Positions 1 to 64,000 of a stretch of DNA of 64,000 nt are shown here, piece after piece. A program made the translations under genes and the position numbers. Numbering within the stretch: position 1 is the stretch's first letter; the number at the start of each line of letters is the position of its first letter. Location: assembly GCA_002269645.1 (NCBI GenBank), contig NIVC01000109.1, positions 669,670 to 733,669 of the forward strand, given 5' to 3'. This DNA comes from Macrostomum lignano (Eukaryota). The notes beneath the pieces were generated by a model. It saw nothing but the letters and a program-made list of their open reading frames with translations, searched no databases and was not told the origin of the DNA.

Positions 1-470
1 GGGGTCACTCAGTCTCACTAGATCTCCGCCTGATGTCACTCAGTCTCGCTAGATCTCCGCCTGGGGTCACTCAGTCTCACTAGATCTCCACCTAATGTCA
101 CTCAGTCTCGCTAGATCTCCGCCTGGGGTCACTCAGTCTCACTAGATCTCCGCCTGGTGTCACTTAGTCTCGCTAGATCTTCGCCTGGGGTCACTCAGTC
201 TCACTAGATCTCCGCCTGGGGTCACTCAGTCTCACTAGATCTCCGCCTGATGTCACTCAGTCTCGCTAGATCTCCGCCTGGGGTCACTCAGTCTCGCTAG
301 ATCTCCGCCTGGGGTCACTCAGTCTCACTAGATCTCCGCCTGATGTCACTCAGTCTCGCTAGATCTCCGCCTGGGGTCACTCAGTCTCGCTAGATCTTCG
401 CCTGGGGTCACTCAGTCTCACTAGATCTCCGCCTGATGTCACTCAGTCTCACTAGATCTCCGCCTGGGGT
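1..470. repeat. 31-bp minisatellite (GGGGTCACTCAGTCTCACTAGATCTCCGCCT)n, about 15 units, runs off the window start
   Basis: Period of 31 read directly from the sequence; no unique spacers between units. Confidence 0.95.
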
Positions 471-588
471 CAACTACGTCTTTGTGTAATACTTGTACGC
501 TCGTACTTGTAGAATGGGATCTCATAGGTAAACCCTAGCTTGATAAAATAAACCTCACTGCAGAGTGTACATGTAACCGCGAGCTCAC

Positions 589-891
589 CCAGGTGCAGCA
601 CAATGCTCTTGGTGATAGTCCTGCCGGACACCAGATTCTGGGTTGCCCGGCACTCCAGCAGCAGACTGTTGTAGCTTCGATGTAGCCGAATGAACAGAAT
701 TCTGGAGCTGGCCAGTAGCTGCTGGTTCACTGCGGGTTCGGGAAATTGACTGACTGACTGACTGACTGACTGACTGACTGACTGACTGACTGACTGACTG
801 ACTGACTGACTGACTGACTGACTGACTGACTGACTGACTGACTGACTGACTGACTGACTGACTGACTGACTGACTGACTGACTGACTGAAT

Positions 892-972
<81 letters not shown>

Positions 973-1009
973 GACTAACTAACTTACTAACTAACTAACT
1001 AACTGACTG

Positions 1010-1048
<39 letters not shown>

Positions 1049-1053
1049 GACTG

Positions 1054-1143
<90 letters not shown>

Positions 1144-1144
1144 C

Positions 1145-1175
<31 letters not shown>

Positions 1176-1213
1176 CAACTAACTGACTAACTAACTAACT
1201 AACTAACTTACTT

Positions 1214-1254
<41 letters not shown>

Positions 1255-1283
1255 GTAACTAACTAACTAAGTAACTAACTAAG

Positions 1284-1326
<43 letters not shown>

Positions 1327-3378
1327 GTAACTAACTAAACTAGCATCAATAATCTAAATAAGCATATTCTAAACTCACAGCTCAAATCCTTCCTCGGTGG
1401 ATCTTTCTTAGTCTCCGTCCCGTTCAAGGTGAACATCCTGGGCTCGGTTGAGTACTCGGTGCTGAACAGCCACTCCACCGGGTAGCGGGTCTGCTCAGAC
1501 GTCAGCTCGATTCCGCCCAGGTAGAAAGCCAGGCGAGGCGGCGGAATCGCAGCCTTTTTGGTGAAGCATTCGAACCGGTTGCTAGGAGATTCTGTAGCAC
1601 TCGAATTGACGGATGAAGCGGTCGCTGAGGTGGATGAAGTCCAGTTGCTGGGCGATATCGGGTCCCAGCTGGCGAGCACGAGGCTCTCCTCAGGCAGCAC
1701 CTCTGCGTTAAAGTTCGACGCAAGCAAAATTTCAGTTTTTAATTACTACGAGTGTATACTTGGAAAAAGTAAAGTTTTCTCAAGTATTGCTACTAATAGT
1801 TGGCAAATTAGAGCTATCTTTATAGAGTCCCAGTGTTTCTTGGGAAAATGCTACGTATTATTATCATATGATGCTTGACCTTGGTTGATTAGTTGAAATG
1901 CTTGCCTAAGTACAGTATTTCAGCTGCTCTTATCTTTTTAGAGCGGAGTTTCTCGACTATTTTTGTCTATGGCCAACCCCCATTTAGGGCTGTGCGACTG
2001 TAAAAACAACTCACTGTAGTACTGCAGGTAGGCGCTGTCATTCCTGTTGTCCGACAGACTTCGACAGGACCACAGGCCCACATGTCGCGGATTGAACACC
2101 TCTAAGCTGATGGAGCAGGTGAGGCTGTTGCCAGACTCCTGGCAGGTAACGTTCGAGCTCTGCTGCTGCCCAGCGGTGTCCGCGGCGAACTGCACGCTGG
2201 ACGGAGTGCACTGCGGCGGCTTGCCGGCGAACCCGAACTGGCAGTTGCTGTAGCCTCGCTGGGCCTGCGGTGCCAATGGGGCGACTGGATATTACACAAA
2301 TACTCACCTCGTGTTAGAGTTCGAGCCCGTGACCACAAAAAATTCGAGTCCGGGACCACAATAGGGTCCGAACCCGGAACCACAATAGACTTCGAGTCTG
2401 TGCCAACAATAAAACTCGAGCCCAGCAGGACAATTTCAATAAGGTTCAAGCCCGGGACCACAATGCAGGTTAATCACCGGTACGTCAATCGCCAGAAAAG
2501 GTTGCTGGCTGGCATTCTGCCGGGTCCAACGGCAGGCGAACTCCCAGGGCCGCTCAAACGGAATCTCAATGGTGTTTGGCTCCGTGTTGAAGTTTCTGGC
2601 GTACGGACGGCTGATCACTATGGTTGGCTCCGCCATCACTTCGTCTGCGAGTATTTTATTGCATGAGATAGCCATTGTGAGATACATGTGAGGTTTTGGA
2701 GTTAGAAAGAAACTTTTCTGCACTCCCTCACTCTCCCTGACTGCCCCTCACTCTCCCTCACTCTCCCTCACTCCCCCTCACTCTCCCTGACTCCCCCTCA
2801 CTCTCCTTCACTCTCCCTCACTCCCCCTCACTCTCACTCACTCTCCCTCACTCTCACTCACTCTCACTCACTCTCCCTCACTCTCACTCACTCTCCCTCA
2901 CTCTCCCTCACTCTCCCTCACTCTCCCTCACTCTCCCTCACTCTCCCTCACTCTCCCTCACTCTCCCTCACTCTCCCTCACTCTCCCTCACTCTCTCTCA
3001 CTCACTCTCCCTCACTCTCCCTCACTCTCCCTCACTCTCCCTCACTCTCCCTCACTCTCCCTCACTCACTCTCCCTCACTCTCCCTCACTCTCCCTCACT
3101 CTCCCTCAAACTCCCTCACTCTCCCTCACTCTCCCTGACTCCCCCTCACTCTCCCTCACTCTCCCTCACTCCCCTTCACTCTCCCTGACTCCCCCTCACT
3201 CTCCCTCGCTCTCCCTCACTCCCCTTCACTCTCCCTGACTCCCCCTCACTCTCCCTCACTCTCCCTCACTCTCCCTCACTCTCCCTCACTCTCCCTCTTC
3301 TTCTATATCCCAACCTCTCTGCTTACCTTGATTGCTGATACAGCAGATCATGACGAAATTCACGAAGAAAAAAATCAT
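589..3378 (-). CDS. Gene A: spliced signal-peptide + Ig-like (C2/nephrin-like) domain protein; may continue to the left
   Basis: Exons 3378-3327 (MIFFFVNFVMICCISNQ, signal-peptide-like), 2644-2462, 2284-2015, 1702-1379, 729-589. All have GT/AG boundaries in phase 1 and internal exon lengths divisible by 3. Motifs WEFACRW, VGLWSC, ECF..AIPPPRL, LECRATQ. Exon-by-exon homologous to gene B. The donor at 2461 (GTGGTC) is weak. Confidence 0.75.
748..1335. repeat. Compound tetranucleotide microsatellite (GACT)n switching to (AACT)n, in the last visible intron of gene A
   Basis: Read directly; the switch is at about 889. Confidence 0.97.
2723..3297. repeat. 10-bp tandem repeat (CTCACTCTCC)n in intron 1 of gene A
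   Basis: Read directly. Confidence 0.95.
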
Positions 3379-3819
3379 TTCTTCAATTAAGGCACTGGTT
3401 AAATATTTTCAGTTTTACTACAATCGTATGAAAAAGGGGTTTAAAATAATATCAAACATGCCTTCACCCTACTCTTGTGCGTCAAATATATTCCATTCGG
3501 TCAATTCGCAGCCACGGATTTGTTTACCGTAGCAACGCCATTAGCAACTTGGCAATGTTTTCGTTATACCCAATGCCTTTTCATTGAAACTGAGACAGGA
3601 AATCTTTGAGTGAATTGTCGATTTGCTGCAGCAATGCTAATTAGGCCATAATGGCATGCACGATATGTAGACTTGTTCAATATTCCGCTCTAAAAGGAAT
3701 GAAGCCTTGCTGTTTGGCACCTCAGCCGGTGACTCATGGAATGCTGATTTTCACTCAGGCTGGATAAATGAATGACTTCATTTTTTAGCTGAGCTATGTT
3801 TCACATTTGAGTTATCAGT

Positions 3820-4012
3820 GCTTACTCCCCGCTCACTCTACCACACTTTCTCTTACTCCCCGCTCACTCTACCTCACTTTCTCTTACTCCCCGCTCACTC
3901 TACCTCACTTTCTCTTACTCCCCGCTCACTCTACCTCACTTTCTCTTACTCCCCGCTCACTCTACCTCACTTTCTCTTACTCCTCGCTCACTCTACCTCA
4001 CTTTCTCTTACT
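3820..4012. repeat. 31-bp minisatellite (TCTTACTCCCCGCTCACTCTACCTCACTTTC)n
   Basis: About 6 units read directly. Confidence 0.9.
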
Positions 4013-4026
4013 TCCCATTGACTCAC

Positions 4027-7000
4027 CACTTGAACCCTCATTTTCCTGGCCGTCTCCAAACACAATGGTCAGGTTGCTGCTGGCCCTGCTGTGGCTGTGC
4101 GAGAGGCCCTGACTGGCCGAGCAGACCAACGTCTGACCGCTGCAGTTTCTGAGTTGGCTGCTCAGCTGGACACTGCGACTGGAGGCCAGCAGCTGCTGGT
4201 TCACTGCGAGTGGAGATGTGACAGGTTTGAGCCAGGTTTGAGTCAGGTTTGAGACAGGTTTGAGCCAAGTTTGAGCCAAGTTTGAGCCAAGTTTGAGACA
4301 GGTTTGAGCCAAGTTTGAGACAGGTTTGAGTCAGGTTTGAGCCAAGTTTAAGCCAAGTTTGAGACAGGTTTGAGCCAAGTTTGAGCCAAGTTTGAGCCAA
4401 GTTTGAGACAGGTTTGAGTCAGGTTTGAGTCAGGTTTGAGCCAAGTTTGAGACAGGTTTGAGTCAGGTTTGAGTCAGGTTTAAGTCAGGTTTGAGTCAGG
4501 TTTGAGTCAGGTTTGAGTCAGGTTTGAGTCAGGTTTGAGTCAGGTTTGAGTCAGGTTCGAGCCAGGTTTGAGTCAGGTTTGAGACAGGTTTGAGTCAGGT
4601 TTGAGTCAGGTTTGAGTCAGGTTCAAGTCAGGTTTGAGTCAGGTTTGAGTCAGGTTTGAGCCAAGTTTGAGACAGGTTTGAGTCAGGTTTGAGCCAGGTT
4701 TGAGCCAAGTTTGAGACAGGTTTGAGCCAGGTTTGAGCCAGGTTTGAGACAGGTTTGAGTCAGGTTTGAGACAAGTTTGAGACAGGTTTGAGACAAGTTT
4801 GAGCCAGGTTTGAGCCAAGTTTGAGACAGGTATAAGCCGAATTTGAGCCAAGTTTGAACCAGGTTTGAGCCAGGTTTGAGCCAGGTTTGAGACAGGTTTG
4901 AGTCAGGTTTGAGACAAGTTTGAGACAAGTTTGAGACAGGTTTGAGACAAGTTTGAGCCAGGTTTGAGCCAAGTTTGAGACAGGTATAAGCCGAATTTGA
5001 GCCAAGTTTGAACCAGGTTTCTCTCTGACTAATTCAAAATATACTCTGTCAGATTATCGTGTCAGGTTAATGTCGCTATCGTGTCCTAATTATGCAACTG
5101 TTTATGTCAAATTTATTGCGTCATGGTGATGTTAGAACGGGTCTGAAACTGACATTGATCTTGTGTGGGAGAAGCGAAGGTCCTCACAGCTCAAGCCTCT
5201 GACAGGCGGCTCAACAGTCGCATCGGTCTTATTCAGCGAGTACATTGTCGGTTGAGGCGAGAAGGAGTTCTCTGACAGCCAATCGACCAGATTCGAGCTG
5301 GTCGCGAGTTCGACTCCGTCCAGGTAGAAAGCCAGCCGAGCAGGCGGGATGACGGCCTCCTTGGTGAAGCACTCGAATCTGTTGGCGCTGGAGTTGCCGC
5401 CATCTGGCAGCAGGGGGTCCCAGCTGACGAGCGCCAGGCTGCTCTGAGGCAGAATCTCTGCAGATTGGTTTTCTTTGTTTTACCAAAGTTTTACCAAATT
5501 ACTACTAATAAGTAGAGTATTTCAGCTCTAAATACTAGGAATCTAGTGACCCCCTCCGGGGCGCTCAATAAGCAAGGGCAAAAATATTCATGAAAATGCA
5601 TTAAAAAAGCACATATTCTTAAGAATCAGTTCCTTCTTCAGTTTTATAAATCACACTGGAGTTCAAAGAAGCAGTACTGGACTGCCCGAAAATGCATATT
5701 AGGAGTGATGAGAGTCGGGACATTTTTCCTAGCTTGCTTTTGCCAAGGACGACTTAAGTAGAAGGACGGGAAACCTCGTTTCTTAGAAAAACCTAGAAGG
5801 CAGGTTTTTCCGAAAAAAATACACTACGGAGATAGGAAGTTTTCATTTTTTCAGCACAAAAATTGCTATTGCTTTTGATAGGAGACAGATCCAGTGTTCA
5901 TCTTTTGATATTTTGTGCCTTTTTTATTGCTCTATCGATATTCATAAGGCTTTTAGTTCAAAGAAGTAGGGTTCTATGTGAATTTTTTATTCTACGTAAA
6001 TTTTTTTTCGGAAAAACCTGCCTTCTAAATTTTTCTAAGAAACGAGGTTTCCCGTCCTTCTACTTAAGTCGTCCTTGGCTTTTGCATTTAAGTTCTCTCA
6101 TGCGGAGCACAGAGCCTGCACTGAACACTGCGAATTGTTGCACCTACTGACTTCGCTTTCACTCAACTGTTACGAGATGCTTACTTCCCTCACCTTTACC
6201 TATAGTCCCAAATTCTTACTTACTGTAATACTGCAGAAATATGCCATCCTCTTGTTCATCCATCAGACTCTTGCAGAACCACGGCCCGATGTGAAGCGGA
6301 TTGAAGCCGCCCACAATGCCAGCGGAGCAGGTGAGAGAGTTGCCGGACTCCCTGCAGGTCAGGTTCGAGCTCTGGTACTGTCCGTCATCAGTGGCGAATT
6401 TCATACTCGAGGGTGTGCAGCCGGCTGGCCCGCTGGCCGAGCTGAACTGGCAGTTGTTGGAGCTCCTCTGAGTCTGTGTGATGCGGAATGCGAGAGTTTG
6501 GGGCTGGCTTATTATATTCATGCACTTCATTAGCCGACAGAGTCATGCGTCGAAGCACTCTCTAAGATCAAGCTCGTAGGAGTGAGAGTCATGCATGGCC
6601 TGACTAACAACAACAACAACAATAGCAACAACAACAACAACAACAACAACAACAGCAACAACAACAACAACAACAACAACAGCAACAACAACAACAGGCA
6701 ACGCCCTTTCTTCGGGCGGCGAAGAGCGCCGGGAATCGGTCACCGCTCCTGGCTCAGGGGCGGTGAGTGTGGCTCGGTCCGGCCCTCTGTGCTCAGCCTT
6801 TGTCGCTGGCTCTGTCAGCGGTAGGGGTTTGGCACCTGGTCCGGTTATTTCGAGCTCGGTCCGCAGTCAACAACAACAACAACAACAACAACAACCACAA
6901 CAACAACAGCAACAGCAACAAAAACAACAACAATCAGCGCCTTGCCAACAGCCACATCCGGCTCCCACCCTGGAACTCGTTGGCCGACGCCAGAGTGCGC

Positions 7001-7885
7001 ATGTTCACTAAGCTGCTGTTCGAGCCACTTGAAACCGACGCCGTCCAGGCGGTCCAAGCCACCACGACCGCGCGCTGCCCGAACGCCGCCACTTACTTCA
7101 CCGACGGATACGTCTCGGGTGGCGTTGAAAACGGAGGTGCGGCCTGGATTCTCTTGAGCCAGGACGGCTCCATCAGCCAGAGCCGCGGTTGGCCGAGGGC
7201 CGCTGGTGCAGCTCCTTTGAGGCTGAACTTATCGCCATCTTCCAGGCGCTAAGCGACATAATTGCCAACCCCCCGACAGAGGCTGCCATTCTCACCGACA
7301 GCCAGAGCGCCATCGCGGTTCTAAAATCCGATCGACCATCAACCAACCCGCTCGTGGAGAGCGTTAAGGAACGCCTTATCACCGCCGCCCGTCGTTCGAA
7401 GATCATCCTGCAGTGGGTGCCCGGGCACGCCGGAATCCCCGGAAACGAACTTGTGGATGCCGAGGCCAAACTAGCGGCCACGCTGCCTCAGGAACATGTC
7501 GGCATCACCCTGGATTCGGCGAGGGCCCGCATCCGACGGGCTGTTAACTACTCGCCCAACATGTCTACGAGTATGGCCAAAAGATTACGATGCATGAGGG
7601 CCCGTGCAGACAACAGGTCCTGGTCTCGCAGGTCCGCGCCGGGCACTGTCCTGCATCAACCTACTACCGCAACCGCATCAGCATTAAGGTCGGGGGCAAC
7701 TGCCGTCTCTGCGCGGAAGAGGTTGATCAGTACCACCCCCTCAACTGCCCGGCCCTGGACGTCCAACGCCGTACTCACGGCATTACCGAAATGTGTCAAC
7801 TCGCTCGTGCAGACGTAGTGGCGCTTCACCTAGGGGCCATCGGTTGGTGTCCCCTTTAGGAGAGGCTCACCGCATTCAACAACAA

Positions 7886-7923
<38 letters not shown>

Positions 7924-10900
7924 GCAACAACAACAGCAACAACGACAACAACAACAATAACAACAACAACAACAACAGCAACAACAAAAACAACAACAAC
8001 AACAGCAATAACAACAGCAACAACAACAACAAGCCGATGGGACACAAGGTGTCCGAGTTTCCGGAGCTCTTCGACACCCGTTGAATTGGGTGCCTTCCCT
8101 CCGCGACGTAGACGCGGCGCCGGGTAGGAGCTGGAACCGTGGCTCCAGGCCGTCCGTAAAGGTCGACGGGTAAACGGGTGCTCCAGTTTCCGGCCCGTCA
8201 GCCTTACGTCCATCTGCGTTAAACTCATGGAGCGGATGGTGCTGGACCGGCTGATGCACTGGCTCGAGACCAACGGCACTCTGCAGCCCTGCCAAGCGGG
8301 CTTTCAACGCGGCTGGAGCTGCGAGGAACAGATTGCCCGCCTCGTGCAAGAAATCCAGGGCGGATGGGAAGGCCCCACTCAAGACTCTGGCAGTCACGCT
8401 CGATTGCTCTAGAGCGTTCGAGAGTGGCGAGCCAAGCTCCTGGCTCGTCTCATGGATGAAGGCCTGCCCGGCCGTATTATTCGCTGGTTTGCCAGCTTTC
8501 TGGAGGGGCGTCAAATCGCCGTGCGTGTCGGCGAGGCAGTCGGCAAGTGGCGCCCCCTACGCGAAGGGGTGCCCCAGAGGGCCGTCAGCTCTCCCATCCT
8601 CTTCCTCCTGTACATTAACGCCTGGCGGGACAAACTGGTCCCCAGGTTTGCTACGGAGGATTCGCTGATGACCTCGGCATTTGGACTACTGGTCGGAACA
8701 CTAACGAGCTGGAATCTCGTATTCAGTCTGCGCTCAACCGCATCGAAGACTGGGCGGCCGACTTGAGAATCGATCTTAACCCCGCCAAATCTGAGTGCTG
8801 TCTCTATACGCGCGATCGGAGCGAGCGAAATCGCCCTCTGAACCTGTCAATCTCTGGCATTCGTCTCCCTACCAAGCGTGGAGTCCGCTACCTCGGCGTC
8901 TGGATAGACGACGGCCTGATCTTTAAGCGCCAGACGGACGAAGTTGTTTCGAAAATGCACCGCCGTTGCAGAATCCTCCGTGCCCTGGCTCACAGAGAGT
9001 GGGGCTGGGACTGCGACACCCTCCGCACTGTCTACAAGGCGGTTGTCGAGTCCGTCGCCTGGCATGCGGCTGCGGCTTGGATGCCATGGCTGCCCAAAAC
9101 CAGGTTAGAGGAGTTAGACCGGGCCCAGTGGTAGGCATTGAGACTTATTACTGGATTGCCGAAGTCAACTCCCTGCAAGGCCGTCTACAAGGAAGCAAAT
9201 TGCGACCCCATTGGTGTCGAGGCCAAGCGGAGAGCCCTCATCGCCGTTGAAAAAGCTAAAAGAAGACCGACCAACGACCCTTGGCGCCAGATTTGCGAGC
9301 GCGAGGCCGACGTCCACCTCAAGGCCAACCGTGGACTCCGGGAGCAAGCGAACAGAATTTTGGCCAATCTCCTTCCGTTCAAGAGGCTTCCGAACTCATG
9401 GATTCGAGCGCCTCCCTGGGAAGCGTTTAACGGTATGGAACGACTTCGCCTCTTTCCGGAACTCGTCAGCCCCTGCAGCAAGTCCGACGACATCCAGGTC
9501 AGGCGCGACCTTTTTCAGGAGACTCGCAGAGCGCGCCTCCCTGACACTTGCTACTAAACTGACGGATCGGCCACTAGCGGCACCCAGCTTGGCGGTGCGG
9601 CCTGGATCCTGTATTGCAGCAGTCAGGACCAGATAATCCGTTCGGGGAGTGCAGCGGCCGGCAGATGGTGCAGTTCCTTCGAAGCTGAGCTCCGTGCCCT
9701 CTCTATGGCCCTGGGTGACATCCTTACGGAGGGTCTGCCAAATGCTGCCATCCTAACCGACAGCCAGGCCGCTATTCGTGCCATCCAAGCCGACTGTCCG
9801 ACTGTACCACCACCGACATCCTGCTCGAGGAGCTCAAGGGCCTCATTCGCAGTGCTACTCGGGTCACAGCTATCACCATACAGTGGATCCCGGGGCACGT
9901 GGGCGTCGACGGCAATGAGCTGGCCGATTGGGAGGCAAAACGGGCCACGGGCCTGCCGCAACAGCACGTTCCGCTAGCGCTAGCCGCGTCCAAGAGTCTG
10001 CTGCGCAGGTCCGTCCGGTACCAGCCCGTCCTGGAGGGACACCTGAAAGATGTCTACTCGGGGAGCCTTACCTGCCACGACGGCCCCAGAAATCAGAAGG
10101 TCCTCGTCTCGCAAGTCCGTGCAGGCCACTGTCCGGCTTCGGCTTATTATAAGAAGCGCATCGGGACGACCGACGAGGCCGCCTGTAGGCTGTGCGGGGA
10201 CGAGGTGACCCAGTTCCATATCCTGATCTGTCCTGCCCTGGACTCGACTCGCCGCATGCACGGAGTGCAAAACCTCAGCGACCTGGCCGATGGTCACGCG
10301 GTGGCGCGGCTCCTGGGTGCCCTCGATTGGGTCCCCATCTGATGGAGCCGCACTCCACACACAACAACAACAAAAACAAAAAAACAACAACAACAACAAC
10401 AACAACGACGACGACGACGACGAGGACGACGACGACAATAATAGCAACAACAACAAAGACGCCGCCCAGAGTAGCAAAGTCCCGAGGTCAGGTTAGGGTT
10501 AGGGTGCAGCTATAAAAGACTCATATTGGGGAATTGCTAAAATTCTGTTGCAAAATGCTAATGTGGGAATTGCTGAGATATCAAGGATCATGGGGTACGA
10601 ATTGCTGAAATGTTGTGGCTCATGGAGATAATTTTTGTGATTTCAAGGCTCAGGGAATTGCTGAGATATAAAGGCTCATATGGGGGGATCGGTGAAGTAC
10701 TTTGGCTCATGGGGGGGGGAATTGTTGAGAGCTGTCAAGGCGCTTATGGGGGCCTGCTCACATGCTTTGACGCCAAAGCTCATAGAGGATCTTATAGGCT
10801 ATACGAGCGTACGTGTAGAAGCTGGCTTTCGGGGCTGATGCTTTTTGTTTTAAACATAACTTTCCTAACAAAACTACGAGTTTAACAACAGCTTGCCTGT

Positions 10901-11345
10901 ACAAGGTCAAAATTGCCACATGTACATGTATTTTATTCAAAATTTTATTCCTGCTCTGTTGCCTCCCTGACGGGGGGGCGCAGATAATCACAGTTACTAA
11001 AAGAAGCCGCACAATATTACAGATAAATATTATTCTCACAGGTGCTTCAACTGCCAAGACAGGATTCTCGTTCGAGCTACTTCGGATCCAACGACAGGCG
11101 AACTGCCAACTCGAAGTGCTCTGCGACATTTCAATGGTGGTCGGGTTCGTGCCGGAGTTTCTGTGGTAAAATGCGCCGCTGATGAGAACCGACGGCTTGG
11201 CTGCCTCTGCGCCTGGTTTCGGTTTATTGGAGATGGAAATTACGGCAATCAATGAACTTTTAACGGTGTTTTTGTACCTGAGTAAACTTGAATCCTAGAG
11301 GTTTATCGTACCTGTCAGCATCAAGCAGCTCAGCAGTAGAAACAT
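4027..11345 (-). CDS. Gene B: paralog of gene A (signal peptide + Ig-like domains), possibly splice-defective or a pseudogene
   Basis: Exons 11345-11312 (MFLLLSCLMLT), 11212-11021, about 6487-6224, 5457-5188, 4203-4027; all phase 1 and open. Aligns with gene A (WQFACRW, CRESGNSLTC, NRFECFTKEAVIPPARLAFYLDG, VNQQLLASSR). The expected acceptor at 6488 reads CAT rather than CAG. The terminal exon was not resolved. Confidence 0.7.
4222..5018. repeat. 11-bp tandem repeat (CAGGTTTGAGT/C)n in an intron of gene B
   Basis: Read directly. Confidence 0.95.
5744..6077. mobile_element. hAT-type MITE, 334 bp
   Basis: About 80-bp terminal inverted repeats (CAAGGACGACTTAAGTAGAAGG... / ...CCTTCTACTTAAGTCGTCCTTG) flanked by an 8-bp direct repeat GCTTTTGC at 5736-5743 and 6078-6085. 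An 8-bp TSD with CA..TG ends is typical of hAT. Confidence 0.85.
6934..7876 (+). mobile_element. 5'-truncated non-LTR retrotransposon (I-group-like; RNase H + C-terminal CCHC region), frameshifted
   Basis: RNase H motifs YFTDG..GGAAW, RWCSSFEAEL, ILTDSQSAI, QWVPGHAGIPGNELVD; C-terminal CRLC..HPLNCPAL; ends in an (AAC)n tail. Confidence 0.9.
8033..10361 (+). mobile_element. 5'-truncated non-LTR retrotransposon (RT + RNase H + CCHC), degenerate; a different family from 6934-7876
   Basis: RT motifs RPVSLTSICVKLMERMV, QAGF, LDCSRAF, EGVPQ..SPILFLLYIN, RYLGVWID; RNase H TDGS..GGAAW, LTDSQAAI, WIPGHVGVDGNELAD; stops and frameshifts; (AAC)n tail. Confidence 0.93.
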
Positions 11346-13843
11346 TCTCAAATCCGGAATATTAGTCATGCTGCAAGGGTTCGTTACTTGACTGGTAAAA
11401 AATAACAAAAGAATTTGAAGCAAATGTCAATTCGAAATGAAACTGTTGGCTGCAAAAACCTTGATTCAGCTAATTATCGTATTCGTTCTTGGAGACGATC
11501 GACTTAGCAACAAAGCTGGCCCAGCTTTTGCGTCTGGCCCATATATAGAATAAATTGATCGAGTCAGGGTTCGATTCACTGGCATGGAGCTGTACGACCC
11601 CCCCCCCCACGCAGATCTTCAAGTGAGTTTGGCAGGAAATTTAACACCGCAACGCAACACAGGAAGCATATTGCAGTGCTAATTTACATTTACATTTTAA
11701 TGGCAGATGTGAAAGGGCCTTTAAAACAATTAGGACAACTTAAGTAGATATATGTTACTTAAGTAGTCCTTGGTTTAAAAATAAACCTAGCGATTAAAAA
11801 CTTTATAGTATTAGAAAGATTTTTGACCATACCATCTATGTAGAAGACGTGCTCGATCTAGACATTTTTTCATGTTCAGTGTTTGCGTATTAGCTAACGT
11901 TTATAGTCGGGATGATCATGCATTCATACAATTGTAATCTGATAGACAATTGTCAATCAATTTAAGCAAGAACGAAACACCGGCTAAGCAGCGAATTCCG
12001 TTGAACTAAGGAAACAAATTTTGAGTGAACTAGTCCTGTCGTGTGCTACGATTTTTTCTCATTCATGTACCGGCGCACATTATAATTTGATTTCAGAATT
12101 ACTTTTATGCATTAAAGACTTGAAAAGCGCACAGCTTTAAACAGATATTTTTATATAACTAGACTTTGTTTGTTTTGTTACAGCATTAAAGTAGTGCTGA
12201 AGATGTAGAATATAAATTTAAGAAAATCGCGCTCATGAAATATATGAGAGAGAGAGAGAGAGAGAGAATAAGAGAAGGAAGTGAAACAAGACAAGATGCT
12301 TTCATTTTATTTCTCATTTTTTTAATTAATCGAAAGGCGAAAAAGTGAAAGTGAGGAAGCTAGCATTTTATTAATGTCGTTAGTCGTACATCAGTGTCGA
12401 ACTATGAACTTTTGACTGTCAAATCGGGTTTTTAACATTTACTTCTGTTAAACAAAACTTATATGTGCTCAAAATATTTTTGCTAGAAAAGAAAGTTCAA
12501 AAAAAAAATTGACTGCTTAAAGTTTTTTTAATTACTTAAGTTTAAAAGCAAAAAGAATTTCGTTTTTTAGATTAACACATTTTGACTAATACAATTTCCT
12601 TGTTTCCAAGATGCAATTTCCGAAAAGTTAACCGAAATGAAGCTGAATTTATTAAGTTAGGTTCTACGGTCCATCGAATTGTCGAATCTACTAAAAAAAC
12701 TAAGCAGTTAACATTAATTGTCATCTTCCTGATACTTTTATGTTTATTTTTTACTCACTTGCCAATACTGCTAGCCTAACCTAGTTTATATTTGTTTTCG
12801 GGATTCGATTTGTGACTATGCTTCATCGTGCATGGTCAGCCATCGACTTTGGTGATAGTTATTAACTGTTTTTATTAAGATGTGCTATGTAAAAGCGTTA
12901 TTAGTTTAGAAAAGGTGAACCAGCTTACGTGTTTCAAACAAGAGAAATTTCTGTTTTGCTTTTCTTTTTTTAATAAACTATCAAAGTAATTCTACTTTGC
13001 TATTGATGCAACTATTTGTCTCAGGCTTAGGTGTTTACTGTAGTAAAGCAGAAGATATTATGCTAGAATTACTAGTTACTGTAGTATTTTTAATTTAATC
13101 ATTTTGTATCTAGACAATGGATCTCATTTTCAACTAATTATAATTTAAATATAATACACTGCTTCTTATACAGAAAATGCCAAGAGTTTAATTTATAATT
13201 TTTAGATATAAGAATTATGGTTTAAAGAATCATATATGCTCGTACAGGTAGTTCATTTTGTCTACAAGGCTATAAATTATTTATTACTTAAGAAAATATT
13301 TAGAATAGCTATGATTTTTTATTTTTAAACTTGCTTCTTAGAGATTATTCTACCTTGATGATTATTTATGACTAATATAGAAATCTATAATTTAACATTA
13401 ATCACCTAGAAGCTAACAATTTGTGTAAAAAAGTGATACTTTTTTTAATTTTTTAAATAATTTTTTGCTAGAGATAGCAGATATATCTTTAGTCAGATAC
13501 ATGCTATCTCTTTTAGCCAATTTCAAGTTGGCAAGTACATATATAATTTGCATTAAGAATTGGCCAGATTGTTCAGATTATATATATAAACCTCAAGTTA
13601 ACTGGGTCTTATACTGTAAACGTATAATCTAGTAACTTACCATAAGTTTATTGTTCTCTATATCCTATTTATTTAACTACTGAAACATATTTTATGTTTA
13701 TATGCTGTTACTGTTAATACTATTAATTATATTTTCGATTATACGCACTTTGCAGCCTTTTGCTCACTGAGAGCAGCTGAGCAGGCAATTGCTTCGAATC
13801 CGAGACAAGAAACAGTAAGATTGCGTCTGCCCCAAACCTCGCA

Positions 13844-16800
13844 ATGTCCATCATCCGTTCGCTCTTCTCCTGCGTCAGCGACAGACGTCAGGGCCATCGG
13901 CGAATCTCGTCTAGTCGACTAAAATTTGGCCAGCCAGCCGGTCAGGTGTTCGGCTCCGGCCCCCTGCCACCGCCGCTGCGCGACCTGCTGATCCACATCG
14001 CCCGCGATGGAGTTGCAGTCTGCGACTTGTTCCGCCGGCCTGGCAACCCGGTGCAGATGCGCAAAATTATCAAATGCCTGGCGGAGGGCCGGCCAGTGGA
14101 CTGGTCCGACTACAACTTCTGGACGGTGGCCAACGTGGCCAAGAAGTTCTTGCTGGCCATTCCCGACGGAGTGTTCGGCAAGACTGGCGAGGCGACCCTG
14201 CTTGGCGCGCTGGACGTCGGCGCTGGTGGCGATTCGCACGAGCACCGGGTCCGGATCATGCACGGGTGAGCAAGAGTTAAGCAAAGCAGGTTGCGGTTAG
14301 TACACAGTTTGAAATGAGTTACGAAGGCATTAGTTTGATTGAGGCAGACAGAAATTATTGATATTACCTTACCAAGCCAAGGGCTACAATACTCATAGTG
14401 TAGGAGCGTAATTACCCATCTAGTTATTCCCCAAAACTAGACATTTGCCTAATCTAGTAGTTTTTTAATGTAATTAAGTTTCCCAATCTAGTAATTCCCC
14501 GAATGTAGGCATTCCATTAATTTAGTAATTCCCCGAAGGTAGACATTCCCCTAATCTAGTAATTCCCCGAATGTAGGCATTCCCCTAATTTAGTAGTTCC
14601 CCGAGGGTAGACATTCCCCTACTCTAGTAGTTCCCCGAAGGTATAACCATTCTTTAAACTAGTAGTTCCCTGAAGGTAATTAAGTCCCCCAATCTAGTAA
14701 TTCCCCGAATGTAGACATTCCCCTAATCTAGTTATTCCCCAAAAGTAATACATTCCCCTAATCTAGTTATTCCCCAAAAGTAATACATTCCCCTAATCTA
14801 GTTATTCCCCAAAAGTAATACATTCCCCTAATCTAGTTATTCCCCAAAAGTAATACATTCCTCTAATCTAGTTATTCCCCAAAAGTAATACATTCCTCTA
14901 ATCTAGTTATTCCCCAAAAGTAATACATTCCTCTAATCTAGTTATTCCCCAAAAGTAATACATTCCTCTAATCTAGTTATTCCCCAAAAGTAAGACATTC
15001 CCCTAATCTAGTTATTCCCCAAAAGTAATACATTCCTCTAATCTAGTTATTCCCCTAAAGTAATACATTCCTCTAATCTAGTTATTCCCCAAAAGTAAGA
15101 CATTCCCCTAATCTAGTAGTTTCCCGAAGGTGGACATTCCCCTAATCTAGTAGTTTCTTGAAGGTAGACATTTCCCTAATCTAGTTATTCCCTGGAACTT
15201 AGACAAAAAATCTAATATTTTCAAGTTTCGAGTTCAATTTAACGCGCTTCAACTTGTTTGCTAAAATATCTCAACATCATCTGCAGCCTGTTTGAATCAG
15301 CAGGTGGGGGCTGTGCCTGTCAATTTAGCTCGTTCCCCAGCATCAGGCAATGATGCTAAGATTTGCGTCATTGTGTGGTTTGCTGTGTGAACTGCTGGGG
15401 TGCTTAAGCCTAGACTAGACTAGATTGCTTCAGTTTGGCTGAATCTTCACTTTCTAACCGGGCCCGTCACCGCCGCCCTCCCACCCCTTTCGGCCGCTTT
15501 AGCGTGCCAAGAATTGCTGCAGGTTTGTGTCAAAAATCCAAACACAACTGTTTATAACATTGACCAGCAAGGCAGTGAAGTTAGAAGAAGATCTAAGGAG
15601 AAATGTGAAGTTCATTGAGGTCACCAGTTTTACTTATCGTGTCTGGTTTTAGCCAAGCATTCGCAGGTTTATGTTCACACTAGTTTAATAAACTGAACTA
15701 TAAAACTTTATTAGCATAATTTCGCTTGATTTAAACCGCAAACTAAAGCTGGCCTCGTCTGACAGATTCGTGAATGTACATTTTAGATTTAAATATTCTG
15801 TGAAAGATTCAATAAGTTCGCTTAGCAGTCCATATGCAGATAACAGAGCTGCACCTGGCGGAGACCTCAGCTCTGATAGATCTACCGTACCCGTATGCTT
15901 AACTAATGTAGCTTCTCTCCACTTCTGGTTACCTAACAACGTGGGTGTTCGTTAGAGAGAAAATCTCTCTCTTTCTGTATCGCATACCTTTTAAGGTAGC
16001 ATTTTTTGGTGGCATAGTTAATTAATATGATTTCCCGTTTCCACATTAATAATATACGGCAATAGTTTCTCTGACTTTAATTAAACTGGCTCTAGATGCC
16101 TGCGGGACTTCTGCTGCCGAAATTTACATATTGCATTCAATATTTATATGACGATTGAAAGGTCGGGGGTTCGATTCTCGACCCACTCGGAACAATTTGT
16201 GTCCTTGAGCAAGACACTGAAGTCTGTATTGCTTCAGTTATGGGTGCCAGCATTAGCTGGGGTAATTAAGGGTGTGTGGCGACCCCCCCCCCCCCCGGTC
16301 CTTGGACTGAACAGCCGTACGCAGCCTTCAGATGCTCCGCGCAATAGCTGCGGCAGAGCTGTCGGTTGTACATCTGCCTATTAGGGCAGGTTTAATTAAA
16401 TATCATTAGTATTATAATTCAAAATATTCATGCGGTCTTAATCCAAGTCTGTTCAACTTTACTGTGCTTTCATTTCGAGTTATCTCGTCCCTCCCCCCCA
16501 ATGTACATTCCGAGTTATCTCAGTCCCCCCCCCCAATGTACATTCCGAATTATCTCAGCCCTCCCCCCAATGTACATTCCGTGTTATCTCAGCCCTCTCC
16601 ATAATGTACATTCCGTGTTATCTCGGCCCTCTCCCAATGTACATTCCGTGTTATCTCAGTCCCCCCCCCAATGTACATTCCGAGTTATCTCAGCCCTCCC
16701 CCCAATGTACATTCCGTGTTATCTCAGCCCTCTCCATAATGTACATTCCGTGTTATCTCGGCCCTCTCCCAATGTACATTCCGTGTTATCTCAGTCCCCC

Positions 16801-19800
16801 CCCCAATGTACATTCCGTGTTATCTCAGCCCTCTCTCCAATGTACATTCCGTGTTATCTCAGCCCTCTCTCCAATGTACATTCCGTGTTATCTCGGCCCT
16901 CTCCCCAATGTACATTCCGTGTTATCTCAGCCCTCTCCCCAATGTACATTCCGTGTTATCTCGTCCCTCTCCCGAATGTATACATTCCGTTTTATCTCGG
17001 CCCTCTCCCCAATGTACATTGCGTGTTATCTCGGCCCTCTTCCCAATGTACATTCCGTGTTATCTCAGCCCTCTCCCCAATGTACATTCTGTGTTATCTC
17101 GGTCCTATCCCTGATGTACATTATGTGTTATCTCGGCCCTCTCCCCAATGTACATTCCGTGTTATCTCAGCCCTCTCCCCAATGTACATTCTGTGTTATC
17201 TCGGTCCTATCCCTGATGTACATTATGTGCCTCTTATCTGGGCCCCGCTATGTTCACTTTGTGTTGTATATTAATAAACAGTATTCGAAGGCAGAAAATG
17301 GGTATGAATTTCTTGTATTTTGCTTTCTAGCAGTAGCACAAAAAGCCTGATTGATGAACACAGGTAGGGTGTTCCTGGCTACGCCTTTTCTTTGCCAAAT
17401 TGGGGTTTGGGAGCTACGGCACCCTCCTAGCTGGCGGAAACCCGAGAACGTTAAGGGTGGGGCCTCAGAGCTATTGTGGTTTCACAGGCCTCTTGCCATA
17501 CGGTAGACCTGCGTTATCGTCTTCCCAGTTAATGAGCTGGCTTCCTATGAGGATCCGATGGCAGTATCTTATCTCACTGCATTGCTCCTCGGGAATTGTT
17601 CTTCTCAACAGCCCTTGAAGCTCCCGCGCGGTAGAAACTTAACGAAGCAAGCGGCAATGAGGATGAAGCAGTGGAGTTTGACAGCATAGAACCAATAGAG
17701 TATCTTGAGGGGGGTTTTTTATTGTAGAAAGAATATAGCGCGCTGTTGCTATTACGTAATCGGTTTCCTGGAAAAGCTGTGGCAATTCCAAGCGATTGCG
17801 TCATCTATTATTGGGATGCCAAACTAGATTCTGCAGGCCCAGGCTTTGCCATATTTATCATGAGGTGAATTGACTGTGTTGTATTCTCCTGCAAAGGTCA
17901 CAGCCCAGCTGCCCGGATGCAGCAGCATCTTTTGACCTCGTTTAGCCAATGTTATTATTCCGTAGCCTTCCTGCTTAGCACTCGAAAACAAGAAGACTTG
18001 CAAGACTATGAGCTTTGAGTCATCTTTATATTGATTTGGGTAGGCTTGGCTTTCAATTTAGGCTTCTGCCTGAGGTCATCTGCCACGCCCCTAGAGGTCA
18101 CTGGGCCCTAGTAGTCAGTAGGAGGTCACTTGATCCCCTAGGAGTCTGTCGAAGTTAACTCAACCCCCCATAAATCCATTGGAGGTCACCTGACCTCTGG
18201 TCCTTTGACCTCCAGTAGTCAATCGAAAGTCACCTGACCCCCCAGTAGTTCATCGGAGGTCACCTAACCCCGAGTAGTCCATAGGAGGTCACCTGACCCC
18301 CAGTAGTCCATCGGAGGTCACCTAACCCCGAGTAGTCCATAGGAGGTCACCTGACCCCCCAGTAGTCCATTTGAGATCACGTGACCCCAAGAGGTTTAGC
18401 AGGGTCAACATTGCTTTTAATGCTACTCCATCCGCCCCCCCCCCCAATCGCAGGGTGATTGCAAGTCAGCCCCTGGCAGTGCAGCAGCTTCTGGCCCTGC
18501 TATTCGGCATCTGGTTCCGCATGATCTACCACACCGACGTGAACTCCATGTCCGTGGAGGCTGTCGCCAAGAGCGTGGCCGGTTCAATGTTCCACTCGTG
18601 CACAGACGATCCTAGAAAAGTAAGGCGTTTGGTTATTCAGAAATACTCACTGGGCTTAGCTTAAGAGATCACTCGACCACTATTAGTAAGATACTGCAGA
18701 GGTCATGTGACCCCTAATAGTCATTCTGTAGGAGGTCACATGACCCCTAATAGTCAGATACTGTAGGAGGTCACCTGACCCCTAATAGTCAGATACTGTA
18801 GGAGGTCACCTGACCCCTAATAGTCAGATACTGTAGGAGGTCACCTGACCCCTAATAGTCAGATACTGTAGGAGGTCACCTGACCCCTAATAGTCAGATA
18901 CTGTAGAGGTCATCTGACCCCCTAATTGCCAGATACTGTAGGAGGTCACCTGACCCCTAATAGTCAGATACTGTAGAGGTAACTTGACCCCTAATAGTCA
19001 GATACTGTAGGAGGTCACGTGACCCCTAATAGTCAGATACTGTAGGAGGTCACGTGACCCCTAATAGTCAGATACTGTAGGACGTCACCTGACCCCTACC
19101 AGTTAGATACTGTAGGAGATAATCTACAGTAATAATAATAATTCTATATCCCCTATATTAAGGTGGAACGCGCCTCAAAAGTGATGGAGCTGCTGATCTC
19201 CGGATTCGCTTCCGAGGACCTGTTCGGCTCTGAGCTGATTGAGTACTTCACCAGCACCACCGGCACCTCCATCAACCGCAGCCAACTGTACGCCTACGAG
19301 GTCAGCTACCCGCCCAGCATGTCTCGTAAGTTTCTTCCTTCTTTTTTTCTGTGCCAACACTCTATTTCATTAATTCTGAAACAGACAGGATATTTAGGAG
19401 ATTAGGCGACAAAATAAACCTTGCCTATTTAATTAGAAATGCTTTTTTTCACACTCTACACCACATACTCTCGCTTCACCCTCTCACTTCATCCCTCTCC
19501 CTGCATTCCTCTCCTTCACCCTTCTCCCTTCATCTCTCTTCCTTCACCCTTCTACCTTCATCTTTCTTCCTTCACCCTTCTCCCTTCATCCCTCTCCCTT
19601 CACCCTTCTCCTTTCATCTCTCTCCCTTCATCTCTCTCCCTTCATCTCTCTCCCTTCATCTCTCTCCCTTCATCTCTCTCCCTTCACCTCTCTCCCTTCA
19701 CCTCTCTCCCTTCATCTAGCTCCCTCATCCATCTCCCTTTATCTCTCTCCCTTGATCTCTGTCCCTCATCCATCTCCCTTCATCTCTCTCCCCTCATCCA

Positions 19801-22800
19801 TCTCCCTTCATCTAGCTCCCTCATCCATCTCCCTTCATCTCTCTCCCCTCATCCATCTCCCTTCATCTAGCTCTCCATCTAGCTCCCTCATCTCTCTCCC
19901 TTCATCTCTCTCTCTTCACCCCCCAACCTTTTTCCTTCATCTCCTTTCTCCCTGCCCCCAGCCACACCCCCTGCTGATGGATTTCCCGCTACAATTTGAA
20001 TACTGTTCGTGCGTCCTGCAGTTTGCTACACAATGAAACGCACAAGGGTTTGAAGAAAAAGATGACACAGACGGCCTTCTCTCGGGGATCCGAAAGTTTT
20101 CCTTTTTTAACAAAATGACGTCTGGTCGCAAAAATTCTGTCCATCAAAACAAAAATACAAAAATATACCAGCCAGGGCCACTCGGGCAGGTTACTCGTAA
20201 AAATGCGGCAGACTTATGAAGTCCAAAGGAAGAAAATCCTGTTTTTGCCCTGCTTTTGACAGCCGCCCAAATTGACTTGCAAAGATTTCGCGAAACGGGG
20301 ACGCGAATCTACTCAATTATCTGGACTTTAATAGTACATCTTACTGCTCGAGAAATAGATTGTAAGGCATAATAAACTCTCCTATCTCCGATGTAAACAG
20401 CTCGATATTAAAAGTGCTTTCTTTAATCTTCTCTATCTGTCCTAAGCTTCTTGCCCCCGACAGCTGGGCGGCTGTGTCTTTAGTGTCACGGGGGGGGGGC
20501 TTCGAGAGAGACAGGACAAGGATGAAGAAAGTTAGCTCTGCAACTAATCAAGATAGATGGCTGCGTGCACTTACTGGGTCTGGCTGGTCCACTTGACCTC
20601 TTGTGTGATTTTTTCTCTGAAATGACTTTGAGTAGTTTACTCAAGGCTCTTGTAGTAGATGGATTTTGTAGATGGACTTTGACTTAAGCACCGGCTTTTT
20701 CTTGGGGGGTTTTACGCTAATTCCTTGTTCTCAGATCCTCAGCTGCTGGGCCAGCCTCCCAGATCCTCAGTTGCTGAGCCAGCCTCCCAGATCCTCAGTT
20801 GCTGAGCCAGCCTCCCAGATCCTTAGTTGCTGAGCCAGTTTCCCAGATCCTTAGTTGCTGAGCCAGTTTCCCAGATTCTCAGTTGCTGGGCCAGCCTCCC
20901 AGATTTTCAGTTGCTGGGCCAGCCTCCCAGATCCTCAGTTGCTGGGCCAGCCTCCCAGATCCTCAGTTGCTGAGCCAGTCTCCCAGATCCTCAGTTGCTG
21001 AGCCAGTTTGCCAGGTTCTCAGTTGCTGAGCCAGTTTCCCAGATTCTCAGTTGCTGAGCCAGACTCCCAGATCCTCAGTTGCTGAGCCAGTTTCCCAGAT
21101 TCTCAGTTGCTGAGCCAGCCTCCCAGAACCTCAGTTGCTGAGCCAGCCTCCCAGATTTTCAGTTGCTGGGCCAGCCTCCCAGATTTTCAGTTGCTGGGCC
21201 AGCCTCCCAGATCCTCAGTTGCTGGGCCAGCCTCCCAGAACCTCAGTTGCTGGACCAGCCTCCCAGAACCTCAGTTGCTGGGCCAGTCTCCCAGATCCTC
21301 AGTTGCTGGGCCAGCCTCCCAGATCCTCAGTTGCCGGGCCAGCCTCCCAGATCCTCAGTTGCTGAGCCAGCCTCCCAGATCCTCAGTTGCTGAGCCAGCC
21401 TCCCAGATCCTCAGTTGCTGAGCCAGCCTCCCAGATCCTCAGTTGCTGAGCCAGCCTCCCAGATCCTCAGTTGCTGAGCCCGCTCGCGTCGCAGTCACCA
21501 GTGTAGGCAGAGTCAGCTGATGGCCTGTTAGGCAAGCTTACAATGAAGCCGCGATCGCCCCCCAGGCCAGCGGGCAATGCAGCTGTTTGCCGAAATTCTG
21601 ACTGCCGAGTCTCAGAAGCGCGGCTTTCACATAATCGTCGATGGTAAAGCTTTCGGTTTTATTTTTAGCGCGCACCTGTCACTTTTTTGTCTGGAACCGG
21701 TAATTGGTTTACAGCCTTTGCAGCTTCTTCAAGACAGCACTCCGTGTCTCTTTATCATTCTTAACACGTATTCTTTCTGTAGAGATAGTTGCTTATAAAT
21801 TTATTGGACAGTTGAATGATACTACTCTTTCCAGTAGAGTTATTTGCGCAGGAGAATAATATTAATTTTTTATTGCGAGTATAACTGGTGCTGAGATATT
21901 GAGAGTTGCACATGGTTTCATCGTGTTTAGCACTGGGCCTCCAGCCCGACACTTTAGATATTAAGCGATAAAAAGGTACACACTAGATATCTACTACTGT
22001 TGTCAGTAGACTACTTTTTGCCTTATTGAAATATTTTTAATTTTATCTAGCCAAGATAATGCACCAATTTGATTTCTCTTTTTGGTGTTGTTTTTTGTCA
22101 AAATTTTCCGTTAATACTCGTAATATGTGGTTTAAATAACAAGTAAAATTATACACGCATAGCTCAGCCTAATGTCTAAAATACCAATGATTTTTTCGCC
22201 TCATACACTTGTTCAGCTATCTCGGAGGCGCAGTTCAAGAACGTTATGCGAGACGGCCTTGAGAATTATCGCGGTGCCGCGTTTGGTAAGTTTGCAGTCT
22301 TTGGAACTGGAAGCTTCAATTCTATATATAGTATCTGGCGTTATGATCAAGAATCGACTCTAAAAATAGAATGACGTCATGATAGTGTTGATTCTAAAAA
22401 TAGCAAATGACGTCGTGTACAAGCTTCGGTTCTAAAAATAGCATCGGATGGCATGTACAAGCTTCGGTTCTAAAAATAGCATCGGACGGCATGTACAAGC
22501 TTCGGTTCTAAAAATAGTGTCTGACGTCATGTAGAAGCTTGGGATCTAAAAATAACATCTGATTCATTTTCCGACTTTCCGACTTCCAAGTTTATTTAGA
22601 AGTTTTTTTCCTCTTTTGAAATCATCACGATCCGTTCCTCCCTCCGACCAAACCACCCACCAGACGTGACTCCGACCCTCATCACCGAGTACGCCTCGCT
22701 GCAGCCTCCCATGAACCCATCACTAGCCAACGCCAACTCAAACGCCGTAGACCGGGCCAACCCTAACAGCCTGTTCGGCCCGAGTGACTCGCTGTCCGTG

Positions 22801-25305
22801 TACAGCATGCAGTCGGACATCACCGCCTTTCAGCGGACAAAACCGCCGCTGTCTCCTCAGCTGCAGCAGCAGCAGCCGTCGCAGCAGCCGCCACTGCCGC
22901 CGGCTCCGCCCTCGATCTCCACCCTGCCGATGTCAGTTGGAATTCGTAGAGTAAGTGGCACTTTGTGGCGGTGCACGCTTAAAGGATTGCATTAGTGTTT
23001 TTGAAGGCCTACCGGTATTCATAAGAAATCGCCTACTGATGAGTAGCAAGGGAAGGGTTTTTTACTCGCCTAGGTCGCGAGTTCGAGTCTCACTTTTTAT
23101 GAGGACCCGTCAAATTACTTAAGGTTTTGGGTAAAAATTCTCACTCATTTGAAAAAAGCAAAAAACTGTTTGGCTTCTCGTATTGTTTCAAACTTTGCAT
23201 AGGCCTTGCTTTCAACTTGACTCATTTTTGTTTAATAGCTAATCCCTTCTGAAACTTAGAGGAAAACACAACTTTAACTGACCTATGATTGCCCATATAA
23301 AGCAGCGTTTCTGGTTTTGCTTACTATTGTTCCCTAAACGTTTTTTTTAAAGTTGCATACATTAGACATTCATACTCCCTGCATGCTACTGCGATCAGTT
23401 ATGCTCAATCAGTAGTGTGTTGCACGTGCAATAGCGAATCCGTACTGAATTTAATTTTATATGCAAATTAATCCATGCAAATGCTTTAGATACTACTTTA
23501 CCCGTTTCCTCCAGTGCCTGTCTGTGCCTCCAGTTAGTGTTGATGAGGATGATGATGATGTTGCTGATGTTGCCCAGCATCCGGCACGCTGCTGCCACTC
23601 GGAATTGGTAACTCGATTTTAACAAAAAAACTAGTTTTAAACAAAGCTTGTTAATTCCAGCTTTTAACTCGCAGCGCTTTTAGTCTGCACGCTTGCTGAG
23701 TGAAAAAAACAAATATTAATTTTGAGTATTAGCTATTATTCCAGCGATTGAACTAGCCGCTTAATTAATAACCCGCAGTCTAATAAGTTATGCATAGCAA
23801 TGCTTTCTGTTGATAATTTTGTAGCCTCTTCAATAAAAATACGTCGCATAAACTCTTTAATTAATAATGCTAACAGTAGTTTACTAACGTAAAGTAAGTT
23901 ATAAACATTTGTCTGACATGTTTTATACGGTCCGAAATCAATTCAGAATTTTTCCGTTTCGTTTCAGAAGTATTGATTTTTTAATTTTAATCAAATATTA
24001 ACTTTATCAGATTCTTTAAACTGTTTTGCTTCGTATGCAGTCTAATAATTTATGAGCTAACTTCATCCACTACTAGGCCTGATTGGTAACTCCAATCTTC
24101 ACCCACCCCACTCTTTCACCCAACCCACTCCTTCACCCACCCACTCCTTCACCCACCCCACTCCTTCCCCCATCCCACTCATTCACCCACCCCACTCCTT
24201 CACCCACCCCACTCCTTCACCCACCCACTCCTTCACCCACCCCGCTCCTTCCCCCACCCCACTCCTTCCCCCACCCACTCATTCACCCACCCCGCTCCTT
24301 CACCCACGCCACTCCTTCCCCCATCCCACTCCTTCCCCCATCCCACTCATTCACCCACCCCACTCCTTCCCCCACCCCACTCCTTCACCCACCCACTCCT
24401 TCACCCACCCCACTCCTTCCCCCACCCCACTCCTTCCCCCACCCCACTCATTCACCCACCCCGCTCCTTCACCCACGCCACCCTTTCACCCACCTACTCC
24501 TTCAGTCACCCCACTACTTCCCCCACCCCACTACTTCCCCCACCCCACTCCTTCACCCACCCCACTCCTTCACCCACCCCACTCCTTCCCCCACCTCACT
24601 ACCATCACCCACCTCACTCTTTCACCCACCTCGCCCGCCAACCATGTCAACACAGAGATAAAGCAAAGACAAAAAACAGTGAATGATTCACAACGCTTCA
24701 CAGATAGTTGCGCTTCTCGATTCAGTGATTAAAAATGTCCATATTTGCTACTTAAAAACAATCAGTAGCAAGCAGTGCTTATAAACAGTATTATCATTTA
24801 AATTCGAATTAAGGCAAGCGAAGGCCAGCATCAGCAGCAGTCGAAGGACACCACAGCGGTGGCGGACCCAGCCGCCTTCCCCCAGTCGGTGCTGCACCAG
24901 CGCACCCCGTCGGGCAGGTTCAACTCAGTGAAGCGCCGGCAGCTGCAGCAGCTGGCCAGGCGAACCCGCTGGTTCATGTCCTCCTCGGCTGGCGACGCCG
25001 GCGATCTCGACGATTTCGAGTCCGACGAAATCGACAGCTTCGTCGATGGTGGCCGCGCGTTGGACTCGACGGCTTCTGCGGCGGTGGTTTTAGAGAGGCC
25101 GCTGCTGCACAGTTTCTACAGCCTACCGTCAGCACAGGAGCAGCAACAGCAGCAACAGCAGCAACAGCAGTTAGCTGAGCCACAGGTCCAGCAGACTCCC
25201 GACCTTCAGCAACAGCAGCAGCAGCAGCCGCTGTGCTCGAGTCCAGCTTTGATCACCGAGCGGCGCTACTTCCTGGTGAACCGGAACTATGGAACTGACT
25301 CTTAG
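13844..25305 (+). CDS. RhoGAP-domain protein, spliced, with a low-complexity polyQ/Pro C-terminus
   Basis: Exons 13844-14265, 18454-18619, 19163-19325, 21566-21643, 22217-22285, 22664-22950, 24814-25305 join in frame with GT/AG sites. RhoGAP signature DLFRRPGN (arginine finger), TVANVAKKFL..IPDGVF, NSMSVEAVAKSVAGSMF. The two small middle exons are less certain. Confidence 0.85.
14420..15195. repeat. 35-bp minisatellite (CATTCCCCTAATCTAGTTATTCCCCAAAAGTAATA)n, RhoGAP intron 1
   Basis: Period of 35 in the core; degenerate at the edges. Confidence 0.92.
16151..16420 (+). mobile_element. tRNA-derived SINE with CORE-like domain, 5'-truncated
   Basis: B-box GGTTCGATTC, then TGTGTCCTTGAGCAAGACACT...ATGGGTGCCAGCATTAGCTGGGG; same family as 34896 and 51769; AT-rich 3' end. 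Confidence 0.75.
16490..17230. repeat. 33-35-bp minisatellite (CCCAATGTACATTCCGTGTTATCTCAGCCCTCTC)n
   Basis: Read directly. Confidence 0.93.
18090..18400. repeat. Degenerate 29-30-bp minisatellite with core GGAGGTCACCTGACCCC, upstream of RhoGAP exon 2
   Basis: Read directly. Confidence 0.8.
18700..19115. repeat. 35-bp minisatellite (GGAGGTCACCTGACCCCTAATAGTCAGATACTGTA)n, downstream of RhoGAP exon 2
   Basis: About 12 units read directly. Confidence 0.92.
19480..19925. repeat. Pyrimidine-rich low-complexity repeat (CCCTTCATCTCTCT)-like
   Basis: Read directly. Confidence 0.85.
20735..21480. repeat. 28-bp minisatellite (CAGTTGCTGAGCCAGCCTCCCAGATCCT)n
   Basis: About 26 units read directly. Confidence 0.95.
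22375..22560. repeat. About 38-bp degenerate tandem repeat (TGTACAAGCTTCGGTTCTAAAAATAGCATCGGATGGCA), 4-5 units
   Basis: Read directly. Confidence 0.75.
24095..24640. repeat. C-rich (CACCCACTCCTT)-like repeat in the last RhoGAP intron
   Basis: Read directly; homologous tract at 42320-42860. Confidence 0.88.
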
Positions 25306-25999
25306 CTGATGTCCCCCCCTAGCCTTTGACACTTTTCAATTAAATAAGTTGTTCGAGCTCATCTAGATGTTCAATCTGACCTTCGAGACCTTTAACAGGA
25401 GGTATTTGGACGAAAAAGTTTATATAAAAATATGTTGCCTGTTTCTGTTTCAGTACTAGAAGTAGTGCTGTTGGCAAGCGTTTTTTATTCCACAAATTTT
25501 TAACTAATCGGATTGCTCGTCTAACTGTATGCTATTGTAGATTAGCAATCCATTCTAATTTAACAGACAGACATACTAAATGAGTACATTATTTATTGTA
25601 TGTGCAATATGATCCACTTCCAAATTTCATTTTATTTTGGTTTCTTGTACATAAAAAGCATGAATTCATTGCTTGTTATTCATCATTTTAACTGGTACAG
25701 TTTTTAGCTTATGTTCTTTTTTACTGAAATCCAGCACTAACAATCAGAACTGATCAATGCACCTCTGCTGTTTCTATGCATATCCGTCTCTCTTCACACA
25801 CTGCAAGCATTCCGGAGTCTTTGATTCTGATGAGCCACTTCTTCTAGCACTTCTCTGTGAGTGTTGGCAATGGAATTGAGCTTTGAGATATTGATTTATT
25901 TGGATTTCCTCTTTGGTTGTTGGAGCCCAAGTTCTGAAGACCTTTTGTTTAACTGGAAATGTAAATGGTTTAATGTGTTATTTAGTAAACACTAAAATA

Positions 26000-26014
26000 G
26001 ACAGACAGACAGAA

Positions 26015-26054
<40 letters not shown>

Positions 26055-26182
26055 TGACAGACAGACAGACATTAAGAAAGACAAACAGACAGACAGACAG
26101 ACATTAAGAAAGACAGACAGACAAACAGACAGAAAGACACTAAGAAAGACAGACAGACAAACAGACAGACAGACACTAAGAA

Positions 26183-26227
<45 letters not shown>

Positions 26228-26234
26228 CTTAGAA

Positions 26235-26283
<49 letters not shown>

Positions 26284-26290
26284 CTTAGAA

Positions 26291-26327
<37 letters not shown>

Positions 26328-26334
26328 CTTAGAA

Positions 26335-26407
<73 letters not shown>

Positions 26408-26435
26408 CTAAGACAGAAAGACAGACAGACAGACT
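26000..26435. repeat. (GACA)n microsatellite, interrupted
   Basis: Read directly; almost absent at the paralogous site about 44470-44510. Confidence 0.95.
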
Positions 26436-27387
26436 GAGTTTCAAGAGTTTCAGCGAATGCAACCTACCGATATGTATCGAAATTTAGATTTCTTTTACTG
26501 GCTGCACTTTTACTTGACGGTTTGTGTACTTTTCGCTCTTTTTGCATGGCTGTTCAGCACTGCCCTGAGGAAAGGGGATCGGAGCCGCGGGATTTGCACC
26601 CTCGCACCGGGCACTGCACTGCTCTGGTGCAGCTGCACCAATCGGTTAAGCGCACCTGCACTGCTATAAACTGTTTATCGTCCTCCCTGCGGCCTGATCC
26701 CCTTTTTGCGGACTGGTGGCTGAAACATTTCGCCGAATATTTCTGTCGATCTCCTTGTTTTAACTTTTTATTTTGTCATTTGAGCTCCACAGCAGATGCG
26801 AAGGGGAGTCCGACTGCTACCGATGGCGTTTGATAATCACTGATTGAGTAGCTTTGCTTGCCTCTCTGACTTGCGTGTGTTCCAGTGATTGATTGACTGA
26901 CTGATTGATAACTCTTATCTGATTGTTTTATTACTCTGTTAATCAGAAATGCGAATAAAGCGTTGCAAAAAAAGAATTACTGAAGCTGAAATTTTTTTTG
27001 TTTTAGGAGTTCTGAAGATTGTCTGAATTGAATTTGCTTTGTTTTATTCTGCCTGAGTAAATTTCACAGATTGCAATCCTAGAATTGCCGATGCGTGATT
27101 GGCTAAGAAGTCTGGCCAATCTGCGTGCTATATTAAACTCCTCCTAAATATATGCACTTTTAAGGAGTATGCAACAACAACAAGCTTTTATTGCCCTGTG
27201 AAAAGCGGCTCTCGTGAGCTACGAGCGTGTAAAGCAATAAAACCATTTTAGACTACAAGCCTGCGCATTTAATTAGTTGATAGACCAAGTCAATAGAAAA
27301 TGGTTTAACTGCTATCGTTAGTTAATTGTTCCCATTTGATAAACTACTAACTCTGGTATAAGAAATATTGTATAAGAAGGGTGAAGG

Positions 27388-27885
27388 TGTTATATATCGC
27401 GAAGCCGAGAGGGTTATATCTTCTATAGCGCGCGGTCTGATGAAACTAAAGCTCAGAGGGCATGGCCGTCTCTCTAGGCCGTCACGTGTATTTATACCAT
27501 AGACAGTACTATTCATACGAGTATAGCCCAAGCTTCAGTGTCACACACATGCATATGCACACTCATACACAACACCTCCCCCTTCAGTTACAATGTGACT
27601 TCTTGTCAGTCAGTCGTACGAACTTTTGCGGGGGTCAATCTGAAGCCTGTTGGGTGGCCGACGGTTTCTCGTATGCCACGGTCTTGATCGTCCTTCCGGC
27701 CCTCTGGCTCCATTCGTACCTTGCGAGTCCGCAGGGCCAGTATTGGGCTGGTAGCGAGCTTCCGCCGCATGTGCTGGAAACCTTCTCCGTAGGAACTTTC
27801 GGTTTCTCCGAAGAACCCGGCCGCTGGTCAGCTTGACTAGAAAGTCGTTGTTTTTCATTAGCTCGACCACCACGCCGTACTTAGA
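27388..27885 (-). mobile_element. 3' fragment of a Gypsy (Mag-like) LTR retrotransposon: integrase C-terminus + PPT + 187-bp LTR
   Basis: Minus strand ...SGRVLRRNRKFLRR...stop, polypurine tract GAAGGGGGAGG, LTR TGTTG...TAACA (27574-27388). Absent at the paralogous site about 45491. The clade call rests on the RRNR..LR motif only. Confidence 0.8.
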
Positions 27886-28787
27886 GTGCTATTAGAGACC
27901 ATAAAAGTGGTAAATATTGTACTCAGCAAAACAGCTCACAGAAAATAGTACATGTCGGAATCTAAGCTGATTCGTGATGTTTTAAGATGCAACATGTTTG
28001 TTGAAATTGGCGTTGACTCTTATTGAGCCGAAATCGAGATGCAGTACGAAATTCTTCGAAGAGTTTATCCTTTGCCTGAATTGCCTGGGTCGCCAAACGT
28101 TGGCTTCTTTATCGTCAGAGCCCAGGTCACTGTCCGAAAACATGACAAAAAGACACTCCTACTAACCTAAGAGTACAATTTGGCCCTTGAAATCTTAACT
28201 ATCGGAGTTAGGAGCTAGAAATGAAATTCGCTCCTTCTATAGGACACGCACTCCTAAAATTCACTCCGAAACGGCAACACCCAGCACCCACAGTAGCTCC
28301 AACTCCTCAATCCTTATTCGTTAGCACTTGCAGAAACCTTTATGAGGTCTCCTAAATTCACCAAGGAGTCTCCTATGTCCTTAAAGGAGCCTCCTAGCTC
28401 TTAAAATTTACTCTTGTTTCTATAGCACAGGCAGGCAGGCAGAAAATGAATTTCAGGATCTTCTGTCCTCACATTTCTTCAAGCCCCTCACTGCTGAGAG
28501 AAGCTGCCGATTCCGCCATCTTCGCCAGCCTCATTGGCCTCCAATCTCGCACCTCGCTTGCCTGCTTTGCAGCCAGCCAGAGCCAGCCAATCTTCTTTGG
28601 ACTGGCTGTCCTTCCAGCCTATGGGCTGCGGCTGCATTTCCGCCTCCACACGCAGCCCTGCCGCTTTCCTATAAACATCGGCTCGACTAAGGTTGGGAGG
28701 CCCAGCGATACCACAGCTGTTGCTAGCAGCAGCTTATATGTAAAATTGTTTTTTTACAAAGTACAGCTCTGCGATATGACTGTCCAC

Positions 28788-31700
28788 ATGAAGGAACTTC
28801 TGTGCCTTGCAATCATTTCGTACTGTATAAGTAACAGTAAGTGACTACGACTGTTTCTCCTTAAAGTTAAAAAATTCAATTATTTTTGCTGATGCTGATT
28901 AGTGGGATTGAAAGTTTTCAGTTTTTGCGAACTAAGCTCTGGATGAGGTTTCGCCATTGGGAAATTCTGTGGGGAGAATTTGCACACTACAACCAGAAAC
29001 AGCTGAGATTTCGTTCACTGAAACTGTGTTTATCTGCCGGTCTCCGGTAGCAGTTCCAGTGAAATCGTACTGGTAAACTGGTGAGCGTACCTCGGACACA
29101 AGGCATACTTGCTGGATTTTGAATCCAGAAGTTCAGAAGTTAAAAAAACACTGAAAACTTTCTTCTGCTTTAGCTGTCCATGGAGCAAATGTCCATGGAG
29201 TTGTAGTTGACTTACGTGCAGTTCTATCTAATTGGCTGACTGTGACAAAAGCGTAAACAACGCAAAATGGTCTCATAACAGGTCATATTTCGAAGTTGTT
29301 GAACCTCCACATCCACAGGCTGTGCCATCAAGGTCTCCAGAGCTGAGATCGCCAATGCCTGGCAATCGTCTGTCTACAATCACCCAGAATGCGACTGCTT
29401 CATCAGATCAATGGACAAGCCGGGGCAGTGGACCTATTTTCTTACCAGCGACACTCCGGACCCCTCCGGCTACCAGTGGCTGCTGCTGAAGCTGTTTCGA
29501 AGTGTCCCAGTGCGCTCCATCACTGTCTATGGGAGACAGGAGGGTGAGTCCTCCCTTCACATTTCAGTATCACTCTGTATAAAATTTCGCACCAGAATTT
29601 GCCCCTTAAACGTTTCTCAGTCAGCCACAGAGCCCTGGGCATCGAAGTGCTGCTCAGTGAGGAGAAGCCAGCCGGTCTGGATGAGGATGCACCCAACTGC
29701 ACTGCAGCCGCTTTCAGTCACAGTCTGTCCGGATTCCTACACTGCGGCTTCACCAGAAATGACAGCAGCAGTTCACTCAGGTCGCAGTCGGTGCATGAAG
29801 TGACCTGCTCAGCTGAGGCCGATGGCAAGGTTTGTCACCCAGTTGCTGCAACTCTTTCAATATTGGAATTCGCAGTGCTGCAGCATCGCATTGCAGATGG
29901 CGCAGTATGTGCTGCTGAGGAAGTTCGTGGCCAATCAGACTGACAAGATGATGAACTTTGTGCTGCTTGAAATTGAGAAAAGAGACTGCTTTCAGCGTAA
30001 CAGAGACAGCAGCTCTGGCTGCTCTCCAGCTAACTTCTGTAAAGTACAACCCAGGGGATGCTTTGTGGAAGACTTGTCTCAGCTCAAGCTCAATGAGAAA
30101 GTGATGATTCGAGCTCGGCTGCCAGGAAACTGCAGAGCACCTGCTGCATCAAACTGCAGCATCAGAATTCGGAAAGGCAGTGACCTCTTGGATTTGAGTT
30201 CGGTAAGAGTTCGATTGAGATAAATACTTGAGCTTGCACCAGATATGGGAATTAACAGCACCGGTGGGCGTTCGCATTGCAGAGGGCGGTCATGGCCAGC
30301 TCTCTGATTCTGAGAACTTTTACAGTGCGAATGGAAATGCACGGGGCGGCTTTGAAGTGCCGACACAGCTGCAGCGGTGAGACTGCGATTGGCACTTCGC
30401 ACACACTGGGTGTGCAGTCAGCCAGTGAGTCAGGCTTACAAACCCAGGCTTACAGCCCTGCACCACTCACTACTCAAACCCTTCCGGAGCCCTGCACCAC
30501 TCACTACTCAAACCCTTCCAGAGCCCTACACCACTCACTACTCAAACCCTTCCAGAGCCCTGCACCACTCACTACTCAAACTCTTCCAGAGCCCTGCACC
30601 ACTCACTACTCAAACCCTTCCAGAGCCCTGCACCACTCACTTTCTGCTCCTCGCAAACACCAGCTGGACAGACGGAGCAGCCGTCAATCTGACAGCTGAC
30701 ACACCGGGTTGCTACTGGATGCCAATCAGCCACAGCTGCTCTGTCCAGTCACAGCGAAATGGAAACACAGCGCTTCAGCTGCTGTCAGTGAGTCTCACAC
30801 TGGCCCATGGTTGCACCTGTGTATTGGGTGCATGGCAACAATGATCTGACATTTAGCTGTGAATACTGACTCTTTTCAGAGCACGAACTCAAGCAGCACA
30901 TTCTCAGTGATTGTGAGCAGGAGCTGGGGAAGCTCAGCATCCGTTTTGTGTCGGGTGAACCAGTCAGGACTGTTCAATGAACTGGCTCATCGCGAGCTGC
31001 CTGCAGTTCTGTGTAAGTGTCCATGTACTTCTGTTTGTTCTTGGATGCATGTTCTCCAGTTCAACAGTTAGATCCAATGCGGAACCAGTTCACCAGTTAG
31101 ATCCAATGCGGAACCAGCTCACCAGTTGGATCCAATGCGGAACCAGCTCACCAGTTAGATCCAATGCGGAACCAGTTCACCAGTTAGAACCAATGCGGAA
31201 CCAGTTCACCAGTTAGATCCAATGCGGAACCAGTTCACCAGTTAGAACCAATGCGGAACCAGTTCACCAGTTAGATCCAATGCGGAACCAGCTCACCAGT
31301 TAGATCCAATGCGGAACCAGTTCACCAGTTAGATCCAATGCGGAACCAGTTCACCAGTTAGAACCAATGCGGAACCAGTTCACCAGTTAGATCCAATGCG
31401 GAACCAGCTCACCAGTTAGATCCAATGCGGTACCAGTTCACCAGTTAAACCCAATGCGGAACTAGTTCACCAGTTAGATCCAATGCGGAACCAGCTCACC
31501 AGTTCAACCCAATGCGGTACCAGTTCACCAGTTAAACCCAATGCGGAACCAGTTCACCAGTTCAACCCCAATGCAGCTCACCCGACTGCCATACCGAACT
31601 GCATTTCAGACCGCAGCTCCGGCCTGTCAATCAAGCTGCCTCCTGGACGAATCCGCAGTGGAAGAGAAGCTCAAGTCACCCTGCAGACTCTGGAAACAGG

Positions 31701-33882
31701 AAATCCGCCTGCTCAGCACTTCTGCTCAATCGGTGGAGCCAATCTGAAACAGCTCAGAGTGAGTTACTCACTGTGAATTTTCAATGCAAAAATTATGCAT
31801 AAATTTATAAATTACTGACTCTTTTGACTCCAGCTGCCATCTGAGTCAAATGCTTCATCAGTGTGGCGACTCAATGCATCGGCCAGCCACAACCAGATTA
31901 GAGTCATCTGCCAGGTCGCTCAGACTCATGCAGACGGCACACTTGTATTCAATCAGTCTGTCAGCAGTGAGCAACTCGATGTGTCATGTGAGTGGATTGC
32001 AGTTCAGCATCTCTGATCCATCAGCAACTCAGATTGCTGAGACAATTAACCATCCATGCTCACACCTGCACGAAAACAGACGCGTCAAGCAGCTCATGGA
32101 ATGCAACTCAGCCTCTGGTGATGAAGGAGGGCGAGCCCGTGTCAGTCTCAGTTCGGTCAGTCGGTGGCAACCCTGAGCCCAGTCACCGGTGCTGGCTGCG
32201 GACGGCCGAGGGTCTCAGCACCAGCATGACCAGGGCCCAGAACACCCCCGAGGCTCAAAATCTAGGCGTTGAGACGCTGGTGGAATCTGAGTTCAGCTTG
32301 AGTTCCACAAGGCAGATGAACGGAGGCTCCTTGGAGTGCAGAGTCTCTCAGCATGGCCTCGAAGATGTGGATGGCAGATTCACACAGAACGTTACTGTAT
32401 ATTGTGAGTTTTCAGCTTCATACTTGTTACAATAAGTAAGCAATTACCTGCTGAGCCCTGTTGCAGGTGTGTCAATTGGAACGTACTTGTGAATTACACT
32501 TTGTTCTATTTCATTGTTGATTTATTAATTATTTATCTGTTTAGAGGCATGGACTGTCAGTCGACAGAAATGAATTATGCATCAATGATATACCTTTTCG
32601 CGTTGGGTCAAAAACGAATCTGGGTTAAATTTTTCTGCAAAAAAAAGTTGAAAATAACACGATGTTGTGGGCTTCTTTGATCTGCTCCGCAGCTCTAAAA
32701 TTCCCTCAATATCCTTATTGAGCATTCAACTCATGGAACCAATGACTGAGACCTGCACCGAGCTCTGAACACAATGATTTATTCCCGTTTTGAATTTTAA
32801 GCCTTTAATTGATGCTGTGGCAATGGTGGCTGTTGTTAGCTCGTACTTGAATGGGACCAAAGATTATGGTATCGGGAACCCTGACCCGCTACGCTGTTTG
32901 CGAATTAACGGACGCTCCGTGATGTGCGGAGTCGTGATAGATAAGCGAGATAATGAGTAACATTTCGTACAAAACATTACTGTGTTCTGTGAGTAGGAAG
33001 GAACGTCTCGAAATTCTAGCAGAAAGCATGCACTAGCTACAGGTTGAAGCCCGACGTAACTTACCAAAATGGAAGGTAAAACTGTCATTGCACTGTCTTG
33101 CAGTTCCTTCGAACAGCATCGGTTGGACTGGCCAGCTACTGAACGGCTCTGAGCTGAGTCTGCTGGGACAGACACAGGAGGGAAACCCGAGGCCCGAGCT
33201 GCACTGCTCGATCAAGTCCGACACAGTCAGCATTGAAGGACTCACTGTGAGTTCATGTTTGTTGCTACCAAAGCTGCTGTCCATCATTGCTGTACATGCA
33301 TTCTCAATGTCATTACTCACGGCCCTCTACTTGACCTTCGATGTTACTGAGCAGCTCACTCCTGAGCCCGATCTCAGAGGCAGACACGGAGGCTGGATTC
33401 GGAGAGCTCGACTGACTCACCAGTTCTTTGAGCGACAGGATGAGGTCACTGTGACGTGTCTGATCAGCCAGAGCTTTCCCGGTCTCGGCGCTGTGTTCTC
33501 ACCGGTGAAGAGCTCGAGGACTGTTCGAGCCGTGTTTCGTGAGCATTCAAGTTTTAGTTTGTGTGAGAATGCTCACAGGGTTCGATCACTGCTCACAAAG
33601 TACACATTGTCTTTCAGCGTGCGCTACAGGCAGCTCTGGCAGCGGGCGCAGTGGACGGCGCAGCGATTGCCGCGGCAGCCGCCGCTGCCAGCCAGGGTGC
33701 GGCCGTGGAGTTTCTGGCTGCTGCCAAGCCGCCCGACCCCAACGTGAGACTCAGTTTGTATCAAGCAGGCATTTCATGTGAGAATAACTCAGCAACACTT
33801 TTATTCCTTCCAGCCGGTTTACTACTGTGCTGTGAGCAGAGGAGAGCGGCACGCGGTCCGTGTGGCATCCGATGGCTTCTGA
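28788..33882 (+). CDS. Gene C1: signal peptide + F-type-lectin/F5-8C-like domain + several C2-type Ig-like domains; no clear transmembrane segment
   Basis: Exons 28788-28836 (MKELLCLAIISYCISN), 29319-29543, 29621-29829, 29897-30202, 30283-30424, 30624-30787, 30880-31012, 31577-31758, 31834-31987, 32080-32403, 33104-33246, 33355-33538, about 33601-33743, 33814-33882, all frame-compatible. Motifs QWLLLKL..V.V.SITVYGRQE..R, QYVLL...NFVLLEI, GNPPA/GNPEP/GNPRP, L.C.V.Q, PVYYCAVS. The penultimate exon boundary is uncertain. Confidence 0.72.
30455..30640. repeat. 35-bp tandem repeat (CCAGAGCCCTGCACCACTCACTACTCAAACCCTTC) overlapping a splice acceptor of gene C1
   Basis: About 5 units; about 4 units in C2 at 47915-48070. 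Confidence 0.9.
31060..31576. repeat. 29-bp minisatellite (AGTTAGATCCAATGCGGAACCAGTTCACC)n ending at a C1 acceptor
   Basis: About 17 units here versus about 4 in C2 (48485-48596). Confidence 0.93.
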
Positions 33883-34169
33883 GGAGGCGGTGTATGGCTT
33901 GCGATGCAGTTTTTTGTGAGCTTTTCCCGTACTGATATTTGACACTAACTAACAAATTAATTTTCGTATTGTCTTATCCAGATTCATTTAACGCGCTCAG
34001 CAAATCAATATGGCTTGTAATTTTTGATAATTTTTTTTAATATTCAGCTCATACTTGAAAATTTCACTCGTTGCCGTGTTGCAGGAGGAGAAGCTGATAT
34101 TTACATGGATCTGTTTCTCATTTTGCGAAGAGGTCTCTGTAAAGGTACAAGATGTTGTTAAGTTTAGAC

Positions 34170-34850
34170 TTTAAATGTTAAAATTTGTTTATTATTCAGA
34201 CTTTTTAAATGCAAAAATTTGTTAATTATTCAGACCTGAAATGTTAAAATTTATTAATTATTCAGACTTTAAATGTTAAAATTTGTTAATTATTCAGACT
34301 TTAAATGTTAAAATTTGTTAATTATTCAGACCTGAAATGTTAAAATTTGTTCATTATTCAGACTTGAAATGTTAAAATTTGTTAATTATTCAGACTTGAA
34401 ATGCAAAAATGTGTTAATTATTCAGATTTTAAATGTTAAAATTTGTTAATTATTTAGACTTTTGGAATGTTAAAATTTGTTAATTATTCAGACTTTAAAT
34501 GTTAAAATTTGTTAATTATTCGACTCGAAATGTTAAATTTGTTAATTATTCAGACTTTTTGAATGTTAAAATTTGTTAATTATTCAGACTTTTTGAATGT
34601 TAAAATTTGTTAATTATTCAGACTTTTTGAATGTTAAAATTTGTTAATTATTCAGACTTTTGGAATGGTAAAAATTATTAATTATTTAGACTTTAAATGT
34701 TAAAATTTGTTAATTATTCAGACTTTAAATGTTAAAATTTGTTAATTATTCAGACCTGAAATGTTAAAATTTATTAATTATTCAGACTTTAAATGTTAAA
34801 ATTTGTTAATTATTCAGACTTTAAATGTTAAAATTTGTTAATTATTCAGA
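34170..34850. repeat. AT-rich 32-34-bp minisatellite (TTAAAATTTGTTAATTATTCAGACTTTAAATG)n
   Basis: Read directly; paralog at 51190-51722. Confidence 0.93.
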
Positions 34851-34895
34851 GTGTAACCTGTTTATCTATGATTCTACTGCTTTTCCAGCTTTGAT

Positions 34896-35080
34896 GGGGT
34901 TGTGGGGTTATAGTGGCTAGAGCGTCGGATTCACGACTGAAAGATCAGAGGTTCGATTCTCGTCCCATTCGGAACAATTCTGTCCTTGAGGAAGACACTC
35001 AATTCAACTCTGCATTGCTTCAGTTCACCAAGCTGTAAAATGGGTGCCAGCATTAGCTGGGGTAATTGAGGGTGTGTGTG
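34896..35080 (+). mobile_element. tRNA-derived CORE-like SINE, 3'-truncated and fused to Gypsy gag
   Basis: A-box-like TAGTGGCTAGAGC, B-box GGTTCGATTC, CORE-like TGTCCTTGAGGAAGACACT...CTGTAAAATGGG. Diverges from the 16151 copy after GTGTGTGGCG. Confidence 0.78.
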
Positions 35081-38000
35081 GCGGTGGTCGGTCACGAAAC
35101 GGCGGAGCTGGACGCGTTTGCAAAGATCGCCGACAGCATGCTGGCTGTCGCCGGTTGCGCCACCCCGTTCGCCTCTGTAAACCGCACCTCGCGGCCACCG
35201 GCCAAGAGCACCTGAGACTGAGAGGCAACGCTGGTTCTTTTCGTAACAGGAAGCCCGACGACTCGCTCCAACCGGAACTCACGCCGACGACCCAAGATCT
35301 GCAACGGTCATCTCTACTACGCTGCCGATGCTCGCACCTGTCGACCATGGTGCCAGTGGCCAGGCTCGAAACCGCCGACACTGCTGGCCAGCCGTCAGCC
35401 AACTCCGGTTCAGTCCCGGGCGTCCAGCCCGACGCCAAGCCAGGCGTCAAACTAGTCGGTCATGTGCCTCGGCCGAGCCGCGACCCGTCAAAGGCCACCA
35501 CGTTGCTGCTTCGTTGCCAAGTTCTCCGTGCGCCCGTTTCGTTCATCGTTGACACCGGCGCCGAACGGTCGCTCCTTCCTTTGCAGTTTGTTCCTCAAAA
35601 TCTACTCGTACCCACTTATGTCAAGCTTTGTGGCGTCGAAGGCCGCAAAATCCGAACCTAGACTATACCCTTGCGACGTTCATTGTTACTAGTACTGCGC
35701 CAATCCTCGGTGCAGATTTCTTCCTCAAGCTCGGTCTCCTAATTGACCTGAATTCACGGCGAATTCAAGACCCTGTGACATCTTTGCGTGCGACTCTCTG
35801 TTCTTCTAGTGATTCAGTCCCTCAAATCAACGCCAACACGCTGCTTGAGCCCACCACACCGCTTGCTCGGTTCCCTCGAGTTCTGGAAGCTCCGGACTAC
35901 ACCGCAGCACCCGTCAAGGCCTATCACTTCGTTCCGATGGCAGATGAGGACATCGAGAAGACAGTGCTTTGTACCCCGTTCGGCTCGTTCGAATACCTGC
36001 GGATGCCCTTCAGCCTCCAGAACGCCGCTAGCACGTTTCAGCGATATGTTGACTCCGTGTTTCGGGACCTACCATTTGTTTCTACCTACATCGACGACAT
36101 ACTAGTGCACAGCAGGTCTCGGGAAGAGCACCAAGTACACATTGAAACAGTGCTGCAACGACTTACAGACAAAGGTTTGGGAGTAAATTCGGACAAGTGT
36201 CGGTTTTTCCGCGAGTCTGTAGAGTTTCTCGGCTATCTCGTGTCTGCGGAGGGCATTCGGCCCCTGCCCCACCGTGTCGAGGCCCTCCGACAGCTGCCAC
36301 CTCCTACTGACCACCAGGCCTTGCAGCGCTACCTCGGGATGTTTGGATTTTACCAACGGTGCATCCCTGATTACGCAAAGACCGTCCTACCATTGCGGCA
36401 GCTCGTCTCAATGACATTCGTCTGGACGGAGCACCACGGTCGCGCCTGGAAAGCGCTTCAGAACAGCCTCACGGAAGCGGTCATGCTCGCCTTTCCGCAT
36501 CCCCAGGCTACGTTTACCATCACAACGGACGCCAGCTCGACTGCCATCGGTGGTGCTCTACATCAAGTGGTGGACGGCCAGTCTACACCCCTAGCTTTCT
36601 ACTCGCGGAAACTGTCCGGCACCGAGGCTGCGTACAGCACCTTCGATCGGGAACTCCTCGCCATCGTCGCCGCGGTCAAGGCCTGGAAGCACATGATTCA
36701 AGGCCAGCGGACAACTGTGTTCTGCGACCACAAGCCTATCATCGGAGCCTTCGGCAACAGAAAGGAGCGTTTTTCGGACCGACAGCAACGCCACCTATCC
36801 GTGATCACTGAATTTGTCAGCGACATCGTTCACATTGCCAGTAGGGACAACGTGGTTGCCGATGCACTATCTCGTCCCAACGTCACCTCCGAAGCGCAGC
36901 CACCATCGTCCGTAAGACTGCTAGCTGGCATCCCGCCCTCGGTGGATTTGCCAGCTATCGCGCGAGCCCAGAAAGACAGTCTACCCGCCAACGATCCGCC
37001 AGGAGGCTTGTTCAGCAACTTCGATATCGGAATTAAAGACAACCCATTACGCTATCAGACTTCGCAGACTAACCCGTGTCCCGTAGTTCCTGAAGTACTA
37101 CGATGTGCGGTGTTCAACTCGCTGCATTCGTTCGCACACCCCGGCAGAAAAGCTACGCAACGGCTCATTAGCTATCGTTTTCTTCTGGCCGCTAATGGGT
37201 GCCGACATTCGCAAGTGGGTAGCTGAGTGCCAACAATGCCAGCAGTGCAAGACTGGACGACATGTTCAACGCCCACTGCAGCAGCTGCCTGTGCCATCTC
37301 AGAGATTCACGACGGTACACATTGACCTGGTCGGACCGTTACCGCCTTCTGAGTCTGAAGACCCCTTCACGACGATACACATTGACCTGGTCGGACCGTT
37401 ACCGCCTCCTGAGTCTAAAGACCCCGGCCCGAAGCCTTGCTACCTACTCACCATGATCGATGCCTACTCACGCTGGTTCGAGGCAGCACCGCTTTCGAAC
37501 ACTGCCGCCACATCAGTCGCACGAGCCTTCCTGGAAACCTGGATTTCTCGGTTCGGCCCACCTTTGACGCTGATCAGTGACCAGGGATCCCAATTCCGAG
37601 CGGAGCTCATAAGAGACTTGACGGACCTACTCGGCATCCACCACATCCGCACTTCAACCTATAATCCGAGAGCAAACGTTGTCATCGAACGTGCACACCG
37701 GACGCTGAAGGTCGGTTTGAAGGCGCGCGGCAAGAACTGGCTGCAGCAGCTGCCCGTCGTGCTCCTGGGCATGCGCATTTTCCCAGATGAGTCAGGTGCC
37801 TCTCCGTTTTCCGTTGTTACGGGTGAGCAACCGCTGGTCCGACCAGTCGTCACCGACACTTCTGCGCTCAAGGAGCTCTCGACTAGCCTACATCAGCTTT
37901 TCTTCCCATACCGGCAGCTGAGAACGCGCGAGATAGCCGTGCATCTGCCAGCCGCGCTGAGTTCGTGCACACACGTCTGGTTGCGGTTGGACCGGGTGCG

Positions 38001-38599
38001 ACGACCCCTGGAGGCTCCTTACCAAGGCCCGTACGCGGTACTGGACAGGTACGACACCACAATGATACTCAAGATCAACGGCAAGCCTACCGTAGGTTCG
38101 ATCGATCGTGTCAAGCCGCCACCCTACCAACAGCCCAACAAGAGCAGCCAGCAGCTACACCGGCCCCGCCAAGCGACGCTCCCGCCTCTAACACAAGGTC
38201 GCGCAGCGCAAATGCGTGCGATTCAACAGCGAGACCTCCGTGCAAGTTTTCCAGAAAGACAGTCCACCTAGCAATACCTGAACAGTGTTCATAAACTGAT
38301 CAACCTATGACATCTGCAATGCTTACCTACTCGTTCCCCTGCGCTGTTCGAACTTTTTGTCTCCGATTAGATAATGCATAGTGATGTACTTCATCTAGGA
38401 GGGGGAGTATCTTGTAGCAGTGAGAAACATGAATCAGCTAGCAGCGAGTCCCTTTTGGCCCTAGACGATATTCTTAAGCTGTTCTCGTTACTGTCTCTAA
38501 AATCGAATAAAGCCGAAGTTAGAGCCCGTCAAGGGTTTACAACCGTTCTATCTCACTTCCACAAAACAAATTCCACTGCGTTTTGATTCACTCGCTACA
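35081..38599 (+). mobile_element. Defective Ty3/Gypsy LTR retrotransposon, copy 1 (gag end, PR, partly deleted RT, RH, IN, 3' LTR 38413-38599; no 5' LTR)
   Basis: Gag C..H..Y...A..C.PWC, protease FIVDTGA, RT YIDDIL, RNase H TTDAS/ELLAI, integrase HPG..CQQC, HIDLVGPLP, SDQG, ERAHR; PPT AGGAGGGGGAG; LTR TGTAGC...GCTACA with AATAAA. The gag motif suggests a CsRN1/Kabuki-like lineage (inference). Confidence 0.95.
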
Positions 38600-39514
38600 C
38601 ACGTTAAGAAAGGTGTAGTCAAATATTATGTCATTATTATTATCTTTGCTTTGACACTGGGTTTTCTGCTGCCATGCTTCACAGAAACGTTATTGCTTTG
38701 TCATATAACTTGTCTTTAACTCAATCAAGGATCGCAAAAAGTGCAGTGAATTGTTTTTAAACAATTATCTTTTGTATGGTTACTCAGCTTTTCTCTTGAA
38801 AAGCTGAGTCTTTTTCTCTTGAATTTCAATAAAATTTTGTTTGTATTCGAGCGCATGGAGACACAGAACACTTCTGTGCATTTTGCATAGTTTCACGCAG
38901 TACACAATACGTTCCGGGCTTCAATTTCAATTAATTTCAATGATTGTCATGTTGGCGATAAATTTATAATTTTACCTCATTTAAATTCCACTCGATCCCT
39001 TTTTTAGAAAGATTGGCACCTGTTTATGGCAGCGAGCCGAAGGCTGCAGTAATGCTAAACACGGCTTGTTTACCTCCGGCGCGGCTCATCGCATGCCAGC
39101 GGTGAATGCCATATATAGTTGGGAACGCCACAGCCAAATCATGAGTGTATATATGTGAGGTAAACATGTGACTTCCTGACCGATTTTCTGTCCTTAGTTT
39201 ATAGCTTCTCGGTTACTAAAAATACACAAGTACCTGATTGTTTCCGAAATTATTGATTCAAAAATAGAAATTCTGGTAGCATTGCAACATGAACATTTGT
39301 GACAGCACCACACCTACATGTCGCTACCTGAAGTATATGTATCACCTAGTACTAGCAGGCGATTGTATCAAGGTCCATCTCTGTAAATGTAAAGTAGATA
39401 CTTCTCCCTTACCCCGTCGGGACTCCATCCCCGGCGGTGGGGGGACTGTTATCGTATCCAGCCTTCTAGAAATTTCAGTGTAAACAACACTTTCTATATA
39501 AGGCAATTTAACCG

Positions 39515-40750
39515 TGTCTTCCTCTCTGCCTCCCCTCTCTGTGTCTCTCTGCCTCCCCTCTCTGTGTCTCTCTCTCTCTGCCTCTCCTCTCTGTGTCTGT
39601 CTCTCTCTGCCTCTCCTCTCTGTGTCTGTCTCTCTCTGTGTCTCTCTCTTTCTCTCTCACTCTGCCTCCCCTCTCTGTGTCTCTCTGTCTCCCGTCTCTG
39701 TGTCTCTCTGCCTCCCCTCTCTGTGTCTCTCTGCCTCCCCTCTCTGTGTGTCTCTGCCTCCCCTCTCTGTGTCTCTCTGCCTCCCCTCTCTGTGTGTCTC
39801 TGCCTCCCCTCTCTGTGTGTCTCTGCCTCTCCTCTCTGTGTCTGTCTCTCTCTGTGTCTCTCTCTTTCTCTCTCACTCTGCCTCCCCTCTCTGTGTCTCT
39901 CTGTCTCCCGTCTCTGTGTCTCTCTGCCTCCCCTCTCTGTGTCTCTCTCTCTGCCTCCCCTCTCTGTGTCTCTCTGCCTCCCCTCTCTGTGTCTCTCTGC
40001 CTCCCCTCTCTGTGTCTCTCTGCCTCCCCTCTCTGTGTCTCTCTGCCTCCCCTCTCTGTGTCTCTCTGCCTCCCCTCTCTGTGTCTCTCTGCCTCCCCTC
40101 TCTGTGTCTCTCTCTCTGCCTCGCCTCTCTGTGTCTCTCTGCCTCCCCTCTCTGTGTCTCTCTGCCTCCCCTCTCTGTGTCTCTCTGCCTCCCCTCTCTG
40201 TCTCTCTGCCTCCCCTCTCTGTCTCTCTGCCTCCCCTCTCTGTGTCTCTCTCTCTGCCTCCCCTCTCTGTGTCTCTCTGCCTCCCCTCTCTGTGTCTCTC
40301 TGCCTCCCCTCTCTGTGTCTCTCTGCCTCCCCTCTCTGTGTCTCTCTGCCTCCTCTCTCTGTCTCTCTGCCTCCCCTCTCTGTCTCTCTGCCTCCCCTCT
40401 CTGTCTCTCTGCCTCCCCTCTCTGTCTCTCTGCCTCCCCTCTCTGTCTCTCTGCCTCCCCTCTCTGTCTCTCTGCCTCCCCTCTCTGTGTCTCTCTCCCT
40501 CTGCCTCCCCTCTCTGTGTCCCTCTGCCTCCCCTCTCTGTGTCTCTCTCCCTCTGCCTCCCCTCTCTGTGTCCCTCTGCCTCCCCTCTCTGTGTCTCTCT
40601 CCCTCTGCCTCCCCTCTCTGTGTCTCTCTCCCTCTGCCTCCCCTCTCTGTGTCTCTCTCCCTCTGCCTCCCCTCTCTGTGTCCCTCTGCCTCCCCTCTCT
40701 GTGTCTCTCTGCCTCCCCTCTCTGTGTCCCTCTGCCTCCCCTCTCTATGT
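39515..40750. repeat. CT-rich minisatellite (CTCTCTGTGTCTCTCTGCCTCCC)n
   Basis: Read directly; the source of spurious 400-aa ORFs; paralog at 63190-63815. Confidence 0.97.
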
Positions 40751-41784
40751 TTCCCTCCTGCTGAGCACATGCTTTCCGAATATTTCCGAAATTTAGAATT
40801 TTCTATGAAATTAAATAAAGCCACCCGACACTATATGTACTTAAGTCTAACAAGCCTAACTACACTCAAAACCTAAACTGCTAAACAAAAACAAACCTTT
40901 GGAACTGCTGCCTTCACGCCTCATAATTACTTAACACTGCTACATACTGATACATTTTATCAATTCAGTTGTTTCAATGTTAATTATCTTTATATATTTA
41001 ATACACCTGGCTAAAAACTATTGTTTAAAATTTTATATTTAATTTTGTATTTCTACACACATATTAATTAATCAATTAAGTTCAATTAAGATAATTACAT
41101 TAATAAGTTGCTTCGCGCACCACTAGCAAATGGAACCAGTTTATTTCCTCTTCTTAAGCATGAATAAATCTATAAACAGGCTTTCCTGAGGGTTAGCTAT
41201 TTAGCTACTAAAATAGCAAAAGCATGCTTGCCAGAGGAGGAGATTGCCTGATATTCCCTCTCACCCCGGCCATGTGGATGAAAAGTTATTCCTGAAGCAG
41301 ATCCTAGAATTCACGTACTGAAAACGTGACAAGAGGAATCACAAACAGCCCTTTAAGTGATTTGAGTAGCTTTATTTAACAGACCTTGGCGTCCCACTAG
41401 TTATCTGCTTTTAGCTGCTTTGTTACTAAAAATAGATTACGTTAAGCAGAATTTCTTACAAATTAATAAATAAATAATCTTTGGAATGAAATGCTCGTCT
41501 AAAATTTCCACCTTTCCACTCTGAACATTGTAAGCCACATCGAAACACAGGTTTAATTGTTTATTCAGTCACATGTGCATCGATTATTCGTTGACTTGCT
41601 GGGGCATGCACATTCGAAATGAAGAAAATTTACCCAAAACTAATAATTTCTTAATGATTACCTGCTACCTGCTACTTTTACAAGTAGTAGAGGCGAATAT
41701 TAATTTCGAAAATGATGCCGGATGCGAAGAATGAAAAGACTTAAAAAAAATTTATTGTCTCAAAAAACCTACTTATCTAGTCGG

Positions 41785-42200
41785 ACTTATGTACCTATGT
41801 ACCTATGCACCTATGTACCTATGTACCTATGTACCTATGTACCTACGTACCTATGTGCCAATGTACCTATGTATCTTATGTATCTATGTATCTATATATC
41901 TATATATCTATGTATCTATGTACCTATGTACCTATGTACCTATGTGCCAATGTACCTATGTACCTATGTATCTATGTATCTATGTATCTATATATCTATG
42001 TAATCTATGTACATATGTACCTATGTGCCTATGTACCTATGTATCTATGTACCTATGTACCTATGTATCTATGTATCTATGCATCTATGTACTTATGTAC
42101 CTATGTACCTATGCATCTATGCATCTATGTATCTATTTATCTATGCATCTATGTACCTATGTACCTATGTACCTATGCATCTATGCATCTATGTATCTAT
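41785..42200. repeat. (TATGTACC)n/(TATGTATC)n microsatellite
   Basis: Read directly. Confidence 0.95.
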
Positions 42201-42319
42201 GTATTATTAGTAAAAACCAGTTTTGGCTGATCTTCTTTAAACTGATTTGCTTTGTATGCAGTCGAAAAATTAGTAAATCAACCTTATCCACTAGGTAACA
42301 TTAGGCCTACTTTAACCCC

Positions 42320-42860
42320 ACTCTCTCACCCACCCGCTCCTTCACGCACCCGCTCCTTCACCCACCCGCTCCTTCACCCACCCGCTCCTTCACCCACCCG
42401 CTCCTTCACCCACCCGCTCCTTCACCCACCAGCTTCTTCACCCACCCGCTCCTTCACCCACCCGCTCCTTCACCCACCCGCTCCTTCACCCACCCGCTTC
42501 TTCACCCACCCACTCCTTCACCCACCAGCTTCTTCACCCACTAGCTTCTTCACCCACCCGCTCCTTCACCCACCCGCTTCTTCACCCACCCACTCCTTCA
42601 CCCACCAGCTTCTTCACCCACCCGCTTCTTCACCCACCCGCTCCTTCACCCACCCACTCCTTCACCCACCCGCTTCTTCACCCACCCACTCCTTCACCCA
42701 CCCCACTCCTTCACCCACCTCACTGGTTCACTCACTTCACTTCTTCTCGCATCCCACTCCATCGCCAACCTCATACCATCACCCATCCCACTCCTTCACC
42801 CACCTCACTAACATCACCCACCTCACTAACATCACGCACCTCACTCCTTCACCCACCTCG
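42320..42860. repeat. C-rich (CACCCGCTCCTTCACC)-like repeat, paralog of 24095-24640
   Basis: Read directly; the flanking sequences are homologous. Confidence 0.88.
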
Positions 42861-43009
42861 CCCGCCAGCCAACACAGAGATAAAAGCAAAGACAAAAACA
42901 GTGAATGATTTCCGCTTCCCAAATAGTTGCTCTTTTCGAATCAGTGATTTAAAAATTCAAACAAAAATGCCCACATTTGCTGCTTCTAGCCATTCAGTAG
43001 CAAATGCGG

Positions 43010-44114
43010 TGAGAAGGCCCAAGCAACCCGAGCAGCGAGTCTCCCCCCCCCCAAATGGGACCCGTCGCACCCAGCAGACCAGCGAGTACCGATCTAGAGA
43101 AGGCGAATCTTTTCTGTCAGATCTACAGCGCCGTCTCCAGGGTCGCAACCAGCCCTAGGGACCGCCCAGTGACCCGACCAGCCAACGAGGTGCTTAAAGA
43201 ACACTGCTGTGACGGGCACGGAGCTCGAAGTGGTATCTGCTCGCCCTTCAGCAACCCGGAGCACTGTAATGCCATCCGCAAGTCTGCAAGGCCCCCGGGC
43301 AGGATGGCGTCACCAATGACATGCTAAAGCACCCCACCCTCCACGGATGACAGGACCCTGTCCATCACTAACCGCTCTTGGCAGAAGGGGGAATGTCCTT
43401 GGCAATGGAAATGAGCCATCATCATTCCGTTCCAAAAAAGGGAAAGGACGCCAGCAAGCCTGACTCCTACCGCCCAGTCGCCCTCACGAGTTGTATAGCC
43501 AAACTGGCAAAGCGGCTGGTCCTCCAGCGTCTCCGCCATGCCCTCGAAACCTCAGGCAAGGGCCGCTCTACGGAGGAATTGATTGCGAGCACCTGTCAGG
43601 AAATTTTCGACAAATTGGAGTCCACCCCGCATCTCCGGTCCATTCTTTGTCTTCTCGACTTCAGCCGCGCCTACGATAGAGTCTGGCGCGCGGCACTGTA
43701 CAAGAAACTGCGGGAACTCGGCGTCCAAAGAGACGTCATCCGCTGGATCCGCGCTTTTCTGACGGATCGCCGAGCCAGAGTGTGCGTGAACAACTGCATT
43801 AGCAAGCATTAGCATTAGCATTAGCATTAGCAATTAGCATTAGCATTAGCATTAGCATTAGCATTAGCATTAGCATTAGCATTAGCATTGGCATTAGCAT
43901 TAGCATTAGCATTAGCATTGGCATTAGCATTAGCATTAGCATTAGCATTAGCATTAGCATTAGCATTAGCATTAGCAAGGAGCGCATCTTCCACGAGGGC
44001 CTACCACAGGGTAGCGTTCTCGCCCCCACCCTCTGACTGGTGTATATTAATGACCTGGCAACCGCTGTGTCCGCGAAGTCAACAGAATGCTCACTGAAGC
44101 TGTATGCCGATTTT
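43010..44114 (+). mobile_element. Internal fragment of a non-LTR retrotransposon RT (I-group-like), truncated at both ends
   Basis: KPDSYRPVALTSCIAKL, LDFSRAYDRVW, IRWIRAFLTDR, EGLPQGSVLAP, YINDL, ending at KLYAD; no tail. Confidence 0.9.
43798..43979. repeat. (CATTAG/TTAGCA)n array of about 28 units inside the RT coding sequence, bounded by a 9-bp direct repeat ATTAGCAAG
   Basis: ATTAGCAAG at 43798-43806 and 43971-43979; removing one copy plus the array restores the frame NCISKERIF. Confidence 0.9.
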
Positions 44115-46379
44115 TATGCCACAAATTTTATCTATAAGCGGATTGCTAGTCTAACTGTATGCTATTGTAGATTAGCAATCCATTCTAATTTAACAGACAG
44201 TCATACTAAATGAGTATATTATTTATTGTATATGCAATATGATTCACTTCCAAATTTCATTTAATTTTGCTTTTCTGTACATAAAAATGCCATGAGTTCA
44301 ATGCTTGTCATTTATCATGTTCACTGGTACAGTTTTTAGCTAATCTTTTTTACTGAAATCCAGCACTGACAATCAGAACTGATTAATGCACCTCTGCTGT
44401 TTCTATGCATATCTGTCTCTCTTCACACACTGCAAGCATTCCGGAATCTTTGATTCTGATCAAACACATAGACTAAGACAGACAGACACTAAGATAGACA
44501 GACAGACAGAGTTTTAGAAGAGTTTCAGCGAATGCAACCTACCGATATGTATCGAAATGTAGATTTCTTTTACTGCTTGCACTTTTACTTGACGGTTTGT
44601 GTACTTTTTCGCTCTTTTTGCTTGGCCGCTCAGCACTGCCCTGAGGAAAGGGGATCGGAGCCGCGGGATTTGCACCCTCGCACCGGGCACTGCACTGCTC
44701 TGGTGCAGCTGCACCAATCGGTTAAGCGCACCTGCACTGCTATAAACTGTTTAACGTCCTCCCTGCGGCCTGATCCCCTTTTTCGGACTGCTGGCTGAAA
44801 CATTTCGCCGAATATTTCTGTCGATCGCCTCGCTTTTCCTTGTTTTAACTTTTTATTTTGTCATCTGAGCTCCACAGCAGAACCGATGGGGAGTCCGACT
44901 GCTACCGATGGCGTTTGATAATCACTGATTGAGTAGCTTTGCTTGCCTCTCTGACTTGCGTGTGTTCCAATGACTGATTGACTGATTGATTGACTGATTG
45001 ATTGATAACTCTTATCTGATTGTTTTATTACTCTGTTAATCAGAAATGCGAATAAAGCGTTGCGAAAATAAAGTATTACTGAAGCTGAATAATTTATTGT
45101 TTTAGGAGTTTTGAAGATTGTCTGAATTGAATTTGCTTTGTTTTATTCTGCCTGAGTAAATTTCACAGATTGCAATCCTAGAATTGCCGATGCGTGATTG
45201 GCTAAGAAGTCTGGCCAATCTGCGCGCTATATTAAACTCCTAAATATATGCACTTTTAAGGAGTAATGCAACAACAACAAGCTTTTATTGCCCTGTGAAA
45301 AGCGGCTCTCGTGAGCTACGGCTTAGGAGCGTGTAAAGCAGTAAAACCATTTTATACTACAAGCCTGCGCATTTAATTAGTTGATAGACCAAGTCAATAG
45401 AAAATGGTTTAACTGCTATCGTTAGTTAATTACTCCCATTTGATAAACAACTAACTCTGGTATAAGAAATATTGTATAAGAAGGGTGAAGGGTGCTATTA
45501 GAGACCATAAAAGTGGTAAATATTGTACTCAGCAAAACAGCTAGCTCACAGAAAATAGTACATGTCGGAATCTAAGCTGATTCGTGATGTTTTAAGATGC
45601 AACATGTTTGTTGAAATTGGCGTTGACTCTCATTGAGCCGAAATCGAGATGCAGTGCGGAATTCTTCGAAGAGTTTATCCTTTGCCTGAGTTGCCTGGGT
45701 CGCCAAACGTTGGCGTCTTTATCGTCAGAGCCCAGGTCACTGTCCGAAAACATGACAAAAAGACACTCCTACTAACCTAAGAGTACAATTTGGCCCTTGA
45801 AATCTTAACTATCGGAGTTAGGAGCTAGAAATGAAATTCGCTCCTTCTATAGGACACGCACTCCTAAAATTCACTCCGAAACGGCAACACCCAGCACCCA
45901 CAGTAGCTCCAACTCCTCTCTCCTTATTCTTTAGCACTTGCAGAAACCTTTATGAGGTCTCCTAAATTCACCAAGGAGTCTCCTATGTCCTTAAAGGAGC
46001 CTCCTAGGTCTTAAAATTTACTCTTGATTCTATAGCACAGGCAGGCAGGCAGAAAATGAATTTCAGGATCTTCTGTCCTCACATTTCTTCAAGCCCCTCA
46101 CTGCTGAGAGAAGCTGCCGATTCCGCCATCTTCGCCCGCCTCATTGGCCTCCAATCTCGCACCTCGCTTGCCTGTTTTGCAGCCAGCCAGCCAGCCAATC
46201 TTCTTCCAGCCTATGGGCTGCGGCTGCACTTCCGCCTCCACACGCAGCCCTGCCGCTTTCCTATAAACATCGGCTCGACTAAGGTTGGGAGGCCCAGCGA
46301 TACCACAGCTGTTGCTAGCAGCAGCTTATATGTAAAATTGTTTTTTTACAAAGTACAGCTCTGCGATATGACTGTCCAC

Positions 46380-49300
46380 ATGAAGGAACTTCTGTGCCTT
46401 GCAATCATTTCGTACTGTATAAGTAACAGTAAGTGACTACGACTGTTTCTCCTTAAAGAATTCAATTATTTTTGCTGATGCTGATCAGTGGGATTGAAAG
46501 TTTTCAGTTTTTGAGAACTAAGCTCTGGATGAGGTTTCGCCATTGGGAAATTCTGTATACATTGCATACATTGCGGGATTTTGAATCCAGAAGTTCAGAA
46601 GTTAAAAAAACACTGAAAACTTTCTTCTACTTTAGCTGTCCATGGAGCAAATGTCCATGGAGTTGTAGTTGACTTACGTGCAGTTCTATCTAATTGGCTG
46701 ACTGTGACAAAAGCGTAAATAACGCACAATGGTCTCATAACAGGTCATATTTCGAAGTTGTTGAACCTCCACATCCACAGGCTGTGCCATCAAGGTCTCC
46801 AGAGCTGAGATCGCCAATGCCTGGCAATCGTCTGTCTACAATCACCCAGAATGCGACTGCTTCATCAGATCAATGGACAAGCCGGGGCAGTGGACCTATT
46901 TTCTTACCAGCGACACTCCGGACCCCTCCGGCTACCAGTGGCTGCTGCTGAAGCTGTTTCGAAGTGTCCCAGTGCGCTCCATCACTGTCTATGGGAGACA
47001 GGAGGGTGAGTCCTCCCTTCACATTTCAGTATCACTCTGTATAAAATTTCGCACCAGAATTTGCCCCTTAAACGTTTCTCAGTCAGCCACAGAGCCCTGG
47101 GCATCGAAGTGCTGCTCAGTGAGGAGAAGCCAGCCGGTCTGGATGAGGATGCACCCAACTGCACTGCAGCCAATTTCAGTCACAGTCTGTCCGGATTCCA
47201 ACACTGCGGCTTCACCAGAAATGACAGCAGCAAGTCACTCAGGTCGCACTTGGTGCATGAAGTGACCTGCTCAGCTGAGGCCGATGTCAAGGTTTGTCAC
47301 CCAGTTGCTGCAACTCTTTCAATATTGGAATTCGCAGCGCTGCAGCATCGCATTGCAGATGGCGCAGTATGTGCTGCTGAGGAAGTTCGTGGCCAATCAG
47401 ACTGACAAGATGATGAACTTTGTGCTGCTTGAAATTGAGAAAAGAGACTGCTTTCGGCGTAACAGAGACAGCAGCTCTGGCTGCTCTCCGGCTGACTTCT
47501 GCAGGCAATATCAGAGCGGATGCTTTGTGGAAGACTTGTCTCAGCTCAAGCTCAATGAGAAAGTGGTGACTCGAGCTCGGCTGCCAAGAAACTGCAGAGC
47601 ACCTGCTGCATCAAACTGCAGCATCAGAATGCGGAACGGCAGTGATCTCTTGGATTTGAGTTCGGTAAGAGTTCGATTGAGATAAATTGGTTGAGCTGCA
47701 CCTGATATGGGAATTAACAGCACAGGTGGGCGTTCGCATTGTAGAGGGCGGTCTTGGCCAGCTCTCTGATTCTGAGAACTTTTACAGTGCGGCTGCGGAT
47801 GCACGGGGCGGATTTGAAGTGCCGACACAGCTGCAGCGGTGGGACTGCGATTGGCACTTCTCACACACTGGGTGTGCAGTCAGCCAGTGAGTCAGACTTA
47901 CAAACCCAGGCTTACAGCCCTGCACCACTCATTACTCAAACCCTTCCAGAGCCCTGCACCACTCACTACTCAAACCCTTCCAGAGCCCTGCACCACTCAC
48001 TACTCAAACCCTTCCAGAGCCCTGCACCACTCACTACTCAAACCCTTCCAGAGCCCTGCACCACTCACTTTCTGCTCCCCGCAAACACCAGCTGGACAGA
48101 CGGAGCGGCCGTCAATCTGACAGCTGACACACCGGGTTGCTACTGGATGCCAATCAGCCACAGCTGCTCTGTGCAGTCACAGCGAATTGGAAACACAGCG
48201 CTTCAGCTGCTGTCAGTGAGTCTCACACTGGCCCATGGTTGCACCTGTGTATTGGGTGCATGGCAACAATGATCTGACATTTAGCTGTGAAAACTGACTC
48301 ATTTCAGAGCACGAACTCAAGCAGCACATTCTCAGTGACTGTGAGCAGGAGCTGGGGAAGCTCAGCATCAGTTTTGTGTCGGGTGAACCAGTCAGGACTG
48401 TTCGATGTAACGGCTCGTCGCGAGCTGCCTGCAGTTCTGTGTAAGTGTCCATGCACTTCTGCTTGTTCTTTGATGCATGTTCCCCAGTTCACCAGTTAGA
48501 TCCAATGCGGAACCAGTTCACCAGTTGGATCCAATGCGGAACCAGCTCACCAGTTAGATCCAATGAGGAACCAGTTTATCAGCTAGACCCAATGCAGCTC
48601 ACCTGACTGCCATACCGAACTGCATTTCAGACCGCAGCTCCGGCCTGTCAATCAAACTGCCTCCTGGACGAATCCGCAGTGGAAGAGAAGCTCAAGTCAC
48701 CCTGCAGACGCTGGAAACAGGAAATCCGCCTGCTCAGCACTTCTGCTCAATCGGTGGAGCCAATCTGGAACAGCTCAGAGTGAGTTACTTACTGTGAATT
48801 GTCAATGCAAAAATTATGCATAAATTTATAAATTACTGACTCTGTTGACTCCAGCAGCCATCTGAGTCAAATGCTTCATCAGTGTGGCGACTCAATGCAT
48901 CGGCCAGCCACAACCAGATGAGAGTCATCTGCCAGGTCGCCCAGACTCGTACAGACGGCACACTTGTATTTAATCAGTCTGTCAGCAGTGAGCAACTCGA
49001 TGTGTCATGTGAGTGGATTGCAGTTCAGCATCTCTGATCCATCAGCAACTCAGATTGCTGAGACAATTAACCATCCATGCTCGCACCTGCACGAAAACAG
49101 ACGCGTCAAGCAGCTCATGGAATGCAACTAAGCCTCTGGTGATGAAGGAGGGCGAGCCCGTGTCAGTCTCAGTTCGGTCAGTCGGTGGCAACCCTGAGCC
49201 CAGTCACCGGTGCTGGCTGCGGACGGCCGAGGGTCTCAGCACCAGCATGACCAGGATCCAGAACACCCCCGAGGCTCAAAATCTAGGCGTTGAGACGCTG

Positions 49301-50901
49301 GTGGAATCTGAGTTCAGCTTGAGTTCCACAAGGCAGATGAACGGAGGCTCCTTGAACTGCATAGTCTCTCAGCATGGCCTCGAAGATCTGGATGGCAGAT
49401 TCACACAGAACGTTACTGTCTATTGTGAGTATTCAGCTTCATACGTGTTACAATAAGTAAGTAATTACCTGCTGAGCCCTGTTGCAGGTGTGTCAATTGG
49501 AACGTACTTGTGAATTACACTTTGTTCTATTTCATTGTTGATTTATTAATTATTTATCTGTTTAGAGGCATGGACTGTCAGTCGACAGAAATGAATTATG
49601 AATCAATGACATAACTTTTCGCGTTGGGTCAAAAACGAATCTGGGTTCAATTTTTCTGCAGAAAAAAGTGAAAAAAACACGACGTTGTGGGTTATTTGAT
49701 CTGCTCCGCAGCTCTAAAATCCCCTCAATATCCTTATTGAGCATTCAACTCACGGAACCAATGACTGAGACCTGCACCGAGCTCTGAACACAGTGGTTTG
49801 TTCCCGTTTTGAATTTTAAGCCTTTAATTGATGCTGTGGCAATGGTGGCTGTTGTTAGCTCGTACTTAAATGGGACCAAATATTATGGTATCGGGAACCC
49901 TGACCCGCTACGCTGTTTGCGAATTAACGGACGCTCCGTGATGTGCGGAGACGTGATAGATAAGCGAGATACTGAGTAACATTTCGTACAAAACATTACT
50001 GTGTTCTGTGAGTAGGAAGGAACCTCTCGAAATTCTAGCAGAAAGCATGCACAAGCTACAGGTTGAAGCCCGACGTAACTTACCAAAATGGAAGGCAAAA
50101 CAGTCATTGCACTGTCTTGCAGTTCCTTCGAACAGCATCGGTTGGACTGGCCAGCTACTGAACGGCTCTGAGCTGAGTCTGCTGGGACAGACACAGGAGG
50201 GAAACCCGAGGCCCGAGCTGCACTGCTCCATCAAGTCCGACACAGTCAGCATTGAAGGACTCACTGTGAGTTCATGTTTGTTGCTACCAAAGCTGCTGTC
50301 CATCATTGCTGTACATGCATTCTCAATGTCATTACTCACGGCCCTCTACTTGACCTTCGATGTTACTGAGCAGCTCACTCCTGAGCCCGATCTCAGAGGC
50401 AGCAACGGAGGCTGGATTCGGAGAGCTCGACTGACTCACCAGTTCTTTGAGCGACAGGATGAGGTCACTGTGACGTGTCTGATCAGCCAGAGCTTGCCCG
50501 GTCTCGGCGCTGTGTTCTCACCGGTGAAGAGCTCGAGGACTTTTCGAGCCGTGTTCCGTGAGCATTCAAGTTTTAGTTTGTGTGAGAATGCTCACAGGGT
50601 TCGATCACTGCTCACAAAGTACACATTGTCCTTCAGCGTGCGCTACAGGCAGCTCTGGCAGCGGGCGCAGTGGACGGCGCAGCGATTGCCGCGGCAGCCG
50701 CCGCTGCCAGCCAGGGTGCGGCCGTGGAGTTTCTGGCTGCTGCCAAGCCGCCCGACCCCAACGTGAGACTCAGTTTGTATCAAGCAGGCATTTCATGTGA
50801 GAATAACTCAGCAACACTTTTATTCCTTCCAGTCGGTTTACTACTGTGCTGTGAGCAGAGGAGAGCGGCACGCGGTCCGTGAGGCATCCGATGGCTTCTG
50901 A
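46380..50901 (+). CDS. Gene C2: duplicate of C1 (lectin-like + multi-Ig), apparently intact
   Basis: Same exon structure as C1. I saw no stops or frameshifts in the inferred frame. It ends ...SVYYCAVSRGERHAVREASDGF-stop. Confidence 0.72.
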
Positions 50902-51189
50902 AGAGGCGGTGTATGGCTTGCGATGCAGTTTTTTGTGAGCTTTTCCCGTACTGATATTTGACACTAACTAACAAATTAATTTTCGTATTGTCTTATCCAG
51001 ATTCATTTAACGCGCTCAGCAAATCAATATGGCTTGTAATTTTTGATAATTTTTTTTAATATTCAGCTTATACTTGAAAATTTCACTCGTTGCCGTGTTG
51101 CAGGAGGAGAAGCTGATATTTAAATGGATCTGTTTCTCATTTTGCGAAGAGGTCTCTGTTAAAGGTACAAGATGTTGTTAAGTACGCTC

Positions 51190-51722
51190 GTATTCAGACT
51201 TGAAATGTTAAAATTTGTTAATTATTCAGACCTGAAATGTTAAATTTGTTAATTATTCAGACTTTTTGAATGTTAAAATTTGTTAATTATTCAGACTTGA
51301 AATGTTAAAATTTGTTAATTATTCAGACTTTTTGAATGTTAAAATTTGTTAATTATTCAGACTTGAAATGTTAAAATTTGTTAATTATTCAGACTTTTTG
51401 AATGTTAAAATTTGTTAATTATTCAGACTTGAAATGTTTTAATTTGTTAATTATTCAGACTTTTTGAATGTTAAAATTTGTTAATTATTCAGACTTGAAA
51501 TGTTAAAATTTGTTAATTATTCAGACTTTTTGAATGTTAAAATTTGTTAATTATTCAGACTTGAAATGTTAAAATTTGTTAATTATTCAGACTTTTTGAA
51601 TGTTAAAATTTGTTAATTATTCAGACTTTTTGAATGTTAAAATTTGTTAATTATTCAGACTTGAAATGCTAAAATTTGTTAATTATTCAGACTTGAAATG
51701 TAAAAATTTGTTAATTATTCAG
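51190..51722. repeat. AT-rich 32-34-bp minisatellite, paralog of 34170-34850
   Basis: Read directly. Confidence 0.93.
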
Positions 51723-51768
51723 AGTGTAACCTGTTTATCTATGATTCTACTGCTTTTCCAGCTTTGAT

Positions 51769-51955
51769 GGGGTTGTGGGGTTATAGTGGTTAGAGCGTCG
51801 GATTCACGACTGAAAGATCAGAGGTTCGATTCTCGTCCCATTCGGAACAATTCTGTCCTTGAGGAAGACACTCAATTCAACTCTGCATTGCTTCAGTTCA
51901 CCAAGCTGTAAAATGGGTGCCAGCATTAGCTGGGGTAATTGAGGGTGTGTGTGTG
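51769..51955 (+). mobile_element. tRNA-derived CORE-like SINE, 3'-truncated and fused to Gypsy (duplicate of 34896)
   Basis: Near-identical to 34896-35080. Confidence 0.78.
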
Positions 51956-54900
51956 GCGGTGGTCGGTCACGAAACGGCGGAGCTGGACGCGTTTGCAAAG
52001 ATCGCCGACAGCATGCTGACTGTCGCCGGTTGCGCCACCCCGTTCGCCTCTGTAAACCGCACCTCGGCCACCGGCCAAGAGCACCTGAGAGGCAACGCTG
52101 GTTCTTTTCGTAACAGGAAGCCCGACGACTCGCGCTCCAACCGGAACTCACGCCGACGACCCAAGATCTGCAACGGTCATCTCTACTACGCTGCCGATGC
52201 TCGCACCTGTCGACCATGGTGCCAGTGGCCAGGCTCGAAACCGCCGACACTGCTGGCCAGCCGTCAGCCCACTCCGGTTCAGTCCCGGGCGTCCAGCCCG
52301 ACGCCAAGCCAGGCGTCAAACTAGTCGGTCATGTGCCTCGGCCGAGCCGCGACCCGTCAAAGGCCACCACGTTGCTGCTTCGTTGCCAAGTTCTCCGTGC
52401 GCCCGTTTCGTTCATCGTTGACACCGGCGCCGAACGCGGTCGCTCCTTCCTTTGCAGTTTGTTCCTCAAAATCTACTCGTACCCACTTATGTCAAGCTTT
52501 GTGGCGTCGAAGGCCGCAAAATCCGAACCTAGACTATACCCTTGCGACGTTCATTGTTACTAGTACTGCGCCAATCCTCGGTGCAGATTTCTTCCTCAAG
52601 CTCGGTCTCCTAATTGACCTGAATTCACGGCGAATTCAAGACCCTGTGACATCTTTGCGTGCGACTCTCTATTCTTCTAGTGATTCAGTCCCTCAAATAA
52701 ACGCCAACACGCTGCTTGAGCCCACCACACCGCTTGTTCGGTTCCCTCGAGTTCTGGAAGCTCCGGACTACACCGCAGCACCCGCCACGTCGGTTCGGCA
52801 TCGTTTTGAGACCACTGGGGAGCGCATTTTTTGTCGACCGCGACCGCTTGCCCCTGCCAAGTTCGCGGTTGCAAAAGCGGAGTTCGACAAGCTCCTGCGC
52901 CTTGGCATCGTCCGCCCCTCCGCCAGTCTGTCGGCCTCCCCGCTTCACATGGTGAAGAAAAAGGACGGCTCCTGGAGACCTTGCGGAGACTATCGAGCCT
53001 TAAACACGGCAACCAAGCCAGACCGCTACCCTATTTCTAACATCAACCATTTCCATCATCAGCTGCACGGTGCGAAAGTTTTCAGCACCCTTGACCTCGT
53101 CAAGGCCTATCACTTCGTTCCGATGGCAGATGAGGACATCGAGAAGACGGTGCTTTGTACCCCGTTCGGCTCGTTCGAATACCTGCGGATGCCCTTCAGC
53201 CTCCAGAACGCCGCTAGCACGTTTCAGCGATTTGTTGACTCCGTGTTTCGGGACCTACCATTTGTTTCTACCTACATCGACGACATACTAGTGCACATCA
53301 GGTCTCGGGAAGAGCACCAAGTACACATTGAAACAGTGCTGCAACGACTTACAGACAAAGGTTTGGGAGTAAATTCGGACAAGTGTCGGTTTTTCCGCGA
53401 GTCTGTAGAGTTTCTCGGCTATCTCGTGTCTGCGGAGGGCATTCGGCCCCTGCCCCACCGTGTCGAGGCCCTCCGACAGCTGCCACCTCCTACTGACCAC
53501 CAGGCCTTGCAGCGCTACCTCGGGATGTTTGGATTTTACCAACGGTGCATCCCTGATTACGCAAAGACCGTCCTACCATTGCGGCAGCTCGTCTCAATGA
53601 CATTCGTCTGGACGGAGCACCACGGTCGCGCCTGGAAAGCGCTTCAGAACAGCCTCACGGAAGCGGTCACGCTCGCCTTTCCGCATCCCCAGGCTACGTT
53701 TACCATCACAACGGACGCCAGCTCGACTGCCATCGGTGGTGCTCTACATCAAGTGGTGGACGGCCAGTCTACACCCCTAGCTTTCTACTCGCGGAAACTG
53801 TCCGGCACCGAGGCTGCGTACAGCACCTTCGATCGGGAACTCCTCGCCATCGTCGCCGCGGTCAAGGCCTGGAAGCACATGATTCAAGGCCAGCGGACAA
53901 CTGTGTTCTGCGACCACAAGCCTATCATCGGAGCCTTCGGCAACAGAAAGGAGCGTTTTTCGGACCGACAGCAACGCCACCTATCCGTGATCACTGAATT
54001 TGTCAGCGACATCGTTCACATTGCCAGTAGGGACAACGTGGTTGCCGATGCACTATCTCGACCCAACGTCACCTCCGAAGCGCAGCCACCATCGTCCGTA
54101 AGACTGCTAGCTGACATCCCGCCCTCGGTGGATTTGCCAGCTATCGCGCGAGCCCAGAAAGACTGTCTACCCGCCAACGATCCGCCAGGAGGCTTGTTCA
54201 GCAACTTTGATATCGGAATTAAAGACAACCCATTACGCTGTCAGACTTCGCAGACTAACCCGTGTCCCGTAGTTCCTGAAGTACTACGATGTGCGGTGTT
54301 CAACTCGCTGCATTCGTTCGCACACCCCGGCAGAAAAGCTACGCAACGGCTCATTAGCTATCGTTTCTTCTGGCCGCTAATGGGTGCCGACATTCGCAAG
54401 TGGGTAGCCGAGTGCCAACAATGCCAGCAGTGCAAGACTGGACGACATGTTCAACGCCCACTGCAGCAGCTGCCTGTGCCATCTCAGAGATTCACGACGG
54501 TACACATTGACCTGGTCGGACCGTTACCGCCTCCTGAGTCTGAAGACCCCTTCACGACGATACACATTGACCTGGTCGGACCGTTACCGCCTCCTGAGTC
54601 TGAAGACCCCTTCACGACGATACACATTGACCTGGTCGGACCGTTACCGCCTCCTGAGTCTAAAGACCCCGGCCCGAAGCCTTGCTACCTACTCACCATG
54701 ATCGATGCCTACTCACGCTGGTTCGAGGCAGCACCGCTTTCGAACACTGCCGCCACATCAGTCGCACGAGCCTTCCTGGAAACCTGGATTTCTCGGTTCG
54801 GCCCACCTTTGACGATGAACAGTGACCAGGGATCCCAATTCCGAGCGGAGCTCATAAGAAACTTGACGGACCTACTCGGCATCCACCACATCCGCACTTC

Positions 54901-56042
54901 AGCCTATAATCCGAGAGCAAACGTTGTCATCGAACGTGCACACCGGACGCTGAAGGTCGGTTTGAAGGCGCGCGGCAAGAACTGGCTGCAGCAGCTGCCC
55001 GTCGTGCTCCTGGGCATGCGCATTTTCCCAGATGAGTCAGGTGCCTCTCCGTTTTCCGTTGTTACGGGTGAGCAACCGCTGGTCCGACCAGTCGTCACCG
55101 ACACTTCTGCGCTCAAGGAGCTCTCGACTAGCCTACATCAGCTTTTCTTCCCATACCGGCAGCTGAGAACGCGCGAGATAGCCGTGCATCTGCCAGCCGC
55201 GCTGAGTTCGTGCACACACGTCTGGTTGCGGTTGGACCGGGTGCGACGACCCCTGGAGGCTCCTTACCAAGGCCCGTACGCGGTACTGGACAGGTACGAC
55301 ACCACAATGATACTCAAGATCAACGGCAAGCCTACCGTAGGTTCGATCGATCGTGTCAAGCCCGCCACCCTACCAACAGCCCAACAAGAGCAGCCAGCAG
55401 CTACACCGGCCCCGCCAAGCGACGCTCCCGCCTCTAACACAAGGTCGCGCAGCGCAAATGCGTGCGATTCAACAGCGAGACCTCCGTGCAAGTTTTCCAG
55501 AAAGACAGTCCACCTAGCAATACCTGAACAGTGTTCATAAACTGATCAACCTATGACATCTGCAATGCTTACCTACTCGTTCCCCTGCGCTGTTCGAACT
55601 TACTGGGCCGTATGCAGAAAGCTCTGTCTAGGGTAGTCCGGTCTTGAAAAGCTAGTCTGGACTTGGATTTGGTATGCAGAAACACAAAGTTAGACCGGTC
55701 TACTATAGACAGAACTAGGGTAGCTGGACCATAGACTATTGACTGAACTACCCAAGTCCGGACTAGCTAGTCTGGACTAAGCTTTCTGAATACGGCCCTT
55801 TGTCTCCGATTAGATAATGCATAGTGATGTACTTCATCTAGGAGGGGGAGTATCTTGTAGCAGTGAGAAGCATTAATCAGCTAGCAGCGAGTCCCTTTTG
55901 GCCCTAGACGATATTCTTAAGCTGTTCTCGTTACTGTCTCTAAAATCGAATAAAGCCGAAGTTAGAGCCCGTCAAGGGTTTACAACCGTTCTATCTCACT
56001 TCCACAAAACAAATTCCACTGCGTTTTGATTCACTCGCTACA
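51956..56042 (+). mobile_element. Defective Ty3/Gypsy LTR retrotransposon, copy 2 (long pol frame; 3' LTR 55856-56042; no 5' LTR)
   Basis: The ORF 52331-55540 carries complete RT (WRPCGDYRALN, YIDD), RNase H and integrase motifs. The protease region is frameshifted or deleted. PPT and a 187-bp LTR TGTAGC...GCTACA are present. Confidence 0.96.
55605..55798. mobile_element. 194-bp MITE (Harbinger-like termini) inserted in the Gypsy 3' UTR
   Basis: TIR GGGCCGTATGCAGAAAGCT / AGCTTTCTGAATACGGCCC (18/19 match). Absent from copy 1 at about 38355. The TSD is not clean, so the superfamily is tentative. Confidence 0.8.
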
Positions 56043-56749
56043 CACGTTAAGAAAGGTGTAGTCAAATATTACATTATTATTATCTTTGCTTTGACACTGG
56101 GTTTTCTGCTGCCATGTTTCACAGAAACGTTATTGCTTTGTCATATAACTTGTCTTTAACTCAATCAAGGATCGCAAAAAGTGCAGTGAATTGTTTTTAA
56201 ACAATTATCTTTTGTATAGTTACTCAGCTTTTCTCTTGTTTTTCTCTTGAATTTCAATAAAAAGTTTGTTTCTATTTGAGCGCATGAAGACACAGAACAC
56301 TTCTGTGCATTTTGCATAGTTTCACGCAGTACACAATACGTTCCGGGCTTCAATTTCAATTTTACCAAATTTAAATTCCACTCGATCCCTTCTTTAGAAA
56401 GATTGGCACCTATTTATGGCAGCGAGCCAAAGGCTGCAGCAATGCAAAACACGGCTTGTTTACCTCCGGCGCGGCTCATCGCATGCCAGCGGTGAATGCC
56501 ATATATAGTTGGAAACGCCACAGACAAATCATGAGTGTATATATGTGAGGTAAACATGTGACTTCCTGACCGATTTTCTGTCCTTAGTTTATAGCTTCTC
56601 GGTTACTAAAAATACACAAGTACCTGATTGTTTCCGAAATTATTGATTCAATAATAGAAATTCTGGTAGCATTGTAACATGAACATTTGTGACAGCACCA
56701 CACCTACATGTCGCTACCTGAAGTATCACCTGATATGTATCACCTAGTA

Positions 56750-59700
56750 CTAGTTAATGAAGACAAAGTCTTTTCGCCCCAGTGAGCTTTGGGGTTGGAA
56801 TTTTATAATACCTAGTTCCCAGTGAGCTCCGCAAAACCCACAAACCCAAGGACACGCGCGAAGCGCGTGTCCTTGGGGTTGTGGGGTGAGCGGAGCGAAC
56901 GCGCGAGGCACAAAGTGCCGAGCATGAGGAACAAACAGCCAGCCAATGCGCGAAGCGCATTGGGTGGTCTGGCTTGTGACGAATATAATAATATGAGACG
57001 TGTGCATCGAAAAAATGACAAGAAAAATCTCACAAAAACTGCTGTAACTTCAAAACTACAAGTGCGAATTTCACAAGTGAGGTGTCATTTTAAAGAGAAG
57101 AATCTGATCTATTTAACGAGTATAGTTTTGTATGGATTCACTGCGGAGAAAAGGAACAGGCTTCAGTTGAAATGTTTGTCTTAAGATTATGTCTTTACAA
57201 AAGTGCATTTCCTCATGCACATTAAAACTCGAGCTAAAAATGTTCGAGGGTTATAGGTGCGCCTTACTAAGATGCATAACATTATTGGGTTGTTTTTTTC
57301 AATTGTATCAAAAAGTTGGCACTTTGGTTGCAAAAAATGCAAAAATTGAAAATGTACTTTTACAGTTTTTTGCATTTTTTTCTATACTGCTAATAGTTAA
57401 GCATACATACTATGCACCAATCGATGCGCAATTCAAAGATACACAAGTGTGGAAGTTTTCAATTCTTAAACATTTGAAATCAGAAAGTTATCGATGAAAG
57501 ACTAAAAATCATGATCTCAAACTGATTTGAGGAAAAGTGCTCATTATAATTTTTGGAATATGGAAGAAACAATTCAACGCCGTCATTTAATTCCAAACTA
57601 ACTGTACTTTAAGGTACTGCGATTATTTTTTTATTGAAAGAGCGAAACCTGTTTAAATATTTGAAAAAATGGAAAAAAAGTACATTTTTTTCATGGAAAT
57701 ACACTCTTTTGACTGCTTAATCCGATTTCCAACAACAAAATAGTTGCTTTCCTGCTGGTGCAAACCGTTATTAGGGTGAATTTTCAAAATTGCATACTGT
57801 GCCAAAAGTAAATTGAAGCTTAATATTTATAAACATTAGAAACGGGACCACTAATGGGTATTTTACTTTGGTTACTTACTATGGACTAAACTGGCACTGG
57901 CAGAGACAGATTTGAGAGAAACTAATTGCTCCATTGTATTTGTATTTGGCTCCAGAGTTACAAATTACAATAGCTATTTCGGGGTCTAACCGGCTAAGTT
58001 ATCAAAAAAGCTAGATACCAATCACCAGTTTCATCATCAGCTATACCTACCACGATTTTATAGTCACATGCAACAGTAATACCCTCCTTTAAAAGTTTTC
58101 AATATCTAAAATGATGTGTTAAATTTTATAAAATTTCATAAACAGTGAAATTTTAGCTGTTTACGTGCTGGTGGTTTGAACGTAGCTACTTTGTGCGAAA
58201 ATACACTGTCATTAATACCGTACCTATTATTGTATTTATTGTATTGAAAGTTGATGTGTAAATTGTACTTTTCTATTTTTTTGTCATTCATTATCGCACT
58301 CGGGCCGGCCTGCCTGCCTTGTGGGGTGTGGTGGCCTTGGCCACTTTCTCCCCTTCTGCTAGGATCCAAAGCAAGCTTTCAAGTGTACATTTAATATTAT
58401 CGATCGATTATTTAAAACAAGCCTCTAGTGGCTGGTGTTGAGAGTGAGTGGCCTTGAGTGTACGCGAAAGCAAGAGGAAGCCCATGGGCGGACTATATGA
58501 ACCTTCCTTTAGTGGAAAGTTGGGCCTTGTGCATTGGATAGTGTACGCTACACAAGACAGAAGGTAAAGAGAAAGAGAACGACAGGCTAGCCAATAGCGA
58601 TAGCATGTGCTTCTTTCTCTCCAGTCCACTATGGTAGGGGGGGGAGGGGGGTGTCAGACGGCCCAACTCTAACCCCCATACCCAAAACAGCGTACATGTA
58701 GAATAAGAAGGGATTGGGTCCAGATAAGTCTTCCCAAATGTACATGTATGTACAAAGACAAACACAGACAAGAAAAATGGCTCTAAAAACCATTGTTATT
58801 GTTACACTGTGTGTCTATTTTTATTAACTTGACTTTGACTTGTCTTTACTCTAGCATGGTCAAGGATAATTACTGTTACTTCATACAAAATTTACAATTA
58901 ATTGCATAAGTTTAAGAAGGAATAATACAATCGAGGTCGAACCCATGATCACTTGACCCACCCACCCATGATCACTTCTGATTCTGACCTACATGTATCT
59001 ACTATATCCTGCCAGTTTCTCCAGTTTTATGGGTCTTGGTGTCGGTGATTCGAGCAATTCCATTACATTTTATCGGTGCAGTGCGTCTATTAATGCTTAG
59101 CTACTTGTATTTGTGTTGCAGAACTTATGCTCGTAGTTTCCCTTCTAGGGATGTTGACTTCGGGAGTGCTCCCCGGGGAGCTTGTCGGGGAATACTCTCC
59201 GGGGAATTTAACCGGGGACCCTGGGGAGAAAAAATATGAAAAAATGCATTTGTAACTTAATTTTTGCCATTAAAATAAGAAACTGATTCACAGAAAGGGG
59301 GGTGTGTCATACATATACTCCCTATTAGACAAGGACAAAATGGTGATTTACATATATATGCAAGAAATAAAATTCCGATTATAAAAACAGTCTCATTCAT
59401 TAATTATCCTCTCACGAGCGTAGCTGTTTAGCATGCATTCCAACAAATGCACTTTTCCGATAAAGGTGCGCGCACGATTTCGTGATGCCACATTGTCAAA
59501 TACAGTTTAAAAAAACATTGTTTAAAATTTTTACCCCTGCGCCTTGAACATGTAGTACAAAGCTTAAATCAAAGTTTAAAAAATTCCACTTACAATCTAA
59601 GTGATCCGCCGTTTTTACTTATTTTTTTCTTTTCACCGGGGTCCCCGATAAGATAATTCCCTGGGGAATCGACATCCCTAATTCCCTTCCTATAAATCAT

Positions 59701-62700
59701 TTGACGTTAGAGACATTTTACAACTCTCGCCCTACTTTATCTATTAGGCTAACTTTATGTATGACACGACGCAAAATATTAGGAGCATCAGCGTTAATAA
59801 TGCCTTGAAAGTCTTTAAATAATCGATACAACACTAGTTAATGAAGACAAAGTCTTTTCGCCCCAGTGAGCTTTGGGGTTGGAATTTTATAATACCTATT
59901 TTTTTCTATACTGCTAATAGTTAAGCATACATACTATGCACCAATCGATGCGCAATTCAAAGATACACAAGTGTGGAAGTTTTCAATTCTTAAACATTTG
60001 AAATCAGAAAGTTATCGATGAAAGACTAAAAATCATGATCTCAAACTGATTTGAGGAAAAGTGCTCATTATAATTTTTGGAATATGGAAGAAACAATTCA
60101 ACGCCGTCATTTAATTCCAAACTAACTGTACTTTAAGGTACTGCGATTATTTTTTTATTGAAAGAGCGAAACCTGTTTAAATATTTGAAAAAATGGAAAA
60201 AAAGTACATTTTTTTCATGGAAATACACTCTTTTGACTGCTTAATCCGATTTCCAACAACAAAATAGTTGCTTTCCTGCTGGTGCAAACCGTTATTAGGG
60301 TGAATTTTCAAAATTGCATACTGTGCCAAAAGTAAATTGAAGCTTAATATTTATAAACATTAGAAACGGGACCACTAATGGGTATTTTACTTTGGTTACT
60401 TACTATGGACTAAACTGGCACTGGCAGAGACAGATTTGAGAGAAACTAATTGCTCCATTGTATTTGTATTTGGCTCCAGAGTTACAAATTACAATAGCTA
60501 TTTCGGGGTCTAACCGGCTAAGTTATCAAAAAAGCTAGATACCAATCACCAGTTTCATCATCAGCTATACCTACCACGATTTTATAGTCACATGCAACAG
60601 TAATACCCTCCTTTAAAAGTTTTCAATATCTAAAATGATGTGTTAAATTTTATAAAATTTCATAAACAGTGAAATTTTAGCTGTTTACGTGCTGGTGGTT
60701 TGAACGTAGCTACTTTGTGCGAAAATACACTGTCATTAATACCGTACCTATTATTGTATTTATTGTATTGAAAGTTGATGTGTAAATTGTACTTTTCTAT
60801 TTTTTTGTCATTCATTATCGCACTCGGGCCGGCCTGCCTGCCTTGTGGGGTGTGGTGGCCTTGGCCACTTTCTCCCCCTTCTGCTAGGATCCAAAGCAAG
60901 CTTTCAAGTGTACATTTAATATTATCGCATGCAAGTGCAACAAATGCACTTTTCCGATAAAGGTGCGCGCACGATTTCGTGATGCCACATTGTCAAATAC
61001 AGTTTAAAAAAACATTGTTTAAAATTTTTACCCCTGCGCCTTGAACATGTAGTACAAAGCTTAAATCAAAGTTTAAAAAATTCCACTTACAATCTAAGTG
61101 ATCCGCCGTTTTTACTTATTTTTTTCTTTTCACCGGGGTCCCCGATAAGATAATTCCCTGGGGAATCGACATCCCTAATTCCCTTCCTATAAATCATTTG
61201 ACGTTAGAGACATTTTACAACTCTCGCCCTACTTTATCTATTAGGCTAACTTTATGTATGACACGACGCAAAATATTAGGAGCATCAGCGTTAATAATGC
61301 CTTGAAAGTCTTTAAATAATCGATACAACACTAGGTATTATAAAATTCCAACCCCAAAGCTCACTGGGGCGAAAAGACTTTGTCTTCATTAACTAGTGTT
61401 GTATCGATCGATCAATAAAAAATAATCGAAATAATCGATCGATAATATTAAATGTACACTTGAAAGCTTGCTTTGGATCCTAGCAGAAGGGGGAGAAAGT
61501 GGCCAAGGCCACCACACCCCACAAGGCAGGCAGGCCGGCCCGAGTGCGATAATGAATGACAAAAAAATAGAAAAGTACAATTTACACATCAACTTTCAAT
61601 ACAATAAATACAATAATAGGTACGGTATTAATGACAGTGTATTTTCGCACAAAGTAGCTACGTTCAAACCACCAGCACGTAAACAGCTAAAATTTCACTG
61701 TTTATGAAATTTTATAAAATTTAACACATCATTTTAGATATTGAAAACTTTTAAAGGAGGGTATTACTGTTGCATGTGACTATAAAATCGTGGTAGGTAT
61801 AGCTGATGATGAAACTGGTGATTGGTATCTAGCTTTTTTGATAACTTAGCCGGTTAGACCCCGAAATAGCTATTGTAATTTGTAACTCTGGAGCCAAATA
61901 CAAATACAATGGAGCAATTAGTTTCTCTCAAATCTGTCTCTGCCAGTGCCAGTTTAGTCCATAGTAAGTAACCAAAGTAAAATACCCATTAGTGGTCCCG
62001 TTTCTAATGTTTATAAATATTAAGCTTCAATTTACTTTTGGCACAGTATGCAATTTTGAAAATTCACCCTAATAACGGTTTGCACCAGCAGGAAAGCAAC
62101 TATTTTGTTGTTGGAAATCGGATTAAGCAGTCAAAAGAGTGTATTTCCATGAAAAAAATGTACTTTTTTTCCATTTTTTCAAATATTTAAACAGGTTTCG
62201 CTCTTTCAATAAAAAAATAATCGCAGTACCTTAAAGTACAGTTAGTTTGGAATTAAATGACGGCGTTGAATTGTTTCTTCCATATTCCAAAAATTATAAT
62301 GAGCACTTTTCCTCAAATCAGTTTGAGATCATGATTTTTAGTCTTTCATCGATAACTTTCTGATTTCAAATGTTTAAGAATTGAAAACTTCCACACTTGT
62401 GTATCTTTGAATTGCGCATCGATTGGTGCATAGTATGTATGCTTAACTATTAGCAGTATAGAAAAAAATGCAAAAAACTGTAAAAGTACATTTTCAATTT
62501 TTGCATTTTTTGCAACCAAAGTGCCAACTTTTTGATACAATTGAAAAAAACAACCCAATAATGTTATGCATCTTAGTAAGGCGCACCTATAACCCTCGAA
62601 CATTTTTAGCTCGAGTTTTAATGTGCATGAGGAAATGCACTTTTGTAAAGACATAATCTTAAGACAAACATTTCAACTGAAGCCTGTTCCTTTTCTCCGC

Positions 62701-63031
62701 AGTGAATCCATACAAAACTATACTCGTTAAATAGATCAGATTCTTCTCTTTAAAATGACACCTCACTTGTGAAATTCGCACTTGTAGTTTTGAAGTTACA
62801 GCAGTTTTTGTGAGATTTTTCTTGTCATTTTTTCGATGCACACGTCTCATATTATTATATTCGTCACAAGCCAGACCACCCAATGCGCTTCGCGCATTGG
62901 CTGGCTGTTTGTTCCTCATGCTCGGCACTTTGTGCCTCGCGCGTTCGCTCCGCTCACCCCACAACCCCAAGGACACGCGCTTCGCGCGTGTCCTTGGGTT
63001 TGTGGGTTTTGCGGAGCTCACTGGGAACTAG
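56750..63031. mobile_element. 6.3-kb composite foldback insertion (1.6-kb inverted arms, internal duplications, CTAG junctions), no coding capacity
   Basis: Arms 56812-about 58413 and about 61429-63031 are reverse complements, shown by mirrored ORFs with coordinate sum 119843. The paralogous empty site at about 39347-39360 reads AGTACTAGCAGGC, with (A)CTAG duplicated on both sides of the insert. Confidence 0.88.
59146..59680. mobile_element. hAT-like MITE nested in the foldback interior
   Basis: TIR TAGGGATGTTGACTTC / GAATCGACATCCCTA (Ac-like TAGGGATG); flanking TTCCCTTC on both sides, with one extra A on the right. Confidence 0.7.
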
Positions 63032-63189
63032 CAGGCGATTATATCAAGGTCCATCTCTGTAAATGTAAAGTAGATACTTCTCCCTTACCCCGTCAGGACT
63101 CCATCCCCGGCGGTGGGGGGACTGTTATCGTATCCAGCCTTCTAGAAATTTCCGTGTAAACAACACTTTCCATATAAGGCAATTTAACC

Positions 63190-63815
63190 GTGTCTTCCTC
63201 TCTGCCTCCCCTCTCTGTGTCTCTCTGCCTCCCCTCTCTGTCTCTCTGCCTCCCCTCTCTGTTTCTCTCTGCCTCCCCTCTCTGTGTCTCTCTGCCTCCC
63301 CTCTCTGTCTCTCTGCCTCCCCTCTCTGTTTCTCTCTGCCTCCCCTCTCTGTGTCTCTCTGCCTCCCCTCTCTGTGTCTCTCTGACTCCCCTCTCTGTGT
63401 CTCTCTGCCTCCCCTCTCTGTGTCTCTCTGCCTCCCCTCTCTGTCTCTCTGCCTCCCCTCTCTGTTTCTCTCTGCCTCCCCTCTCTGTGTCTCTCTGCCT
63501 CCCCTCTCTGTGTCTCTCTGCCTCCCCTCTCTGTGTCTCTCTCTCTGCCTCCCCTCTCTGTGTCTCTCTGCCTCCCCTCTCTGTGTCTCTCTGCCTCCCC
63601 TCTCTGTGTCTCTCTGCCTCCCCTCTCTGTCTCTCTGCCTCGCCTCTCTGTGTCTCTCTGCCTCCCCTCTCTGTGTCTCTCTGCCTCCCCTCTCTGTGTC
63701 TCTCTGCCTCCCCTCTCTGTGTCTCTGCCTCGCCTCTCTGTGTCTCTCTGCCTCCCCTCTCTGTGTCTCTCTGCCTCCCCTCTCTGTGTTTCTCTGCCTC
63801 CCCTCTCTATGTTTC
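63190..63815. repeat. CT-rich minisatellite, paralog of 39515-40750
   Basis: Read directly. Confidence 0.96.
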
Positions 63816-64000
63816 CCTCCTGCTGAGCACATGCTTTCCGAATATTTCCGAAATTTAGAATTTTCTATGAAATTAAATAAAGCCACCCGACACTATATGT
63901 ACTCAAGTCTAACAAGCCTAACTACACTCAAAACCTAAACTGCTAAACAAAAACAAACCTTCGGAACTGCTGCCTTCACGCCTCATAATTACTTAACACT

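Follow-up and report, generated by a model that had tools for sequence, protein, structure and literature searches.

A head-to-tail stack of I-like retrotransposon remnants joined by (AAC)n tracts in an intron of Macrostomum lignano

The host intron and the anatomy of the stack

The window, a stretch of 64 kb from the genome of the flatworm Macrostomum lignano, is rich in minisatellites and carries one segmental duplication. It includes tandem paralogs of a gene annotated as Ig-like/CUB, the second of which is interrupted by a long intron. Most of this intron (3,851 of 4,563 bp, 84%) is occupied by a stack of retroposed units and AAC tracts lying antisense to the gene (Table 1). The bounds of the intron were obtained by comparing the paralogs and by locating in the window the peptides of each exon in UniProt models P0033 and P0034, and the matching intron of paralog 1 (2265-2477) measures only 213 bp. 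The upstream exon lies at 11037-11217 (tblastx), and the exons on both sides of the stack belong to one gene and follow in the correct order, so that the intronic position proposed in the first-pass annotation is borne out and the stack sits at neither a chromosome end nor a centromere. The sole telomere-like repeat near the stack detected by Tandem Repeats Finder is a 15-nt (TTAGGG)2.5.

Table 1. Features of the stack and its host intron, in window positions
Feature	Position	Strand	Description
Host intron	6474..11036	-	GT..AG on the minus strand, splice dinucleotides read from sequence; 4,563 bp
"Segment 1"	6535..6605		left of T1; GC 0.49
Tract T1	6606..6696	+	30 units, 90% match; (AAC)5 AAT AGC (AAC)9 AGC (AAC)8 AGC (AAC)4
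Segment 2	6697..6867	+	171 nt, GC 0.66, non-coding, structured; ends CCGCAGT then (CAA)n
Tract T2	6868..6933	+	22 units; pure (AAC)9 adjoining the 3' end of segment 2
Segment 3	6934..7876	+	dead 5'-truncated copy, assigned to I-like LINE family A
Tract T3	7877..8032	+	52 units (Tandem Repeats Finder)
Segment 4	8033..10360	+	dead 5'-truncated copy, assigned to I-like LINE family B
Tract T4	10361..10456	+	32 units, compound AAC/GAC; tail of segment 4

Tandem Repeats Finder reported four imperfect period-3 AAC/CAA arrays, and the window has no other long AAC tract. A regular-expression scan of the whole window returned no further (AAC)n of four or more units, no (GTT)n of three or more units, and besides the tracts just two (AAC)3, both within the duplicated segment. 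T2, T3 and T4 directly follow the 3' ends of three GC-rich units on the same strand, and each of these units starts flush with the preceding tract, as the first-pass annotation had described; their orientation relative to the AAC strand is the same in 3/3 cases. At least four co-oriented segments had been claimed there, of which three are credible. The remaining one, to the left of T1, has an intron-like GC content against 0.61-0.66 in the other three, resembles no element in coding or nucleotide sequence (BLAST, tblastx, blastx), lacks the CCGC signature found at the 3' ends of the others, and forms no target site duplication (TSD) with the right flank of the stack. It is probably ordinary intron, or at most an extreme 5' truncation beyond recognition, and T1 is a microsatellite that was there before the stack, or else the tail of a first insert that can no longer be recognised.

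The tracts are not uniform along their length. In T2 the pure stretch next to segment 2 is followed by an interrupted one with CAC, two AGC and AAA, and in T3 a single interruption in the first 15 units is followed by 10 in the other 37 (AGC five times, AAT twice, AAA, GAC, and others). Taken together, 1/24 units is interrupted in the element-proximal part of T2 and T3 and 15/49 in the distal part (Fisher p = 0.014; the split was made post hoc); a fresh tail joined onto an older target remainder would look so, which makes this polarity a weak, post hoc hint. T4 passes into a microsatellite of compound type, (AAC)n (GAC)5 GAG (GAC)4 AAT AAT AGC (AAC)3, and probably represents what is left of the oldest target. 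At the following 5' junction the phase is ...AACAA in three of the four tracts, which is little informative because AAC(AAC)nAA is reported to be the commonest form of such arrays in general (PMC3547029).

Identity of the stacked units

Segment 4 starts about 50 aa upstream of an FRPVSLT motif and encodes a reverse transcriptase (RT) domain of non-LTR type (PF00078 RVT_1, E = 2.6e-16), followed downstream by RNase H (PF00075 RNase_H, E = 6e-12) and a CCHC motif. Its frame is broken by at least two frameshifts (near 8631-8646 and 9806-9824) and three in-frame stops (near 8409, 9132 and 9555), and it ends at a TGA codon (10340-10342) with an 18-nt 3' UTR. Segment 3 retains a linker, RNase H (PF00075, E = 7e-15) and a C-terminal HC..C..C..H..C motif; it carries two frameshifts, near 7186-7192 and 7554-7590 (tblastn frames and ORF list), and its stop codon TAG (7857-7859) is followed by a 17-nt 3' UTR. 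The density of disabling lesions is alike in both, approximately 2-3 per kb. The two copies share 51% amino acid identity over the C-terminal 250 residues, and at the nucleotide level just two short patches of 68-69% identity, which agrees with the earlier view of them as different families. Within the C-terminal region of alignment A1, residues H190, C191, C209, C212, H220 and C224 are invariant. The best named relative of segment 4 is a Macrostomum lignano RT with 60% identity, full-length relatives show 42% identity over 98-100% of the query, and a PDB search returned L1 ORF2p as its sole match.

RNase H located downstream of the RT and followed by a C-terminal Cys/His motif is the arrangement of I-like LINEs, and the 3' end in segments 3 and 4 is a short tandem repeat, (AAC/CAA)n beginning 17-18 nt past the stop, rather than poly(A). 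The APE-type endonuclease is absent from both 5'-truncated copies, and relatives P0001, P0004 and P0006 carry it (PF03372 and PF14529). Assignment to RNase H-bearing, I-like non-LTR retrotransposons (RT-RNase H-CCHC, presumably APE-type) is thus supported by domains and tail, on which the I-like label rests, with I, Nimb, Ingi, LOA, R1 or Tad1 as candidate clades. The I factor has the same ORF2 order of APE endonuclease (here taken from the three relatives), RT, RNase H and Cys/His motif, and likewise a short tandem trinucleotide 3' end, which is (TAA)n both in the I factor and in the distant relative L005, whereas the tail unit in the stack is CAA/AAC with CCGC before it. We know of no heterologous stacks of the I factor. 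Its UAA repeats are needed for initiation of reverse transcription and for the correct start (PMC3747384).

Segment 2 is of another kind. Its predicted fold (-90.1 kcal/mol, z = -3.8) was matched in stability by 0/200 shuffles, and searches gave no Rfam or tRNA match, no pol III promoter, no tRNA-like head and no protein similarity. Segment 3 contains CCGCATTCAACAAC, an almost perfect match to the 3' end of segment 2, CCGCAGTCAACAAC. Segment 2 is retroposon-like and a candidate either for a non-autonomous (SINE-like) partner or for a third family represented by its long 3' UTR. A comparable pair, of the stringent type, is the eel LINE UnaL2 and its SINE, in which a short conserved 3' element and the tail repeats, (TGTAA)n, are common to the LINE and its non-coding partner and the tail has a part in slippage and priming (PMC3747384). 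Segments 2 and 3 similarly share CCGCAKTCAACAAC. Unlike in the eel pair, the mobilisation of segment 2 by the LINEs of the stack is inferred from one copy, and no conserved 3' hairpin was demonstrated.

A fourth I-like fragment of the window lies at 43040-44110, away from any AAC tract.

The 3' end and the insertion sites of relatives

The first-pass annotation had supposed that several families share an (AAC)n tail or target, and a short (CAA)n tail does recur in approximately 14 distant relatives found on metagenome contigs. An ORF stop, a UTR of 3-18 nt and then (CAA)4-9 are seen in L001, L002, L003, L006, L011, L019, L031, L032, L054, L060, L068 and L081, with a degenerate form of this end in L082; remoter relatives have other short repeat tails (TAA, AGA, GA, AC, ACC). 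Segments 2, 3 and 4, like L001, L002, L003 and L019, carry the CCGC motif 0-12 nt ahead of the tail, the background per 16-nt window being 0.7-1.6% in L001-L003 and 8-14% in the copies of the window. Judged from these ends, the (CAA)n tail, often with CCGC before it, is a feature of the clade and the elements' own 3' end, common to different families.

The (CAA)n-tailed relatives lie mostly in unique or AT-rich DNA and their tails are short. L068 is flanked by a clean 10-bp TSD, ACTTATTATA, in AT-rich, non-microsatellite DNA, L002 and L003 have no AAC as their 5' flanks, and the tail of L006 is followed by a related element in opposite orientation. In 4/12 cases (L003, L019, L032, L054) CAA/CAG-like sequence lies directly 3' of the tail. 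Since unique DNA is the usual site of the relatives and L068 has its 10-bp TSD, strict microsatellite specificity, and with it the (AAC)n targeting in the manner of Waldo, Dong or Koshi that had been suggested for this locus, is not supported. As to tandem arrays elsewhere, also raised at that stage, heterologous head-to-tail pairs do exist among relatives: L012 is a full-length element followed by (ACC)7 and then, within at most 50 bp, by a different 5'-truncated element, and the (AAG)5 tail of L072 abuts AGAAAG-rich sequence of another LINE.

How the stack may have grown

The reading we prefer, to which we give about an even chance, is that the stack is a nest of dead I-like copies grown by facultative, tail-homology-primed insertion into existing AAC tracts and not by strict specificity. 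In target-primed reverse transcription (TPRT) the (CAA/AAC)n tail of the RNA would anneal to the (GTT)n bottom strand, and therefore any existing (AAC)n tract, whether a microsatellite of the genome or a tail left by a previous insertion, could be a favoured priming site. The priming site would fix the orientation of the new copy, which would bring a fresh tail and so regenerate the tract, and the stack could grow head to tail from different families sharing the CCGC-N(0-11)-(CAA)n 3' end, while under such a facultative scheme relatives would usually insert into unique DNA with ordinary TSDs. Precedents for the single steps are known: non-LTR elements insert into microsatellites with tail-target pairing in TPRT (PMC3812793), and the tail repeats of UnaL2 take part in slippage. 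The element-borne tail, the shared CCGC, the co-oriented flush junctions and the occurrence of long AAC tracts only here in 64 kb suggest serial insertion, as do the heterologous pairs of relatives and the CAA/CAG-like sequence behind four of their tails. This reading is weakened by the facts that this is a single locus, that relatives need no AAC target, that the tail of L006 adjoins an element of opposite orientation, and that segments 3 and 4 have a similar lesion density, which also fits a single event.

Such an event is the strongest rival, although we regard it as rather unlikely. Template switching by the RT within a single TPRT would have produced a concatemer, segment 4, then 3, then 2 in one cDNA, with the RT jumping from the broken 5' end of one RNA to the recognised CCGC-(CAA)n 3' end of another. 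The R2 reverse transcriptase is well known to jump from one RNA template to the next, and L1 forms chimeric retrocopies. Every unit has a complete 3' end and tail and is 5'-truncated, the units are co-oriented with flush junctions, the common 3' signature would make heterologous RNAs good acceptors, lesion densities agree, and the L012 pair could be a product of the same kind. However, the tracts between units hold 22-52 units and are heavily interrupted, against 4-9 units in the tails of relatives, and a concatemer would not be expected to show the change from pure to interrupted units along T2 and T3. Nor was a TSD pair found flanking the whole block (best local alignment score of left against right flank 12, shuffle mean 14.5), though within a microsatellite none is expected and one made of AAC units would be invisible. 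Repeated independent insertion and one concatemeric event both fit the pattern at this locus.

That the elements are strictly (AAC)n-specific, with an endonuclease cleaving the microsatellite and tandem arrays as the normal outcome, appears improbable. Three of the four I-like copies of the window are at the AAC stack, these three have one orientation, three tracts share the end phase, and microsatellite-specific APE-type LINEs are known, namely Waldo in (ACAY)n, Mino in (AC)n, Kibi in (TC)n, Koshi in (TTC)n and Dong in (TAA)n (PMC3812793). Against this stand the short-tailed relatives in unique DNA with the one 10-bp TSD, the fragment lying off the AAC tracts, the generality of the end phase, and the lack of an endonuclease in the window copies. 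Least probable of all is chance co-occurrence, ectopic exchange between AAC tails, or misassembly of microsatellite reads in a repeat-rich, neopolyploid genome, for which the many minisatellites and the segmental duplication of the window speak, but by our own estimate random insertion is very unlikely to give three flush co-oriented junctions in 3.9 kb when each tract measures about 100 bp and the genome 500-760 Mb (PMC5730564). Recombining tails would already need an AAC tract 5' of each partner, the intron flanks belong to one gene with its exons in the right order, and similar pairs occur on independent metagenome contigs.

The stack can be compared with several known systems. Like Waldo, Mino, Kibi, Koshi and Dong, its copies lie within a microsatellite, all three in one orientation to the repeat strand, and head-to-tail order is possible in both as the target is regenerated. 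(AAC)n is absent from the targets listed in PMC3812793, and none was found in the literature searched. In contrast to those elements, relatives of the stack insert outside microsatellites with ordinary TSDs, so that a preference, if there is one, seems to be facultative and governed by the tail and not by the endonuclease, and several families plus a non-coding unit use one site. The stack consists of three co-oriented units from different families with tails as the only joints, and in this it resembles array-forming elements: the Zepp clusters of Chlorella and Coccomyxa, where repeated insertion of 5'-truncated copies beside earlier ones gives co-oriented nests (PMC3446292), and the mixed-family head-to-tail arrays of HeT-A, TART and TAHRE at Drosophila telomeres (PMC5537684). 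It differs from both in being tiny (3.9 kb), interstitial and inside a gene intron, in having (AAC)n and not poly(A) at the joints, and in suggesting no host function. The locus extends what is known of LINE behaviour only a little, and homing to AAC is not proven by it.

Were the preference real, a target would be chosen mainly by pairing with the RNA tail and not by the endonuclease, and this choice would be shared across families, and possibly by a SINE-like passenger, through the common 3' signature. This would be a simple route for LINEs to lay down microsatellite landing pads of their own for later use, and where a genome is rich in repeats, LINEs and microsatellites could each add to the spread of the other. 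If the preference is not real, the locus is an ordinary transposable-element graveyard in an intron. A bolder version, which we hold only tentatively and consider unlikely, is that M. lignano harbors a guild of distinct I-like families and a structured 171-nt non-autonomous partner, all ending in CCGC-(CAA)n and homing to (AAC)n by tail-target pairing. Each insertion would then be a new landing pad seeding self-propagating mixed arrays. No retroposon guild before it would have been found to home to (AAC)n, and it could add to the unusual simple-repeat load of the genome. The CCGC-(CAA)n end could also help to annotate the clade in the genomes of flatworms and meiofauna. Members of the clade occur widely on metagenome contigs from the sea and from sediments.

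AAC tracts in an enlarged intron

The AAC tracts T1 to T4, which alternate with retroposed segments in the stack (6606-10456), were detected with Tandem Repeats Finder over the whole window and by direct reading of positions 6000-11000. A regex scan of the 64 kb finds runs of (AAC)≥4 only in T1 to T4, and thus the tracts belong to this locus rather than to the background; the same type of scan finds no (GTT)≥3 in the 64-kb window. DNA between the tracts has a GC content of 0.61-0.66, against 0.44-0.49 in the flanks. T2 and T3 are pure beside the element 3' end and interrupted in their distal part (1/24 versus 15/49 interrupted units; p = 0.014, with the proximal/distal split picked post hoc), and the terminus of T4 is a compound AAC/GAC microsatellite. 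Two readings of the tracts were dropped: a poly-Q coding origin of CAA/CAG-like tracts, in view of stop-creating interruptions and a location that is intronic and antisense to the gene, and the junction phase ending in ...AACAA as a sign of specific cleavage, since this array form is reported to be the commonest overall (PMC3547029).

Features of the stack and of other repeats in the window
Feature	Position	Description	Basis
Segment 1	6535-6605	treated as intron sequence	
T1	6606-6696	imperfect period-3 AAC/CAA array, 30 units	Tandem Repeats Finder
Segment 2	6697-6867	non-coding	
T2	6868-6933	imperfect period-3 AAC/CAA array, 22 units	Tandem Repeats Finder
Segment 3	6934-7876	family A	conceptual translation, Pfam
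T3	7877-8032	imperfect period-3 AAC/CAA array, 52 units	Tandem Repeats Finder
Segment 4	8033-10360	family B	conceptual translation, Pfam
T4	10361-10456	imperfect period-3 AAC/CAA array, 32 units, compound with GAC	Tandem Repeats Finder
Paralog 1	1400-2640	minus strand	
Paralog 2	5260-11217	minus strand	
Inverted repeat	5742-5819 / 6002-6079	two 78-bp arms	
Telomere-type 15-mer	10491-10505	exact (TTAGGG)2.5	
I-like fragment	43040-44110	plus strand, pre-RT and RT part only	
Microsatellite	43796-43977	(GCATTA)30	

The two tandem paralogs (UniProt A0A1I8IE56, A0A1I8IDH9) represent a gene that is specific to the lineage and carries the annotation Ig-like/CUB; their exons match M. lignano UniProt models, which places the window in this species, and no Pfam domains were detected in them. 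Protein P0033, annotated as Ig-like, is 95% identical to a rough exon joining and includes exact peptide matches, while P0034, annotated as CUB, matches window exons exactly. In paralog 2 an upstream exon reaching to 11037 and a following exon beginning at 6473, with canonical GT and AG dinucleotides, delimit an intron of 4,563 bp, 3,851 bp of it being the stack; the equivalent intron of paralog 1 measures 213 bp. All elements of the stack are antisense to the gene. Exon mapping and splice dinucleotides therefore bear out the intron in the "safe-haven intron" of the first-pass annotation, the safe haven itself being an interpretation. The UniProt model of paralog 2 begins exactly at the exon adjoining the stack, so that gene prediction may have been broken by the enlarged intron. 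The same intron carries, 35 bp beyond the right end of the stack, a telomere-type 15-mer that is too long for chance in 64 kb. In the neighbouring intron lies an inverted repeat of 97% identity with arms 180 bp apart, which could be a MITE-like hairpin.

Retroposed segments and their common 3' end

Reverse transcriptase (RT, PF00078), RNase H (PF00075) and, after them, a Cys/His motif are encoded by segment 4; of these, segment 3 has only RNase H and the Cys/His motif. The two copies are 5'-truncated as well as inactivated, by two frame changes in segment 3 and, in segment 4, by three in-frame stops together with at least two frame changes. Their last 250 residues are 51% identical in amino-acid sequence, and at the nucleotide level the copies align in just two short patches (68-69%); they represent different families within one clade, as had been proposed from the sequence. 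The structure-database match available for clade placement is L1 ORF2p alone. The best identity in a protein search with segment 3 was at most 34%, and scans of genome contigs and viral contigs returned no relatives.

Protein searches turned up full-length relatives, encoding an APE endonuclease as well as RT and RNase H, on environmental contigs, and tails were surveyed in the DNA of these relatives and in 74 loci from a metagenome scan. Their 3' layout is a stop codon, a very short UTR and then (CAA)4-9 (L001, L002, L003, L006, L011, L019, L031, L032, L054-58, L060, L068 and L081; degenerate in L082), as in segments 3 and 4, where 17-18 nt separate the ORF stop from the AAC tract. More distant members end in (TAA)n (L005, L013, L021), in (AGA/AAG)n (L007, L009, L010, L033, L053, L072) or in (GA)n, (AC)n or (ACC)n. 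Judged by this recurrent layout, the (AAC)n/(CAA)n tract is the elements' own 3' tail, and the suggestion that the families have such a tail in common holds. These short-repeat tails fit the pattern of the I factor with its TAA-repeat 3' end, in which reverse transcription starts correctly only if the terminal repeats are present (PMC3747384), and the elements of the stack would function like I-type LINEs with trinucleotide tails.

In segments 2-4 as well as in L001, L002, L003 and L019 the motif CCGC lies 0-12 nt upstream of the tail; the AT-rich relatives contain it in just 0.7-1.6% of their 16-nt windows. We take CCGC-N(0-11)-(CAA)n as the probable common 3' signature of the subclade. Individual folds of 3' ends suggest a hairpin ending in CCGC; an RNAalifold run on eight 3' ends aligned with MAFFT yielded no consensus pairs, and we therefore claim no 3' structure. 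Among the relatives, a Cys-rich, PHD-like zinc-finger stretch (e.g. ...WRCxxC...) precedes the endonuclease in L001 (1-180), L080 (1-120) and L012 (1-360), where ORF1 ends or ORF2 starts, and in L081 an I-like LINE and the RT/integrase domains of an LTR element are fused within one called ORF.

Segment 2 folds with exceptional stability (-90.1 kcal/mol, z = -3.8), and its 3' end, CCGCAGTCAACAAC, has one mismatch to that of segment 3, CCGCATTCAACAAC; fold strength and near-identical 3' end make it a credible retroposed unit with the same 3' signature as segments 3 and 4. It has no protein or nucleotide similarity to any relative locus compared and, with one copy known, may represent either a partner of SINE type or a third family's long UTR. 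Its identification as a known RNA or a tRNA-derived SINE was rejected, as Rfam (E-value mode) returned spurious sub-threshold hits only and ARAGORN none. Segment 1 resembles no element, lacks CCGC, forms no target-site duplication (TSD) with the far flank and is intron-like in GC content, for which reasons we treat it as intron sequence; three members of the stack are thus supported, against at least four in the first count.

Possible target preference and the origin of the stack

The best-supported model for the stack is facultative tail-homology priming in the course of target-primed reverse transcription (TPRT). In any AAC tract already present, the (GTT)n bottom strand would serve as pairing partner for the RNA's (CAA)n tail; this pairing would set the orientation of the new copy, which would be joined seamlessly to the downstream repeat and leave a fresh tail behind. 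Both notions, pairing of tail and target in TPRT and the insertion of LINEs into microsatellites, are already established (PMC3812793; PMC3547029, introduction). In favour of a preference, segments 2, 3 and 4 are co-oriented with flush junctions, each starting directly after the previous tract as the first-pass annotation had described, and CAA/CAG-like sequence follows the tail immediately in 4 of 12 (CAA)n-tailed relatives. The confinement of AAC tracts to this part of the window, the pure-to-interrupted polarity of T2 and T3 and the compound terminus of T4 point the same way. Heterologous head-to-tail pairs also occur: in L012 (3960-4320) a full-length element is followed by (ACC)7 and then by a different, 5'-truncated element, and in L072 (800-1260) an (AAG)5 tail leads into a LINE rich in A/G.

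Strict specificity for (AAC)n is not supported. The tails of relatives are short and give way to unique DNA; an AT-rich site in L068 bears a clean 10-bp TSD (ACTTATTATA), and L031 probably has a similar one. The truncated L002 and L003 copies have 5' flanks other than AAC, and the tail of L006 adjoins a related element that is inverted. The pattern set at the outset against a targeting model, ordinary TSDs in random flanks, is accordingly present among distant relatives. A further I-like fragment of the window, truncated at both ends and 33-43% identical in amino acids to proteins P0001 and P0003, is not at an AAC tract. The locus resembles the microsatellite-resident LINEs Waldo, Mino, Kibi, Koshi and Dong (PMC3812793), though strict membership in that group is not supported, as well as self-nesting LINEs such as Zepp (PMC3446292) and mixed HeT-A/TART arrays (PMC5537684). 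No description of a LINE tailed by or targeting (AAC)n or (CAA)n was found among the papers searched.

The main rival is a single TPRT event with serial template switching onto RNAs that share the 3' signature, which predicts the same architecture as tail-homology priming and is compatible with the similar lesion densities of segments 3 and 4; the long, interrupted and polar tracts speak mildly against it. Comparison of the left (6470-6605) with the right flank (10457-10560) of the stack gave no TSD above shuffled controls. The stack may also be a misassembly in the genome of this species, a recent hidden tetraploid. Chance adjacency of insertions is very unlikely, because by our own estimate the target in each case spans about 100 bp out of 500-760 Mb (genome size: PMC5730564).

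Other repeats in the window

Within the reading frame of the I-like fragment a (GCATTA)30 microsatellite has expanded. A tandem segmental duplication of about 17.6 kb (approximately 28.3-41 kb and 45.9-64 kb) is evident from matching minisatellites at a constant offset, and each copy holds an LTR-retrotransposon pol region, with an ORF of 1069 aa in one (52331-55540) and a split into two ORFs in the other (35628-38271). Minisatellite arrays number more than 20 in the window as a whole; their periods are 10-35 nt and their lengths up to 1.2 kb, and several have CCCC/GGGG-containing units in common.

Follow-up and report, generated by a model that had tools for sequence, protein, structure and literature searches.

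Patchy divergence between two tandem lectin-like/Ig-like gene copies of Macrostomum lignano is probably explained by shuffled variant blocks

Two neighbouring gene copies (C1 and C2) in a 64-kb window of the Macrostomum lignano genome, the window being the whole stretch of 64,000 nucleotides analysed, are identical over some tracts and differ in dense patches over others. The locus thus raises the question of whether these patches reflect diversifying selection on a binding surface or gene conversion among further paralogs, the two explanations offered by an earlier note that regarded the genes as recent lectin-Ig copies. On the sequences compared, we put at about 60% the probability that the patches are old blocks of variants that gene conversion has shuffled or retained among members of the family to which C1 and C2 belong.

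Self-BLAST and sensitive BLAST revealed a tandem duplication, head to tail and with a period near 18.2 kb; each unit carries an intact gene that has 12 or more exons (700 codons). In the 12-exon model GT/AG is found at all junctions of both copies, the 700-codon reading frame is intact in both and all 22 internal splice sites are kept; the exon 3 coordinates given earlier agree with this model. The window, which has no N gap anywhere, contains the following features.

24012 to at least 40938, + strand: duplication unit C1 (self-BLAST), colinear with 42233-64000; in order, an upstream minisatellite, the gene, a retrotransposon and a downstream minisatellite
42233 to at least 64000, + strand: duplication unit C2 (self-BLAST), extending past the window end
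C1 28776-28836, C2 46368-46428, + strand: exon 1, ATG and signal-peptide-like MTVHMKELLCLAIISYCISN, matching the N-terminus of relative P0003
C1 29319-29543, C2 46781-47005, + strand: exon 2, start of the F-lectin/discoidin-like domain
C1 29621-29829, C2 47083-47291, + strand: exon 3, with a variable patch at 29710-29825
C1 29897-30202, C2 47359-47664, + strand: exon 4, end of the lectin-like domain and Cys-rich subdomain
C1 30028-30055, C2 47490-47517: hypervariable block of exon 4, between two conserved cysteines
C1 30283-30376, C2 47745-47838, + strand: exon 5, with a patch at 30330-30350
30454-30650, no strand: 34-bp minisatellite in intron 5, the C2 array being one unit shorter
C1 30672-30787, C2 48100-48215, + strand: exon 6, Ig-like domain 1 together with exon 7
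C1 30880-31012, C2 48308-48440, + strand: exon 7, Ig-like domain 1, with a patch at 30976-30989
C1 31610-31758, C2 48631-48779, + strand: exon 8, Ig-like domain 2 together with exon 9
C1 31834-31987, C2 48855-49008, + strand: exon 9, Ig-like domain 2, homologous to residues 409-505 of P0016
C1 32080-32403, C2 49101-49424, + strand: exon 10, Ig-like domain 3, weak Pfam C2-set_2 match, 99% identical to P0001
C1 33104-33246, C2 50123-50265, + strand: exon 11, Ig-like domain 4 together with exon 12
C1 33352-33538, C2 50371-50557, + strand: exon 12, Ig-like domain 4
C1 33618 or 33634 to 33743, and 33814-33882 including TGA, + strand: tentative last two exons, with the reading frame and splice sites kept in both copies as sole support
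35000-38360, + strand: degenerate Gypsy-type LTR retrotransposon pol with RT, RNase H and integrase reading frames, in the 3' flank of the gene

The Gypsy-type retrotransposon lies inside the duplicated unit and has its C2 counterpart at about 52.1-55.6 kb. Exons 11-12 show 50% identity to residues 266-325 of P0017, and the tentative last exons would specify a weakly hydrophobic stretch rich in Ala, then a short tail with the C-terminus ...P/S-VYYCAVSRGERHAVR-V/E-ASDGF. In existing UniProt models exon 5 reaches to about 30425, and intron 10 of both copies holds an Ig pseudo-exon with an in-frame stop.

As read from their translations, the C1 and C2 proteins look secreted or membrane-bound, with a signal peptide, a β-sandwich of about 165 amino acids resembling F-type lectins and discoidins, a Cys-rich subdomain of about 110 amino acids, four Ig-like domains and possibly a short C-terminal tail. 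The lectin-Ig architecture proposed earlier held at the level of fold and profile only, and the fucose-binding motif is absent. With an AF2 model (mean pLDDT 65, core 70-87), the best Foldseek matches were F-lectin, CBM32, SUN and APC10 structures (E 4e-4 to 5e-3, target-normalised TM 0.45-0.56) with 3cqo first, and an earlier model (pLDDT 41) gave the same fold class. Against the PDB, the family profile matched F-lectins only (3cqo, E=2e-4; 1k12, E=0.25), and it also matched a Tigriopus FTP/F5-8C protein with four genuine F5/8C domains (E=6.5e-9). Pfam returned no family for C1 exons 2-7 at E up to 1, and the relatives P0012 and P0025 reached 17 bits versus cut-offs of about 28 for F5/8 type C (PF00754 / PF22633). 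The F-type lectin fucose motif HX24RXDX4(R/K), corresponding to His52, Arg79 and Arg86 of the Anguilla lectin AAA (PMC5712786), was found in C1 with neither strict nor loose regular expressions; in the HMM alignment to 1k12 both arginines align, His52 is replaced by Pro and the Cys82-Cys83 pair is missing. The calcium-binding motif h2DGx was likewise absent from C1 and from all family members scanned. The head is best described as a predicted, divergent F-type-lectin/discoidin-like fold without the fucose-binding motif. The Ig-like domains were read from repeated G-N-P-x-P-x-x-x-C ... C-x-V patterns and phase-1 domain boundaries; both Pfam scores of exon 10 are weak (C2-set_2, 18.1 bits with a cut-off of 21; Ig_3, 15.9 bits) and the relative P0013 scored 21.0 bits. 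C1 and C2 show no convincing transmembrane helix. Receptors of the ITIM/ITSM type combine a transmembrane helix with a cytoplasmic motif recruiting SH2 phosphatases. Scanning for [ILVST]xYxx[ILV], and thus by pattern only, we found VVYAQV and TEYTEI in P0014 and TVYLEI in P0025, both distant relatives, and VYYCAV, again a pattern match only, in the tentative C1/C2 tail.

The patchy differences between the copies are real, and every patch listed in the earlier note was correct. The 67 differences in 2101 coding nucleotides are strongly clumped: gaps of at most 3 nt between neighbouring differences occur 22 times (6.1 expected), the densest 30-nt window holds 12 differences (4.5 expected; 0 of 20000 random placements as high in either case), and 10 codons carry at least two hits (2.05 expected; 0 of 5000 placements as high), all ten encoding different amino acids in C1 and C2. 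Exon 1 does not differ and exon 2 is identical as had been claimed, as is intron 2. Exon 3 shows 8 nucleotide changes, none of them synonymous, which give the six replacements already listed (A>N, L>Q, S>K, Q>H, S>L, G>V), and exon 4 shows 19 changes with 12 replacements and three purely synonymous codons, including NFCKVQPRGC > DFCRQYQSGC. The exon 5 (RMEMHGAAL > RLRMHGADL) and exon 7 (FNELAHRE > FDVTARRE) patches are exact, and every cysteine is kept. Variability peaks in the Cys-rich subdomain, above all in a six-residue loop, FC-xxxxxx-C, which is different in nearly every family member and whose hypervariable block lies at a hairpin tip in the AF2 model. The replaced sites are weakly conserved family-wide (0.20 vs 0.36, P=0.011). 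Secondary structure assigns about 12 of the 22 variable sites to loops versus 50% expected, thus without enrichment.

Divergence along the unit is very uneven. Mismatches amount to 0.63% in the retrotransposon, 2.44% in non-coding DNA, 3.14% in introns and 3.19% in exons, and locally range from 0% over 444 nt through 0.6% in the retrotransposon to about 9-10% around exons 4-5. The perfectly identical 444-nt tract (29266-29709 in C1 coordinates) contains exon 2 and compares with a permutation mean of 148 nt for the longest identical run (0 of 5000 permutations as long). This tract, longer than chance, and the near-identical retrotransposon, both within otherwise diverged copies as expected from gene conversion, show recent homogenisation. 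Intron 4 is hyper-divergent like the neighbouring variable exon tracts, and synonymous divergence in the variable tracts is raised (pS 0.053-0.085; pS=0.053 and pN=0.057 over the variable span). Since silent sites and intron 4 are raised in the same tracts, these would be older or imported tracts rather than products of codon-level selection.

The close relatives of the gene are all M. lignano proteins, with at least eight distinct close sequences in the proteome, and the wider family is also from M. lignano apart from one copepod protein; the family is essentially Macrostomum-specific and undescribed. M. lignano carries three subgenomes diverged by about 2% (PMC10733133), which accounts for the many near-copies. 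At 21 of the 38 amino-acid differences between C1 and C2 in exons 1-10 both states occur in other family members, and at nearly all shared sites P0004 has the C1 state and P0002 the C2 state. Five further members (P0001, P0003, P0005, P0006 and P0007) combine the states in recombinant fashion, and variant blocks common to paralogs in incompatible combinations are a second sign of gene conversion: at the protein level only, 244 of 630 pairs of sites are incompatible by the four-gamete test, with a minimum of Rm=10 exchanges. Conversion tracts were deduced from these protein mosaics and a single pairwise alignment of DNA; apparent recombination could be inflated by the UniProt models, some of which are mis-framed or fragmentary, and homoplasy at hypervariable sites could mimic mosaics. 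Across the family, the Cys-rich subdomain shows 10.6% amino-acid diversity, compared with about 2% in Ig2 and Ig3.

These results favour the second explanation of the earlier note, gene conversion among further paralogs. C1 and C2 would be true tandem members of a Macrostomum-specific multigene family, and their clustered differences would represent pre-existing blocks of two types (type 1 in C1 and P0004, type 2 in C2 and P0002) rather than a burst of new point mutations after a recent duplication. Interlocus gene conversion or unequal recombination may even out long stretches, such as exons 1-2 and the retrotransposon, while leaving or moving short divergent tracts across exons and introns, and the same exchange among family members may produce the mosaic copies found elsewhere in the genome. 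The description of the copies as recent was half right: because the variant blocks are common to other loci, they are probably older than the subgenome split. Selection keeps the reading frames free of indels and stops, whereas replacements accumulate at close to the neutral pace.

Diversifying selection on a ligand-binding surface could be chiefly responsible for the patches, and conversion could still have done the shuffling; we consider this explanation possible, though unlikely. It would fit the 8 non-synonymous and 0 synonymous changes of exon 3, the amino-acid change in all ten multi-hit codons, the avoidance of the conserved framework, the variable hairpin loop, the diversity of the Cys-rich subdomain, the gain of two N-glycosylation sequons in the type 2 sequence, the maintained reading frames and the persistence of type-1 and type-2 blocks in at least two loci despite homogenised surroundings. 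The dN/dS values (NG86, one C1/C2 pair) are nevertheless not significantly above 1: the whole gene gives 0.94, the N-terminal region 1.23 (P=0.34), the variable span 1.08, the most variable subdomain 0.87 and Ig2-4 0.74. By the standard of the earlier note, under which a value at or below 1 would count against selection, the claim of selection fails on this pair. Silent and intron 4 divergence are raised in the tracts to an equal degree, the non-synonymous excess of exon 3 taken alone has P=0.135, and the variable sites are not concentrated in loops. Exons 3, 4, 5 and 7 carry non-synonymous changes at about twice the density of changes in introns (34/575 vs 57/1815, P=0.003) and at 2.5 times that in non-coding DNA (P=1e-5), although significance is overstated because multi-nucleotide clusters are not independent events. 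Given this excess, positive selection may act alongside conversion.

Relaxed constraint, with one or both copies unexpressed and drifting as incipient pseudogenes and the patches as neutral remnants, appears improbable. In its favour, dN/dS is near 1 everywhere, Ig2-4 included, and C2-private changes occur at positions invariant in all relatives (e.g. SLECRV > SLNCIV). This subfamily has no transcript-based NCBI (PAA) model while distant members have such models, and the lack of a convincing transmembrane helix and the intron 10 pseudo-exon would also suit decay. Against this, no indel event separates the copies in 2101 exon nucleotides versus 24 in 5165 unmasked non-coding nucleotides (about 9.8 expected, P about 6e-5; P=3e-3 versus introns only). 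Because there are neither indels nor stops in 2 × 700 codons, the reading frames are evidently kept by selection; the splice sites and cysteines are kept as well, and replacements are biased to weakly conserved positions. An assembly artefact, the tandem being a false join of two homeologous or haplotypic sequences from a single locus, is very improbable: the 2.4% non-coding divergence equals the reported inter-subgenome SNP rate of 2.2-2.4% and chimeric scaffolds make up 36% of the Mlig_3_7 assembly length (PMC10733133), but the close sequences outnumber what three subgenomes give for a single-copy locus, the window is free of N gaps, divergence of 0 to 10% along the unit is unlike a uniform homeolog pair, a 6.3-kb insertion (56727-63026, self-BLAST) is private to C2, and the C1/C2 variation would be real even if the join were false.

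A wider and speculative interpretation, which we consider improbable, sees in C1 and C2 two types of binding domain within a family of recognition receptors specific to flatworms, with an F-lectin-like head, a variable loop in the Cys-rich part, an Ig stalk and, in relatives, ITIM/ITSM-like tails. Selection would maintain both types against ongoing concerted evolution, and the family would be an invertebrate analogue, of independent origin, of variable receptors of the KIR or FREP kind. If so, its role might lie in immunity or, since the animal is a hermaphrodite, in recognising sperm or partners.

Among known systems, F-type lectins (Anguilla AAA, 1k12; striped-bass FBP32, 3cqo) and the wider F5/8C or galactose-binding-domain-like fold share with C1/C2 the core W-L-x-x-L ... 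V-x-S-[VI]-T-V-x-G-R ... R-A-x-G-I-E-V, and differ in the Pfam, fucose, calcium, His52 and Cys82-Cys83 features given above and in that C1/C2 carry a Cys-rich subdomain and Ig domains after the head. Oyster sperm bindin consists of polymorphic F-lectin repeats, with variants arising from recombination and from substitution in loops (PMC5712786). It resembles C1/C2 in their predicted F-lectin-type fold and their probably recombination-generated variants, whereas its positive selection is documented, it has no Ig domains and many isoforms keep the His-Arg-Arg triad that C1/C2 do not. Mollusc FREPs form a multigene family whose members look like mosaics of common variant blocks, and likewise combine lectin-like and Ig domains; their order (IgSF N-terminal, fibrinogen-related C-terminal) is reversed and their lectin type different, and with an N-terminal lectin-like domain and no fibrinogen domain in any frame or exon C1/C2 depart from the FREP layout. 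In Hydractinia Alr1/Alr2, which encode Ig-type surface proteins within a cluster of related genes, it is mainly the membrane-distal domain that varies. C1/C2 would share the membrane-distal variation and the cluster, but the Alr variable domain is itself Ig-like and its allelic diversity in outbred populations is tied to a fusion/rejection phenotype. With vertebrate KIR/LILR/Ly49-type clusters, homology is limited to the Ig fold and the N-terminal lectin-like head is absent from KIR and LILR; the likeness lies in the ITIM/ITSM-like tyrosine motifs of distant relatives, by pattern only, and in tandem Ig-receptor genes in which duplication, unequal crossing-over and gene conversion yield mosaic paralogs.

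A colinear direct duplication within the window was detected by self-BLAST, and a more sensitive comparison extended its units to 24012-40938 (or beyond) and 42233-64000 (or beyond), lying head-to-tail with a period of ~18.2 kb and ~1.3 kb separating them. Each unit carries one gene (the copies C1 and C2) with a 34-bp minisatellite in an intron, and also includes larger minisatellites in its flanks and a degenerate retrotransposon of Gypsy type. Additional gene copies inside the window were rejected, because tblastn with all family proteins as queries recovered these two alone. We placed the exons of C1 by combining splice signals and intron phases with reading frames and homologous proteins, which gave a model of 12 exons with C2 equivalents spanning 46368-46428 through 50371-50557:

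28776-28836, C1 exon 1 (C2 46368-46428)
29319-29543, C1 exon 2
29621-29829, C1 exon 3
29897-30202, C1 exon 4
30283-30376, C1 exon 5
30672-30787, C1 exon 6
30880-31012, C1 exon 7
31610-31758, C1 exon 8
31834-31987, C1 exon 9
32080-32403, C1 exon 10
33104-33246, C1 exon 11
33352-33538, C1 exon 12 (C2 50371-50557)
35000-38360 and 52100-55600, degenerate retrotransposon of Gypsy type, part of each duplication unit

In both copies 700 codons are open with no stop, and all GT/AG sites are retained. The protein may terminate at a TGA (33880-33882) after two extra short exons, and since this plausible stop lies upstream of the retrotransposon, the idea that the element interrupts the gene was dropped. 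No clear transmembrane helix emerged from a hydropathy scan of 33.4-34.15 kb. Current M. lignano annotation of the family is incomplete and needs revision: the UniProt models P0001-P0008 skip exon 9 and end after the third Ig-like domain (Ig3), and several are N-terminally mis-framed, for example MRLLHQINGQAGAV in P0004 and P0002. In addition, intron 10 of both copies contains an Ig-like pseudo-exon (32778-32993 and 49797-50012; GIGNPDPLRCLRING...E*HFVQNITVF) that is interrupted in frame by one shared stop and resembles the decayed remains of a fifth Ig domain.

The whole window is rich in minisatellites, unusually dense and with unit lengths of 8-35 bp (for example 668-1400, 2603-3400, 4107-5020, 14415-15192, 16430-17322, 20588-21643, 24012-24736, 39539-40938 and 42233-42956), and TRF masks ~12.9 of its 64 kb. 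Homology (~83%) links the array at 24.0-24.7 kb, built of 17-bp units, to the one at 42.2-43.0 kb, built of 16-bp units. The C2 unit holds a private 6.3-kb insertion (56727-63026) flanked by a pair of 1.6-kb inverted repeats with 99.9% identity (56812-58413 and 61429-63031), with near-perfect internal direct repeats (57374-58402 matching 59898-60927, and 59431-59837 matching 60927-61334) and no ORF of at least 150 aa; a foldback-type element or a local fault in the assembly may account for it. Upstream of the duplication, the ORFs at 7189-7818 and 9899-10342 (+) carry RNase H-like motifs, judged by eye, and look like fragments of a non-LTR retrotransposon. A RhoGAP-like exon at 13844-14269 (+) matched no annotated M. 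lignano protein; its sole database relative contains PF00620, and the one Logan match was a 69%-identical fragment from a read-archive assembly.

The earlier note described clustered amino-acid replacements between the gene copies, and this description held in every detail. Exon 2 is identical in C1 and C2, as is intron 2; exon 3 carries six replacements and zero silent changes, and exon 4 carries 12 replacements with three purely silent codons, including the block NFCKVQPRGC > DFCRQYQSGC. The patches RMEMHGAAL > RLRMHGADL and FNELAHRE > FDVTARRE match the note to the letter, with the cysteines in the variable patches retained. The 67 coding differences are clumped far beyond chance: 22 spacings of at most 3 nt were observed versus 6.1 expected (0/20000 random placements reached 22), the densest 30-nt window holds 12 differences versus 4.5 expected (0/20000 as high), and ten codons are hit more than once versus 2.05 expected (0/5000 as high). 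Divergence along the duplicated unit is very uneven, from 0% across a 444-nt tract at 29266-29709 (mean longest run in permutations 148, with 0/5000 reaching 444) to ~9-10% at 30000-30400. The exons, at 3.19%, are more diverged than local non-coding DNA at 2.44%; genome-wide, the SNP rate between M. lignano paralogs is 1.1% in CDS versus 2.2% overall (PMC10733133). The retrotransposon differs by just 0.63% between the units, against 2.44% for other non-coding DNA of the duplication, which suggests that this stretch was recently homogenised. Two replacements, A126N and K258N (codons at 29710-29712 and 30173-30175 in C1, 47172-47174 and 47635-47637 in C2), create the N-glycosylation sequons NFS and NGS in type 2, the sequence type of C2 and P0002; both are absent from type 1, that of C1 and P0004.

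Such clustering had been read as diversifying selection or gene conversion acting on a binding surface. For the single C1/C2 pair, NG86 gave the following ratios:

Whole gene, dN/dS 0.94 (Sd 16.5, Nd 50.5)
Residues 22-298, dN/dS 1.23 (P=0.34)
Codons 120-380, dN/dS 1.08
Cys-rich subdomain, the most variable, dN/dS 0.87 (pS 0.085, pN 0.075)
Ig2-4, dN/dS 0.74

Exon 3 taken alone, with 0 synonymous and 8 non-synonymous changes, yields P=0.135, and inside the patches the divergence of silent sites and intron 4 matches that of replacement sites. Non-synonymous density in exons 3, 4, 5 and 7 exceeds the mismatch rate of introns and of non-coding DNA by a factor of ~2 to 2.5 (P=0.003 and 1e-5, respectively), a comparison in which multi-nucleotide clusters enter as non-independent events; with one count per cluster, event density in these exons drops to approximately that of the background. 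A strand-versus-loop count revealed no enrichment of variable residues in loops. On these ratios, the matching silent and intronic divergence and the non-independence of the clusters, diversifying selection is not demonstrated by the C1/C2 pair and may still have acted; its action on a binding surface is unproven and, for this pair, fails by the dN/dS limit that the earlier note itself had named as a refutation.

The gene-conversion half of that interpretation found support in the mosaic sharing of C1 and C2 states among family members. We compared C1 and C2 with eight close M. lignano proteins over exons 1-10. At 21 of the 38 differing residues both states recur in other family members; C1 alone carries its state at 5 and C2 alone at 8, and 4 lack a comparison. 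At essentially all of the shared sites the C1 state occurs in P0004 and the C2 state in P0002, and P0001, P0003, P0005, P0006 and P0007 carry differing combinations of type 1 and type 2. The four-gamete test was failed by 244 of 630 site pairs, with a minimum of 10 exchanges. The M. lignano genome comprises three subgenomes, ~2% diverged (PMC10733133), and the simplest reading of the sequences is a type-1/type-2 tandem pair that already existed before the subgenomes separated. Since then, some stretches would have been homogenised, and divergent blocks reshuffled or kept, through gene conversion or unequal recombination. That C1 and C2 reflect an assembly artefact is unlikely, because the proteome holds at least 8 distinct close sequences.

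With tandem repeats masked, 24 indel events fall in 5165 aligned non-coding nt and 0 in 2101 exon nt, where ~9.8 are expected (P about 6e-5; P=3e-3 against introns only). This absence of exon indels, along with the preserved splice sites and cysteines, argues for selection having acted on the C1/C2 reading frames. Three points weigh against this view: the pseudo-exon of intron 10, C2-private changes at sites invariant in all relatives (e.g. SLECRV > SLNCIV), and the absence of transcript-based NCBI models for the C1/C2 subfamily, which distant members do have. The C-terminal half of the protein as query likewise returned no transcript-based model and no match covering Ig4 or the tail.

The spliced translation of the gene region matched M. 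lignano proteins only (42-88% identity), which places the window in this flatworm or a very close relative. A profile search run exhaustively over 1.84 billion representatives found just 20 relatives. Ten of these, beyond those first identified as M. lignano, were checked and all belong to this species except one, a copepod protein (E=6.5e-9) that bears four F5/8 type C / FTP domains. We found no relevant paper on Macrostomum Ig/lectin receptors, and the family appears to be undescribed and lineage-restricted. Its proteins comprise a head, a Cys-rich subdomain and four Ig-like domains, in that order. Amino-acid diversity in the family is highest in the Cys-rich subdomain (10.6%), followed by the lectin-like head (6.0%), Ig1 (4.5%) and Ig2 and Ig3 (~2%); the FC-xxxxxx-C loop of the Cys-rich subdomain, a hairpin tip in the AF2 prediction, varies in almost every member, and C1/C2 variable sites are weakly conserved family-wide (0.20 versus 0.36, P=0.011). 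Distant relatives of full length are type I membrane proteins with tyrosine motifs matching the ITIM/ITSM pattern, and pattern only (VVYAQV and TEYTEI in P0014, a lone, non-tandem gene, and TVYLEI in P0025); by pattern alone VYYCAV likewise matches in the tentative last exon of C1 (33814-33882) and its C2 equivalent.

The family profile matched only two PDB entries, both F-type lectins (3cqo, E=2e-4; 1k12, E=0.25), with the alignment falling on the W-x-x-x-L ... S-V-T-I-x-x-R ... R-x-x-G-x-E-I core. An AF2 model from 14 sequences (pLDDT 65), for which a first model from 6 sequences (pLDDT 41) was discarded, resembles the jelly-rolls of F-lectin, CBM32, SUN and APC10. F-type lectins canonically carry the fucose motif HX24RXDX4(R/K) and a Ca motif (PMC5712786); a motif scan found neither in the head, and no Pfam model reached threshold, with nothing useful from single exon ORFs or concatenated exons 2-7. 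Thus, on profile and model matches, the head is F-lectin/discoidin-like in its predicted fold and no demonstrable lectin. What is documented at present is chiefly common paralog mosaicism in a genome rich in duplications, and the C1/C2 locus is a candidate variable receptor of moderate interest because the family appears undescribed and lineage-restricted. Very little is known of the innate-immune and self/partner-recognition receptors of flatworms, and M. lignano offers a genetically tractable model; if expressed and diversified, this family would provide a concrete candidate for a flatworm recognition receptor and a clean case of the interplay of gene conversion and selection in a neopolyploid genome.
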